Notes under the pieces: model-generated
Told to the model about the DNA's origin: nothing
Databases searched by the model: none
What the model saw: the letters and a program-made list of their open reading frames with translations, nothing else
Program-made: the position numbers and the translations under genes
Origin: Macrostomum lignano
Taxonomy: Eukaryota
NCBI GenBank assembly: GCA_002269645.1
Contig: NIVC01001196.1
Coordinates: forward strand, 1-64,000
DNA length: 64,000 nucleotides
Reading direction: 5' to 3'
Shown here: in pieces, positions 1 through 64,000 of the stretch
Layout of the letters: each line of letters opens with the position of its first letter
How positions within the stretch are numbered: position 1 is the stretch's first letter

Positions 1-1717
1 CAGCGCAGCTTGTCTGCGATTGCGAATCAGCACGGCGCAGAAGAATTGCCACAGCGACGAGCATGAAGATCGTGGCGAATGTTGCCAAAGTTAACAGCAG
101 TGGCAGCTTGGTGGTCTTTCATTCGCGATCCAGATTGGCGTTTTAAAACAGTAATGTTATATAGCATCCTTCAGGTCAAGTTGATCCTAGGCTTATTAAA
201 TCGTTCTGACATAATAACAAACCTAAACTTATAGAGAATCGATTTGTCTATGTTAAAAAAAAATCCAACACAACTCAGCATTTAAAAAGACTAAGGGAGG
301 GACTTCTAAATATAGCCTTACACATTTTATATACAGATGCTATATACAGAAGTCCTTTACAAAGGACCTTGAAGCCCCGACAAAGTAAGCCTGTCTCTTA
401 CTAAAATACAATTCACTCTGCCTGTTCGCCTTGTCTGTATTCCATTGTGATAAGACTTGCGGAAGTTATGAATAGCTCATCTCCGCTACCATAGACAACG
501 GAATTCTAGCGCCAGTTTATCTCCGGCGGAGAAATTAATCTCCGCTCCCTATAATATAGTTCCATCACGGCTCACAGATAAAATCTAAGAACATACGAGT
601 CAGCAGGTCAGCAGGTCGCAAACAGTGGATGATGTGGCCTGCCACTTTGAGTCGCCGACGGAGCAACAATGTCGCTTTGCCGACGCACAGCCATCAAGTG
701 CCGCACTAGTGACTCGTTCATCGACAATCTTGAAGGCGGCGCGCGCCGCAGGTCAGTTTGCGCAGCGTCAACCTGCTTGACATGTTGCAGGACGGTCTCG
801 ACCATGCCCATGGCTTGAAACAACGCGACCCTCCCTGCGGTCAGGCACGACAGATGCCCTTGCACGACAGGAACCAGACCGACAAGCAAGACGAACTGCT
901 GATATTGCGGAAGTTCCATTGCCTCTACGTCTGTTCCTACGCAACTACGTAATATGCATTCGGGAAGTTTAGCAAATCCCTTCGTGGCTGAATACTTCCA
1001 GAAACTAAACGAATCATTTTCAAGCATTTCAAGCATGAATGAATCATGGCTAATGTAGAAACATTTTATTGCAGAAAATATCGCTCATAAGTCGTAAAAC
1101 ACCCCCTCTCCCAGTGTTTTCTTCCTTTTACGAGTATTACGTCTGTGGGCTTTGCAACCACTGCCTAACCAGTTTGCCTTCTAGCTGACATCCCGGCAGA
1201 GAAGCAAACCCTCGGCAAAGCCGGTTGTTGCGGAGAAGGAAGAATGCTTTTTTCAGACCCAGTACAGCCTAAATAATCCTCTATCGCTCTATCGGGAAAG
1301 CCTATCTTCATTGCTACGCTAGAAAACGCGCAGTCATTCGTCAAAAATTGGTATTATCCGCATTCTGCGCGCCTCGCTATCTGCTTTGCGTCCCCAACAG
1401 TCTCTACTAGGATCGCCAGCGCAATTCATTTAACTTTCCGCTTTCTCCTCTGTTGTTCAGCCTTCAACTGCGCAGTTTGATGGAACCAAAGCAGCTGTGG
1501 GCGAATCAGGAGAATTGCTGCAACTGTAGCAGAAATCGAGACCTTAAATTGTTTACGGTAGAGGGTTGGGGAATTTTCCGTCGGATAAAATAGTGCTTGT
1601 AGACCAGGTTGTCAAAGTACTCAGTGCAACTCTAACTGTGGCTCCAATAACAACCAAATTGCTGCTTCTGACACCACAGTGACGCTAAAAATTACGCTTT
1701 AAAAATGACCCAAAGCG

Positions 1718-2980
1718 GCTCTTCTGTCACTACAGTGACTCTTCTGACACCACAGTGACTCTTCTGTCACTACAGTGACTCTTCTGACACCACAGTGACT
1801 CTTCTGACACCACAGTGGCTCTTCTGACACCACAGTGACTCTTCTGACACTACAGTGACTCTTCTGACACCAAAGTGACTCTTCTGACACCAAAGTGACT
1901 CTTTTATCACCACAGTGGCTCTTCTGAAACCAAAGTGACTCTTCTATCACCATAGTGACTCTTCTGACACAAAAGTGACTCTTTTATCACCATAGTGACT
2001 CTTCTGACACCACAGTGGCTCTTCTGAAACCAAAGTGACTCTTTTATCACCATAGTGACTCTTCTGACACCGAAGTGACTCTTCTGAAACCAAAGTGACT
2101 CTTTTATCACCATAGTGACTCTTCTGACACCAAAGTGACTCTTCTGACACCAAAGTGACTCTTCTGACACCACAGTGACTCTTCTGACACCAAAGTGACT
2201 CTTCTGACACCAAAGTGACTCTTCTGACACTACAGTGACTCTTCTGACACCATAGTGACTCTTCTGACACCAAAGTGACTCTTCTGACACCATAGTGACT
2301 CTTCTGACACCAAAGTGACTCTTCTGACACCACAGTGGCTCTTCTGAAACCAAAGTGACTCTTTTATCACCATAGTGACTCTTCTGACACCAAAGTGACT
2401 CTTTTATCACCATAGTGACTCTTCTGACACCAAAGTGACTCTTTTATCACCATAGTGACTCTTCTGACACCAAAGTGACTCTTTTATCACCATAGTGACT
2501 CTTCTGACACCAAAGTGACTCTTTTATCACCACAGTGGCTCTTCTGAAACCAAAGTGACTCTTCTATCACCATAGTGACTCTTCTGACACCAAAGTGACT
2601 CTTTTATCACCATAGTGACTCTTCTGACACCACAGTGGCTCTTCTGAAACCAAAGTGACTCTTTTATCACCATAGTGACTCTTCTGACACCGAAGTGACT
2701 CTTCTGAAACCAAAGTGACTCTTTTATCACCATAGTGACTCTTCTGACACCAAAGTGACTCTTTTGACATCACAGTGACTCTTCTGACACCAAAGTGACT
2801 CTTTTGACATCACAGTGACTCTTCTGACACCAAAGTGACTCTTCTATCACCATAGTGACTCTTCTGAAACCAAAGTGACTCTTTTATCACCATAGTGACT
2901 CTTCTGACACCAAAGTGACTCTTTTGACATCACAGTGACTCTTTTATCACCGCAGTGACTCTTCTGACACCACAGTGACG
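1718..2980. repeat. Minisatellite, ~20-bp unit (AGTGACTCTTCTGACACCAA and variants)
   Basis: About 60 tandem copies visible directly; the overlapping ORFs are repeat artefacts. Confidence 0.95.
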
Positions 2981-3829
2981 CCTAAAGTGACATTTCTCAG
3001 AGTGACATCACAGAGATTAAAAACGGGATTCGTGAAATTACGATTCAGAAAACAAAGTTCAAAACTGTTAACAGCTACAAAATATTGAGAGCAGTCAGAA
3101 TCATGAGCTTGTTAAGTTAAAAAACTAGTTTACTACTTATGAGCTATAAGCAGTAGTAATTGCAAGCCTAATTTTAAATAAGAATAAAATAGTACGTGTA
3201 TGTTACTCTTCCCTGTTGATTTGGTTTATAAACTGTAGAAGAGCAGTCTACAGTAACTGCAGAGTATATCCTTATATTTCTCTTTAATGCTCTAGATCCG
3301 ATGTAAGCTATACTCCGCTCACTCTGCCTGGTACTTTTAGGTCTCCCTTAGCAACGGAAACAGTTGCGACAATAAAAAAGCGAGCATCCAGCTGCAGTTG
3401 AGCGGTCCCGCACTGGTAATTAATTATCTTCCCTCAGTTGCTAGACGACTTTAAAAATCACGTGAAAATCCTGCCCGACAAGGAATAAACAGTCTACTCC
3501 ACAGCGTACCTGGCTGTACAATTGTACTCTCAAACGATCCCTGTACACCGAAGTTCCCTTTTCTCTCCCTAGGCGTACAATCGTGCTCACTATGCTCAGT
3601 CATTCATTCAGCCTCCTCCCGTGAGCAGCTTTTCTCTTCTAAATGGGTAGGCAAAAAGCAAAGCAGTAAACTCACTTTTTACCCCGTCAAACCCGGATGG
3701 TTTCTGAGAGTGAGGTTATTTTTAACGATGTTTTTGGCAAAAATTTATTGTTCGTGCGAGCCATATGAGTTTGAAGACTGACTAATCCGACAATACATGC
3801 AGCTTTTTACCCGTACTGCCGGTTCCCAT

Positions 3830-3992
3830 AGCTGCAAGCGTACTCGTCTGGCTCGGACTCCCGCTCTAATCACTGGTCGGGGGTTCGACTCCCGATCTTA
3901 ACTAAAAACGATTTGTGTCCTTAAGCAAGACACTTAACTCTGCATTGCTTCAGTTCACCCAGCTGTAAAATGGGTGCCAGCATTAGCTGGGG
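3830..3992 (+). mobile_element. tRNA-derived SINE copy (CORE-like body)
   Basis: B-box GGGTTCGACTCCC followed by TGTGTCCTTAAGCAAGACACTTAACTCTGCATTGCTTCAGTTCACCCAGCTG; a homologous copy lies inverted at ~40374-40538. Confidence 0.65.
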
Positions 3993-4149
3993 TAATTGAG
4001 GGTGTGTGTGGCGACCCCCCCCCCCAGTCCTTTGTCCTTATGCAGCCTTCAGATGCGCCATGCAATAGCTGCGGCTGAGCTGTCGGTTGCACATCTGTCC
4101 ATTAAGGCAGGTGCAATCAATTATTATATTATTATTGCTGTTACTGGCT

Positions 4150-7100
4150 CACTGGCGTCGCCATGGATTTTATGGTGAAGGGGACAAAGCCAAGAATTCA
4201 ACATGTACATGACTAAATTCCTACAATTCCATTATTTTGAAAATCGTGTTGTCAGCGCTCATTTTGGCGCCGCAGGCACTCATTTGGGCGCCGCAGGCAC
4301 TCATTTTAGCGCCGCAGGCATTCATTTTGGCGCCGAAGGCACTCCTTTTAGCGCCCGCAGGCATTCATTTGGGCGCCGCAGCCACTCATTTTGGCGCCGC
4401 AGGCACTCATTTTGGCACCGCAAGCACTCATTTGGGCGCCGCAGGCACTCATTTTAGCGCCGCAGGCATTCATTTTGGCGCCGCAGGCACTCATTTTGGC
4501 GCCGCAGCCACTCATTTTGGCGCCGCAGGCACTCATTTGGGCGCCGCAGGCACTCATTTTGGCACCGCAAGCACTCATTTGGGCGCCGCAGGCACTCCTT
4601 TTAGCGCCCGCAGGCATTCATTTTGGCGCCGCAGGCACTCCTTTTAGCGCCGCAGGCACTCATTTGGGCGGCGCAGGCACTCCTTTTAGCGCCCGCAGGC
4701 ATTCATTTTGGCGCCGAAGGCACTCCTTTTAGCGCCGCAGGCATTCATTTGGGCGCCGCAGCCACTCATTTTGGCGCCGCAGGCACTCATTTTGGCACCG
4801 CAAGCACTCATTTGGGCGCCGCAGGCACTCCTTTTAGCGCCCGCAGGCATTCATTTTGGCGCCGAAGGCACTCCTTTTAGCGCCGCAGGCATTCATTTGG
4901 GCGCCGCAGGCACTCCTTTTAGCGCCCGCAGGCACTCGTTTTAGCGCCCGCAGGCATTCATTTTGGCGCCGCAGGCACTCATTTTGGCGCCGAAGGCACT
5001 CCTTTTAGCGCCGAAGGCACTCCTTTTTAGCGCCCGCAGGCATTCATTTTGGCGCCGCAGGCACTCCTTTTAGCGCCGCAGGCACTCATTTTGGCGCCGA
5101 AGGCACTCCTTTTAGCGCCCGCAGGCATTCATTTTAGCGCCGAAGGCACTCCTTTTAGCGCCGAAGGCACTCCTTTTAGCGCCCGCAGGCATTCATTTTG
5201 GCGCCGCAGGCACTCATTTGGGCGCCGCAGGCACTCATTTTGGCGCCGAAGGCACTCCTTTTAGCGCCCGCAGGCATTCATTTTGGCGCCGCAGGCACTC
5301 CTTTTAGCGCCCGCAGGCATTCATTTGGGCGGCGCAGGCACTTCTTTTAGCGCCTCAGGCACTCATTTGGGCGCCGCAGGCACTCCTTTTAGCGCCGAAG
5401 GCACTCCTTTTAGCGCCCGCAGGCATTCATTTTGGCGCCGCAGGCACTCATTTTGGCGCCGCAGGCACTCCTTTTAGCGCCGAAGGCACTCCTTTTAGCG
5501 CCGCAGGCACTCATTTGGGCGGCGCAGGCACTCCTTTTAGCGCCCGCAGGCATTCATTTTGGCGCCGCAGGCACTCCTTTTAGCGCCGAAGGCACTCCTT
5601 TTAGCGCCCGCAGGCATTCATTTTGGCGCCGCAGGTACTCATTTGGGCGCCGCAGGCACTCATTTTGGCGCCGAAGGCACTCCTTTTAGCGCCCGCAGGC
5701 ATTCATTTTGGCGCCGCAGGCACTCCTTTTAGCGCCGCAGGCACTCATTTTGGCGCCGAAGGCACTCCTTTTAGCGCCCGCAGGCATTCATTTGGGCGGC
5801 GCAGGCACTCATTTTGGCGCCGCAGGCACTCCTTTTAGCGCCCGCAGGCATTCATTTTGGCGCCGAAGGCACTCCTTTTAGCGCCCGCAGGCATTCATTT
5901 TGGCGCCGCAGGCACTCCTTTTAGCGCCCGCAGGCATTCATTTTGGCGCCGAAGGCACTCCTTTTAGCGCCTCAGGCACTCATTTTGGCGCCGCAGGCAC
6001 TCCTTTTAGCGCCGCAGGCATTCATTTTGGCGCCGAAGGCACTCCTTTTAGCGCCCGCAGGCATTCATTTTGGCGCCGAAGGCACTCCTTTTAGCGCCCG
6101 CAGGCATTCATTTTGGCGCCGAAGGCACTCCTTTTAGCGCCCGCAGGCATTCATTTTGGCGCCGAAGGCACTCCTTTTAGCGCCGCAGGCATTCATTTGG
6201 GCGGCGCAGGCACTCCTTTTAGCGCCGCAGGCACTCATTTTGGCGCCGCAGGCACTCCTTTTAGCGCCGAAGGCACTCCTTTTAGCGCCGCAGGCACTCA
6301 TTTGGGCGGCGCAGGCACTCATTTTGGCGCCGCAGGCACTCATTTGGGCGCCGCAGGCACTCCTTTTAGCGCCGAAGGCACTCCTTTTAGCGCCCGCAGG
6401 CAATTATTTTGGCGCCGCAGGCACTCCTTTTAGCGTCGCAGGCATTCATTTGGGCGGCGCAGGCACTCATTTTGGCGCCGAAGGCACTCCTTTTAGCGCC
6501 GCAGGCACTCATTTTGGCGCCGAAGGCACTCCTTTTAGCGCCCGCAGGCATTCATTTGGGCGGCGCAGGCACTCATTTTGGCGCCGCAGGCACTCCTTTT
6601 AGCGCCCGCAGGCATTCATTTTGGCGCCGAAGGCACTCCTTTTAGCGCCCGCAGGCATTCATTTTGGCGCCGAAGGCACTCCTTTTAGCGCCGCAGGCAC
6701 TCATTTTAGCGCCGCAGGCACTCCTTTTAGCGCCCGCAGGCATTCATTTTAGCGCCGCAGGCACTCCTTTTAGCGCCGCAGGCACTCATTTTGGCGCCGC
6801 AGGCACTCCTTTTAGCGCCCGCAGGCATTCATTTTGGCGCCGAAGGCACTCCTTTTAGCGCCGCAGGCACTCATTTTGGCGCCGCAGGCACTCCTTTTAG
6901 CGCCCGCAGGCATTCATTTTGGCGCCGCAGGCACTTATTTGGGCGCCGCAGGCACTCATTTTGGCGCCGCAGGCACTCCTTTTAGCGCCCGCAGGCATTC
7001 ATTTTGGCGCCGCAGGCACTCCTTTTAGCGCCGCAGGCACTCATTTTGGCGCCGCAGGCACTCCTTTTAGCGCCCGCAGGCATTCATTTTGGCGCCGAAG

Positions 7101-7560
7101 GCACTCCTTTTAGCGCCCGCAGGCATTCATTTTGGCGCCGCAGGCACTCCTTTTAGCGCCTCAGGCACTCATTTTGGCGCCGAAGGCACTCCTTTTAGCG
7201 CCGCAGGCATTCATTTGGGCGCCGCAGGCACTCCTTTTAGCGCCCGCAGGCACTCGTTTTAGCGCCCGCAGGCATTCATTTGGGCGCTGCAGGCACTCCT
7301 TTTAGCGCCTCAGGCATTCATTTGGGCGGCGCAGGCACTCATTTGGGCGGCGCAGGCACTCATTTGGGCGGCGCAGGCACTCCTTTTAGCGCCGCAGGCA
7401 CTCATTTGGGCGGCGCAGGCACTCCTTTTAGCGCCGCAGGCACTCATTTGGGCGCCGAAGGTGCTATATTTTGGCCCCCTGAAGAAAAATTATTGATTAC
7501 CACAATGAGTCACAAGGTGAGGCGTGGGGGGACAAAGCATTGGCTCGTAATAATGTAATA
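4150..7560. mobile_element. Non-autonomous DNA element carrying a 21-22-bp minisatellite (GGCGCCGCAGGCACTCATTTT, 4257-7460)
   Basis: Left end CACTGGCGTCGCCATGGATTTTATGGTG matches the reverse complement of the 61038 end of the 59939-61038 element; the sub-terminal GGGGACAAAGC motif and the repeat unit are shared; right boundary approximate. Confidence 0.6.
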
Positions 7561-8586
7561 ATAATCATATTCACAGGAGGGTTTACGGGCACCCTGGCGC
7601 AAATATTTCGGTGTCCTCGTCTCATAGCTATCGCTGAGGCCATTTTGCTGATTTCTGAGCACATATGAGAGCGCCAATACTGAACGCAGTCATGCACTTA
7701 AGTAATTTGATTTAAGGCAACGCATTTGCATTTTTGTTAGCTAGAATGTCGTCTGTCTACTGAATTGGAGCTAATATTTCTCATTTAAATCTCTTTCTTT
7801 CTGGAATACTAAAGATTTCCGTTGCAGCAAATTTTATCTTCCATTTTATTAGAAGTTATTTCGCCCTAGTTTTCTGACATAAAAATGAATAAAATAGCCG
7901 TTAATTTGTCTCAATGGAAGTTCAGCGCAAACTGAAGACTTAATTTGAACAAGTTTGCATAGTCAAAAGCGTTATAAAACCGAACGCTCTCACAGAAAGT
8001 TGCCTCTCTGGGAAAGTATTTGACGCGTTTATTGTGGGTGATAATTTACAAGCCAAGTTTTAGTAAAGGAAACTCACCGAGAGCAGTAGTGGGACAGTGG
8101 GACGCTCCCAAGCAGCTTTGAGTTTCTTGATCTACCGTGCGTTATTTAGCTGAGCTGGACAAAAAATAGCTTTATTGTTGTGTGAATTTGTACTGTTTGA
8201 TTCAGCCCACAGTAAATACCTAAGCGAGAAAAACATAGAAAAAGAGCACAGCACATTCATGTATGTAAATATGAAAGTAGAATATGTCAAATCAAATAAA
8301 CTTCATACATCAATATACTTCTCTGTAGGGGATAAGACGAGAAAATACATGTATCAGCGTGCGAAATGATGTACAGTATCTGCTTTTTGTCTTCGATTCG
8401 TTAAGTAGAAGTTTATCCGGCAAGCAACATCAGCTCGTATTGCGATTTGCGATTTATCTCAGAAGCCACATGCCAGAAAAAGAGATTCCAGTTAGCAGGG
8501 TTGGTGACATCACACCTGCAATTTGCAAGCAGCGCTTTAGTTACAGAACTCTGGGCTCAAGTCGCTGAGTAACCAATTCTACTTAC

Positions 8587-11500
8587 TTAATCCGGGAACC
8601 GCTGTCGAGTTTTGGTTCGATAGACGAGCAGTTTCCAAATGGCAACGGGTTCCTGAATTTATTCAATCGATTTTTAAGACCAATTTTCTACTAAACAGAG
8701 GAAGTGTTACTGTTTCAGATATATTACCTGTATAACGGCCTGTACAGCTACAGGTAAAGTACGGATCGGTGTACGCCAGAGTGCAGGTGCCGCCATTCAG
8801 GCACACAGGCAGCTCAGTGATGCCCTTGTCAGGCTGCAGGGTGAAGCAGTAGTCTGCAGCAGCTGAGCAGTACGGTGCGATGTAGGGCAGCGGGCAGAGG
8901 CAGGGCGGGCTGGCTGTGTAGTTGTTGCAGGTGCCGCCGTTGTAGCAGGTGACTGTTGAGCAGTTCGCAGCCTGAGTTTGAGCTGCAACGAGGTTGTTTA
9001 AAAACTAGTAGTAGGAGTTAGCAGAACACGGCCGCAGGAAATTCCGTGGAAATTCCGTCACTGGTTTACGTACTGGAGAGATGGCTCCTAGAGCCCTGAT
9101 CGCCTAAAACTTACAAGCCTTCGCTGAGTAGCAGGTATGGGGGAAGGATGAGCATTGCAACTACATGTATAGGATTTCATGTAAGCATAAAGCAGCGGTA
9201 GGAGCAGAAAAACGAGAAGCGCGTATGAATAAAATAAATAGTGGGTGCTGTGCGTATGTATATGGCCGTGTCTGACTTTTAAGATGGTATAGAGATGCAA
9301 CTGTTTTTTAATCATTTATGTATAGTAGAAGATACTGAAATTATAATAGGCTCGTATGCTTTTAAAAATTTGCCAATTCGCAGGTTTTTGTTTGCTTACT
9401 CTTTCGGCCTGGAGCTTCTTTTTTGCAAAGTATGGCTGCGCCTTCTTTAGAGATCAATTAAGTTGTAAACTGATTTAAGGTAGCCTTGAATTTTCTCCCC
9501 CTCCAGATAACGCATTGCAGCGAAGTGATATCGGGGTTGTCTGGCTGGCTCGATAGGGGCAATAAAGTTTTGGACTATTACTGTTAAAGATTATATTCCA
9601 AGTTGTTTTCGTCATAAAGCAACGGTTTCTATTATGCATGCGTCGGCATAACGTTTTGAAAAAGGACGAAATGGGCCCTTTCGTTTTTATAAGATAATTT
9701 AATCTTGAGGCCGAGGGTATATGGAGTCTACACTGGCTGCTTGTATTTACTTGTGAATAAAAGACCATTATAAACGTATAACGCTATGCATTGAACTGGA
9801 TCCTATATAAGATCTGCTGGCCCGTTACTGCTGATAGTAAATTTGAAAAGAATATAAATAGAGAGGAGCAGCAGCTGAAGATCAAGTAGCGATTATTAGT
9901 GAATGATTTCAAATTAGAATGTCGTCCGATTGGCAATACGAGGTGTGCATGACTTGTAAAAAATGCAAACAAGGTGGACTCCGACCGGGTCGACATAAAA
10001 ACTGCACGAACGTGACGAAGTGGAGTGTCTGCTGGCAGTGCTCAAAGGTTTCTCTATATGAAGCGAAGAAGAGCGCTAAGCAATCTAAGGCTCATCGGGG
10101 TCACCAATTGCTGCCTGGGACTAAAGACACAGCGCGATCTTTTCGACGAATGGTAATGGGAGCGGCGAGGCGACACATGGAGCATCAAACGGCGGAAGTG
10201 GCAGCAGCCAAGCAGCGATCGAGCGTGCTCAGTCAAGTAATTAATGGTGTAATTCAAGCTCGAAACGACAGCCTAAGTTCCAGCGATGAGTTCGTAGACG
10301 TAAATACTAGAGAACCCTCGATACTTCCTCAGCCAAACAATGGAATGGAAACTGAGACAGCTGACGCAGTGCAAGCCATTGTACCTATTAGACGTGCTCC
10401 ATCCATAAGAGGCAAGCAAATGGTTCAAATCGATAGTTCGATGATTGAAGAAGAAGGCGACGAGATGGAGGAGGACATCGAACTTGACGGCTTTGCTTCT
10501 GCTGCTGCTGGTGTCCCGGTTGGTGCCGACTCAGCTGCTGCTGCTAGTGTCCCGGTTGGCGCCGACTCAGCTGCTGCTGCTGGTGTCCCGGTTGGCGCCG
10601 ACTCTGCTGCTGCTGCTGGTGTCCCGGTTGGCGCCGACTCTGCTGCTGCTGCTGGTGTCCCGGTTGGCGCCGACTCAGCTGCTGCTGCTGGTGCCCCGGT
10701 TGGCGCCGACTCAGCTGCTGCTGCTGGTGTCCCGGTTGACGCCGACTCAGCTGCTGCTGCTGGTGTCCCGGTTGACGCCGACTCTGCTGCTGAGGCTGGT
10801 ATCCCGGTTGGCGCCGACTCTGCTGCTTCAACCAAAATTCCAGCCACAGTCACTGATGCAGCTGTTACTGTTGCAAATGGTCATGATGAGCTCAATGAGC
10901 TGCTAGCATCCATCGACCTGCCAACGACGACGATGACGCCGGCAAATGTTGCTGATATTAATGAAAATGCTGGTGCTAACTATTTTACTTTAAATCTGCT
11001 ATTGCCGCACGTGAGTGGAGTGGCTATGTTGTGCAAGTTGACGGCAATAAAATCACTCTTACCCCGATGTAATTTCCTATTTTATTTTCTCTGTACTCAT
11101 ACAAATTCGTTTTTATTTGGGTTGGTGTGGAGTGTGGACGTTGGTTACAATATATTAGAACCGTGGGTTGGTAAAGCATTCATGAGGATATTGGAGTAGA
11201 AAAAGAAATACTTGTGTGTGTGCACTATCCAAATATTAATATTCAAACGAAACCCATATCAGCTTCTGTTTTGCTCGTAATGGTTTTCAGGACTACTTCA
11301 AATGCTAGGGTGTGTTGCTATAGGGGATATAGGTTGATTAAATGGTTTTTATGATGTACTTTTCACCTAATATAATTGCTTAATAAACTTATTTAATGTT
11401 TCGAACTATTGCTCAGTGTTTTTTATACTTCTGCATGCATGCTGCAATTTCAAATGAAGCTTTTCGAGATAAGCGTGAATCAAACCAAATCAAATTTCAA

Positions 11501-14500
11501 TGTATCCAGCTGCTGTTAATTGTCAGGTAATAAACATTGCATGCCCTACTGAATCAAAATAAACTTGCTAGTAAAGCAAGCTAGCAAGCTCTTAGCGCGA
11601 ATAAGTAAACTTAATCATTAAATTTGCATATTTAAATGAAATATGGGTTTTGTTTTGATTTGAAAACACTTTCAGTCCATTCAAGGCGCTCCAGTTTTGG
11701 TGGACTACGCTAAGTCTGGCGAAGATTGGCCTATGACCAATGAGAGCTGGTCTGAGTTTTGTGAAGAAGAAGAAGACTGGTCTGAGACGGATGACGAAGG
11801 CTGGTCTGAGTCTGATGAAGAAGACTGGTCTGAGTCAGATGAAGAAGACTGGTCTGAGTCAGATGAAGAAGACTGGTCTGAGTCAGATGAAGAAGACTGG
11901 TCTGAGTCAGATGAAGAAGACTGGTCTGAGTCAGATGAAGAAGTAGACTGGTCTGAGCCCAAGGAAGACTTGTCTGAGCCAACTGATGCTAGCAGCAGCA
12001 CTGCCACAAACACCAGCACCAGCATCACCACCAGCATCGCAGGTCACATGGAGAATAAAGACAACGTTGAAAATGAAGGTATGAGCAAGTTTTCTCCTAA
12101 AGTTAGTTGTGTTTCTGAGCTTAATTATCATGATCTTAACCAATAACGAGCGAAAAATAGGATTCTTTGCAAAAGTCTCTCGATGAAAAGAATTTAAAGC
12201 TTCCTATAGCTTAGCCAATTTGAACTGCTTCATGATAAATTATAAGGAAATAATCTAAATCTGAAAAAAATAAAAGAATTCATATCATTAAATGAGTATA
12301 AGTCTGAGTATTACAGTTCAAAATGCACGAAAAAGTGAACTCTTAGAATAATTTGAGTTTGCAACAACCTTTTTAAAAATGCAGGTGGGAACTTCACAAA
12401 CAGAATCATCAGTGCACACAATGGAGTCCTCGAATCCATTCGAATTCGACAACAGCAACGCCAGCAAGCAGAACCTGGCCACGGCCAGGGTGATCATCAG
12501 GCTACTCCAGATGCATTCACCAGCGTAGCAGCTATGAGGTCAAACGTAGAGCGTATTCTATCCGAGAGACTGCTTGACAGGAGTAAATTGGTGCGTGCTC
12601 AATTGAGATTGAATGTACATATGCAGCGAATGAGAGGAGGTGAGATGGTGGCTGAAGAGGATAAGTGGATTAGCGTGCCCATGGGGCAGTTGGATTCAGC
12701 TGATGACTTTGAAGCCTGGTGGACTACTCAAGTGAATGGTTGCGAAAGAGTCATTGAATTGTTAAATACAAACGGTAGCGGCTGGGTGCTTGGTGGTGTC
12801 AACTTTGTTGACGTTTTTGTGTCATACGGTGACCGGATTCGCTACTATATTGGTCATGCTGACAAGTTTGAGCTACCAAGAGATCTTAAAGCTAAGCAAG
12901 CCGTTATAAATCCGCCTAGAAAAAGGTGATGATTGCTTCCTGTATGCTTGCATTGCCGTCTTGCACCACGATGATGACAGAATTCGCAAGGCTCCTCACC
13001 GACTCTCATCCTATCAGGCTTGGCTTCCTGGACTCGATTTGGAAGGAATTCCGAAGCCAATTCAACTTAGCAGCCTTGAACAAGTTGAGAAAAGAAATTC
13101 TAACGTGTGCTTCACTGTGCTGACGTGGAAGAATGGAACAGTGGAAGTTTTAAGACAGCCAAAGGTAGAAGTCGCCGAAGGAAGAATCGTAGTTCCACTG
13201 CTACTTTTTTTCAAAAGCCAACAACTCTGAAAAAGGACATTGGTGTGGGATTGTAAATCTCAACCGTCTGCTCAATAGTCATGATGGACTGCACCAGAGA
13301 AAATGGTGCGAGAGATGCTTGACAGGTTTCAAATCTACTGAGCGTCTTAGTGCTCATCGTGAAGATTGTTACCAATCAAACAGCTGTACGGTGAAAGAGA
13401 TTATGCCCACCAAAGAAAAGAGCATAATGTCCTTTACGAGCTATGAGAAAACAGTTTCTCCACCATTTGTAGTTTATGCAGATTTGGAGTCCTTCAATGT
13501 TCCCATGAACACTGAAATTCCAGCAGGGCTACAAAAAATTTCTCATCATACACCAGCAGCTGCTGGGTATCTGATTGTCCAAAGAGCAGGTGTTAAAGGA
13601 CCTGCACTCAGAGACTCCAAATCAATGTATGAAGCCTTTACAGCCTCTTCGACAGAGAACTGCATTGAGCAACTTCTTCTTTCTCTTGAACAGCTTGCGC
13701 GCGAAATTTATGAGTGGAACAGGAGCCACAGTTATCAGCCGAAGATTATTGATCCAAACGCTCAAAGCCTGTTTGAAGCAGCCGATACGTGCTATTACTG
13801 TCATGAGAAGTTCAATGAGGACACCATTTTAAAGGTTTGGGATCATGATCACCTGTCTGGTGAATTTCGAGGTGCTGCATGCTCCAAGTGTAACATTGCT
13901 GCTCAGCTAAAGCGACGCTATTTACCTGTTCTGTTCCATAACCTAAAGAACTACGACATGCATTTTCTCTTTTCTGTAGCACTGGGAAAAATGAAGCACT
14001 GGCGTCTAAGTGTTGTACCAATTACGACAGAGAAATACCTGTCTCTAACCGCCGAAGTGCAAGTTAATGAAGTCGTTATTCAAGGAAAAACTGTGCCACT
14101 CTATGCCACGATCCAATTTTTGGACTCTTTCCAATTTCTCAGCAGCAGTTTAGACTCTTTTATTAGAGATTTACCGAAGGATGAACGAATCCACACCGAA
14201 TCCCTAAAGGAGTTCTATCCCGCTCTCACTGATGTCACTCTTGAAGCCAAAGGTGTCTTTCCCTATGAGTTTGTACAAAGCACAGCTGAATTGGAGCTAA
14301 ACGAGCTACCACCTCGTCAGGAATTTTTCAGCACCCTCTCAAAGAGTGAATGCACCACCGAGCAGTATGAACGAGCGAGGAGGGCATGGGATGAATTTGG
14401 TGCAGCGAATTTAAAAGACTACATGCTTGCTTACCTCCAGCTTGATGTTAGGCAGCTTGCTGATGTCTTTGAGTCGTTCAGGCGTCTTAGTATTCTAGAT

Positions 14501-17500
14501 GATGGATTAGATCCAGTCCACTTCATATCCACTCCTGGATTATCCTTCTCTTCGGCTTTGAAAAGTACTGGAGTCAAGCTGGAGCTACTAACTGACAACA
14601 CAATGTATAGGATGTTTGAAGAAGGTATTCGTGGTGGTATGTGTTTTGTTAATGTACATCAGGTGGCGATGGAGAAGTCAGCAAATGAGTCAGCATCACT
14701 CATTCCTCTTGATGTCAATAATCTTTACGGTGTTGCGCTATCAATGCAGCTGCCCTACAAAGAATTCAAGTGGGTTGAGCCTGAAGAACTGATGACTTGG
14801 ACTGATGCCACTATTTTGAATCACCCAGACGATGCGCCAACAGCATTTCTGGTCGAGGTTGACCTGATTTGCCCACCCGAAATTCATGACAAAACGAGTG
14901 ACTTGCCACTGGCACCGGAGAAATCCCAACTGGAGTTTGCAGACTTTCCAGAGTTCATGCAAGATCTATGGCAACGTTTGAATCCAGATGGCCATAACTA
15001 TAATAGTTGTAAAAAACTGTTGCTAACTTGCTTTGACAAGCAGAGCTACGTCGTTCACAGCAGAACTCTGAAATTCTACATTGAGCAGGGAATGCTAGTC
15101 GCTAAATTTAAGCGAGCAATACAGTTCTCGCAGGCTGCTATCCTGGATCCTTACATTCGCTAGAATACTGAGCGAAGGATTGCATCAAAGTCAGAGTTTG
15201 AGAAGTTCTACTACAAGCTCAAGATTAATTCGGTATTTGGAAAGACGATGGAAAACGTCAGGAAACGGAGATTGATCAGAATCTGCAATTCCGAGGTAAA
15301 GGCCAGGATTTTGGCTTCAAAGCCCAATTTAAAAGAAGTCATTATCATCAACCAGGACTTGAGCATATTTGAGCTGAGCAAAACAACCGTGTGCCTGGAC
15401 AGACCAATTTACATAGGTCAGTGCGTCCTTGATTTATCTAAGTTGTTTATGTATTCGCTGTGGTACAACAAACTTAAACCGTGGTTTGAAGACGAGAAAG
15501 TTCGGCTACAGCTCTGTGGAGGTGACACAGATTCTTTTTTCCTTTGCATCAGGAATATTGACCCTGTGCAAGAGTTCCTGCAAGAGTTAATCAAAAGGCG
15601 GATTCTTGACACATCAAACTATGTTGACGGCCACCCGCTTAAGTCTACAGAGTTGAAAGCCAAACTCGGTTGTGTCAAGGATGAATCCTGCGGAATTGAG
15701 TACAAAGAGTGGATTCTCCTCCGACCAAAACTGTACAGTTTTCAAAGCTCCGCCGCTGCCGCTCATAAGAAGGCCGCAAAAGGAATTCAGAGAGCCGTAC
15801 TGAAGCAGCAAATTAATCACGCGGACTATGTTGCTGCATTTGAATCATTGAAGACGCTTGATGTTGTTACACACCGAATTGCAAGCCATCGACATGAAGT
15901 GTTCACAATTCGACAGAGGAAGCGAGCCCTCACCATCTGGGAAGACAAACGGGCCTGGATCAGCGCAAATGACAGCCTCCCGTTCGGCCACTTCCGTCTT
16001 GGCCAATCTGATGCACCATCCCGGAAGAGGAAGCGGCCTCCAGATCTTCAACAGTGACTAAACGTGAGGGATGCATCATTGACATTTATTTGAACGACTT
16101 ACGACGATTACATCATTTATTGCTATCCATAATCAAGCCAGTCTAATTCATTTTTTTCATACTTTCGTTTATCGACATTAAATTTCTCGACATTTTCCAA
16201 TCTTATATTATTGTTTATGAGCATATTCAAATTTATTTTAAACTAACGCATAGGCTTTGATTTACTTAAAATATCGCATGACTTAAAATGTACTCGTAGT
16301 TATTTGCTTTATTGCTCTTTTAAACTATCTGATAGCTTTTGTAATACGTTCAACATGCTGAAGTGTAATTGCTATGTTGTCATAGCCCATGTAATTACAT
16401 TCTCATGTTTTTAAGTCGTGTTTCGTTACAAACCTGTCATTTTGCTCATACCGGTAATTTCATCATCGCTCACTTCGTTGGCAACATTTGTGCTGAATCT
16501 GATATAGCTATTTTAACGCACATTTTTCCAATTGGTGTCAGGCAAAGGACCTTTTTTATTTTCCTTTCTTTTGAGCAATATTTAGCACTTTTTATTACAT
16601 CCATTTATTGTTTCCACTGCTGTTTTATGTTTGTCATATGCGTGTTTTAATTGGGAGTGTGTGTGTGTGTATGTGTGTGTTTTCATTAAATAATAAACTC
16701 ATGAAAAGAAGACAGAACGATTCATCTTTATTCATGCAAAAATTAGCTTAGTTATAAGCTTCCTTCTTTCCTAACTGTAATCATTTATTTTTACGCTGAG
16801 TTACAAATTACACGTTTTAATCGCATGAGATCTGTTTGCAATTGAAAAAAAGATCGAGCACCACTTAGAACAAAGGAGCCGCGGTGAAATAGCAAACATT
16901 TACAAAACTTCAGCTTGAAAATTAAAGCAGAAAAAGATTCAGGTTCATACTCAGCTTTTGGTAAATTCATAGACAGTTTTGGTAGGGACAATGCAGAACT
17001 GAGCGAAAGTTGGCCATGAGCAGTAATAGTTTTAATTCGAACACAAATAGTTTGATGAGGCAGCAGTTGAGCCGGCACTCTCCGATGCAGCATAGCCACG
17101 AAGCGACGGGCAGCCCTTTTGGCGTCTGCGTGAGTCTTGGCACCGCAGATGCTCAGTTGCCCAGTAGGGTAGAGTAGCAGAGTCACTCTGGGACTCCGCA
17201 TCCGCTTGATGAGCACCCGGGGCCAGACGGGCCGGTAGATCACATGAGCCATGCTGAGAGCCAGTTCCCGTAGAGGCAGCTGGGCGCCCCTGCCACCATC
17301 CAGCCTCAGATCCACTCCGCCAACCAGATTGGTCACTCTTAGGGCTGCAGCTGGTGGGCTCATTTCGATCCTTGACTTCTTCAGCAAATCTTCTGCTCGT
17401 GTGCCACGGACACTGCTCGCTTCTTAAGTTGATGCAGAACTTTGGCTTAAGCCAACTGTAGTGCAGCAACGAATTTCTCACTGCACAGCCAGTATCTGAA

Positions 17501-20500
17501 TCTTCAGTCGAGGGTGCTCCCAAATCTTCTAGGTTATAAACCTGTCTACCAAGCAGCTCAGTCAGGAAAATAGACTTCCTTTCCCCATTTGTCCAGATCG
17601 GACCACTGGCAATGCTCAGAATGTCTTCCGCCAGTTCCATGTACGGACGGGTTCCATCACTCCACTTAAACTGGTGCACACTCTTTGATAGCTGTCTGTA
17701 GTAAACTCGCATGTCAGGTGAGACTCTCTCCCATGGATACGGAGGTGCGTACACATGGTGAGCAATGCGGTAGCTTCCCGCTCTGATTTGAACAACTGCC
17801 AACTCCTTCACAACAAAGTTTTTGCTTGTGCTGTTGCACGGGAATCCTTGGAAGTCAATGTAGTTCATGATGCAGCTTTCCTTCGAAAATTTCGGAGTCA
17901 GTCCACCTTCTTATATACTTTTCTGGCAGGCAGTTTCAGCCAGGCTGTGTTGCTCCCGTACCCCTTGACTAGACTCGCCTGTTCTTTCTCCAGTTCACCC
18001 CCTCTGCTGGTTACCATTTTCTTCTTAACTGATTTACCAACAGCGGAAAGCGGAACATTAAGCTTTTTCTGCTGCAGCAAATCGATGAACTCGTTCCACC
18101 CAACTGGTTCACGCTCGCATGACGAATCCCTCACTGCGTGCTGAATCAAGTCCAGTATGTTTGAGGAAGGGATTGACGTGCCTGCGATTTCCACCTCCCC
18201 GTTTTCACAAACTCCAATCAGCTCTGGATTGGTGGACAGGATCGTCCATAGACTGCGAGCCCTGGTTTTGAATTTCTGTGGCACCGACTTGCTGATCTTC
18301 TCTTCCCAGGTGCTCATCTGGGGTGTCTCTGTTTTCATCAACTTGGCTTCAGCATTGCGTGCTCCTTCTTTTCCAGCGTGCTTGCGCTTGGCCAGCAAAC
18401 TTTGCATTGCACTTTGGTACATGGCGGTTTTCACATCTTCTGGATAATCTTCGGCATACAAGATGTCATCGCATTTCTTCTGAGCCTGCTTCAAGTCAGC
18501 TTCAGTGCTATTCTCATTTGGCTTCAAATTCTGCATCAACATCTCATACTCTGCTTTAGGAATCAGAACCATTTCTGAAAATTTGTTCATTTTGCTTCTT
18601 CTTCTTTACCAGCTTAAGCAGAATCGGGAGTATTTTGATGAAGCCAGCCTTCAACAAGTCTGTCTTTCTTCTTTGGTGAGTAATTTTTCGAATTATCTCT
18701 TTTGACTTTGCAAGAACAGCTTTTTCATCGAGAGAAAACGATAGATTGTTTTGTAAGAGATTATGGCAGGCCTCGACAAGAAAATAACGCACTTCTTTTG
18801 AACAATTTTTTATCAACAGCCGCTTGAAGCGCACGGTATATTTAGGTGACGCAAGAACCGCAAAAAGACCTTCGTGAGAATCAAGCACTTCCATAGCGAT
18901 GAAAACAATAGCCGATAAAAAACAAGCTTCACTTTATTAAGCAAATACAAGATGGGGTCGCTGGTTGGGCAGAATTCTGGCCCGTACTCGCAGCTCATCG
19001 GGAGTTGATGGGTGAAAGTCTAGGAACAGGTAGGCTCCCCTGTTCTGCGCGGTCACGTGCTTGAACACTGACAGCAGAAAGCCGGGCTTCTCTGTAAAGC
19101 ACTGTCTGCCCAGTGCTGCAATCTGCAGTTGGTCTCTGGGGTTTTTCAAGATAGCTAAATACATTACATTCAAGCTCATTGTTCGCGACTCTTTTCCCTT
19201 GAAAAATATATTCTGAGTCAGCATCACCAAAAAGCACGGCAAGTGATGTGCGATTCCTGTGAAAAAATTTCGCATTGAAGCAGAATTTGAAGTTTCCTCT
19301 ATTAAGTCATCGAAAACAACCAGGTCATTGGGCCTAAGTGCTGCCTCGATGTTGGTGGAAAATCCCTGGCGCAGCTGCACACCTAGGCTGCTCAGTTCTG
19401 CATGGCCTGCCTGTGAGATCCCATAGTACCACAGAACTCTGCCAGGCTTCACATCAAACATGACGTCTCTGTACTGGATCAGGTGTTTGACAAAGGTTGT
19501 TTTTCCTGCATTGGTGGGCCCGCAGACAATCATGCAGCTTCCCTGCCTGAGGCGGAGATCGTAGCAAACTCGCTTTTCTTCCATGTCTAATGCATAAATA
19601 TAGTTCTAGAACATCTTTTTCTTAAGTTGGCTTCAAACCTCTGTAAGATTCTATCATTCAAATGATTTTTTTCATTAGCATGCAAATGCTTCAGAATCCC
19701 CTCAAATGACCGATTGAACAGAAACTTTTGATAAGCAAAATAGATGCAAAACATTCCGCATTTATTAGAGTTAGCACATTGAAATCTGTTTAGATTGTGT
19801 AAGCACTGGAATTGTGCTTACATCGAAGCGAAAAAACAACGGCCTCCTCTCGTCTCAACCGGTTCTATCCAGCCAGACCAGCTCTACACTAAAGGGCAGA
19901 TAACAAAGCTGAGGTTCGAAGGCCAAGCCAGCAGCCTGCGAACGCGTGACACAGTAGACTCGCAGCAATGCTTGGGGGGGGGGGGGTAATAGGGTTGCCT
20001 AACAACGGGACAGAGAAAAATGCTCGAGCGATAACCCTGCCCCGCTCAAACTATGCATTGCTCTTCATTTTGTCAACTAAACCAGTTTGCTTGCTTGACT
20101 ATAAAATACACTGTCTTGAATAATTTGCGGCAGAGAGAGATTCAGAGATGTGAGCCTCACACTCATAACAGGGCCCTCAGAGGCCAGTGTGTTCGAAAGT
20201 CTTTCTGACTTGTGAGCAGAAGATAACAGGAATAAAAACTGTTATAGATTGCTTCGGAGCCAAAAGCCAGTTGTTTTAATCTCTCGAAACAAATTATAAA
20301 CCACAGATAAAATTTCAGGTTCCCAGCCGAGGGAGTTGAACAGCTCAATGCAATTTCCTTGCCCAGCATAGCATACCACCCAGTGACCAAATGAGCCATT
20401 GAGCTGAAGTAGAACAAAAACAAACTTGTTTTCAAGAGAAATTGATGATCGAAATTTTCTTTTTACATTCAAGGACAGAGAATTTTTATAGCGCAAATGT

Positions 20501-23500
20501 AAAGTAATTATAGAAAATTTTTGGCAAGGCAAAATTTTTTTGGCTAGATTGAATAGTTTAATTGCGTCCATGCCAGTTAAGAGGAATAGTCCAGCAAAAG
20601 CTCCCGGTGCTTGGTGACCTCAATCAGCGAGTCATACAGGCACATAGCAATCAGGGACACCGCTTCGTCCAGAGCCTGTCGGAAGCGAATCTCCAGCCGC
20701 AGGTTGCCCTCCTTCTGTCCGTACCACAGAGCCGCTCCCTCGGGTGTGAGATCGAATGCAAACACCGTGGTGTTGTTGGAGAAGAGCTGGTAGGGGATCC
20801 ACGGCACCGAATTTGTGGGGCTTGCAGATTGACAGCTTTTCAGGTAGTGCAAGTATTCTCTTACGAAGGAATTGTTTTCAGGTGTGAAGGCGCCGTGGCA
20901 CACGGTTTCCCCACCTTTCTTTAGAGCCAACCGGCTGAGGTTGAAGCTCTGGAACTGGAACGGGCTCGCGTGATGATGACCGTTGAATGCACGGTGGCTC
21001 ACGAAGGCCAGCATGATGAACTTCGGCAATTTTCCATGAGTGAATCCTTCAATGTTTTTAGATTGGATGTCCTGGGGTAGGATGAAGTTCTGCATTTCAG
21101 TTCGCTCGATGGGATACAGTGCATTTTGGTTTGTCAGCCCCTGCTCATGGGCCAGGCTGATGTGGGGCACCACTTTGACTCGGCGAAGATGCAGAATGCT
21201 GTGAGAGATTTCCATTCGGTATGCCGCGTTGTTTGCATTCGGGCTTCTGATGGCAAAGGCCCCATCGCTGGGTACCAGTTTGATGTGCAAGTGCAGATTG
21301 CTTAGCAGAAACACTGGGCACTGGAAAACATCGCTGAAGAGCGGCCCCGCATACTCCATCCATCGGGATTCCCTGTGGCTCTCCGTGTGCTCTTCAGCTG
21401 CCGAGTTCGGCTCCAGGAAGCCAGCAGGGTAAAGTTTTAGTTGCTGGGCATCGGATGAGCTCATTAGTGCTTTGAAGTACGCATGGTAGGGATAGAGCTG
21501 GTCTCCACCAGACACCACTCGCTGGTTAATGCTTACAATTACATCTAAGAAGGCTGTAGACAAAACAAAATTTTCTGGGTGCACATCACTGTCTCTGCGC
21601 TCGGTGATGATGCCATCTCCATCTCGAACATCCTCCCTCAGCAAACCCCCATCCAGTCTCACAAGGCGGCAGCGAATATAAAGAAAAGAATTAGGCAGAT
21701 CTGTGTATTCATCGGCAGATTGGTGGCAGTCAAATTCAATGGGGGAGTTTGCAGTAATGGAATTTACTGGGTGAATATCAACATAAGTAGCTTTTTCAAT
21801 GCAGGTTTGTAGAACGGGCGTCTTAAATAAATCAAGTCTGGGATTGAATCCGTAAGCCATGTCTATGACAGAGAGTCGAGCACGCGTTTCACAGTTTTCT
21901 TGCTGACTTTTCGCTTTCGCTTTCCTCCGCCTGCTGCATTCTTCTTTGCTTTCGTCTTCCTATTCTTAAGCTTTTTCCCACTAGCCTTGCTTGACCTCTT
22001 ATTGCGATTTCCACCAGTTGCCTTTCGGGTGCCCTTCTTCTTCTTCAATCGTTTCGGACTTGCTTCAGTATTTCTTTTGCGCCTGACGTTGCTAAGCGTT
22101 GAAGATGATGATGTAGCCGCTGGCGGAGGCTGGTATGTCATGATCCCTGGGAAGCTCCCACAGCCATAGAGTGCAGGCTTTTCGTGTGCTGTCCTCACCC
22201 CCGAATATTGCTGGATCAGCTGCTGGTAGTTCATTGAATGCGTTTCTCTCGAATCTGAACTGTGAGCAGAACAGGGCTGTGAGTCTGTGCAATCAGTAGG
22301 CAACCATAGATGTCCCGCAGCTGAACTCGAATGCTGTGAAGAAGACTGATTCGTTGAATCGGGAAGAATATTGTTTTCTTAAATATTTTTGACAGGTAGT
22401 TGCCCCATTGAATGTTGCCGTTCACTCCGACTGTTCTCAACAGGGAGCCCAAGTTGCAATTAGTTGACTCAACGATACTGCAGTGCACATTGATTAAGCT
22501 GGTGCGCGGGCAGCCAATGCAGTGCTCGGACACGCGGCTCCCTGGCTGGATTTTCACAGCCTGGCTTCCAAATCCCAGCCAATGCAGAATTTTGCTGGAT
22601 GGAAGAAACAGCTCTGCTCTCGCAGTGTTGTTGTGCACCACAGTTCGTGAGTTGCGGATTTCGAACTTCATACCGAATTCCCTGTTGCCACTACGCCCCA
22701 TCAGGCCGGACTCATCGGCCTCCATCTCAGACTCCCTGTCACTCATTGCATCAAAGAACAGCGAATCAGAGTTGGCCAGCAGCTCATTCAGGCGCTCTAC
22801 CAGCTCCTCCACTCTAGCAAATCGTCCGGGTTGAAGAACCAGGGCCTCATGCTCTCTTCCATCTGAGACAGTGAAGCAGTAAGGCTCGTCAACATTGAAC
22901 CATGCAGCAGGCGGATGGATTTCAGCCAGACCTGCCTCATATTCCACATTTCGATCCAAGTAAATAGGTGAAGACAGGTAAAAATTAAAGTCACTAGGAG
23001 TACCTTCAGCATGCTCACTGTTAATCAAAATAGTTCGCATTATAATCATAAACTACATGATGAGGGATGTGTCAAAGCTAAACCTTTCTTAAGTCTTTTT
23101 CATCCACCCAGCCTGTCGAATCGTAGCCGGCCCACTTGACAAGATAGCGAATTTTCCCTCTTTGCTTTTGTGTCTTCAACACTTTTTCAATCTCGTATAG
23201 TCGCTGTGAGTCCGGCACCGCCTGCAGCTCGTGCTCGTGAAAGAGGCCTTGAATCTCTTCTCCCTTCATGTCTCGGATCTTGTACATGTAAGGATAATGT
23301 TTCGGAGCTTTTGCAACTACAGTGTACACTTCCTCACTCCAGTTTGCTTTGTACCCTTTTTTGAATAGCCGGGGCGCGTTAGAAATTCTTACAGTTTGAT
23401 TTTCACTGAACTTTGGTTTCCTGACTTTATCCAAAGTTTCTATTGCCTTGCCATCATACAGGTTCATCCACACTTCCGACTCATTTTGCTTGCAAACATT

Positions 23501-26044
23501 TCTTGGCGCCATTCTGATGCTTCTGTGAAAAGTAGCATTGTACGACTTCACTAACTTTGGCAGCACATCTACCCAGTGCAGAGTGCTGTTGTGAGTGAAG
23601 TATCGCCACATTTTATTCTTCAAAGTTCGGTTCCATCTTTCTACAATCGCTGCTTTCTGCTCGCTGTTTGTTTTAAACGCTAAAATGCCATTCTCTATGC
23701 AGCTCTGTCGAAAGCTTGAGTTGACAAATTCTTTCCCCTGATCTGAACGAACTGTTCGCGGCCTGCGCTTCGTTCTCTTCAAAATTGCCTCGAAAGCAGA
23801 CCGCACTTCTCCTGCTGATTTATTCTTTAGTGGCTTGGCCCAAGCAAACTTTGACAGCACATCGATGCATGTGAGGATATACTTGTATCCGTGATTGTAC
23901 TTTGCGAACGGAATCATTTCTACCAGATCCAGTTCCCACTGATCATCCATAGCTCGAACTACAATTGGTGCTCGGGGATAGTTTCTTCTTGATGGCTTAT
24001 GTAAAGTGTAAACTGCCTGTTCGTTAATCCAATTCTTAACAGATTTTTCTCCCACTTTGATACCTTGTTTTCGAGCCTCATTCAGAAGTTTGTTGCAACC
24101 AGAAAAACTGGCAGGCTGCTCGTGATTAAAGAATATCTTTTCCATTTGCTAAAAAAATCAACTGAGACAGCTTTCTTTCCTAAATGCTTAAGGGCCTGCG
24201 ACGAATAAAGTTTGATAGAACAACAGTGTATTTTACATGCAGTAACATATTATACGCTAAAGCAAGCATTTTAGCGGAGCACAACACAGTGATTCGATTC
24301 AGAACAGTTACAGACAAAACAAAAGGAAACTGAGTAAAGTTTAAATGAAATCAAGTTGTTAGTCAAATTGTTGAAAATGAAGTCACGCGAACTTCTGAAT
24401 AAAATTTGATTTTTTTACCACAATTTTTTCTCGATTATTATAATTTTTATATGCGCATGGTAATCAAAGAAATACAAAATGCGAACTATCGCTGTCATTT
24501 AAAAACAAGTTCACTCATCATCTTCGTCCGAGTTCGGCAGCTCGTCACGGGGTATCCACCTCGGCCTCTTGACCGCATCCTGCCTGCGCAGAGCCCACGG
24601 TTGCTTGCGCTTTCTGCTGTTGTTCACCGCAGCCGCATGAGCCCGGAATTGATACCATACCGGATCTTCTTGCAAGTTTGTGTCCTCTGACGGGATGTTC
24701 AGAGGACAGAGGCGTTGAAGTCACCGGCTCAGTAACGATCGTCAGGTCTGTTGGTGAGCGGGCCTCTTCTTCACCCTCATTCGGCTCAGTCTTGACGGGA
24801 AGCTTCACGGTGACCTCTTCATCGTCGTCAGATGAGCTCAGCTCATAGTTCATTCGCATGCTTTGAGAGAGCTCTGCCAGCTGCTTGTCAAACCAACCGG
24901 AAGCGTGCCACAGTTTTTGCCACAAGAGCGGAGACAGAGGCACTGTGTTGCGTCTCAGAAACTCCTCGCAACAGTCCTCGGGCAGTCGCTTCAACCAAAT
25001 TGTTCCTTGTCTAACCTCAATAAACTTGTCAAAGCCCAATTTCACAACCTTGGTTTCACCGCTTAGAGCAGCCTTCACGAGCGAGCGCTTTACCTCCTTC
25101 AGTTTCGCCCACTGATGCGTATTCAGATTGAAGCCGGGAACTCCAGGCTTGAGGCTGGCGCTGCTGCCATGCCGAAAAAACTTCCTTATGGCGATGAATT
25201 TTTGCCCTTCAAATTCCTGCACCTGTACCTTGTAGCCTTCGCCGATGTCCATGATTCACGTGAAGTCTTCAGAGATTAAAAAGTGAAGTATGATCTTAAA
25301 AATGCTTTTCAAAGCTGGCCCTTTTATATCCTCATGGCGGAGTGGGGTGGGTGCCGGAGGGTGGGTGAATGCTAGGAAAGGGTTGGCCAGTATACATTAG
25401 CCTCCGCCACTCCAGATGCACAGCACTTCACACTGCAGGCACAGTGCTGGGCTGATTTCAATTCAAGCAAGCATATTACAAACATAAAACAGCAGCGGCT
25501 CCACCCAATTTCAGTGGCTTTCACTGCGACAGGCCGAAAGAGTAAGCAAACAAAAACCTGCGAATTGGAAAAATTTTAAAAGCATACGAGCCTATTATAA
25601 TTTCAGTATCTTCTACTATGCATAAATGATTAAAAAACAGTTGCATCTCTATACCATCTCAAAAGTCAGACACAGCCATATACATGCACACTATACGCGC
25701 AGCACCACCATTTATTTTATTCATACGCGCTTCTCGTTTTTCTGCTCCTACCGCTGCTTTATGCTTACATGAAATCCTATACATGTAGTTGCAATGCTCA
25801 TCCTTCCCCCATACCTGCTACTCAGCGAAGGCTTGTAAGTTTTAGGCGATCAGGGCTCTAGGAGCCATCTCTCCAGTACGTAAACCAGTGACGGAATTTC
25901 CACGGAATTTCCTGCGGCCGTGTTCTGCTAACTCCTACTACTTAAAGTTCTTACAAGATTTCCTGCAAACCTTTATTGTTGACGATTTCTGGGACTTTGT
26001 CACTCACCTATTAGTGACAGTAGAATGCAAGCCATTGCCATCAT
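8587..26044 (-). CDS. EGF-TM paralog 1 (exons 26008-26044 signal, 8728-8982 double EGF, 8587-8652), first intron interrupted by the Polinton
   Basis: GT-AG phase-1 junctions give MMAMACILLSLI-AQTQAANCSTVTCYNGGTC...CSCTGRYT-GTRCHL; the downstream TM exon (~8380-8560) is not cleanly in frame. Confidence 0.7.
9007..9411 (+). repeat. Polinton left terminal inverted repeat
   Basis: Reverse complement of 25530-25942; outer ~230 bp identical by eye, inner part with several substitutions and an indel. Confidence 0.95.
9853..9860 (+). promoter_or_regulatory. Candidate TATA box of the Polinton left arm
   Basis: TATAAATA 58 nt upstream of the ATG at 9919. Confidence 0.5.
9919..11010 (+). CDS. Polinton left-arm ORF1 (N-terminal Cys/His cluster, acidic segment, 33-bp Ala-rich repeat); probably exon 1 of a spliced gene
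   Basis: 426-aa ORF 9919-11199; CMTCKKC...HKNC...CWQC; ~10x AAAGVPVGADS; phase-0 donor CAC|GTGAGT at 11011, after which the sequence becomes AT-rich. Confidence 0.65.
11676..12078 (+). CDS. Acidic Trp-repeat exon (DEEDWSES repeats, 24-bp unit)
   Basis: ORF 11697-12146 lacks a natural early ATG; phase-0 acceptor CTTTCAG| at 11675 and phase-1 donor AAG|GTATGA at 12079. Confidence 0.6.
12385..16057 (+). pseudogene. polB: Protein-primed family B DNA polymerase (pPolB), interrupted by two +1 frameshifts (~12920, ~13208) and an in-frame TAG (15161-15163)
   Basis: ExoI VVYADLES, ExoII FHNLKNYD, ExoIII YLQLDV, motif A LDVNNLYG, motif B KLKINSVFGKTMENVR, motif C GDTDS, KLGCVKDE; endonuclease-VII-like DHDHLSGEFRGAACSKCN insert. 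Confidence 0.95.
16784..16789 (-). terminator. Polyadenylation signal directly after the TBP-like stop codon
   Basis: AATAAA on the minus strand 1 nt after TAA 16791-16793, followed by the AT-rich convergence zone 16060-16790. Confidence 0.5.
16791..17363 (-). CDS. TATA-binding-protein (TBP)-fold protein encoded by the Polinton, ~190 aa
   Basis: Both TBP repeats align by eye: VTNLVGGVDL...LPLRELA...YRP...LIKRMRSPRVTLLLYPTGQLSICGAKTHADAKRAARRF and AEYEPESFSALIFKL...LLFHRGSFVLSGAR, versus TBP LQNIVSTVNL...[26 protein letters not shown]...AARKY and SSYEPELFPGLIYRM...LIFVSGKVVLTGAK; ATG at 17363. Confidence 0.9.
   Translation of the reverse strand: MSPPAAALRVTNLVGGVDLRLDGGRGAQLPLRELALSMAHVIYRPVWPRVLIKRMRSPRVTLLLYPTGQLSICGAKTHADAKRAARRFVAMLHRRVPAQLLPHQTICVRIKTITAHGQLSLSSALSLPKLSMNLPKAEYEPESFSALIFKLKFCKCLLFHRGSFVLSGARSFFQLQTDLMRLKRVICNSA
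17032..17868 (-). CDS. Polinton accessory DEDD-like exonuclease-fold protein; domain ends ~17430 and the ORF runs on over the TBP-like gene
   Basis: YIDFQGF...FVVKELA...HHVYAPPYPW...WSDG...VYNLEDLGAP...CAVRN pattern, recalled as typical of Polinton accessory ORFs. Confidence 0.65.
   Translation of the reverse strand: MNYIDFQGFPCNSTSKNFVVKELAVVQIRAGSYRIAHHVYAPPYPWERVSPDMRVYYRQLSKSVHQFKWSDGTRPYMELAEDILSIASGPIWTNGERKSIFLTELLGRQVYNLEDLGAPSTEDSDTGCAVRNSLLHYSWLKPKFCINLRSEQCPWHTSRRFAEEVKDRNEPTSCSPKSDQSGWRSGSEAGWWQGRPAASTGTGSQHGSCDLPARLAPGAHQADAESQSDSATLPYWATEHLRCQDSRRRQKGCPSLRGYAASESAGSTAASSNYLCSN
17898..18590 (-). CDS. Conserved Polinton hypothetical protein (230 aa)
   Basis: MVLIP...GEVEIAGTSIPSSNILDLI...PVGWNEF...L.VP pattern, recalled from Polinton conserved ORFs. 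Confidence 0.75.
   Translation of the reverse strand: MNKFSEMVLIPKAEYEMLMQNLKPNENSTEADLKQAQKKCDDILYAEDYPEDVKTAMYQSAMQSLLAKRKHAGKEGARNAEAKLMKTETPQMSTWEEKISKSVPQKFKTRARSLWTILSTNPELIGVCENGEVEIAGTSIPSSNILDLIQHAVRDSSCEREPVGWNEFIDLLQQKKLNVPLSAVGKSVKKKMVTSRGGELEKEQASLVKGYGSNTAWLKLPARKVYKKVD
18556..18894 (-). CDS. Conserved small basic Polinton protein (112 aa)
   Basis: EACHNLLQNNLSFS...LAKSKEIIRKI...GFIKILPILL pattern; canonical position next to the ATPase. Confidence 0.7.
   Translation of the reverse strand: MEVLDSHEGLFAVLASPKYTVRFKRLLIKNCSKEVRYFLVEACHNLLQNNLSFSLDEKAVLAKSKEIIRKITHQRRKTDLLKAGFIKILPILLKLVKKKKQNEQIFRNGSDS
18937..19584 (-). CDS. A32/FtsK-like genome-packaging ATPase
   Basis: Walker A GPTNAGKT, Walker B LVVFDD, LTQNIF and SRTMSLN...KNPRD motifs; AATAAA overlaps the stop codon. 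Confidence 0.95.
   Translation of the reverse strand: MEEKRVCYDLRLRQGSCMIVCGPTNAGKTTFVKHLIQYRDVMFDVKPGRVLWYYGISQAGHAELSSLGVQLRQGFSTNIEAALRPNDLVVFDDLIEETSNSASMRNFFTGIAHHLPCFLVMLTQNIFFKGKESRTMSLNVMYLAILKNPRDQLQIAALGRQCFTEKPGFLLSVFKHVTAQNRGAYLFLDFHPSTPDELRVRARILPNQRPHLVFA
20163..20571 (-). pseudogene. Adenain-like maturation cysteine protease, degenerate
   Basis: GHWV and IELFNSLG motifs in the expected position after MCP; no Q-x-S-x-x-CG catalytic-Cys motif in any frame; ORF stops at 20242. Confidence 0.65.
20577..21860 (-). CDS. Double jelly-roll major capsid protein (427 aa, intact)
   Basis: LDLFKTPVLQTCIE...HPVNSITANSPIEF...EYTDL...LY; YPYHAYF..L; P.FIMLAFV...AFNG...SPFQFQ; FAFDLTP...G.LRLEIRF. 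Confidence 0.95.
   Translation of the reverse strand: MAYGFNPRLDLFKTPVLQTCIEKATYVDIHPVNSITANSPIEFDCHQSADEYTDLPNSFLYIRCRLVRLDGGLLREDVRDGDGIITERRDSDVHPENFVLSTAFLDVIVSINQRVVSGGDQLYPYHAYFKALMSSSDAQQLKLYPAGFLEPNSAAEEHTESHRESRWMEYAGPLFSDVFQCPVFLLSNLHLHIKLVPSDGAFAIRSPNANNAAYRMEISHSILHLRRVKVVPHISLAHEQGLTNQNALYPIERTEMQNFILPQDIQSKNIEGFTHGKLPKFIMLAFVSHRAFNGHHHASPFQFQSFNLSRLALKKGGETVCHGAFTPENNSFVREYLHYLKSCQSASPTNSVPWIPYQLFSNNTTVFAFDLTPEGAALWYGQKEGNLRLEIRFRQALDEAVSLIAMCLYDSLIEVTKHRELLLDYSS
21863..22234 (-). CDS. Lys/Arg-rich putative core (DNA-condensing) protein
   Basis: ATG 22234 overlaps the mCP TGA; LYGCG motif followed by a long K/R-rich C-terminal half; position between penton and MCP. Confidence 0.65.
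   Translation of the reverse strand: MNYQQLIQQYSGVRTAHEKPALYGCGSFPGIMTYQPPPAATSSSSTLSNVRRKRNTEASPKRLKKKKGTRKATGGNRNKRSSKASGKKLKNRKTKAKKNAAGGGKRKRKVSKKTVKRVLDSLS
22231..23049 (-). CDS. Minor capsid (penton-like) protein
   Basis: INS...TPSDF.FYLSSPIYL...YEAGLAEI.PPAAWFNV; INVHCSIVES...LLRTV; IRVQLRD. Confidence 0.85.
   Translation of the reverse strand: MIIMRTILINSEHAEGTPSDFNFYLSSPIYLDRNVEYEAGLAEIHPPAAWFNVDEPYCFTVSDGREHEALVLQPGRFARVEELVERLNELLANSDSLFFDAMSDRESEMEADESGLMGRSGNREFGMKFEIRNSRTVVHNNTARAELFLPSSKILHWLGFGSQAVKIQPGSRVSEHCIGCPRTSLINVHCSIVESTNCNLGSLLRTVGVNGNIQWGNYLSKIFKKTIFFPIQRISLLHSIRVQLRDIYGCLLIAQTHSPVLLTVQIREKRIQ
23078..24145 (-). CDS. Retroviral-type (rve) integrase with C-terminal chromodomain, intact
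   Basis: YTLHKP; D-D-E residues in WELDLVEM / RSDQGKEF / IVERWNRTLK; YEIEKVL...RYLVKWAGY chromodomain. Confidence 0.95.
   Translation of the reverse strand: MEKIFFNHEQPASFSGCNKLLNEARKQGIKVGEKSVKNWINEQAVYTLHKPSRRNYPRAPIVVRAMDDQWELDLVEMIPFAKYNHGYKYILTCIDVLSKFAWAKPLKNKSAGEVRSAFEAILKRTKRRPRTVRSDQGKEFVNSSFRQSCIENGILAFKTNSEQKAAIVERWNRTLKNKMWRYFTHNSTLHWVDVLPKLVKSYNATFHRSIRMAPRNVCKQNESEVWMNLYDGKAIETLDKVRKPKFSENQTVRISNAPRLFKKGYKANWSEEVYTVVAKAPKHYPYMYKIRDMKGEEIQGLFHEHELQAVPDSQRLYEIEKVLKTQKQRGKIRYLVKWAGYDSTGWVDEKDLRKV
24545..25252 (-). CDS. PC4/Sub1-like ssDNA-binding / coactivator protein with tandem PC4 folds and a Ser/acidic tail
   Basis: DIGEGYKVQVQEFEGQKFIAIRKFF...LKPGVPGFNLNTHQWAKLKE matches the PC4 core (VSVREFKGKVLIDIREYW...[20 protein letters not shown]); second weaker copy VKLGFDKFIEVRQG...VPLSPLLWQKL; then SSSDDDEE. 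Confidence 0.8.
   Translation of the reverse strand: MDIGEGYKVQVQEFEGQKFIAIRKFFRHGSSASLKPGVPGFNLNTHQWAKLKEVKRSLVKAALSGETKVVKLGFDKFIEVRQGTIWLKRLPEDCCEEFLRRNTVPLSPLLWQKLWHASGWFDKQLAELSQSMRMNYELSSSDDDEEVTVKLPVKTEPNEGEEEARSPTDLTIVTEPVTSTPLSSEHPVRGHKLARRSGMVSIPGSCGCGEQQQKAQATVGSAQAGCGQEAEVDTP
25321..25328 (-). promoter_or_regulatory. Candidate TATA box of the Polinton right arm
   Basis: TATAAAAG on the minus strand 69 nt upstream of the PC4-like ATG, with G/C-rich boxes at 25337-25410. Confidence 0.55.
25530..25942 (-). repeat. Polinton right terminal inverted repeat
   Basis: Reverse complement of 9007-9411. Confidence 0.95.
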
Positions 26045-26938
26045 TGATGCTTCTCCGCGCAAAGAGTGACTCACGTATCCTTTACTCTGTAAAACGTACT
26101 TGTTGTCCTTCTCAGTGAATACTCGCACACTGAACCTTTTGTATTTGGAATTCTGCGATATTAGCAGCATCCTTCACGTAAAAGTAGGTAGCTAAGCAAG
26201 CGTTCTTTTAATTACTGCTATTGAATATTTCAAGATCCTTCTTTAGGATTCTGATTGAGAAGCACTGATTTATTTCCCAGCTTAGCTGTCTCCTTCTCTC
26301 TAGTGTACTTTCTTACCTTGACTTCTTCTTACCCTTATCAACTCTCTCACTGCACTTTAATGGTGCGTTCATTTGGTCATGCAGCCAACACTTCATCTCA
26401 CCTCGTCTCTTCTCTCCTCTCCCCACAGTGCACACTTCGCACTCAGTGCTCTCTTAATCCAAAACTTCCCAAGTTCCCAAAACGCCCCAATCTATCCAGG
26501 TTAGTTGCTGGGGAAACAACACCAGAGCTATTCTACATCTACTTGGAATTTGGCTACTTTTGAAAGTGTTCTATACATGAAAAGACTTCTGTCCTGTGAC
26601 TATGCCTTGTATCCTGCACTTTCTGTCCAAAACAAGTAGCAGCGAATGCAAAAAAGTGCTCGACTTAAAATGAGAAACGCGATCCGTTTATTCAGTTGAA
26701 TACAAGCGCAGAAAAAGAACAAAATTAGTTTAGGTCTACAGTGTAAACAGACAAAAGCATTTTAGAGGCTTACTCATAACTTTATCTGACAAGTTGGCTA
26801 AACAGGTCAGAAGATCATAATCAAATATACCGCATAAATTTTGCACTATAAAATGCTGGATTTCGAATCCAGACCCAAATATGCAGTAGATAAGAACTTG
26901 AAAGTTTATTAATTTAGGTACATCTGTCTGAAACATTC

Positions 26939-28452
26939 TCAAGATACTTTAAAGGCTTTGGTACACCAAGCGATGCCGTCCACTTTGACAATCAGCCCAT
27001 CAAACTTGTGGTAATTATCACAGCCGATGTCGATACTCTGAAATAGAGGGTTTGAATTCAAAACTGTTTCAATGTTAAGAGAATCGATGTTATCTATGCT
27101 TCGATCAGCTTTCTTAAATCTGTGGTATTTTTTAAATCCCAAAAGCAGAACACCAGCACTTTATGAGGATACAACCAATAAACTAAACAGATCTTGATTA
27201 CAAAACACAGAAAATGCGAAATCACTTCTCACCTTATAGCAGCAGCTGATTTCAAAACTGCCATTTCCAAATAGTAAAGGCTAGTACAACCTGAGCAGCA
27301 GAACGAATGTCGCACCGATAGCCACTGTTTGCCGACACCAATCTGAGGAAGTTCAGGAGTGTTCGGAATTTCTTAATCGAGCTAACCAGTTTTAATTTGC
27401 ACCAATAAATTTTTTCAACTCTATTCGTTTTAAGTCCACCTACACCCTGCAGCATTAACACGGTTAGATCAAGGCATTTTAAAACCTTTTCTTTACGGCC
27501 TACATAAAGACTAAAAAGATTTTATTTCAAAATCATAAATAGTAATCCCACCGGTTGCAGTGTCGGCAGCATTTTCTAAGTCTAGTTCTGTCGTTGTTGG
27601 TAGTGCAGTCTCAGTTGTAGCAGTCGATGTCGGTGCCGTTATCCCAGCTGTAGCAGTTGATGTTGGTACTGATGTCCCAGCTGTAGCAGTCGATGTCGGT
27701 GCCGTTGTCCCAGCTGTAGCAGTCGATGTCGGTGCTGATGTCCCAGCTGTAGCAGTCGATGTCTGTGCTGATGTCCCAGCTGTAGCAGTCGATGTCGGTG
27801 CTGATGTCCCAGCTGTAGCAGTCGATGTCGGTGCTGATGTCCCAGCTGTAGCAGTCAATGTCGGTGCTGATGTCCCAGCTGTAGCAGTCGATGTCGGTGC
27901 TGATGTCGATTGACTCGAAGTAGTGTCATCAGAGGTTGTCACGGTTTCGTTGCAACAATTTCCTGAAAAATTCGTTCATAAAAAATTTGCATTAGAATGA
28001 AACATTTGCTAATATTTCAACCTAACTAATACAAACCTGTGTACTCAGGTGGGCAGGTGCAATTGAAATAGGGATCAGTATAGGTCAGAGTGCAGTTGCC
28101 GTCATTCAGGCACACAGGCAGCTCAGTGATGCCCTTGTCAGGCTGCAGGGTGAAGCAGTAGTCTGCAGCTGATTCGCAGTACGGTGCGATGTAGGGCAGC
28201 GGGCAGAGGCAGGGTGGACTGTCTGTGAAGTTGTTGCAGGTGCCGCCGTTGTAGCAGGTGACTGTTGAGCAGTTCGCAGCTTGTGATGGCGCTGCGAATG
28301 AATTAGTAAGAAAATAGAGTCTTACAAATAAGGCTGAATGGTTGCATGAATAAATGTACTAATTAATAAAATCGCAGCAGAATCTGAACATGCTTACCAG
28401 CTAAATATAGAAAAAGTATACATACTTTAGTCCCATTGGAAACAGTGGACAT
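26939..28452 (-). CDS. EGF-TM paralog 2 (exons 28398-28452 signal, 28037-28291 double EGF, 27552-27962 Thr-rich stalk with 33-bp repeats, probable TM/tail exons ~26939-27350)
   Basis: Phase-1 GT-AG junctions; MSTVSNGTKVCILFLYLA; the next exon starts GNCCNET, completing the EGF; TSAPTSTATAG repeats; 3' exons uncertain. Confidence 0.7.
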
Positions 28453-28895
28453 AACTGACTTGACTCGTATTGTCCAGAGAATAGCAATTGAAAACGCAGG
28501 AACTTTGTTATAACCAGAAAACACAAGCTATTTGGAATCGCTTAAAATGAAATCCGGATATCTATATGTACTGTTTTAGTGTACTGGTAGCTACACGATT
28601 TTTCATCTCTTTTGGTTATTGGCTACAGTCTGGTTTTGCGCGTTAATCCTGTATAAAACGGAAAGCATTCAATGCGCATGTCTTACTGGCTTGAGTAGTA
28701 AATCAATACATAAAACAATAGAGATCAGATGCAATGAAAATAGAATGTCTTGCCGAATTTCCGATTTTTAGAAAATGGTAAAAAAAGCATCTAGCGCGTG
28801 TGCTTAGTAGCCAATTGGTGATACGAACGCAGATCATGTACTAGATCAAATCACGGGAGTCCATCGAGCAAGTTGCTATTAGAGCTTGAAGCAAA

Positions 28896-30430
<1,535 letters not shown>

Positions 30431-32187
30431 CTTTGAAATTAAATACTAGCGTGAATAAGTACCAGTACGGATCGTGTTGCTTGAAACAGAATAAAGTTTT
30501 TGTGCCGTTTGAATTTAGCCAGTTCGACCTACCGTGAATTTTGTTAACATGTTTGTTTGCGCGTGCATTCAATGGCATGTTATTTAAAGCATTGAACTTT
30601 CTGCACAGAAACGGCATTATAAATGAAGCATGAGGAAACATGGCCAAGTTATTGCACTCATAAATGTCTCAATGGAAAATTTTCTCACCCACAAACCATC
30701 CTGCGATCAGGAGGCAAACCAGCAGAGATACGGAAGTATTAACATGTAAATTTATTGTCATGCTTTACATGTACTACCAGTTTTTACCCTAGATATTTTT
30801 CATAAAGGAACAAACGTTGGTACGTCGTTATGTTTTGGCGGAATGGGTACGAAAAAATTGAAATAAAGCTCGTTAAATTCTCAACCAACTCTACCTTACT
30901 TTCCTAATCTCGTTTACTATTTTTCTCTATTTCTTATATTGTGGCATCCTTCTTAAAAAATAGACGTTTTGTCAATAGACACTTCATCCTGAGTCACACT
31001 GTACGTGCCGTTCTAAAATTGTGCTTGATGCTGTCTATTATTACAGACTGCTCCATGAACTCTCTGCTGGCTCCGCATTGGATGAGCAATAAACTAACAG
31101 GCTATTTTATCTTTACTTTGCTGCGCTGCTGTACTTCAGCATCGTTGATGCTTGGAGAGAGAGAGACAGAATAAGAAACAGAATTAAAGGCATAGCATGT
31201 ACGCTCTAGTAAAAAAGACACACTTGGTAGCATCGGACCAACAGTATTAACCAACAGGATTACGGAAAAAATAATTTTTAAGAAATCGTCAAGCCGTATA
31301 GGAGGGGACTGATCAGCTCACTGGAAAACTGGTCTGACGACCCCCCAACTACGACACAGAGAGTGTACATGCCTGACGATTAGAAAGTCAGGACCGTTGT
31401 ACACCCTATGTGAGCTTGCGTGTGCATGAGTGCGTGCCTGTGTACAGTATTGGCGCGCTTGCATGTGCTCAGGAGTCAGCGGAATGGGCAGAATTGGCTC
31501 AGTGCTGCTTGTGGCAAGGGTGTCCTCAATCAGAATTTTAAGCAATGCAGACCTAGAACATGCACGCGTCATTGGGTCTCTTGGTATCAATTAATTTCCA
31601 TCGATATTGTAGTCTGGTTGAAACTGGATTAAAATAACTGTTTTACGAGCCTCGTAGAAACTTACAAGAGTGATTTTAAGTACAACAACTCCGATTTTTA
31701 AGTTTTCATTTTTTATATTGTAAGCACATTTAAAATAAATAGGTTCGTAATTTTAACCGCCTTGGAACCTCTTGCCAAAATGGTCTGTTCTTTACCAACT
31801 ACTCAATGTTTGCATTGGCTTCAAAGAAAAGCAGTCGTTGTACGTTGTGCTTTGTTTCTAAGACGTTTATTCTAAAGAATATTAAGGTCAAAAAACTAAG
31901 TCCAAAGGGCTTTTTAGCGAAAGAAAATAAAAGACAGAAAGAGAAGACAGTTTATTGATTTTGACACGATATTTAGATATAAACTGTACACGAAAATCGC
32001 TTTCGTTCACGGTCGACCCTGTCTCACGGGTAGTTTTGCACCTGCTCTCAACGAGACCGCAGGTCCGCTAAGCTAGATTGAGTACTCTGCCCTTAGTGCA
32101 GTACTTTGATTGCCTTAGATTAATTTTTGTAAAAACTCAAATCTTTACGAGCGTATAAAGTCAATCATGACAGAGTTTTACTGATCT

Positions 32188-33195
32188 TCAACTGCAGCAA
32201 CGCCAGCAGCAGCGGCAGCAGGCCCTGCACTCGCAGCTGTGTGACTTTGCATTCGGTTCCTCTGTAGGGTCTGTAGCCTTCTGTAACAGTAAAATGTGAG
32301 ACGGTGCAAGCTACTAAAAGGAAAAAAAAGACAACCGCAAATTTTCATTCTCAAAAACTCACCTCAGTTCTTCCGGTTGCGCAAATGTAGAGAAAAAAGC
32401 TGCAAAGGACGATGAACAGGACAGGTGCGCACACACCAATCACTACCTTGCTGGTTGTAGTCAGGCCGCTGTCTTGAGGAGATTATGAATAATAGCATTC
32501 ACTTTTCATCTTTCTTAACTTGAAAATGGCACAATTTTTAATTTTAGGAACCAAATTGATTACCACAATCGTAGAGGCAGTAGGTCCTTTCGTTCGATTC
32601 TGCATTCAAAACTTTATCACTGCATCTGATGCCTTAGTAAGAGGTAAAAGAGTTTAAAAGCATTTTAATGGAGATTTTGTGCAGTAACAGGATTTTGCAA
32701 TATGATAATATTTAAAAAAATTACCAGTATAACCGGTAGGGCAGCTGCAGTTAAAGTACGGATCGGTGTAAGTCAGAGTGCAGGTGCCGCCATTCTGGCA
32801 CACAGGCAGCTCAGTGATGTTCTTGTCAGGCTGCAGGGTGAAGCAGTAGTCTGCAGCTGATTCGCAGTAAGGTGCGATGTAGGGCAGCGGGCAGAGGCAG
32901 GCCGGGCTGACTGTGTAGTTGTTGCAGGTGCCGCCGTTGTAGCAGGTGACTGTTGAGCAGTCCGCTGCCTGAGTTGGTGCTGCAAATTTTTATCATTTTC
33001 ATTTTTTGGCAAGCTTTTATCACACAGTAACTGTGAAAATTCAAGTTCAAGAAGTGAAATTGAAGAATTCGATTACGCTCGTATTTTATTCTACAAAGAA
33101 GATTATGAAGATGGTGCTTGGCTTAACTTACCAATTGCAAAAGATGATAAAACATGCAGACTGCCGGCAATGCCAATTAGCTGCAGTGCTCTCAT
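32188..33195 (-). CDS. EGF-TM paralog 4, complete (exons 33132-33195, 32725-32979, 32564-32632, 32363-32472, 32188-32280)
   Basis: All junctions are GT-AG and phase-compatible; signal MRALQLIGIAGSLHVLSSFAI; TM VVIGVCAPVLFIVLCSFFLYIC; tail ends CECRACCRCCWRCCS*. Confidence 0.8.
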
Positions 33196-34947
33196 TTTCG
33201 ATTCTTTGGAAAAGTTGGCTTTAGCTCACATGAAAATGGTGCGAATCCCTGTAATGTAATTTTATTCTTCTTGAACTACGAGTATGCAGTACCTGCGAGC
33301 TCGTAGACTGTCGCACTTTCGCTCAACCCAAAATGAACAGTCTTTCTGTGTGAGCAAGCTCTTTATAAGCATACCGTATATCTGAGCTGCAGAACGTTTT
33401 TCTATGAATACAATTGCAAAAAGACGAAAAAACTGGACGAATATGCAGCAGGAATGTACAGCGATGCTTGCCAAATTAAAATGTACACGAGTTAAAATTT
33501 TTCTCGAGAACATCATTGTGCTCTTGCGAATTCATCTGCATCTCCACGATTTTGCTTCGGAAACTTCTTTCTCTCTGATGCTCACAAAATTTCTCTGACC
33601 GCGAGACCCCCCCCCCAACAAAAACTTAAAACCCCTTTTCAGCTCGAAAGTCACTAGCACGAATTTTACTGTTATGATACAGTCTAGAAAATTGATTTTG
33701 GCCATAAATGGACTCCCCTTAGCAAATGCATATCTGGTATTTGCAAGTATGATTTAATGCTAATGCTGCGTGCTGGGGTGGAACTATCATTTTTTGTCTG
33801 TTGCAATGCGTACCAGAGCATTTGCTTAGAAATCTACATCGGTTCGAAACTTTACCTAGGGAGCAACTCTAAAATATTCCTTCTCTATGATAGGTGCGGA
33901 GCTCCTACCTAATCACCAGAGGTCGGTAGTCGATACCCTACTGCTCTACAAAGACAAGATGTGGACACTGACGGACCACATTTCGCTGCTTAAATGATCG
34001 GCGATGAGCGAGATACTTTTGCGCCATTCCATCACCCCGCCGCCCTGGTCCGTTCAAAGTGACATTTTGTGCTTTCCAGTGATTCAAGCTGGCAGGCCAC
34101 ATCATCCGCGCTGAATTGTACTGCCCACATCCAATTGTACTGTAAGGTGCTGCTGCTGATTATGCAGGCACCCTACCGACGCCGACAGACTGGCGCCGGA
34201 GTCTTGAATTCGGTCGTAGCCTAACCCAAAGGTGCATCTCGTGACAATTCGGCTTCAGCATTTTTTAATATCTGGGTATTATATCTGGGTATTTTTGTTG
34301 CTGTTTGCCTTCGGCATGTACTAGAAGTTCCGAAAACTTTTACCTTAGCATCTTTATGAGATTAAAGTAATCGTTTAGCTGGTTACCATCTTTATCATTC
34401 AGCGTTTCTATGCTTGGAGCCACCATGGCACAAATTTCGGTACTACAGGTGACGCAGTGATGGCTTCCCGGGGAGTCTTGAAGAAGTCCTTGATGTCGCC
34501 AACAAGCTAATTGGTTTCTATTAAGATTACTATTTTAGTGAGTTGCAAGTGTACATATATGCGCTAGTCGATAGAGCTGAATTGACGGGGGGGAGTGCTT
34601 GTAATACACCAGGGTTTACAGATAAAGCAGAGAATATCATGGATAAAATACCAAACAGTGTATTTATTTAATTTTATTTTATGAAGGCGAATCTATGCAT
34701 AGTAAATTATAGAAAAACAATCTAGACAAATTTTGAATAGGAAACATGTGTTGCTAGCGCATTGTAGCAGCAGTCTTCACCACGTTGTCATCAAAAGAGG
34801 ATTACTAATAAAGTTGCGATGAGCTGCTCGGACTTCCATATACGTAATGTGACCATGGCATGTTCTCTTGAATCTGAAAGCAAAAAAAGAAAAAGTTTAG
34901 TTCTTGAACCAAAAAGAGAAATATATATTTACTATAATATAAATTAC

Positions 34948-37659
34948 CCTGGGCTGTCGTGGAGCCGTGGAACTATTCATTGACACAAAATTGTATATCG
35001 CAGCGATAAACAGGGTGACCGTCACCAACACTAACGGAAGAAAAACGCTGACAATCATCAGCCCGACGTCCTCCCTCATGGTTGATGCTTTGATGCCTAG
35101 AGAAGTGTGAGTTTGGAATTATTATTCAGCGCTGAGCGTCATCTGAACTACTAGGGGGGACGATTGTCTCTCATGACAGTTTGACAACGTGACAAGTACA
35201 GTGTACCATAATAATACGTTATACTGCATCATTTAACCCATTAAAAATCCTAAATGTCTTTTAATAATAGGCATAAATGCCAGCTAGATAGTTTGATACA
35301 GAACCCCCATTTCTATCTAACCGATTTCAACAGGTAGGGAAAACTGTAGTAGCATATAAAAATCCTTTCATTACCAAACGAATCGGCTGCAGGCAAGAAA
35401 TGTCACGAAAATAAACTGGGTTTGATTTAGGCACTATTTCCCCTAACTTTATGCCAGTATCAGCATCATACATCTGTTGAAAGACTTACTTCTTGGTCTG
35501 GCCGTTGACATGACAACTTTTGAAGTAGGCGAATCACTTGTAGAACTAGTAATTGTTGATTGAGTCGTCGCTTCTGACCACGACGATGTTGACTCAACTA
35601 CCGGAGGCATTGACTCGGTGCTAACTGACGGCACCATGGTTGCTGTTGAAGTCGGAGGGGCTGTTGTTGAATCTTTAACTACTGTCGTTGAATGTGATGT
35701 AAGGTCTGTCAGTGGAACCGGTGTTGTATAAGAATTCGCGATTGATGCTGTCGATGCCGCAGTCGCTGGGGAAAGAGTCGGCATTTCAGAACTCTCGCTT
35801 GTAGACGCAAGTGTTGAAGAAATCACTGGAGACGTCGAAACTGCTTGAACCGTTGAAGCGGTGCTATACACAGGTGACTCTACGGTGGTTGATTTTAATT
35901 GAGTCGGTATTGATGAAAAATCTGTGGCTGATTCTGTCGTTGCTGAAACAGTTGGCAGGGCAGTAGATGCAGACTGAGCAGGAGTTGCTAGAGCAGATGT
36001 AGTTGCATCAGGTGTTGTTGAAGCAGCTGTTGCATCAGTTGTTGCATCAGGTGTTGTTGAAGCTGCTGTTGCATCAGTTGTTGCATCAGGTGTTGTTGAA
36101 GCTGCTGTTGCATCAGTTGTTGCATCAGGTGTTGTTGAAGCTGCTGTTGCATCAGTTGTTGCATCAGGTGTTGTTGAAGCTGCTGTTGCATCAGTTGTTG
36201 CATCAGGTGTTGTTGAAGCTGCTGTTGCATCAGTTGTTGCATCAGGTGTTGTTGAAGCTGCTGTTGCATCAGTTGTTGCATCAGGTGTTGTTGAAGCTGC
36301 TGTTGCATCAGTTGTTGCATCAGGTGTTGTTGCACCAGGTGTTGAAACATCAGGTGCTGTTGCACCAGGTGCTGTTGCACCAGGTGTTGAAACATCAGCT
36401 GCTGTTGCACCAGGTGTTAAAACATCAGGTGTTGTTGCACCAGGTGTTGAATCAGCAAGTGTTGTTGGACCAGATGTTGAATCATCAAGTGTTGTTGCAC
36501 CAGGTGTTGAATCAGCAAGTGTTGTTGGACCAGATGTTGAATCATCAAGTGTTGTTGCACCAGGTGTTGAATCAGCAAGTGTTGTTGGACCAGATGTTGA
36601 ATCATCAAGTGTTGTTGCACTAGGTGTTGAATCAGCAAGTGTTGTTGGACCAGATGTTGAATCATCAAGTGTTGTTGCACTAGGTGTTGAATCATCAGGT
36701 GTTGTTGTACCAGGCGTCAAAGCAAAATTTGTCGCGAGATCAAGTGTTAGTGAAACAGGTGTTAGTGCATCAGGTGTTGATGGAGCAGTTGCTATTTCAC
36801 CAGGTGTTGAATCATCAGATGTTGAGGCATCAGATGTTCCTAGAAAAGCTGTTGTTGCATCAGGTGTTGCTGCACCAGGTGTTTGATAATCAGATGTTGT
36901 TTCAGCAGGTGTTAAAATATCGCTCGTTGAGGCTTCTGTTGTTGCTGATAAAGATGATGATGTCTCATTAGCTGAGTCTCCAGCAGCTACAGTGCCCGTG
37001 TATGGGTTAGTCGCTGTTTCAGTGTTGATTGTTGTTTCAATTGTTGAATTATCAATTTCACAGCGCGGACCTGAAAACCGTAAATATGAAATTACGAGCC
37101 GTATATATTTTAATGCTTTGATTTCGAGTTCACGTACAGAGTATGACCGAAACTCGTTTTGGTCATACTCAAAACTACATGAGCAGCTAAAGGTGTAATC
37201 CAGTGTACAAGTAAGATAGAAAAGCATATGTAATGTTTCTCGATACAAAATATTTCAACCGAACCTGTGGACTCAGGTGGGCAGGTGCAATTGAAATAGG
37301 GATCAGTATAGGTCAGAGTGCAGTTGCCGTCATTCAGGCACACAGGCAGCTCAGTGATGTTCTTGTCAGGCTGCAGGGTGAAGCAGTAGTCTGCTGCTGA
37401 TTCGCAGTAAGGTGCGATGTAGGGCAGCGGGCAGAGGCAGGGCGGGCTGTCTGTGAAGTTGTTGCAGGTGCCGCCGTTGAAGCAGGTGATTGCTGAGCAG
37501 TTGGCAGCTTGTGATGCTGCTGCAATCAGTTGAATAGGGTTTTACTTGTCTATTAAAATGGAATGCCAAAAGAGTGATCAGAAAGTTTATTCAAAAGGCC
37601 TCACTTGAGCAGAAAGTCAACATGACGGTCAGTGCTATACAGAGTTTCGCCGCAGCCAT
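34948..37659 (-). CDS. EGF-mucin-TM paralog 5 (exons 37605-37659, 37265-37519, 35490-37070 mucin, 34948-35096 TM; tail exon not resolved)
   Basis: Signal MAAAKLCIALTVMLTFCS; the mucin exon starts GPRCE and contains 39-bp (TTPDATTDATAAS) and 60-bp repeats; TM VGLMIVSVFLPLVLVTVTLFIAAIY. Confidence 0.8.
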
Positions 37660-39527
37660 TGTTAATCTAGTATGAGCCTTCGCGCAGCAAAAATCCAAGT
37701 AGCTGGCAAGTATCCAGGTCTTGCTTACATTCTCTTTTTGAGTAGGAAAATTGCATTGCACGAACTGCAGAAAATGGCTATTATTTTTGTATTCTTTAAC
37801 GAGCGCATAGCCTAGTTGGCTGGCACAATGGCAGGTGCAGAGTTGAAATACCAGGATTAGAATCTCATAAATAGGGCTGGGCGCACACATTCTCGCTTTT
37901 ACTCGAGACACGAATCCGCAAGGCTAGGGCTCGGTCTGGGTTTTCAGTCGAACAGAATGCAGTACTTTGTACGCACGCATAGTTTTGCCAACTCAGCTAC
38001 TAAAAAGATGCCGAACTCGTGAATAATAAGTAGAACTCATCTCTTAGTGGCAGAGCATGGATAACAAACCTGAAGTTCGTTAAACTCCTGCAAAATACAT
38101 TAGCGAGATAGGAAGTTTTCAAATTTTCGTACTACGAAGCTAACTTTCACTCCCACTGTCTGGACTTTCGACTAAATGAATAAAGCATGCGTGTTGTTAC
38201 AATTTTGTCGAGAAAATGTTTGAAATATTATTATTAAACATTTGTGTTTTCTAAAAGGAGTTCGCAAGGATTCGATGTTTTGCAAAGCAACTAAAAGTAC
38301 ACTGAAGAGACAGCAGCAGTTGAATTTCGCGGGAACTTGTGCACTTCGAGCGGGAAACATACCTGTTTTGTTTAGAATTCGGAGGTCCAGTGCTGATATA
38401 CTGAGAATTAAGTCAAGTTTATGAATTAATTTTTAATCATGATGTAAAATCCTTTCCAAAGCACTCAAAACAAAGAAGTTCTTGAAAGAAGAAGCAAATA
38501 ATTTCAAGCAATCTGGCAGGCATATTATTGCAACATGACCCTTTCATCTTCTTTGTAATCTTTGAATCGTTTTTCATTGTTTCTCGAGACTTCCTTCGAG
38601 CTGAGACTCGAATTTAACGCCATGATTAGTCTGTCCAGGACTCTGTCACGAAAAATGCTTCATTTAGAGGTTAGATGAGGTGACGAAGACAGAAACAACA
38701 GAACGTGAAGGACAGCGACTACAATGAATAAGCCACCTGGCACGACGAGTAGTATATTTTGCATCAGGTGTTAAAAGTTGTGAGAAATACAAGAAATACT
38801 AGAATACAACTTGAGCAGTTAAGCGAAATCGCTAATAAAGCACAACTTGGGGGTTTAAAAGCCAAGCGCCGTGCAACAACCTCCTATAACAGACCCGGCA
38901 CGAAGGATCTGTAGCCACACTTTTGAGCAGGTGCGCTGTCTCTTTGGAGAGTTCAAGACGTCATACCAACAACAGCTTTGATTCGATCACTATATTGGTG
39001 TCGAATCATATATCATGGAACATATACAGAGTCATGATGTCATCGGTACATACTAGATTAATTATGAAACAAAAAGTTACGGTGTTAGATAAGTTACGGG
39101 TAACATTTATTGTTCTTCTACTAATTATAGTCACATGCAAGGACTACTAGACTATCTAGAACGAAGTGTTCCTAGTGGTCCTTGTATACATGTAGGGTAG
39201 CGATTAAAATAAATTGAATATATCACAGGACATTTGTTATAATATGGAAAATTATTCAAAAAATGGAAAACTTTTTCATTAATTGGAATAAAAATGAGTC
39301 AATTATTTACAAAGAGTTCAATCTGAAGCGATTTTCAACTAAAAAACTTCATATGTGACGTTCGGTCAAAAATAAAACCTTAAAAACCGATAGTAAATAA
39401 TAATTTTACTAAATTTTTACTTCTTTTAGTTCAGACCGGAGAGAAGAAGAAAGTGTACCGTTACAAGCAAGAATAACAACGTATGCAGGATGTAATCCAT
39501 AAGACAATATGTAAGTAGTTGAATAAG

Positions 39528-41540
39528 TTAGAAGACATAGGGTATTTTCGCTCTCTTCTGGGGCATTGCGTAGACAACTTCCGCATCTGGGTGATTGTTT
39601 TTCTCGGACTCAGGTATTTTCGCTTTCTTCTGGACCACTGCGTAGACAGCTTCCGCATCTGGCGGATTGTTTTCCTCGGACACAGGAATTCTGCCACCTG
39701 GGCTGCCACCAGCTTCCGTGTCACCGAGAGATGTGCCATTGGTTGCTTGGCTGGAAAGTTCCGCAGCTTTTGAGTCGTCATTCGGCTGATATTTATTTTC
39801 AGTTTCATTAATAATTTCGGCTCCTGTACTCGGACAGTAAGATTTTGTTGTCGAATCGGCAGTTTCATCCGTAACTGTTGTGCTACTTGGAGCTTCCGAC
39901 TGCTTCCTGCAAATCTTTTTGCGTTTGTAAACTGCTACAATGATTACTATTATACATACGCCTCCGACCGTGCCGCCAGCAGCTGCGACGCCTACAGTGA
40001 CGGAAGCCTTGGAAAATCCAAGTGCTGAAATTACAAAAAAACAGTAGCTATTATTTTTGCCACAATAGAAGATTTTTTTATTTGAGTTTCATCAGGACAC
40101 TTACTGCCGTCTTCTTTGTGTGTCTCGTTGCATCGAACACCTAGAATATTAAGTGAAAAAACGGCTTGTAAAACTGATTGTGAAGTTTGAGAGTATCTAA
40201 ACACATTGAAACGCAATGCGTGTTATACCTCAGTAATAATAATAATACTAATAATTGATTACGCCTGCATTGATGGGCAGATGTGCAACCGACAGCTCAG
40301 CCGCAGCTATTGCGCGGCGCATCTGAAGGCTGCGAACGGCTGTTCAGTCCAAGGACTGGGGGTCGGTAAACAAACCCTCAATTACCCCAGCTAATAATGC
40401 TGGTTCCTATTTTGCAGCTGGGTGAACTGAAGCAATGCAGAGTTAAGTGTTTTGCTCAAGGACACAAATTGTTCCAATGAGATCGGGAATCGAGCCCCCA
40501 CTTTCAAGTTGAGTCGGACGCTCTAACCACTAGGCTACAACCCCTAGGTATACCCTAGTGTATACCAACTTGTCTGATAAGATACACTAGCAGAATAGAA
40601 TTTGTGATCCAGCGCAGTGCTTTTTATGTGCCAGTGGCCCAGCTCGACTCAAAATGCAGTCAGACTGATTTGGGACTAAAATGGAATCTCGGCTTGGCTC
40701 TGCTCGTGCAATTAGCGCTCTTGAGGGCCAACACCCAAAGCACAGTGAAGTGTACATGCCTAACGATAAAAAAAGTTAGAGCCACTGAACACTTTCGTGT
40801 GAGTGTTGTCTGTGCGTATGACTGCGTACGTATCCGCGCGCTTGTGTGCCTGCTCAGGGGAATCGGTGGAATGGGCAGCAATGCCTCTGGCCGGTTGTGT
40901 GACCATGTCGCTTAAAGTGTGCCAGGGTGCACACTCCGCTCTGCCTCTTAACTTATGACAAAACTATGCAAACATTTGGTCATGTACTGTTAAGGTACAG
41001 ATCTGTAAGCTCAATTCACTCAGCCCACTATACCAACTATCCATATATTCTAGTATACGTAGAAGAAGCAAATAGAAGCCTTTTTTATCAAAGAGATCGG
41101 CTTGATTTTACCTGTGTAGCCATCGGGACAGCTGCAGTTAAAGTAGTACGGATCGGTGTAAGTCAGAGTGCAGTTGCCGTGATGCAGGCACACAGGCAGC
41201 TTAGTGATGCCCTTGTCAGGCTGCAGGGTGAAGCAGTAGTCTGCAGCTGATTCGCAGTACGGTGCGATGTAGGGCAGCACGCAGAGGCAGGGCGGGCTCT
41301 CTGTGTAGTTGTTGCAGGTGCCACCGTTGTAGCAGGTAACTGCTGAGCAGTTGGCAGCTTCGACATAGTCTAAGATGCGTTAATTATGATAATATGTGGT
41401 TTTCAACATGATTAGTCGGAATATCTCGAATAATCATTATTTTCTGATGTACAAAAAAATTAAAATGGATTGAAAATTTGACTTTCTTCGTGATTCTTAC
41501 CGAATGCAGTTAAGAGAGTGAAGAAAATGAATATCAACAT
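39528..41540 (-). CDS. EGF-TM paralog 6, complete (exons 41501-41540, 41112-41369, 40105-40140, 39528-40024)
   Basis: Signal MLIFIFFTLLTAF; GVRCNET linker; TM VTVGVAAAGGTVGGVCIIVIIVAVY followed by KRKK; tail with duplicated Tyr motifs. Confidence 0.8.
40374..40538 (-). mobile_element. tRNA-derived SINE copy
   Basis: A-box TAGCCTAGTGG and B-box GGCTCGATTCCC on the minus strand; body homologous to 3830-3992. Confidence 0.65.
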
Positions 41541-42932
41541 ATCCTGCGACAGTTTTGTAGAGTAAAGCATGGAATTTGGCCGCAGATGTTTTTCTCCGCA
41601 CAAACTTCTCTTTTTCTACAAGCTTCTTTTTAACTGTGACTCATGTGACACAATGCGCATCTGTCTGCTTTTTAATACGCTTTGTGTGTTGTTATTGCCG
41701 CTAGGTACGAGTTTACCCGTATGTACATTACTTTGGAATAAATGCAAGAAACTCTATAACAAAACAACGAATTGTACAGGTTTTTAATTTTTTAACTTAC
41801 GGAGGCAAACTGGTTTTGAATTTTAAAAAGTACTCTCGAGTTTCTAGGCTAAATCCCTGTTTCTAGAGAACGGGTATGATGCAGTGTAGCTCGTATGTTG
41901 TATCTTCGAGTAAATGAAAAGAGTCATGTATTGTTATAACCAATCTGAAAAGTAACTCGGCGGCGAATGCATTTTAGAAGTGAAAGAGTTTATCAGCGCT
42001 GTAGCAGTTACAGCGAGTGAGTCGTGGTTATATCACAGTTGGGGTTGTTATTATTGATAGACTCGTGATGCGCGAGGGAAGTTTCTAGAATGTTACTATA
42101 TTTGGCATACGGGGAGAGCGTAGAATTTTCCAGAACAGTATCAGTATACATTAAAAATGGCTACTACTGTGTGTAACACGTTTTTCTGAAATCTATAACA
42201 GATTTGATGGCTTCGCCACCAAGCTGTGAGCACAGCTGACGAAACTATGGGTCCATCCGCAAGCGAGGGAGGCTTCCGTTGCCTCTCAGGGCGTCGTGGG
42301 TTGTCCGACCCGTAGGGCGGTGGCTGTGGAAATTCTCCCCCGTATACCGGCTTGGAGCTGCCGGCTGGGGTTTCGGGTGCACCGCAGTCGACGGCATGTC
42401 GGCTTGCTGAGTTGGCAGCGCTCCCGGTTTGATGTCCTCCACCAATGCATGGCGTGGTTGAAGCCGGTCATAGTGCCACCCCACCGGGTTGGACCGCTTT
42501 GTTTTTTTATTGTCACTATACATACCCATATGTAACGAATAAATCCAAAGATTTCCACTCATAAAACAACCTAATTGTACGCGAGAAGACAGCCATTGAT
42601 TTTCTATCTTACGGAGGCAGACTGCTTTTTAATCTTTGGTACGCTAAGGTAGAAGATCGTGTATGCTGCCGTCTAAAGCAGGGCAGGGTAGACCTAAAAA
42701 ATGGCTACAAATAATATACCTTTTTGCGATCTAGTTTGCCAAAACTGCAATCAATTTTGCCCGCGGAAAATTATCACTTATAATTTTGCTGTCTAGGCCA
42801 AGTCTGCTGAGTCATGACCAGAGTTTCAGCCACAGACAACTCTTTGAAAACTGCAATCAATTTTGCCAAAACTGCGACCTAGTTTGCCCATGGCAAGCCA
42901 AGAAGAATTTTTATTGAGAATCAATTCGGAAG

Positions 42933-45900
42933 TGTGGTGCGCAGCCTATGCGTGTACAATGCCCTTTCTCTTGCTCTCCAGCCAACGTGCTCAGTACCCC
43001 AATGTATTGCGTAACTCATAGCTGCACGTCGGCAGCTGCGTGAATATATATCGCAAATATACGGCTCTTAGAGGCCAAGATTCTTACCCGCCAAGCGGAC
43101 TACGAGCACTACAATGGCGTCGCAGCTAAACTTACCAAGCCCAGCGCGCTTGGACCTGCGAACAGACCCCAACACGGCCCAGACTAAATGGAAAAAGGGG
43201 TACGCACAATTTGAACTTTTCGCTGTGGCTGCAAACATCGAAGACAAAAAGCGGCTTCGCCAGCTTCTGCTGTATACAGCCGGAGAGGACTTGCAGTCGA
43301 TTGCGGCCGGTCTCGGCGACAGAGGCAGCAGGCAAAGACGTCGAAACACTTGTAGCCGCGCTAAACGACCACTTCGACAGCAAGCGGAATCTCCCGTTCA
43401 CCCGCTATCATTTCAGGTTGTGCACGCAGCGGTCCGGCGAGCCCATCGACGAATGGCTCCAGCGCCTCAAAGATGCTGCCGACTGCTGCGGCTTCGAGGG
43501 CCTCAGAGACTCCCTGATCCGTGACCAGGTGATCGCCGGCTGCAGTTCAGAGCAGCTTCGCCGCAAGCTGCTAGCGATCGACAATGTCGACCTGGAGCAG
43601 GCGCTTCGGGTGGCCAGAGCCATGGAGACAGCAGAGACTCAGGCAAGCCTCATGGAATCTAACGAGGCGGCGGTACAGCGACTTCGGCTTCGAGACACTG
43701 GTGCAGCGGCCTCATCAGCAGAGCGCCCAGTCAAGGGACCAGCCAAGCAGCAGCCAGGCAAGCAGACCACGTGCATCAGATGCGGAGTCCCGGGCCACCG
43801 CACATGCAACGCAGCCAGAGGCAAGACGTGCGAGCGCTGCGGAAAGCGAAATCACTTGGTGAGGGCCTGCCTCTCCCGGCCGTTGGAAGCCGTCCGCGCC
43901 CTGCAGGCCGACAGCGACAGCTCAGAGCCTGAGGACAGCATCTTCTGTCTGACCGTGGCAGCCACCGGGACGGCTACAGCGGGCGCCCGCACAACAGTGC
44001 TCGTCGACTCAACGCAGCTGGAAGTCCTGGTCGACAGCGGGGCCGACTGCAATATCTTGACAGAGAAAGCCTGGCGGAAACTTCCGCGACCCCCGCCGCT
44101 ACAGACAGCTCGCACAAAGGTATTCGCCTTCCGCTCTTCAGAACCGCTCAGCATCCTGGGAGCCTGCAGCCTGCAGGTGACAACCGGCCAAGATAGCCAG
44201 GAGGTTCGCTTCATCGTCGTCCCCGGCGACGGCGTCAACATCCTGGGACGGGAGGCATCAACCTCACTCCGCCTTCTGAGCTTGGGGCCTCAGGTTTGCG
44301 CGATCGCAGCAGCCGAGACGGAGAACGCAGAGACCCTGGCGCTGGCCAAGCGATTTCCGGAGCTCTTCAAAGGCCTCGGAAAGGTCAAGGGTGTTTCGGT
44401 TCAGATTGGTATCAAGCCTGACGCCAGGCCCGTCTGCCATCCGCCCTCTCGGGTACCAGTGCATCTCAGAGAGGCGCTGGACCGCGAGCTGGACGAGCAA
44501 GAGCGCCTGCAGATCATCCAGCCAGTAGAAGGCCCCACGCCATGGGTCAGTCGCATCGTCGTGGTACCGAAAGAAGACGGGAAGACCGTGAGGATCACCC
44601 AGGATTTGCGAGACGTTAACAAGGCGGCCCTGAGGCAACGACACCAAATCCCGACTTTTGAAGAAGCTACCAGCGACATGACGGGGTCGACAATCTTCAC
44701 CAAGCTCGACATCTTCAAGGCGTTTCATCAAATTGAGATCAGTGAGGACAGCCGCAAGTACTTCGTCTTCTCAACGCCCCGAGGGATGCGTCAGCTGACA
44801 CGCCTGAGCATGGGATTCGCCTCCGCCTCGGAGATCCTGCAGCGCGTCATGCAGCAAGTGCTGGAAGGCCTCGCTGGTGTCAAGTGGATCCACGACGACA
44901 TCATCATCCACAGTCAGGGCTCTGAAGTTCACCAGGAACACGTGGCAGCCTGCCTGACCAGACTGCGTGACAATGGCATCACCCTGAATGCCAGCAAGTG
45001 CCGCTGGGGCATCGGCAAGGCCAAGTTCATGGCTATGACGCTCTCCAAGTTCGGCATTCAGCCATCAGAAGAGAAAATCGCAGAGCTGCAAGCATTCAAG
45101 GATCCACAGTCTGCCAAGGAAGTCCGGTCGTTTCTCGGCCTGGCCAATCACCTCGAGAAGTTCATGCCGCACCTGGCCGACAAAGCGGAGCCGCTGAGGC
45201 GACTAACACGGAAAGGCCAGGAATTCGTCTGGGACCGCGAGCAGCAGCAGTCCTTCCAGGCCGTCAAGGACTGCATCTCCGAGGGCTGCACGCTGGCCTT
45301 CTTCGACAAGCGGCTGCCGACCGAGCTGGTGGTCGATGCGTCACCCGTCGGCGTCGGTGCCATTCTGCAGCAGCGGCACCCAAGCGGGCAGACGCGGCCG
45401 GTGGCCTACGCGAGCCGCACGCTCAGTGACGTCGAACGGCGCTACAGCCAGATCGAGCGCGAGGCCCTGGGCGTCAAGTTCGGCTGCTTGAAGTTCGCGT
45501 TTTACCTGGAGGGCTGCCCGGACTTTGATATCTACACCGACCACAAGCCGCTGCTCGGGATCTACAGAGCAGACTCAAGGCCGCCGCCCCGGCTCGAGCG
45601 TATCATGCTGCAGACCCAGCACTTCACGTTCACACTGCACTACCGCAAAGGCGAGGACAACCCGGCAGACCCGCTGAGCCGCAATCCGCTGACAAGCGCA
45701 TCGTCACACAAAGACGAGGCTGAGGACACCAGACTGTGCAACGCCGTTGTCCAAGCGGCCACCCCAAAGGGCCTGACCGTCGACAGGATCCGGGCTGCGA
45801 CCGAGAGAGACCCAGCTCTGGTGGTCGTCATGCGCGCCTTGGAAACAGGAAACTGGAGCTGCGGCGCGGCGAGCCCGGCGCACAGTTTTCGGTCCCTCAA

Positions 45901-47438
45901 AGACGAACTAAGCGTTCACGCAGGCCTTCTGCTCCGGGGAAACAGAATCGTGATCCCGGCAGAGCTTCAGCAGCTTACGATCGGTTTAGCGCACCAGGGC
46001 CACCTCGGACAGAAGAAGACGTGCGACCGACGACCGTCTGGTGGCCCGGCATGTCCAAGCAGGTCGAGGCGGTCGTCACTAACTGCCTCCCGTGTCAAGC
46101 GGCCCGGACCGACGGCGCCGTGAAACACCCGCCGATGCAGCCGACGCCGCTTCCGTCGGGGGCCTGGAAATCGCTCAGCGTCGACGTGTGCGGACCATTC
46201 CCAACGGGCGAGAACGTAGTTGTCTTGGTGGACTACTTCAGCCGCTACCCGGACCTCTACGTGGTGCGCAGCCTCACCAGCGCCAGCGTCATCAACTGCG
46301 TCATTGCCTCATTCAGCCGCTTCGGTGTGCCGCAGCAGATCACTACGGACAACGCCACCTACTTCACGAGCGAAGAATTCAACGTGTTTCTGGACGGCCT
46401 CGGGTTCGACAGCGCAGGGTCACCCCACTCTACCCGGCGGCGAACGGCGAGGTGGAGCGCTTCAACCGCAGCCTCAACAAGGCCATCAACGCCGCCACGG
46501 CCGAAGGCAACGACTGGCGGCGGGCGATCCACGAGTGGCTGCTCGGATACCGCAACTCTGTGCACCGAGGCACCGACCGCACGCCCAACGACCTCATGTT
46601 CAACCGAGAGACCGGCGACATCCTGCCATCTGGCCTGACAAAGCAAACCGGCAGCTCTGGACGGCAGCTGCAGCTCCACGACCGCTGCTACAAGCAGGCG
46701 ATGCGCAAGGCGGCCGACACGCGGCGTTCGGCTGCGCCACACGGCATCCTGGCAGGCGCCCGCGTGCTGCTCAGAAACCGCGGCAAGGCCAAGCTGCGCT
46801 GTCCGTTCGACCCGCGGCCTTGGCTTGTCAAGGCAGTCAGCGGCGGCGCCCTGACTCTGCAACGCGGCACGGCAGTCATTCGGCGGCATGTGACCGAGAC
46901 GAAGCCGCTTTGTGAGTGCCCCTGGGACCTTGACGAGCTGGACGGCGATCAGCGGCCGGGGGCGCCTGTGACAGAGGCAAATTCGGCCAACGACGGTCCG
47001 ATTGCGCAGAGGCCTCATCCCAGGACAGCAAAGCAGCCCGTCTGCTACAAGCAGTGACTTGATTCGAACTGAGCCGGAACGCTGTCAAAGATCGGCATGC
47101 TTTAATTGTTTAAGTATTTAATCGTTCGAAATCAAAAAAAATTGAGACTGTTTTACTAATTAATTTTTTTAATCCTTCACGTTGTTTCTTGTCCAATTGT
47201 CGCAATGAAATTTTAAACCCTCTCGTATTGGACTTTTCTTTTGCTTTGGGGGAGAGATGTGGTGCGCAGCCTATGCGTGTACAATGCCCTTTCTCTTGCT
47301 CTCTAGCCAACGTGCTCAGTACCCCAATGTATTGCGTAACTCATAGCTGCACGTCGGCAGCTGCGTGAATATATATCGCAAATATACGGCTCTTAGAGGC
47401 CAAGATTCTTACCCGCCAAGCGGACTACGAGCACTACA
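42933..47438 (+). mobile_element. Gypsy/Ty3 LTR retrotransposon (Mag-type), full length
   Basis: 181-bp LTRs TG...CA (42933-43113, 47258-47438; 1 mismatch), 5-bp TSD GGAAG, PBS-like TGGCGTCGCAG, PPT GGGGGAGAGA. Confidence 0.97.
43114..47057 (+). pseudogene. Gypsy gag-pol (double CCHC, protease, RT, RNase H, integrase) with three frameshifts (~43320, ~46030, ~46405)
   Basis: CIRCGVPGHRTC / CERCGKRNHLVRAC, LVDSGAD, WIHDD, VVDASPVG...TDHKPL, HQGHLG...CLPC, VDVCGP / TDNAT / EVERFN. Confidence 0.93.
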
Positions 47439-48515
47439 GGAAGTGTGACGAAATAAACTGTAACAGTGAAAAATAAACAGCGAGTTTATAATGGTAGACG
47501 TAGGCACACATGCTCTCAATCATAGCATTGTTAAGGGACCTCCGCTTGGCACCTCCGCGAGGCAGAGGCTCTATACGACCGGTTGCGTTGAATAGTCCAA
47601 CTATGTAAGTCACGGTTCTTCGTGAGATGCCCAACAGCCTACCGAAATCTTGCCAGTCCTCTCCACCCTGATATGCTTGAATCAATCGCTGCCGGTCCTT
47701 CGCTGAAATCCTGTTATAAGGTCCACGCTGGGCCATTCTTTGATCTTGCTATGTATGTCTGTGGTGTTTTCTTTGCTATGGGCAAACTAGGTCGCAGTTT
47801 TGGCAAAATTGATTGCAGTTTTCAAAGAGTTGTCTGTGGCTGAAACTCTGGTCTTGACTGAGCAGACTTAAGTAGCATAGACAGCAAAATTATAAGTGAT
47901 ATTTTTCCGCGGGCAAAATTGATTGCAGTTTTGGCAAACTAGATCGCAAAAAGGTATGTACCGTAACTGCATGCAGTAGCTTTTAAAGGAATTTTATTAA
48001 AATGGAGGCTAAAATCAAAATAAATTACTAAAAAGAATAGATTTTTATCACAAAACACGATACAATTTTTTATTTTTGGAAAATTATCCGAGTGCTCAAT
48101 ATCGCAGATAGAAACTCTGCATTTGTTAATCATATATTGGATGATTTCCTAAAAATTAAATATAAGTTTTCGCAGGAGGACTCTACCAATCCACCAACCT
48201 GCCTTGGTGGATTTTTGTGCACAAGCCCAAAATGATTGCGCCCACACACGCGGAATCGAACCAGGGGTCGTGGCGCTGAGCTCTTCTGTGCCCCCCCCCG
48301 TTACCGCTCGACGACTTCTCATCTTCTGAAAAATATTTTCCAAAACACTCGATTTATGGTTCTACAGAGTTATGAATAAATGCAGCTAAACCCGTGTCGG
48401 AAGATTCAAGACTTTACGTTGCATTACAACAAATGTTTTTTGTTTAAATTGGATACATGCACCATTAGTAATGAAGTGCAAGGTTTGTTCCATTCAGCAG
48501 GGCGTTAGGGGTTGC

Positions 48516-49105
48516 CATTTCCTTTGATGAGTGGTCATTTCATTTGAGTGGTTGTCATTTTATTTGAGTGTTTGTCATTTCATTTGAGGGGTTGTCATTT
48601 CATTTGAGTGTTTGTCATTTCATTTGAGTGGTTGTCATTTCATTTGATGAGTGGTCATTTCATTTGAGTGGTTGTCATTTTATTTGAGTGTTTGTCATTT
48701 CATTTGAGGGGTTGTCATTTCATTTGAGTGTTTGTCATTTCATTTGAGTGGTTGTCATTTCATTTGAGGGGTTGTCATTTCATTTGAGGGGTTGTCATTT
48801 CATTTGAGGGGTTGTCATTTCATTTGAGGGGTTGACATTTAATTTGAGGGGTTGTCAATTCATTTGAGTAGTTGTCATTTCATTTGAGTGGTTGTCATTT
48901 CATTTGAGTGGTTGTCATTTCATTTGAGGGGTTGTCATTTCATTTGAGTGGTTGTAATTTCATTTGAGGAGTTGTCATTTCATTTGAGTGGTTGTCATTT
49001 CATTTGAGTGGTTGTCATTTCATTTGAGTAGTTGTCATTTAATTTGAGTGGTTGTCATTTCATTTGAGGGGTTGTCATTTCATTTGAGTGGTTGTCATTT
49101 CATTA
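48516..49105. repeat. Minisatellite, 20-bp unit CATTTCATTTGAGTGGTTGT
   Basis: About 29 tandem copies. Confidence 0.95.
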
Positions 49106-49111
49106 TCTATC

Positions 49112-52100
49112 AGTGGGCGCCCCTGTCTTTTAGGTGGGCGCCCCTGTCTCTTAGGTGGGCGCCCCTGTCTCTTAGGTGGGCGCCCCTGCTGTCTCTTAGG
49201 TGGGCGTCCCTCTCTTTTAGGTGGGCGCCCCCGCTGTCTCTTAGGTGGGCGCCCCCGCTGTCTCTTAGGTGGGCGCCCCTGTCTCTTAGGTGGGCGCCCC
49301 TGTCTCTTAGGTGGGCGCCTCTGTCTCTTAGGTGGGCGCCCCTGTCTCTAAGGTGGGCGCCCCTGTCTCTTAGGTGGGCGCCCCTGTCTCTTAGGTGGGC
49401 GCCCCCGTTGTCTCTTAGGTGGGCGCCCCTGTCTCTTGGGTGGGCGCCCCCGTCTCTTGAATGGGCGCCTGTCTCTTAGGTAGGCGCCCCTGCTGTCTCT
49501 TAGGTGGGCGCCCCTGTCTCTTAGGTGGGCGCCCCTGTCTCTTAGGTGGCGCCCCTGTCTCTTAGGTGGGCGCCCCTGTCTCTTAGATGGCCGCCCCCGC
49601 TGTCTCTTAGGTGGGCGCCCCCGCTGTCTCTTAGGTGGGCGCCACTGTCTCTTAGGTGGGCGCCTCTGTCTCTTAGGTGGGCGCCCCTGCTGTCTCTTAG
49701 GTGGGCGTCCCTCTCTTTTAGGTGGGCGCCCCCGCTGTCTCTTAGGTGGGCGCCCCTGTCTCTTAGGTGGGCGCCCCTGTCTCTTAGGTGGCGCCCCTGT
49801 CTCTTAGGTGGGCGCCCCTGTCTCTTAGGTGGGCGCCCCCGTTGTCTCTTAGGTGGGCGCCCCTGTCTCTTGGGTGGGCGCCCCCGTCTCTTGGATGGGC
49901 GCCTCTGTCTCTTAGGTGGGCGCCCCTGCTGTCTCTTAGGTGGGCGCCCCTGTCTCTAAGGTGGGCGCCCCTGTCTCTTAGGTGGGCGCCCCTGCTGTCT
50001 CTTAGGTGGGCGCCCCTGTCTCTTAGGTGGGCGCCCCTGTCTCTTAGGTGGGCGCCCCTGTCTCTTAGGTGGGCGCCCCGTCTCTTGGATGGGCGCCTCT
50101 GTCTCTTAGGTGGGCGCCCCTGCTGTCTCTTAGGTGGGCGCCCCTGTCTCTAAGGTGGGCGCCCCTGTCTCTTAGGTGGGCGCCCCTGCTGTCTCTTAGG
50201 TGGGCGCCCCTGTCTCTTAGGTGGGCGCCCCTGTCTCTTAGGTGGCGCCCCTGTCTCTTAGGTGGGCGCCCCTGTCTCTTAGGTGGCGCCCCTGTCTCTT
50301 AGGTGGGCGCCCCTGTCTCTTAGGTGGGCGCCCCTGTCTCTTAGGTGGGCGCCCCGCTGTCTCTTAGATGGCCGCCCCCGCTGTCTCTTAGGTGGGCGCC
50401 CCCGCTGTCTCTTAGGTGGGCGCCACTGTCTCTTAGGTGGGCGCCTCTGTCTCTTAGGTGGGCGCCTCTGTCTCTTAGGTGGGCGCCCCTGCTGTCTCTT
50501 AGGTGGGCGTCCCTCTCTTTTAGGTGGGCGCCCCCGCTGTCTCTTAGGTGGGCGCCCCTGTCTCTTAGATGGCCGCCCCGCTGTCTCTTAGGTGGGCGCC
50601 CCCGCTGTCTCTTAGGTGGGCGCCACTGTCTCTTAGGTGGGCGCCTCTGTCTCTTAGGTGGGCGCCTCTGTCTCTTAGGTGGGCGCCCCTGCTGTCTCTT
50701 AGGTGGGCGTCCCTCTCTTTTAGGTGGGCGCCCCCGCTGTCTCTTAGGTGGGCGCCCCTGTCTCTTAGGTGGGCGCCTCTGTCTCTTAGGTGGGCGCCCC
50801 TGTCTCTAAGGTGGGCGCCCCTGTCTCTTAGGTGGGCGCCCCTGTCTCTTAGGTGGGCGCCCCCGTTGTCTCTTAGGTGGGCGCCCCTGTCTCTTGGGTG
50901 GGCGCCCCCGTCTCTTGAATGGGCGCCTGTCTCTTAGGTGGGCGCCCCTGCTGTCTCTTAGGTGGGCGCCCCTGTCTCTTAGGTGGGCGCCCCTGTCTCT
51001 TAGGTGGCGCCCCTGTCTCTTAGGTGGGCGCCCCTGTCTCTTAGATGGCCGCCCCCGCTGTCTCTTAGGTGGGCGCCCCCGCTGTCTCTTAGGTGGGCGC
51101 CACTGTCTCTTAGGTGGGCGCCTCTGTCTCTTAGGTGGGCGCCTCTGTCTCTTAGGTGGGCGCCCCTGCTGTCTCTTAGGTGGGCGTCCCTCTCTTTTAG
51201 GTGGGCGCCCCCGCTGTCTCTTAGGTGGGCGCCCCTGTCTCTTAGGTGGGCGCCCCTGTCTCTTAGGTGGCGCCCCTGTCTTTTAGGTGGGCGCCCCTGT
51301 CTCTTAGGTGGGCGCCCCCGTTGTCTCTTAGGTGGGCGCCCCTGTCTCTTGGGTGGGCGCCCCCGTCTCTTGGATGGGCGCCTCTGTCTCTTAGGTGGGC
51401 GCCCCTGCTGTCTCTTAGGTGGGCGCCCCTGCTGTCTCTTAGGTGGGCGTCCCTCTCTTTTAGGTGGGCGCCCCCGCTGTCTCTTAGGTGGGCGCCCCTG
51501 TCTCTTAGGTGGGCGCCCCTGTCTCTTAGGTGGCGCCCCTGTCTTTTAGGTGGGCGCCCCTGTCTCTTAGGTGGGCGCCCCCGTTGTCTCTTAGGTGGGC
51601 GCCCCTGTCTCTTGGGTGGGCGCCCCCGTCTCTTGGATGGGCGCCTCTGTCTCTTAGGTGGGCGCCCCTGCTGTCTCTTAGGTGGGCGCCCCTGTCTCTA
51701 AGGTGGGCGCCCCTGTCTCTTAGGTGGGCGCCCCTGCTGTCTCTTAGGTGGGCGCCCTGTCTCTTAGGTGGGCGCCCCTGTCTCTTAGGTGGGCGCCCCT
51801 GTCTCTTAGGTGGGCGCCCCCGTCTCTTGGATGGGCGCCTCTGTCTCTTAGGTGGGCGCCCCTGCTGTCTCTTAGGTGGGCGCCCCTGTCTCTTAGGTGG
51901 GCGCCCCTGTCTCTTAGGTGGGCGCCCCTGTCTCTTGGGTGGGCGCCCCCGTCTCTTGGATGGGCGCCTCTGTCTCTTAGGTGGGCGCCCCTGCTGTCTC
52001 TTAGGTGGGCTCTTAGGTGGGCGCCCCTGTCTCTTAGGTGGGCGCCCCTGTCTCTTGGGTGGGCGCCCCCGTCTCTTGGATGGGCGCCTCTGTCTCTTAG

Positions 52101-55100
52101 GTGGGCGCCCCTGCTGTCTCTTAGGTGGGCGCCCCTGTCTCTAAGGTGGGCGCCCCTGTCTCTTAGGTGGGCGCCCCTGCTGTCTCTTAGGTGGGCGCCC
52201 CTGTCTCTTAGGTGGGCGCCCCTGTCTCTTAGGTGGGCGCCCCTGTCTCTTAGGTGGGCGCCCCTGTCTCTTAGGTGGCGCCCCTGTCTCTTAGGTGGGC
52301 GCCCCTGTCTTTTAGGTGGGCGCCCCTGCTGTCTCTTAGGTGGGCGCCCCTGTCTCTTAGGTGGGCGCCCCTGTCTCTTAGGTGGCGCCCCTGTCTCTTA
52401 GGTGGGCGCCCCTGTCTCTTAGGTGGGCGCCCCTGTCTCTTAGGTGGCGCCCCTGTCTCTTAGGTGGGCGCCCCTGTCTCTTAGGTGGGCGCCCCTGTCT
52501 CTTAGGTGGGCGCCCCCGCTGTCTCTTAGATGGCCGCCCCCGCTGTCTCTTAGGTGGGCGCCCCCGCTGTCTCTTAGGTGGGCGCCACTGTCTCTTAGGT
52601 GGGCGCCTCTGTCTCTTAGGTGGGCGCCTCTGTCTCTTAGGTGGGCGCCCCTGCTGTCTCTTAGGTGGGCGTCCCTCTCTTTTAGGTGGGCGCCCCCGCT
52701 GTCTCTTAGGTGGGCGCCCCTGTCTCTTAGATGGCCGCCCCCGCTGTCTCTTAGGTGGGCGCCCCCGCTGTCTCTTAGGTGGGCGCCACTGTCTCTTAGG
52801 TGGGCGCCTCTGTCTCTTAGGTGGGCGCCTCTGTCTCTTAGGTGGGCGCCCCTGCTGTCTCTTAGGTGGGCGTCCCTCTCTTTTAGGTGGGCGCCCCCGC
52901 TGTCTCTTAGGTGGGCGCCCCTGTCTCTTAGGTGGGCGCCTCTGTCTCTTAGGTGGGCGCCCCTGTCTCTAAGGTGGGCGCCCCTGTCTCTTAGGTGGGC
53001 GCCCCTGTCTCTTAGGTGGGCGCCCCCGTTGTCTCTTAGGTGGGCGCCCCTGTCTCTTGGGTGGGCGCCCCCGTCTCTTGAATGGGCGCCTGTCTCTTAG
53101 GTGGGCGCCCCTGTCTCTTAGGTGGGCGCCCCTGTCTCTTAGGTGGCGCCCCTGTCTCTTAGGTGGGCGCCCCTGTCTCTTAGATGGCCGCCCCCGCTGT
53201 CTCTTAGGTGGGCGCCCCCGCTGTCTCTTAGGTGGGCGCCACTGTCTCTTAGGTGGGCGCCTCTGTCTCTTAGGTGGGCGCCTCTGTCTCTTAGGTGGGC
53301 GCCCCTGCTGTCTCTTAGGTGGGCGTCCCTGTCTCTTAGGTGGGCGCCCCTGTCTCTTAGGTGGCGCCCCTGTCTCTTAGGTGGGCGCCCCTGTCTCTTA
53401 GGTGGGCGCCCCCGTTGTCTCTTAGGTGGGCGCCCCCGCTGTCTCTTAGATGGCCGCCCCCGCTGTCTCTTAGGTGGGCGCCCCCGCTGTCTCTTAGGTG
53501 GGCGCCACTGTCTCTTAGGTGGGCGCCTCTGTCTCTTAGGTGGGCGCCTCTGTCTCTTAGGTGGGCGCCCCTGCTGTCTCTTAGGTGGGCGTCCCTCTCT
53601 TTTAGGTGGGCGCCCCCGCTGTCTCTTAGGTGGGCGCCCCTGTCTCTTAGGTGGGCGCCCCTGTCTCTTAGGTGGCGCCCCTGTCTCTTAGGTGGGCGCC
53701 CCTGTCTCTTAGGTGGGCGCCCCCGTTGTCTCTTAGGTGGGCGCCCCTGTCTCTTGGGTGGGCGCCCCCGTCTCTTGGATGGGCGCCTCTGTCTCTTAGG
53801 TGGGCGCCCCTGCTGTCTCTTAGGTGGGCGCCCCTGTCTCTAAGGTGGGCGCCCCTGTCTCTTAGGTGGGCGCCCCTGCTGTCTCTTAGGTGGGCGCCCC
53901 TGTCTCTTAGGTGGGCGCCCCTGTCTCTTAGGTGGGCGCCCCTGTCTCTTAGGTGGGCGCCCCCGTCTCTTGGATGGGCGCCTCTGTCTCTTAGGTGGGC
54001 GCCCCTGCTGTCTCTTAGGTGGGCGCCCCTGTCTCTAAGGTGGGCGCCCCTGTCTCTTAGGTGGGCGCCCCTGCTGTCTCTTAGGTGGGCGCCCCTGTCT
54101 CTTAGGTGGGCGCCCCTGTCTCTTAGGTGGGCGCCCCTGTCTCTTAGGTGGGCGTCCCTCTCTTTTAGGTGGGCGCCCCTGCTGTCTCTTAGGAGGGCGC
54201 CCCTGTCTCTTAGGTGGGCGCCCCTGTCTCTTAGGTGGCGCCCCTGTCTCTTAGGTGGGCGCCCCTGTCTCTTAGGTGGGCGCCCCTGTCTCTTAGGTGG
54301 GCGCCCCCGCTGTCTCTTAGATGGCCGCCCCCGCTGTCTCTTAGGTGGGCGCCCCCGCTGTCTCTTAGGTGGGCGCCACTGTCTCTTAGGTGGGCGCCTC
54401 TGTCTCTTAGGTGGGCGCCTCTGTCTCTTAGGTGGGCGCCCCTGCTGTCTCTTAGGTGGGCGTCCCTCTCTTTTAGGTGGGCGCCCCCGCTGTCTCTTAG
54501 GTGGGCGCCCCTGTCTTTTAGGTGGGCGCCCCTGTCTCTTAGGTGGCGCCCCTGTCTCTTAGGTGGGCGCCCCTGTCTCTTAGGTGGGCGCCCCCGTTGT
54601 CTCTTAGGTGGGCGCCCCTGTCTCTTGGGTGGGCGCCCCCGTCTCTTGGATGGGCGCCTCTGTCTCTTAGGTGGGCGCCCCTGCTGTCTCTTAGGTGGGC
54701 GCCCCTGTCTCTAAGGTGGGCGCCCCTGTCTCTTAGGTGGGCGCCCCTGCTGTCTCTTAGGTGGGCGCCCCTGTCTCTTAGGTGGGCGCCCCTGTCTCTT
54801 AGGTGGGCGCCCCTGTCTCTTAGGTGGCGCCCCTGTCTCTTAGGTGGGCGCCCCTGTCTCTTAGGTGGGCGCCCCCGTTGTCTCTTAGGTGGGCGCCCCT
54901 GTCTCTTGGGTGGGCGCCCCCGTCTCTTGGATGGGCGCCTCTGTCTCTTAGGTGGGCGCCCCTGCTGTCTCTTAGGTGGGCGCCCCTGTCTCTAAGGTGG
55001 GCGCCCCTGTCTCTTAGGTGGGCGCCCCTGCTGTCTCTTAGGTGGGCGCCCCTGTCTCTTAGGTGGGCGCCCCTGTCTCTTAGGTGGGCGCCCCTGTCTC

Positions 55101-55192
55101 TTAGGTGGGCGCCCCTGTCTCTTAGGTGGGCGTCCCTCTCTTTTAGGTGGGCGCCCCTGCTGTCTTTTAGGTGGGCGCCCCTGTCTCTTAAG
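49112..55192. repeat. 6-kb GC-rich minisatellite, 21-24-bp unit GGTGGGCGCCCCTGTCTCTTA with recurring variant cassettes
   Basis: Directly visible; the WAPLSLR ORFs are artefacts. Confidence 0.97.
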
Positions 55193-56706
55193 GGCTTTCG
55201 TCGGGTTTGGCTGCCTCTTTTGTTAACTTTTGGAGGAGCGCAACGTTTTCTGGGAGCGGTATTTTTGTCGGGTGATCGCGGGGCCAGTGGCCCCCCCTGG
55301 CCCTTTGCATACGCCACAATAGGAGTGGCAACCCTTAAAATACAGTACAGGTGGATTAGACTAATTTTTTGCCAAAAGCATTGCATCAAGTAGGATTTTG
55401 CCCCAGAAAATTCTAAAAAGATTTCTTTTTTAGAAGCTGTAAGTTTGTTTGAATTTGCTTGCTTGCCAGTCTAGAGTAGTGCTTTTTCAAAGCCAAATTC
55501 GATAAGCTTGTGAAAGACCAAACGACCAAACGGCATGCTGGCCTTAAATGATCCTCGGAGATTGCCACAACAGGTTTTCATACTATTACATTGATCAAAT
55601 CACATCATACTGAAGTATTAACTCTTAGTGTGTTTTCCTACATTCCGAGTAGAATGAATACAGCAAATCAAGACACCACATTATCAATTAGTCCCTTTTC
55701 CGGCACAAAACATGGCAGTAAATTAATACAACTTTCTGCAGCCAACCGTGAAGCTCGGTGCATACGAGCTAATTAATTTAGCTTTTTGTTGCACGAGCTC
55801 GCAGAGTTCCTGCAAACCAAAGCTAGCTATCTATTCAATATAATGTATAAGCTAAATCGAACCTGGAATCGTCAAAAGCTACACTTGCATTCATTAAGTG
55901 CCCGATAACCTGGTTTTTGACGTTTAACTATTTAACATTTTCATTTGCAAATTCAGTTAACAAAGAAATATGCTGCTGCAAAAAGTTGTCAATGGATTTA
56001 TACAAATGCCATGACAGATTGAGGCGTTTCCTAATTATCAAAATTAGGCAACTCAGCATAGCGTACCATTAGTTTACAAAGTTCAGATTGCATGAGAATT
56101 AAAGACTGATTCGCAGCCCTCCTCCCAGACGTATCTGGTCCTGTCGCCGCTTCGAGAGGTCTGAAATCATTTGAGAATTGTATTTTACTCAGCAAATATT
56201 GTATAAATATAACCTCTCAAATATTCTCTTGGAGACTTTTTGGGATCAAATCAGTATTTTTAAAAAATCATTTAAAAGGCATATCGTTACGTATTCTATA
56301 TGATGTGAATATTATAACAAACTCTCTATTTCTTTTGGCCTGATGAATATGCGCAGACATTGTCAAGACATCACAACAAAAGTTTAAACTGAAATATGTT
56401 GATATTTCAGAATGCGCTAGTTTCTATTTCGCATAAATATTTCTCAATACAAGCTTCAAAATGGTCAGAAAACTACCATTTTTTTGAAATTTGCAAAGCG
56501 ATGCGGTAGAAGTGTTAAAAATTGGATGAAGCTGCGCAATTTTGTTCTCCATTTGTCTCTTTTTAGCCTAAAAGTCGGGCAAAATGACTGCATTGCAGCA
56601 TGTAAGCAATGCGGGAATTACCACACAGGAAATAACATTCTGGAACTCATTCTAGGCTCTTTCAGGCTTATAACAGCAAGTACAAGCAGTACAATAGATT
56701 TTTTAC

Positions 56707-57720
56707 CTTTTGGCGATTGCGATAACGAGCAGCAAAAACGATGGCAGCCGCCATGGCAGCAATTATCACCACGGCGATTGGGACTCCAACACTGACGGAT
56801 ATGAGTAGCACTACTCCCATCGTTTCATGCCAACCGGATGTAGTCAGGTCCGCAGAATATTTAATTGAATGTCAGTTAAAAGTGCAGTTAAATCTGCCTA
56901 ATATTATTCATGAACAAGTAATGATCTTTATCAACTCACTTGCAACGCCAGTGCTGACTACTTCGGTAGATTTTGTTTCGGTTGAAAAGTTCGGGCTTGT
57001 TCCGCCGTCAGATGGTAGCGTACTTGCTTCCGGTACCACCGCATGCTCGCAACGTAGCCCTGAATTTCGGAGATTTTTAACATTAACCTAAACCAATTTG
57101 ACTGAAATCATGCTAATTAATTGATTACCATAAAAGCCAGGTAAGCAAGAGCAGTTAAAATATGGGTCAGCGTAAGTCAGCGTGCAGTTGCCGTCATTCA
57201 GGCACACAGGCAGCTCAGTGATGCCCTTGTCAGGCTGCAGGGTGAAGCAGTAGTCTGCGGCGACACGGCAATATGGTGCAATGTAGGGCAGCGGACAGAG
57301 GCAGGGCGGGCTGTCTGTGAAGTTGTTGCAGGTGCCACCGTTGTAACAAACTGCGGAGCTGCATGTCGCCCGTTTCTGTCTTGAAAGTGCACTGAACTCG
57401 TCTGCAGCTACTGAGGAAGCTGAAATACAAAGTTCAGAGTAGGACTAGGGGTTAGATAGATGTTTTGCGCACAGCAATTGACATGTATACAATTATTGCG
57501 TGCATCTTAGCCAAGATATAGTGCCCTTCTACAACGTGCATTTCCCTTTATAAGTGTGTTTTTTCGACTTTCCTTTAGCACAGAACCTCCTACGAGGCCT
57601 TTGAAATCCTTTCAGGATACCAAAGTCACTGAGCTCTGTGTGTATGTCAGTAAAAAATATGCTCGTAATATACTTACCGACAATAAATAAGGATAGAATT
57701 AGAAGCTGATATGAGTACAT
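56707..57720 (-). CDS. EGF-TM paralog 7 (exons 57678-57720, 57129-57419, 56940-57059, 56707-56849; tail exon not resolved)
   Basis: Signal MYSYQLLILSLFIV; RQKR precedes the EGF; GLRCEH linker; TM VVLLISVSVGVPIAVVIIAAMAAAIVFAA then RYRNR; the acceptor before the TM exon reads GG instead of AG. Confidence 0.7.
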
Positions 57721-58136
57721 TGGTGAGTAAATTTAAAGTTAGTTCAATTACGAGTAGTTATTCGACTAACTGATTAACAGGAATTCAGTGCTGAAGAGCA
57801 CAGGAACCAGGCGTTCGTTAATGTATAAAGCATGTTATTTACGAGCGTATATTACGTCTACTTCATGAAAAATTTGATTGGCCCTTGGTCTGACTTCCTA
57901 ACATGCAAATTTGCACTTGAACGCTTGCAGTTACTCTGCGCTTGTGCACCCAGAAGTTGGCTTAGCTTACGAGCGTATTATAGCTAGTTGATCAAAATAG
58001 CCTTGCATAAGTTACGAGCTACTAAAGTTGCATACGGTCTCGCAGACAGTTTCTTAATTATTTATGCGCGTTGATGATTGCAAGCATTATGCTGATGCGA
58101 CTGTAAGGAAGTGGATAGAGTTTATGCTGGTACTTA

Positions 58137-59478
58137 CGAGGTGTATTCAAAAAGTTCTTTTCGGTGCCCTACAAAACTGAACACAAAACAACTGGAACTA
58201 TGAAAACACTGTTAGATTGCTTAACATGATTCTGTCACTCAACATATTCACCGCCAATGTCTTTGCACTTCTGCCAGCGATTTACCAAGCTTCTGATTCC
58301 GGAACTCACACCACTCGCGTCCGTTTGGCGAACAGCTTGATTGCGTGCAGCTTTGATGTGCTCGACGCTGTCGAATCGAATGCCCCGAAGGTGCTTCTTC
58401 ACAGATGGAAATAAGAAGAAGTCGCACGGCGACAAATCAAGCGAATAGGGTGGATGTTGGAGCACTTCCCAGCCCCATTTGCTCAGGAGTTCCACGACGT
58501 TGTGCTTGCGATGTGCTGGCGCATTGTCGTGCAGCAGGATCACGCCAGATTCCAGCAGATCAGGGCGCTTCTTTCGTATTGCTGGGCGCAACTTCTGCAG
58601 AATTCACTTGTAGTAGTCCCCATTGACGGTGGTTCCTTGTGGGACTGCCCAGTTCAGCAGGATTCCTTGGGAATCAAAAAACATGACGTGCATGATCTTC
58701 CTCGCGCCCTGCTTCCTGATGGCCTTCTGAGGTCCTGGAGAATGTGCTGGAAGCCATTCGGCAGACTGGGCCTTTGTCTCAGGATCCCAGCTTAAACCCA
58801 CGTCTCGTCTCCAGCTACAATTCTTGATAGAAAATCCTTCCCTTCTCGATGGAACCGACGCAAGTGGCTGCTTGAAGCCACAGTTCGTTGCATCTTTTGC
58901 TCACCTGTCAGCAGGTGTGGCACCCACTTGCAGAACTTCTTCTGCAGGTGAAGACGCTCCGTCAGAATGGTGTGGACGCTTCCTACTGACACACCAACGT
59001 CTTCTGCCAACTCTTCGCAAGTCTGTCGCCGATCATCATCCAGGAGCTCTTGCACTTTCTTCACAACAGTCTCGTTGGTTGCAGTCATCGGCCTTCCAGA
59101 GCGATCATTGTCCTCAACGCTCTCTCTTCCCTCAGCGAACAGCCGGTACCATTTTCGAACTGTCTGCTCAGTTGGTGCACAGTTGCCAAGCACTTGCTGA
59201 AGCTCCCTAAACATATCCGGTGGCTTTTTTCCTTGCAGAAACTGAAACTTCACCAAGCTTCGAACGTCTTGCTTTGAAAATGATTCAGCCATGGCCAAGA
59301 AATTGAGTGGTAGCTGATAGAGATGTTCGCTGCTCAAACATAGTTGCAAACTGGGGCTTAAAACCCTAGGAACGTTTAGGCCATAGACATAACTTGGTGA
59401 AATCGCTTAAATTCTGTTTACAATGCTTTCTAAAAATAAATGCCAAAGGACCGAAAAGAACTTTTTGAATACACCTCG
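58137..59478 (-). mobile_element. Mariner (Tc1/mariner, D,D34D) transposon, full length but inactivated
   Basis: 29-bp TIRs CGAGGTGTATTCAAAAAGTTCTTTTCGGT, TA TSD; WVPHLL, AGDETWV, LHDNAPAH, YSLDLSPCD; one frameshift (~58795) and an in-frame TGA (58604-58606). Confidence 0.95.
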
Positions 59479-59938
59479 TACATGTAGTAGGCATTGCGCA
59501 CTGAGTCAATGTACAGTAGTGTCCATTCAGAGTATATTTAAATTTTTTTGGAATCCAGAAGAGATTCAGGGTAAGGAGCACTGGAAACTCACGTTAAGGA
59601 TACCCTCACGAATCGTGTAAATGCTTTTGAAAGCGGAAATTATGCTTTGAAATGCATAGATATGTATAAATGCGTAATTCATGGATTAACGGTACGTAAA
59701 TAGCAATTATAACATTTGGATGAAACCTGTAGTTTTATAAAATTAAAGCTAATAAAAAGTTGTTACGATTAAAGTTCTATCAGCATGAGTTGCTTCGAAC
59801 TTCGGCCATACTATCTAGAGACAGCTAGCTTGGTATAAAGTACGAATCTGTACATGTACTCAAAATTAGTTTTGGTAATCGAGAATGATCAATTAAATTA
59901 TCGTCTCAACGTCTCTCAATCGTCTCATTGATCGCCAA

Positions 59939-61038
59939 CAGGGGCGCCGCCACTGGGGGGGGGGCAGCCCAGTATAAGCTGTGAGGGGGGGACATGCCAA
60001 AGCTTTGTCCCCACCCCACCTTTATGACCCGCTATGGAAATTTTAGTCATTTTGCTTCAGGGCACTAAAATGAGTGCCTGCGGTGCTAAAATGAGTGCCT
60101 GCGGTGCTAAAATGAGTGTCTGTAGCGCTAAACTGAGTGCCTGCGGTGCTAAAATGAGTGCCTGCGGTGCTAAAATGAGTGTCTGTAGCGCTAAACTGAG
60201 TGCCTGCGGTGCTAAAATGAGAGCCTGTGGCGCTAAAATGAGAGCCTGCGGTGCTAAAATGAGTGTCTGTAGCGCTAAAATGAGTGCCTGCGGTGCTAAA
60301 ATGAGTGCCTGCGGCGCTAAAATGAGAGCCTGTGGCGCTAAAATGAGAGCCTGCGGTGCTAAAATGAGTGTCTGTAGCGCTAAACTGAGTGCCTGCGGTG
60401 CTAAAATGAGTGTCTGTAGCGCTAAACTGAGTGCCTGCGGTGCTAAAATGAGTGTCTGTAGCGCTAAAATGAGTGCCTGCGGTGCTAAAATGAGTGTCTG
60501 TAGCGCTAAACTGAGTGCCTGCGGTGCTAAAATGAGTGTCTGTAGCGCTAAACTGAGTGCCTGCGGTGCTAAAATGAGTGCCTGTAGCGCTAAAATGAGT
60601 GCCTGCGATGCTAAAATAAGAGTCTGTAGCGCTAAACTGAGTGCCTGCGGTGCTAAAATGAGTGTCTGCGGCGCTAAAATGAGTGCCTGTAGCGCTAAAA
60701 TGAGTGCCTGTAGCGCTAAAATGAGTGCCTGTAGCGCTAAAATGAGTGTCTGCGGTGCTAAAATGAGTGCCTGCGGTGCTAAAATGAGTGCCTGTAGCGC
60801 TAAACTGAGTGCCTGTTGGCGCCCAAATGAGTGCCTGCGGTGCTAAAATGAGTGCCTGTAGCGCTAAAATGAGTGCCTGTAGCGCTAAAATGAGTGTCTG
60901 CGGTGCTAAAATGAGTGCCTGTGGCGTTAAAATGAGTGCCTGCCGCATCAAAGTGAGTGATAACAACACCGATTTACTCGTAAAAAAGTAGTGTATTGGC
61001 TTGGTATCCCCATCATAAAATCTATGGCGACGCCCCTG
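59939..61038. mobile_element. hAT-like non-autonomous element containing a 21-bp minisatellite (60060-60950)
   Basis: TIRs CAGGGGCGCCGCCA / TGGCGACGCCCCTG (13/14), 8-bp TSD ATCGCCAA / ATCGTCAA (7/8). Confidence 0.75.
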
Positions 61039-62083
61039 ATCGTCAATCGGGGCAAATGTATGGTAGAGAATGCATGATGGGTCATGGGGACATGCCAAGG
61101 GCCACAGCAGACACAACGGGAGTTAAGCAAACGCGATGGGTAGGAGTTGGAGTGCAATGCCCGGTGTTAGGCTTTCTGTTCTCCGGGGGACATCGCAAAA
61201 CAAAATTATTGTCGCTTTGCGATAACCTACCCTGGATAATCCAGGATCGCAGCTGTTTTTGATTGATCGAATTACGTGTAGATTGGTGAATCAAATAACA
61301 GTTTTTCGGTTGACAATGTATAGTATCAATAGCTTTAATTTTACTTCTGTTTGGAGTGTGTGAAATGCGAAATAGTGATTGAAAATATACTCGGTTAAAG
61401 AAGCATGACGCAGATGTTTGCCAATTGAAAAAGTAGCAAAAAGTTTTTTCTTCTTTGTGAAAATTGATTTCGAAATTTTGCTATTCCTAACCTCGGATAT
61501 CAGTAGCCGGATGTCCTAAAGCAAACCTCTGTCTCCGCAGACTGACCCCTCTCTTTCAACCTACAGTCGGATGTCCCAAGACAACTTCCCCTTCTTGTGA
61601 TCTCCGGGCCGGATAGCAGAGTCAGTGCCGTAGGATGTCCGGGAGAGACATCTCAAAGTGCCCGGACAATGCAAAGCAGCTCAAGATATATGGGAAGGAG
61701 AAAACAAAGCAGGTTTTTTGCTTGGCAGTATCCGGGCGGATATCGTAAGTGCGTTCGGATATCCGGGCCAGACGAAAAAACCCCGGATAGTCTAAAGTGT
61801 AACACAGGCTCACCTGATATTGAGAGCCAGAGATTGCTCATCGGTGCCGGTGTACCCGGGCACAATACTACCTTGGGACTGACCATCTGACAGGAGTGGG
61901 AGGTCAGAGTATTACTGTAAGTGATTGACTTCTTTGATCTGAGACCTAATAGTCAAAGTATTTTAATACCCAAACGGTCATAAAACAAGTATCTATTTTC
62001 CAGATCCCTACAAATCCCTGGAAGTCTGGTAAGTCTTCAGTGCATTGCTTTTATCTGCATGCAGCAGCAATACTTCAAATTTG

Positions 62084-62168
62084 ACTGACTGACTGACTGA
62101 CTGACTGGCTGACTGACTGACTGACTGACTGACTGACTGACTGACTGACTGACTGACTGACTGACTGA
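62084..62168. repeat. (CTGA)n microsatellite
   Basis: About 21 units. Confidence 0.95.
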
Positions 62169-62589
62169 TTTATTAGTTATCTAATTCAATTATTAGTTTA
62201 TTGTTGACACGAAGAGTACGAGACGAAACGCCAAGGAGCGGATAATTATGCGAAAACGAGAGCGAGGTGACAATTTAAATTGGCGTGGAATTCCGAATTA
62301 TTTAAGATTTAAGACGCTAACGACGTCGTACATTTTAAGCTGATTTTTAAGATAAAATTAGTTAAATTGCGAATGTCTAGTAACGGCTGGAAAGAGGGCG
62401 ATTTCGGGGCAGTGGTAGTGCGAGGACATCATAAATTTATCTAATAAATTAAACTGAAGGTATATTTTTTTCGAAGATTATATAATTCTTTGAAATGTGA
62501 ATTACTTCGTACGAGCAGCAAAAGCAAAAACTAGTAGTTTTTTATTTTTTAGTTAGCATATTATTTTTCAATCCAATTGAAAAGGTAAC

Positions 62590-64000
62590 TGCAGGTGGAT
62601 GTTCACCTGCCTCTGCTCAAGGGGGGATTGGCTTCCTGCTCTTCCCAGAAGATTCGTGATCGCTCCTCTCGATCAAAGTTTTCTCTGAGCGCATCGGTCA
62701 TGCGACTCTTTAGCTCTGGAGGACATGCGCATCAATTTCATCTGTGTGTATGCGCTAAACGCACCACACATTTCCTCTGACCCATCTGAAACTGAGTGCT
62801 TCTACAACCAACTAGATGCTCTGATTGACCAGCTGGCCTCCCTGGAGCTCATCATTGTCACCGGCGACTAAATGTCAACACAGTTTTTCTTTGTGAATTC
62901 ATTCACTCTCTCGCGACCTGATGACGGCAAGTGGCTGCCTTCGCCAACGTCTCAGTGTTCTGATTTTTCATGGCCAATTAGTCGCAACACCCGACTCAAC
63001 TGGATTCTCTGCCCAATGTCGCAGAGAGCTCGTCTCCGGGCCATTCGTATCATCACCCTGAAATGCACCCCACCCAACCACACTTTCCTGTGCTGCAGAA
63101 TGTGCGTACGCTGGCATCTCTTCGGAAAGCCGGTGCGCCAGTCCCCTGTCCCACTAGGGTGCACTTTACAACCCTGAAATAAAATCATTTTCCTGCAGCA
63201 ACTCAAGGACTCGAAGCTCCAACTACGAAAGCTTCTCTGTAGCAGTCGCTTCCTCGGCAGCAGCCCTACCCAGGAGGCAACCGTAGCAATTTGGTGCACT
63301 TTAGAAGCCCGGCAAGGAATGCAAGCCGCAGTTACCCGGCATGGCACTACCAGCAGTGCTTCCTTCCACTGCGGCTGAAGCGCTGCAAACTGCCCACATC
63401 CAAGCTGCTGAGCGCCTACGCCGACAGCCTGGCGCTGACCTATTGCACCCCAAAGCTGCACAGAGGGCGGTGAGTCGGCTGGCTGGCGAGGGGAAGCGCG
63501 TGGGACTCCACATCAACTACGTTGAGACAGAGGTGCTGCATATTGGCATTTTCAACCCTTTTTCACTGTTTAGACAGTCGACGTAACGCCGAGTTCGCGC
63601 TTGACCTCGCCGGTAGGGTGCCTGCAGCGTGAGCAGCAGCACCTCCTCCACCGGCTGTGGGCAGTACGACTCGGCGCGGATGAGATGGCCTGCGACTGTC
63701 TGCTGGCTGACGCCGGCGCCCCGGACACTGTCGGTGGCGCGGCCTTTGTTCGCGTCCAAGCCATGAAGCGCGCCCTGTGACGCTGACTTTTGCCATCCTG
63801 AGAGCGTATTTTGTTGTTTGTTGTTGTTCACTGCTTATTCTACCGGACGGCAACACTAACGCCCCGAGAAACCAATTCAAGTATCTGGGCGTGCTGATCC
63901 CTGACCCGGATGCCATTGTCAACAACCGCAAGCAGCTGGGGTGGTGGGCCTCCTACCTTTTCGCTCCATCTTCAGCTGTCGGCTCGACAACCTGAAGCTA
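62590..64000 (+). mobile_element. Decayed RTE-like non-LTR retrotransposon (APE endonuclease and RT remnants) with an inverted 3' segment at ~63585-63790
   Basis: GGIGFL...SERI, FICVYA...FYNQLDALI...IIVTGD; YADS (from YADD), GLHIN..TEV, FKYLG; multiple stops and frameshifts. Confidence 0.7.

Follow-up and report, generated by a model that had tools for sequence, protein, structure and literature searches.

The window is a 64-kb stretch of Macrostomum lignano DNA, and positions 9007–25942 are occupied by a damaged copy of a Maverick/Polinton of 16.9 kb. The left arm carries the protein-primed DNA polymerase gene (pPolB), and the right arm carries genes for a PC4-like protein, an integrase, capsid-type proteins, a protease, an ATPase, an exonuclease-like protein and a TBP-fold protein. 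The hallmark genes of Mavericks are present (pPolB, rve integrase, packaging ATPase and protease), and, with the inverted repeats and putative capsid genes, they are the same as those described for Mavericks/Polintons (adintoviruses) in the consulted part of PMC8502044. Both the polymerase and the protease are broken in the window copy, the former near 12920 and at 15161–15163. The element is bounded and interrupted by the following features; the inverted repeats are about 405 nt each.

9007 to 9411, unstranded: left terminal inverted repeat, beginning AGTAGT
25530 to 25942, unstranded: right terminal inverted repeat
19794 to 20247, unstranded: inserted copy of another repeat (454 nt), disrupting the protease gene; seen from a contig joint 19793–20248 and loose ends

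The target-site flanks of the window copy agree at four of six bases and differ at two; a perfect 6-bp target duplication is found in a sister copy (L031/L032) and none in L033/L034. A TBP with 88% identity is likewise named from Macrostomum lignano, and the genome holds 152 matches to the window TBP, with identities from 99% down to 38%. We retrieved the flanks of 25 other copies, hand-picked across identity classes: 20 from the main lineage and 5 from a distant lineage in which the gene order differs and the capsid is 43% identical.

Several observations concern the genomic setting. One subfamily (L006–L030) comprises about 25 near-identical copies, suggesting recent spread, and contig alleles of run X5 agree with it at up to 21 of 22 sites. 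A single contig links both flanks of the element (9005–25943); it may come from an unoccupied site or from a further copy of the flanking repeat. Long tandem arrays of 20–21-nt units lie around the element at 1706–2979, 4258–7461, 49113–55190 and 60061–60943.

The acidic exon probably belongs to the polymerase gene

The left arm is organized as follows.

9804 to 9860, plus strand: two canonical TATA boxes (at 9804 and 9853), predicted left early promoter; TATA-like sequence before ORF1 in 7/7 copies
9919 to 11199, plus strand: ORF1, with a Cys/His-rich N terminus and then low-complexity repeats (FAM76 E 1.3e-4, below cut-off)
11733 to 12078, plus strand: acidic exon made of tandem repeats that contain Trp, serving as the 5' exon of the polymerase gene; one contig shows its GT..AG joint to 12385
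12079 to 12384, plus strand: phase-1 intron; same phase in copies L052 and L080
12385 to 16057, plus strand: protein-primed DNA polymerase gene with an N-terminal terminal-protein/OTU region (domain names inferred from PMC11071308); a single 1220-codon open frame in L052

An acidic, activator-like exon had been proposed here from the letters alone, and the exon is present: its 115 residues include 50 D/E, 9 W and 2 K. Its observed splice partner is the polymerase. In one contig, from a presumed RNA run, 12078 is connected to 12385 over GT..AG, with zero mismatches and 140 letters on the short side, and the product is in frame with the polymerase N terminus. None of five genomic matches (three full-length and two partial) is an intron-less copy of this join. 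In a subfamily whose acidic Trp repeat is different (L052), a donor and an acceptor of the same phase stand ahead of the polymerase frame. More broadly, acidic, Trp-containing segments that are unlike in sequence occur in three subfamily groups. The exon is short in L082, no long acidic exon was seen in L041 or L093, and a strict donor rule, which may miss some exons, found no upstream exon for L041, L082, L087, L093 or L044. In Polintons, according to the part of PMC11071308 consulted, a terminal protein and an OTU protease form the start of pPolB, so the acidic exon is most likely a variable N-terminal extension of the terminal-protein/polymerase precursor.

A donor-like site in ORF1 (after 11010, phase 0) is compatible with an acceptor-like site before 11676, and this phase compatibility leaves a small opening for an activator isoform spliced from ORF1 to the exon. 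No ORF1-to-exon splice was seen among the contigs, in which the sole splice is that from exon to polymerase. The distant lineage retains TBP and PC4 and lacks both ORF1 and the acidic exon.

Gene map of the right arm

All genes and boxes of the right arm lie on the minus strand and are listed here from the terminus inward.

25321 to 25328, minus strand: canonical TATA box, predicted right early promoter; before PC4 in 9/9 copies
24545 to 25252, minus strand: PC4-like gene, first of the right arm
23078 to 24145, minus strand: retroviral-type integrase with chromodomain; box upstream in 8/10 copies, variant box in the window copy
22231 to 23049, minus strand: minor capsid protein, assigned from position; box at 23086–23092, 8/8 copies
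21863 to 22234, minus strand: basic core-protein-like ORF; box at 22376–22382, 147–148 nt upstream in 5/5 copies
20577 to 21860, minus strand: major capsid protein, assigned by size and position and by what we take to be a major capsid motif; box at 21963–21969, 10/10 copies
20242 to 20571, minus strand: adenain-like protease, 5' part (PF00770 on L051); upstream box 0/10
18937 to 19584, minus strand: packaging ATPase; box at 19619–19625, 9/9 copies
17898 to 18894, minus strand: two conserved Maverick ORFs of 230 and 112 aa; box ahead of the 112-aa ORF in 9/10 copies, missing in the window copy
17908 to 17917, minus strand: box 46 nt ahead of the exonuclease-like ORF, 11/11 copies; also a canonical TATA in the window copy
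17032 to 17868, minus strand: exonuclease-like ORF, no Pfam match, presumably of DEDD type by its appearance; directly precedes TBP in both lineages
17421 to 17427, minus strand: WTAAGAA box 64 nt ahead of TBP, 10/10 copies
16791 to 17363, minus strand: TBP-fold gene, 190 aa, last of the right arm

The capsid ORFs have no Pfam match, and their predicted identities come from size, order and likeness to other Maverick loci. At 17032–17363 the exonuclease-like ORF overlaps TBP codons 1–110 in another frame. Between subfamilies, conservation is much higher in the overlapped half of TBP than in its second half, a difference suggestive of recombination or dual coding.

A diverged viral TBP under purifying selection

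The last gene of the right arm had been read as a TBP-fold protein, and the fold is confirmed. Pfam (PF00352, E 3.7e-24), a PDB sequence search, a structure model (pLDDT 86) and Foldseek all point to a TBP core of two repeats, with a TM score of about 0.8 to solved TBPs. Word-based homologue searches returned five TBP and three PC4 relatives only; a TBP profile search returned eight proteins at E < 1e-30, plus thousands of more distant TBPs without context. The saddle fold is the same as that of cellular TBP/TRF2 and giant-virus TBP-like proteins, but the Maverick protein is only 26–29% identical to host TBP. In a FastTree analysis of 44 rows, flatworm Maverick TBPs form their own clade (FastTree support 99), separate from host TBP and TRF2; since the deep branches of this tree are open, we claim no donor. 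The host TBP and a TRF2-like gene (L075, L076) are each one open frame, present in three copies.

The viral TBP is under purifying selection. Outside the exonuclease overlap, five pairs with the window copy gave dN of 0.15–0.38 against dS of 1.07, 1.29, 2.07 or saturation.

We took the DNA-contact residues from Table 1 of PMC12529657, a source consulted in part, and use yeast numbering. N69, V71, L114, F190 and F207 are kept, and the replacements common to both lineages are F116Y, V122S, T124C, N159T, V161T and loss of P191; an indel leaves F99 without a firm place in the alignment. According to the same source, P191 favors T at the first TATA position (PMC12529657); P191 is lost in the Maverick TBP, and the first position of the WTAAGAA box described below varies. 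The acidic stirrup residues E186/E188 are kept in 12/12 Maverick-type rows, with L189 variable. We take this stirrup to be the TFIIB contact, which is a prediction for the viral protein. A TBP that binds DNA with altered specificity, and that may still work with host TFIIB, would be expected to show such a pattern.

A single-chain PC4-like protein

The first gene of the right arm was likewise identified correctly as PC4-like (PF02229, E 1.1e-7, residues 3–53), and its ssDNA-binding core is that of PC4. Residues 1–65 are 33% identical to human PC4 64–127, and residue 1 aligns to PC4 residue 64. The tandem PC4-like region spans residues 1–137 and is followed by a disordered, partly acidic tail whose frame is unlike that of sister copies. 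With the second repeat included, residues 1–127 form a single-chain PURA/MRP/Whirly-like domain (Z 11.5, rmsd 3.5, 118 aligned against PURA repeats I–II). Human PC4, the phage T5 PC4 homolog, PURA, Whirly and MRP1/2 (PMC7549692, consulted in part) share an ssDNA-binding fold with this protein, which differs in having PC4-type sequence in a single-chain (type I) form and a conserved C-terminal tail of its own. It has neither the N-terminal regulatory half of human PC4 nor the one-repeat homodimer design, as both repeats are in one chain. The core is under purifying selection in 3/3 pairs, and the gene lies behind a canonical TATA, like the polymerase arm, rather than behind the box described below. 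PC4-like proteins of other subfamilies (L051:981–1754 and relatives) carry a conserved C-terminal tail, marked by an LRRQ-type motif and a patch of basic residues, which the window copy lacks.

Strand-displacement replication needs a single-stranded DNA-binding protein (SSB). A PC4 homolog serves replication in phage T5, according to the consulted part of PMC7549692, and the single-chain protein is a candidate ssDNA-binding protein of the element. We consider it fairly likely that SSB activity is its main role. A role confined to replication, raised earlier as an alternative to coactivation, fits the tandem single-chain fold without the N-terminal half; a second, transcriptional role is possible because the consulted part of PMC9600219 places coactivator function and the TFIIB contact in the shared PC4/Sub1 core. 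The label "PC4" in PMC11662393 is a cluster name and is irrelevant here.

A TATA-like box precedes most internal genes

The sequence-only reading held that canonical TATA boxes lie only just inside each inverted repeat and that the late promoters are non-TATA, and we found neither to be the case. The element contains eight TATAWAWR matches, a count that is not by itself above chance (5.2 ± 2.4 in shuffles), and two of them precede internal genes: 24444–24451 (minus strand), about 300 nt before the integrase, and 17910–17917 (minus strand), just before the exonuclease-like/TBP pair. The terminal boxes sit about 390–440 nt (left) and about 200 nt (right) inside the inverted repeats, and it is their conserved position before ORF1 and PC4, judged by eye across copies (7/7 and 9/9), rather than their number, that supports them.

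The internal genes are instead preceded, for the most part, by a TATA-like box, WTAAGAA, which lies 33–148 nt upstream of the integrase, capsid, ATPase, exonuclease-like and TBP genes. Counting boxes no more than 130 nt from the start codon, we found one ahead of the integrase in 8/10 copies, minor capsid in 8/8, major capsid in 10/10, ATPase in 9/9, 112-aa ORF in 9/10, exonuclease-like ORF in 11/11 and TBP in 10/10; none was found within that distance ahead of the protease, the 230-aa ORF or the basic ORF (0/10 each) or ahead of the terminal genes (PC4 0/9, ORF1 0/7), and as the copies are kin, these counts are not independent. The late class of the boxed genes is inferred from gene type. Most main-lineage boxes read CTTAAGAA, and another form, TATAAGAA, is one base from canonical TATA.

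The box is strongly strand-biased. TTAAGAA occurs 7–10 times in the sense and 0–1 times in the antisense orientation in each of six right arms tested (shuffle mean 0.5–0.95, maximum 2–4). Across the whole window the motif is at chance (21 vs 21), with eight of the matches on the minus strand in the interval 17421–24039. Ahead of the integrase the box persists although the intergenic DNA looks unrelated between subfamilies, and elsewhere it falls in different reading frames. A codon artefact was discarded as its origin, since the box occurs in non-coding DNA and in several frames. The strand bias would fit a signal at the RNA level as well as a promoter.

In the distant lineage, [AT]TAAGAA is found six times sense and zero times antisense in four of four near-identical copies, with the same unusually long offsets ahead of the basic and capsid genes as in the main lineage and no box before the integrase or TBP. 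The TAAGAA core is thus common to the two TBP-bearing lineages tested. The control was a third lineage of Mavericks, whose ATPase has at least 150 matches; it was sampled as 16 stretches from six copies, with the ORFs of two inspected. The comparison is of two TBP-bearing lineages with one TBP-less lineage only. None of these stretches had a TBP or PC4 match, there was no sense bias, and the hexamer was present in 2/19 upstream regions, one site touching the ATG. In this abundant lineage (L103, L113, L114), nearly all genes start after a T-rich and then A-rich run that ends at the ATG.

A viral TBP and its own box as a proposed late-gene switch

Taken from the letters alone, the element had been proposed to carry an early-to-late switch in which host TBP fires the terminal promoters and three viral proteins redirect Pol II to the late ones. 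The switch itself is supported by a conserved box that is present at the late genes and lacking at the terminal genes; the PC4 and acidic partners are unsupported. The idea is probably right in a simpler form, a viral TBP and a box of its own. On the sequence evidence, we favor, with moderate confidence, a model in which the viral TBP reads the WTAAGAA box and recruits host Pol II, much as herpesvirus vTBP does with its TATT box.

In this model, host TBP would first fire both terminal TATA promoters, giving ORF1 and the polymerase on the left and the PC4-like protein on the right. The first viral TBP could arise by read-through, or else because host factors weakly recognize the box that precedes the exonuclease-like/TBP pair, and viral TBP would then amplify its own promoter and the late promoters. 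Bound at the box, it would recruit host TFIIB and Pol II, turning on the capsid, packaging and integrase genes, while the PC4-like protein would most likely coat the displaced strand during protein-primed replication.

It is also conceivable, but unlikely, that the box is a weak TATA for host TBP or another host factor and that the viral TBP does something else, for example acting as a competitor for host initiation factors or as a DNA-bending protein in replication or packaging. Host TBP may read TATAAGAA, because it is one base from canonical TATA and wild-type TBP has been crystallized on a G(-26) variant (PDB 1qn5, record consulted in part). In the window copy, moreover, the box of the exonuclease-like gene is a canonical TATA, and the TBP gene itself stands behind the box in 10/10 main-lineage copies, so something else must read it first. 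Against this, the prevailing CTTAAGAA form departs more from the consensus, canonical boxes are retained at the terminal promoters, the box is missing from the TBP-less lineage, and the TBP substitutions cluster on the DNA-binding face. For a comparison of TBP preference, viral beside host, the sequences named are CTTAAGAA, TATAAGAA and TATAAAAG.

We regard as improbable the fuller arrangement first proposed, in which late promoters are controlled jointly by viral TBP, the PC4-like protein as coactivator and an acidic activator, such as a product of ORF1 spliced to the exon. In its favor, TBP and the PC4-like gene are together in 21 of the 25 retrieved copies, across both lineages (three of the others are cut by contig ends and one is truncated), and L121, an unrelated Maverick from a metagenome, also has both. 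Segments rich in acidic residues and containing Trp are found, with differing sequences, in the three subfamily groups, the ORF1 donor is phase-compatible with the exon acceptor, and the shared ssDNA-binding region is essential for coactivation, with Sub1 interacting with TFIIB (PMC9600219, consulted in part). Against it, the sole splice seen takes the exon to the polymerase, no long acidic exon was seen in L041 and L093, and the distant lineage lacks both ORF1 and the exon. The PC4-like chain, a fused tandem without human residues 1–63, fits an SSB, and among 21 metagenome TBP loci, which are mostly short, a PC4-like gene was found in only one.

A single long transcript of the late block from the right TATA, with the box as an RNA-processing or translation signal, is very unlikely. 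Genes in the block abut or overlap, acceptor-like AG sites stand ahead of several start codons, and contigs cross the block. These contigs come from runs that we guessed to be RNA (no listed run is recorded as RNA); the abundant subfamily is evenly covered, and coverage extends over the inverted repeat and the convergent spacer; the contigs may therefore reflect DNA and are uninformative on start sites or polycistronic structure. Furthermore, the box is followed by purines with no pyrimidine tract, it is not AATAAA, and a dedicated TBP would be left unexplained.

The TAAG core of the box presumably resembles the baculovirus late motif. That a larger helper virus reads the box with its own transcription machinery, by analogy with virophages, which are described in a partly consulted source as sharing late promoters with their helpers, is nevertheless hardly credible, given that no helper is known for the element, that main-lineage offsets of at least 33 nt suit a TATA-like element better than an initiator, and that the element encodes its own TBP.

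Relation to herpesviruses and other Mavericks

By analogy, the viral TBP and its box would work like herpesvirus vTBP, although the element is not a member of the herpesvirus system. In the consulted part of PMC12529657, herpesvirus vTBP acts with TATTWAA late promoters. Like the proposed Maverick system, that of beta/gamma-herpesviruses (KSHV ORF24) has a TBP fold encoded by the virus, structural genes with a non-canonical TATA-like box, early genes with host-like promoters and the use of host Pol II (PMC12529657). ORF24 differs in being about 750 aa long, binding Pol II directly, working with five other viral factors and being predicted to exclude TFIIB (PMC12529657). The Maverick TBP, in contrast, is a bare 190-aa core without the extra Pol II-binding and DNA-binding domains of ORF24; it retains the acidic stirrup, and the associated box is WTAAGAA.

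A TBP in such elements has been noted before: in the Fig. 5 legend of Starrett et al. 2021, a gene of MELD viruses that have an adintovirus-like PolB is labeled "TBP" (PMC8502044, consulted in part), and the preprint of that paper carries the label too. The text of PMC8502044, in the portion consulted, gives this gene no promoter box, selection test or late-switch model. Among the search listings and paper texts covered, we found no account of a Maverick TBP with a matching box. The consulted portions of further papers do not mention TATA, and TFIIB is mentioned in one only, for giant viruses.

A metagenome scan with four divergent TBPs gave 21 loci, 10 of them with Maverick core genes. At seven loci the ORF directly after TBP starts like a TFIIB zinc ribbon; of five such ORFs tested, three match the TFIIB repeat (E 6e-5 to 1e-3) and five the ribbon (E 0.004–0.14), all below cut-off, and TFIIB is the best PDB match (E 0.044). 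L121 has TBP together with the PC4-like gene (Pfam E 6.6e-5, below cut-off). TBP is therefore the recurrent part, with companions that differ among loci. The TAAGAA box was not seen at the metagenome TBP-bearing Maverick loci, one metagenome TFIIB-like protein used as a query had no match in the M. lignano genome, and IMG/VR scans with queries A1 and P0071 gave no relatives.

We suggest only tentatively, at somewhat less than even chances, that many animal Mavericks use a minimal late code, consisting of a bare viral TBP and a lineage-specific TATA variant (WTAAGAA, possibly TATTWAA in L121), joined by a viral TFIIB in certain lineages and by a PC4-like helper in others. This bears on how Mavericks schedule their gene expression and on whether those of animals go through a genuine viral cycle. 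If the model is correct, no smaller viral takeover of Pol II initiation is known, and these endogenous elements would have a timed viral cycle. It would also parallel the herpesvirus late system with far fewer parts, showing a TBP surface that changes with its box. A one-protein, one-box switch is directly testable in a laboratory animal with about 150 TBP-bearing matches.

Three minor observations concern the metagenome loci. In L121:1200–7800, TATT[AT]AA, which resembles the herpesvirus late box, occurs five times sense and zero times antisense, each site within about 155 nt before a gene start, a post hoc count in one copy. In L129, L131–L134, L136 and L138, the TFIIB-like gene after the TBP-like gene encodes 200–237 aa (e.g., L134:1057–1710). 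Finally, L120:2065–3582 holds a tandem pair of TBP-like genes after capsid, protease and exonuclease-like genes.

Follow-up and report, generated by a model that had tools for sequence, protein, structure and literature searches.

Why should a mobile element that has no RNA polymerase carry a gene for a TATA-binding protein (TBP), and what might that protein read? The question is raised by a 64,000-nucleotide stretch of Macrostomum lignano DNA (contig NIVC01001196.1, positions 1 to 64,000), referred to as the window herein. The window contains a 16.9-kb element bounded by inverted repeats at 9007-9244 and 25705-25942, which are 100% identical over 238 nt and 95.9% identical over about 410 nt. 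The element is a Polinton/Maverick, with long terminal inverted repeats (TIRs) ending in AG...CT, a protein-primed DNA polymerase B (pPolB), an rve integrase and a packaging ATPase. Its left arm comprises a 426-aa ORF and pPolB, and its right arm, on the opposite strand, runs from a PC4 ORF through the TBP gene. Four of the six letters of the 6-bp target-site duplication match in this copy, and a 99%-identical sister has a clean TCATTT duplication. The copy has decayed in part, as pPolB shows frame changes upstream of 13403 and an in-frame stop at 15161-15163, and a protease-like ORF that is 172 aa long in sister families is broken by an insertion. Pfam returned no match for the capsid and protease candidates, and their labels (major capsid, minor capsid and protease-like) are assumptions that we make from Polinton gene order; the basic ORF at 21863..22234 is presumably core-protein-like. 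The features of the element are as follows.

9007..9410, forward strand: left terminal inverted repeat, beginning AGTAGTAG
9804..9811, forward strand: canonical TATATAAG, a candidate early promoter 115 nt before the first left-arm ORF
9919..11199, forward strand: 426-aa ORF with a Cys-rich N-terminus and a repeat region
12534..16057, forward strand: pPolB, broken copy (PF03175, E 3.9e-15)
16784..16789, reverse strand: AATAAA directly after the TBP stop
16791..17363, reverse strand: TBP homologue of 190 aa with both repeats, an altered DNA face and an invariant EPE stirrup
17012..17019, reverse strand: junction at TBP codon 116-117, the probable recombination point, with a jump in sister divergence from 2-3% to 26-40%
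17032..17868, reverse strand: 278-aa ORF with an N-terminal RNase T/DEDD-like fold of ~145 aa and a tail over TBP codons 1-110
17421..17428, reverse strand: CTTAAGAA, 65 nt upstream of the TBP ATG and within the exonuclease-like ORF
17898..18590, reverse strand: conserved Polinton ORF, 230 aa, with CTTAAGCT 28 nt upstream (18611-18618)
17908..17915, reverse strand: TATAAGAA, part of TATATAAGAA, 47 nt upstream of the exonuclease-like ORF
18556..18894, reverse strand: conserved ORF, 112 aa, with CTTAATAA 47 nt upstream here and CTTAAGAA in two sister families
18937..19584, reverse strand: packaging ATPase with a Walker A motif and a weak Pox_A32 match, CTTAAGAA 42 nt upstream (19619-19626)
19794..20247, no strand assigned: 454-nt multicopy insertion breaking the protease-like ORF in this copy (an assembled joint skips the 454 nt)
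20242..20571, reverse strand: truncated, presumably protease-like ORF
20577..21860, reverse strand: likely major capsid protein, 427 aa, with CTTAAGAA 110 nt upstream (21963-21970)
21863..22234, reverse strand: basic 123-aa ORF
22231..23049, reverse strand: likely minor capsid protein, with CTTAAGAA 44 nt upstream (23086-23093)
23078..24145, reverse strand: rve integrase with a chromodomain (PF00665, E 7.5e-14; PF00385, E 7.6e-5), CTTAAGCA 47 nt upstream (24185-24192)
24545..25252, reverse strand: ORF with a PC4 (p15 coactivator) domain (PF02229, E 1.1e-7), canonical TATAAAAG 76 nt upstream (25321-25328)
25529..25942, reverse strand: right terminal inverted repeat

A sequence-only reading of the window had described an intact ORF of ~190 aa with both TBP repeats, lying between the TIRs and followed directly by AATAAA, and each of these points was borne out. 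The frame is open from ATG through TAA over 190 codons, it lies between the inverted repeats given above, and the AATAAA begins 2 nt downstream of the stop. Pfam matched PF00352 to the ORF twice (E 3.7e-24; 84.8 bits versus a cut-off of 22.9), and all 35 distinct PDB sequences matched by phmmer were TBPs or TBP fusions (best E 1.7e-14). An AlphaFold2 model, built from 11 aligned rows with host TBP and TRF2 among them, was a full saddle with a pLDDT of 91.5. The top structures returned for this model by VIA-align were human 5fur_A, yeast 7o4i_O and Sulfolobus 1mp9_B; cellular TBPs scored Z 19.5-19.8 (human 19.8) with an rmsd of 2.0-2.6 Å over 175-176 residues, versus at most 8.6 for unrelated folds. 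By its two repeats and saddle fold, the element ORF is a member of the TBP family (PF00352).

The gene recurs throughout the host's own genome, where we found 152 TBP matches. Among the best 97 of these, 95 were near full-length and 73-100% identical to the element TBP (family A). Another 17 near-full-length open copies, about 38% identical to family A, reside in Polintons with a different gene order (family B). Since host TBP and TRF2, which are single-copy genes, were each found three times in this assembly, the element counts overstate copy number. Seven further TBP homologues were present in other assemblies, and proteins 70-89% identical to the element TBP carry the Macrostomum lignano name in their sources; scans of viral and metagenome sequences found no related loci. 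When the flanks of 10 other pPolB sites were searched, one gave a TBP-profile match (E 2.7e-5; hhalign 87.7%, E 3.4e-6). The frame in this third Polinton family (family E) had no Pfam match and no in-frame ATG before residue 47, and is likely a remote TBP on the basis of the profile matches. An AATAAA-type signal lay near the TBP stop in 11 of 13 distinct family-A copies versus none of 16 family-B copies.

The TBP gene is under purifying selection. Among eight family-A copies, dN/dS over TBP codons 8-110 did not exceed 0.30 in 27 of 28 pairs; over codons 111-184, dS was unsaturated in 19 of the 28 pairs, and these gave a dN/dS of 0.07-0.31. Identity was 51/173 (29%) to the host TBP core and 49/170 to host TRF2, so the element protein is no closer to TRF2 than to TBP. 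In a 15-row tree the 13 element rows split from host TBP and TRF2 with support of 100/99, TRF2 being a long branch, and orthology with host TRF2 was not recovered. An absent TBP fold, sister elements lacking the gene and dN/dS near 1 had been named beforehand as outcomes that would count against the reading; instead, Pfam, the model and VIA-align all returned the fold, sister elements carry the gene, which is not a one-off capture, and dN/dS is well below 1 (mostly 0.05-0.3). The TBP is real, selected and widespread among this host's Polintons.

The DNA-binding face was compared across 12 homologues drawn from families A and B, using yeast numbering transferred through the phmmer alignment with an assumed offset. 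Kept in all 12 were N69, V71, T112, L114, F190, F207 and the acidic stirrup E186-P187-E188, which contacts TFIIB in canonical TBP. Changed in all 12 were F99 to Pro, F116 to Tyr, K120 to Gln, V122 to Ser/Thr, T124 to Cys, Q158 to Lys, N159 to Thr, V161 to Thr, P191 to Ser/Thr/Asn, V203 to Lys (a position counted back from F207) and V208 to His. In element numbering, T11, G16, P48, Y65, Q69, S/T71, C73, K111, T112, T114, K155 and H160 are found in every sequence. The four intercalating Phe (F99, F116, F190 and F207) read Pro, Tyr, Phe, Phe throughout, and no sequence has Pro at position 191; the element TBP does not possess the residue set of a canonical TATA-binding TBP (the four Phe, the N69/N159 pair and P191). 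As the new residues are fixed across proteins that are only 30-38% identical, they suggest a selected new surface rather than decay.

Several details of this face had been called by eye in the sequence-only reading. The alignment agreed on the YEPE stirrup, on both repeat-2 intercalating Phe (F190 and F207) and on the replacement of the second minor-groove Asn by Thr (N159 = Thr112). The first-repeat Phe pair, given as W/P and Y, was right for F116 (Tyr65), and "W/P" resolves to R98 = Trp47 and F99 = Pro48. This ungapped register was given by phmmer, by hhalign and by equal loop lengths in the model, with MAFFT alone introducing a gap. We rejected a placement of the Pro at A100 with reversed TBP asymmetry, as phmmer, the model and hhalign all place Pro48 at F99. 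The basic H2 helix holds for family A and fails for family B, in which H2 reads EEALAETEKIV, and the GGRGA insertion is genuine but limited to family A.

Most capsid-arm genes are preceded, at 28-110 nt, by a strand-specific word, YWTAAGAA. In the combined sequence of the element in the window, one distant family-A element and family B, the upstream windows, which reach from 15 to 130 nt before starts, contained 13 CTTAAG in a total of 3,220 nt versus 0 in 18,959 nt elsewhere, making it the top 6-mer (P 1.2e-11), where the windows were set after the word had been seen, one family-B start was mis-set and the family-B integrase was left out. The form [ACT][AT]TAAGA[AG] stood before 5/10, 6/10, 6/10 and 5/8 genes in four elements, with 0 antisense matches. 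In the window, seven of the eight CTTAAG sites sit 28-110 nt ahead of a start, and YWTAAG precedes 7 of 10 genes, a number matched in 0 of 2,000 shuffles (shuffle mean 1.1). The word tracks starts rather than stops, the copy upstream of TBP being about 400 nt from the stop of its enclosing ORF.

The word also differs between families. The site before TBP is CTTAAGAA in 13/13 distinct family-A copies and a perfect TATAAAAG in 15/16 family-B copies, and the first gene of each arm has a canonical TATA box upstream. Words in family B start with C or T and take the forms TATAAGAA, CATAAGAA and TATAAAAG, while family E, which keeps the Pro (ETFPQ), has TATAAG ahead of 5 of 8 arm ORFs. In a pPolB family without a TBP match, which is unrelated and AT-rich, NWTAAG stood before 2/7 and 1/7 starts and no common word was found. 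Contigs from runs whose RNA origin is only our guess were flat and spanned the gap between TBP and polB.

The TBP gene shares its DNA with the 278-aa ORF at 17032-17868, absent from the sequence-only reading, which covers the first 110 TBP codons on the same strand in another frame. A 293-aa homologue in family B overlaps 129 TBP codons. In 26 of 29 distinct copies the overlapping frame ran for 109 codons or more without a stop, and synonymous resampling gave P 0.014 in family A and P 0.002 in family B. The first 145 residues resemble RNase T/DEDD folds, and clusters of look-alikes are 156-219 aa long and mostly arthropod; a structure model was uninformative (pLDDT 31) and PHROGs gave no match. 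The tail is poorly conserved, its own-frame dN/dS exceeding 1 in all 27 computable pairs, with no purifying selection. An exonuclease-like gene apparently received TBP at its end, and the candidate TBP promoter lies inside that gene. Long frames fusing the two were also seen. A programmed exonuclease-TBP fusion was rejected, as these frames switch at differing codons (about 20, 25, 45-50 and 58) and lose the first strand, and we read them as decay or assembly error.

The TBP gene is also internally mosaic. Divergence from six sister copies jumps from 2-3% to 26-40% at codon 116-117, and repeat 1 is tracked by the capsid-arm genes and repeat 2 by pPolB. As an independent run yielded contigs that fork at the same three bases, the junction is not an artefact of one assembly. 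Chimeric TBP genes are still in frame and retain the DNA-face residues. These patterns suggest that elements recombine at TBP codon 117. Lower dS in repeat 1 as a pure effect of dual coding was mostly rejected, since adjoining non-overlapping genes had similarly low dS in five pairs and the step in dS is accounted for by recombination; a residual, roughly twofold drop in repeat-1 dS was left in two distant pairs (0.42-0.60 versus 0.7-1.6).

How might the altered face and the word be connected? According to one study, repeat 2 of TBP reads the TATA box's 5' half, Pro191 excludes non-T at position 1, I194, V203 and L205 lie at position 2, and wild-type TBP can accommodate G at positions 3 and 6 (PMC1636458). 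Loss of Pro191 would then admit C at position 1, and Lys at V203 would change position 2. Families A and B, without Pro191, often begin the word with C, while the Pro-keeping family E uses TATAAG, and this covariation of residue 191 with the word in three lineages is suggestive. We infer from these sequence comparisons that YWTAAGAA may be a promoter read by the element TBP. Our main reading, to which we assign a probability of roughly 0.6, is that the element TBP replaces host TBP at the variant word and works as a late-promoter TBP in the manner of herpesvirus ORF24. Host machinery would first transcribe the early genes from canonical TATA boxes, these genes being the ones beside the terminal repeats (the 426-aa ORF and PC4, joined in family B by TBP). 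Next, the element TBP would occupy YWTAAGAA on the capsid arm and would recruit RNA polymerase II and, through its kept stirrup, host TFIIB. The capsid, packaging and integrase genes would be transcribed as a late class, perhaps with assistance at initiation from the element PC4. The sequence-only reading had proposed a virus-specific promoter-selectivity factor, and the invariant new DNA face together with the shared variant word argues for that proposal. Counting against a late-acting TBP, the family-A TBP gene itself lies behind the variant word. A more tentative picture, to which we would not yet commit, is that animal Polintons run a minimal early/late cascade on a bare, re-specified TBP that co-evolves with a private TATA word, its half-saddles being reshuffled at a fixed junction so that one moves with the capsid arm and its partner with the polymerase arm.

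Other explanations of the protein and the word were weighed against this late-promoter reading. The word could be a real promoter that is read by host TBP or by the late machinery of a helper virus, leaving the element TBP free for a different task, for instance at the termini, which it might bind, or in Pol III-type transcription. The word contains TAAG, and TAAG late promoters occur in baculovirus-like viruses; moreover, family B, family E and the exonuclease-like gene of the window use TATAAG-type words. Since wild-type TBP tolerates G at position 6 (PMC1636458), host TBP by itself may suffice to read TATAAGAA and the TATAAG words. CTTAAG, however, breaks the position-1 T that Pro191 enforces, and host TBP keeps Pro191 whereas the element TBP lacks it in 12/12 sequences, which makes this explanation unlikely in our judgement. 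A decoy role, in which the protein would bind TFIIB, NC2 or Mot1 and damp down host transcription or defence but read no DNA itself, is quite improbable. The invariant EPE stirrup and the loss of F99 and N159 would suit such a role, and TRF2 can repress through TFIIA sequestration, as described in PMC3142196. Yet the concave DNA face, rather than being degenerate, is conserved better than any other surface between families only 30-38% identical, the basic H2 patch is missing in family B, and a decoy leaves the common upstream word unexplained. The earlier suggestion of a decoy for TFIIA/TFIIB/NC2 is, with the DNA face conserved and no H2 patch in family B, the weaker of the two functions then proposed.

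We consider it very unlikely that the word has nothing to do with TBP and serves as an RNA-processing signal at which a spliced leader joins a polycistronic transcript. The host trans-splice acceptor YTNCAG, as given in PMC8629364, is one letter off CTTAAG, and the arm genes are packed on a single strand; against this, not one of the listed words includes CAG, the family-B forms are TATAAGAA, CATAAGAA or TATAAAAG, and the sequence upstream of the words is purine-rich. Almost no weight is left, finally, for TBP as a passenger whose frame survives only because of the overlapping ORF or because it was copied recently, a reading that the sequences refute as far as they go. The overlapping frame does span repeat 1, and there are many near-identical copies, in numbers inflated by the triplication in the assembly. 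It is nevertheless the TBP frame that is under selection (dN/dS mostly 0.05-0.3), with none seen in the overlapping one (above 1 in all 27 computable pairs), and repeat 2, free of overlap in family A, is under purifying selection as well.

Relative to cellular TBP, the element protein keeps the two-repeat saddle, N69, V71, L114, F190, F207 and the EPE stirrup. It differs in being 29% identical to the host core, without an N-terminal tail and borne by a mobile element, and in carrying F99 Pro, F116 Tyr, N159 Thr, V161 Thr, V122 Ser/Thr, P191 Ser/Thr/Asn and V203 Lys. Like TRF2/TBPL1 it is a divergent TBP paralogue that has lost part of the Phe set and kept the stirrup; unlike the element TBP with both repeat-2 Phe, host TRF2 retains one of the four Phe together with P191. 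The closest functional parallel that we draw is the beta/gammaherpesvirus viral TBP, KSHV ORF24, which reads TATTWAA late promoters with a polar DNA face and host Pol II, turns V122 and V161 polar and requires all four Phe (PMC12529657). Both have a virus-type TBP fold, a more polar face and a variant TATA word before structural genes, a pairing shown for ORF24 and inferred here. ORF24 is large, with an N-terminal domain that binds Pol II and a set of five partner factors, and keeps all four Phe and P191 (PMC12529657), whereas the element protein is a 190-aa bare TBP core with a TFIIB stirrup, and its word is YWTAAGAA. Judging by its model, which has neither the Pol II-binding N-terminal nor the extended C-terminal domain, it is not a member of the ORF24/UL87 family. 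As F99 is Pro and ORF24 requires all four Phe, DNA bending by repeat 1 may be weak.

Giant-virus TBPs were matched by Foldseek (best E 4.4e-11), and mirusviruses carry a TBP according to PMC10132985. Unlike the element TBP, these nucleocytovirus and mirusvirus proteins, at most 20% identical to it, belong to large viruses that own an RNA polymerase, and the 17-kb element has none. TBP had been thought to lie outside the canonical Polinton gene set; that novelty is lowered by Starrett et al., who label a TBP, without comment, in an adintovirus-like MELD virus in the legend of their Fig. 5 (PMC8502044; bioRxiv 10.1101/697771), so a pPolB element with a TBP-like gene has appeared in print before. 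The available text of that paper names no element, residues, promoter or function for it, and one supplement file had no match for TBP, TATA, Macrostomum or PC4. The vertebrate Mavericks paper (PMC8097293) mentions neither TBP nor TATA in its available part. In the openly accessible articles and preprints searched, we found no account of a Polinton TBP beyond the Starrett legend, nor of its function or word.

The literature searched does not address how Polintons, which have no RNA polymerase, time the expression of their capsid genes. A dedicated TBP with a matching word offers a direct test of that timing and supports a virus-like life cycle. The proteins are candidate natural TBPs of altered specificity in an animal amenable to experiment, its three lineages being unlike one another at the residue presumed to set TATA position 1, and the word could guide the search for starts and for TBP-dependent lineages in other Mavericks. 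If the more tentative picture of an early/late cascade is true, this would be the smallest known viral system that reprograms Pol II promoter choice.

The window copy of the family A Polinton lacks a clean target-site duplication because its flanks (9001-9006 versus 25943-25948) agree at only 4 of 6 letters, and the copy may be recombinant or mutated. An Endonuclease VII-like zinc domain lies within its protein-primed DNA polymerase B (pPolB) at 13769-13900 (PF02945, E 3.7e-8). A 454-nt multicopy insertion at 19794-20247, whose contig depth was very high in runs only guessed to be RNA, most likely represents a SINE or another small transposon that is active. Elsewhere in the window, a long GC-rich repeat array with strong AT skew occupies 49000-55500, and a 21-nt-period repeat was found at two distant, mutually inverted sites (4200-6600 and 60000-61000). 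Further features of the window and of the comparison stretches (L-numbers) are listed below.

Features of the window and of comparison stretches
Window 24545-25252, minus strand: PC4/p15 coactivator domain gene, family A
Window 43622-46123, plus strand: LTR-retrotransposon pol ORF, 833 aa (protease, RT, RNase H)
L166:6443-7057, L180:2315-2929 and L182:1101-1715: TBP-like frame of the family E Polinton
L158-L165 (C506, C2506, C2322, C925): additional pPolB element family

The family E frame has no early ATG and starts with TTTTCAG, which agrees with the host splice-acceptor motif; this frame may be spliced. Genes for a deoxynucleoside kinase and a dUTPase are further cargo of the family E Polinton (L166:7312-7749 and L167:2774-3463). 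The host TBP core (L051; C70, C713, C1301) and TRF2 core (L057) are each one intronless open frame.

The additional pPolB family carries an A32-like ATPase and a match resembling adenovirus protein-X; tblastn showed no relation between it and families A, B and E, and no TBP match was found in it.

The PC4 gene is present in both family A and family B (window, L031 and L036 taken together), adjoining TBP in family B, and a weak PC4 match occurs in one more pPolB family (L170:6582-7076). Judged by its sequence, PC4 is a second transcription factor of host type aboard these elements.
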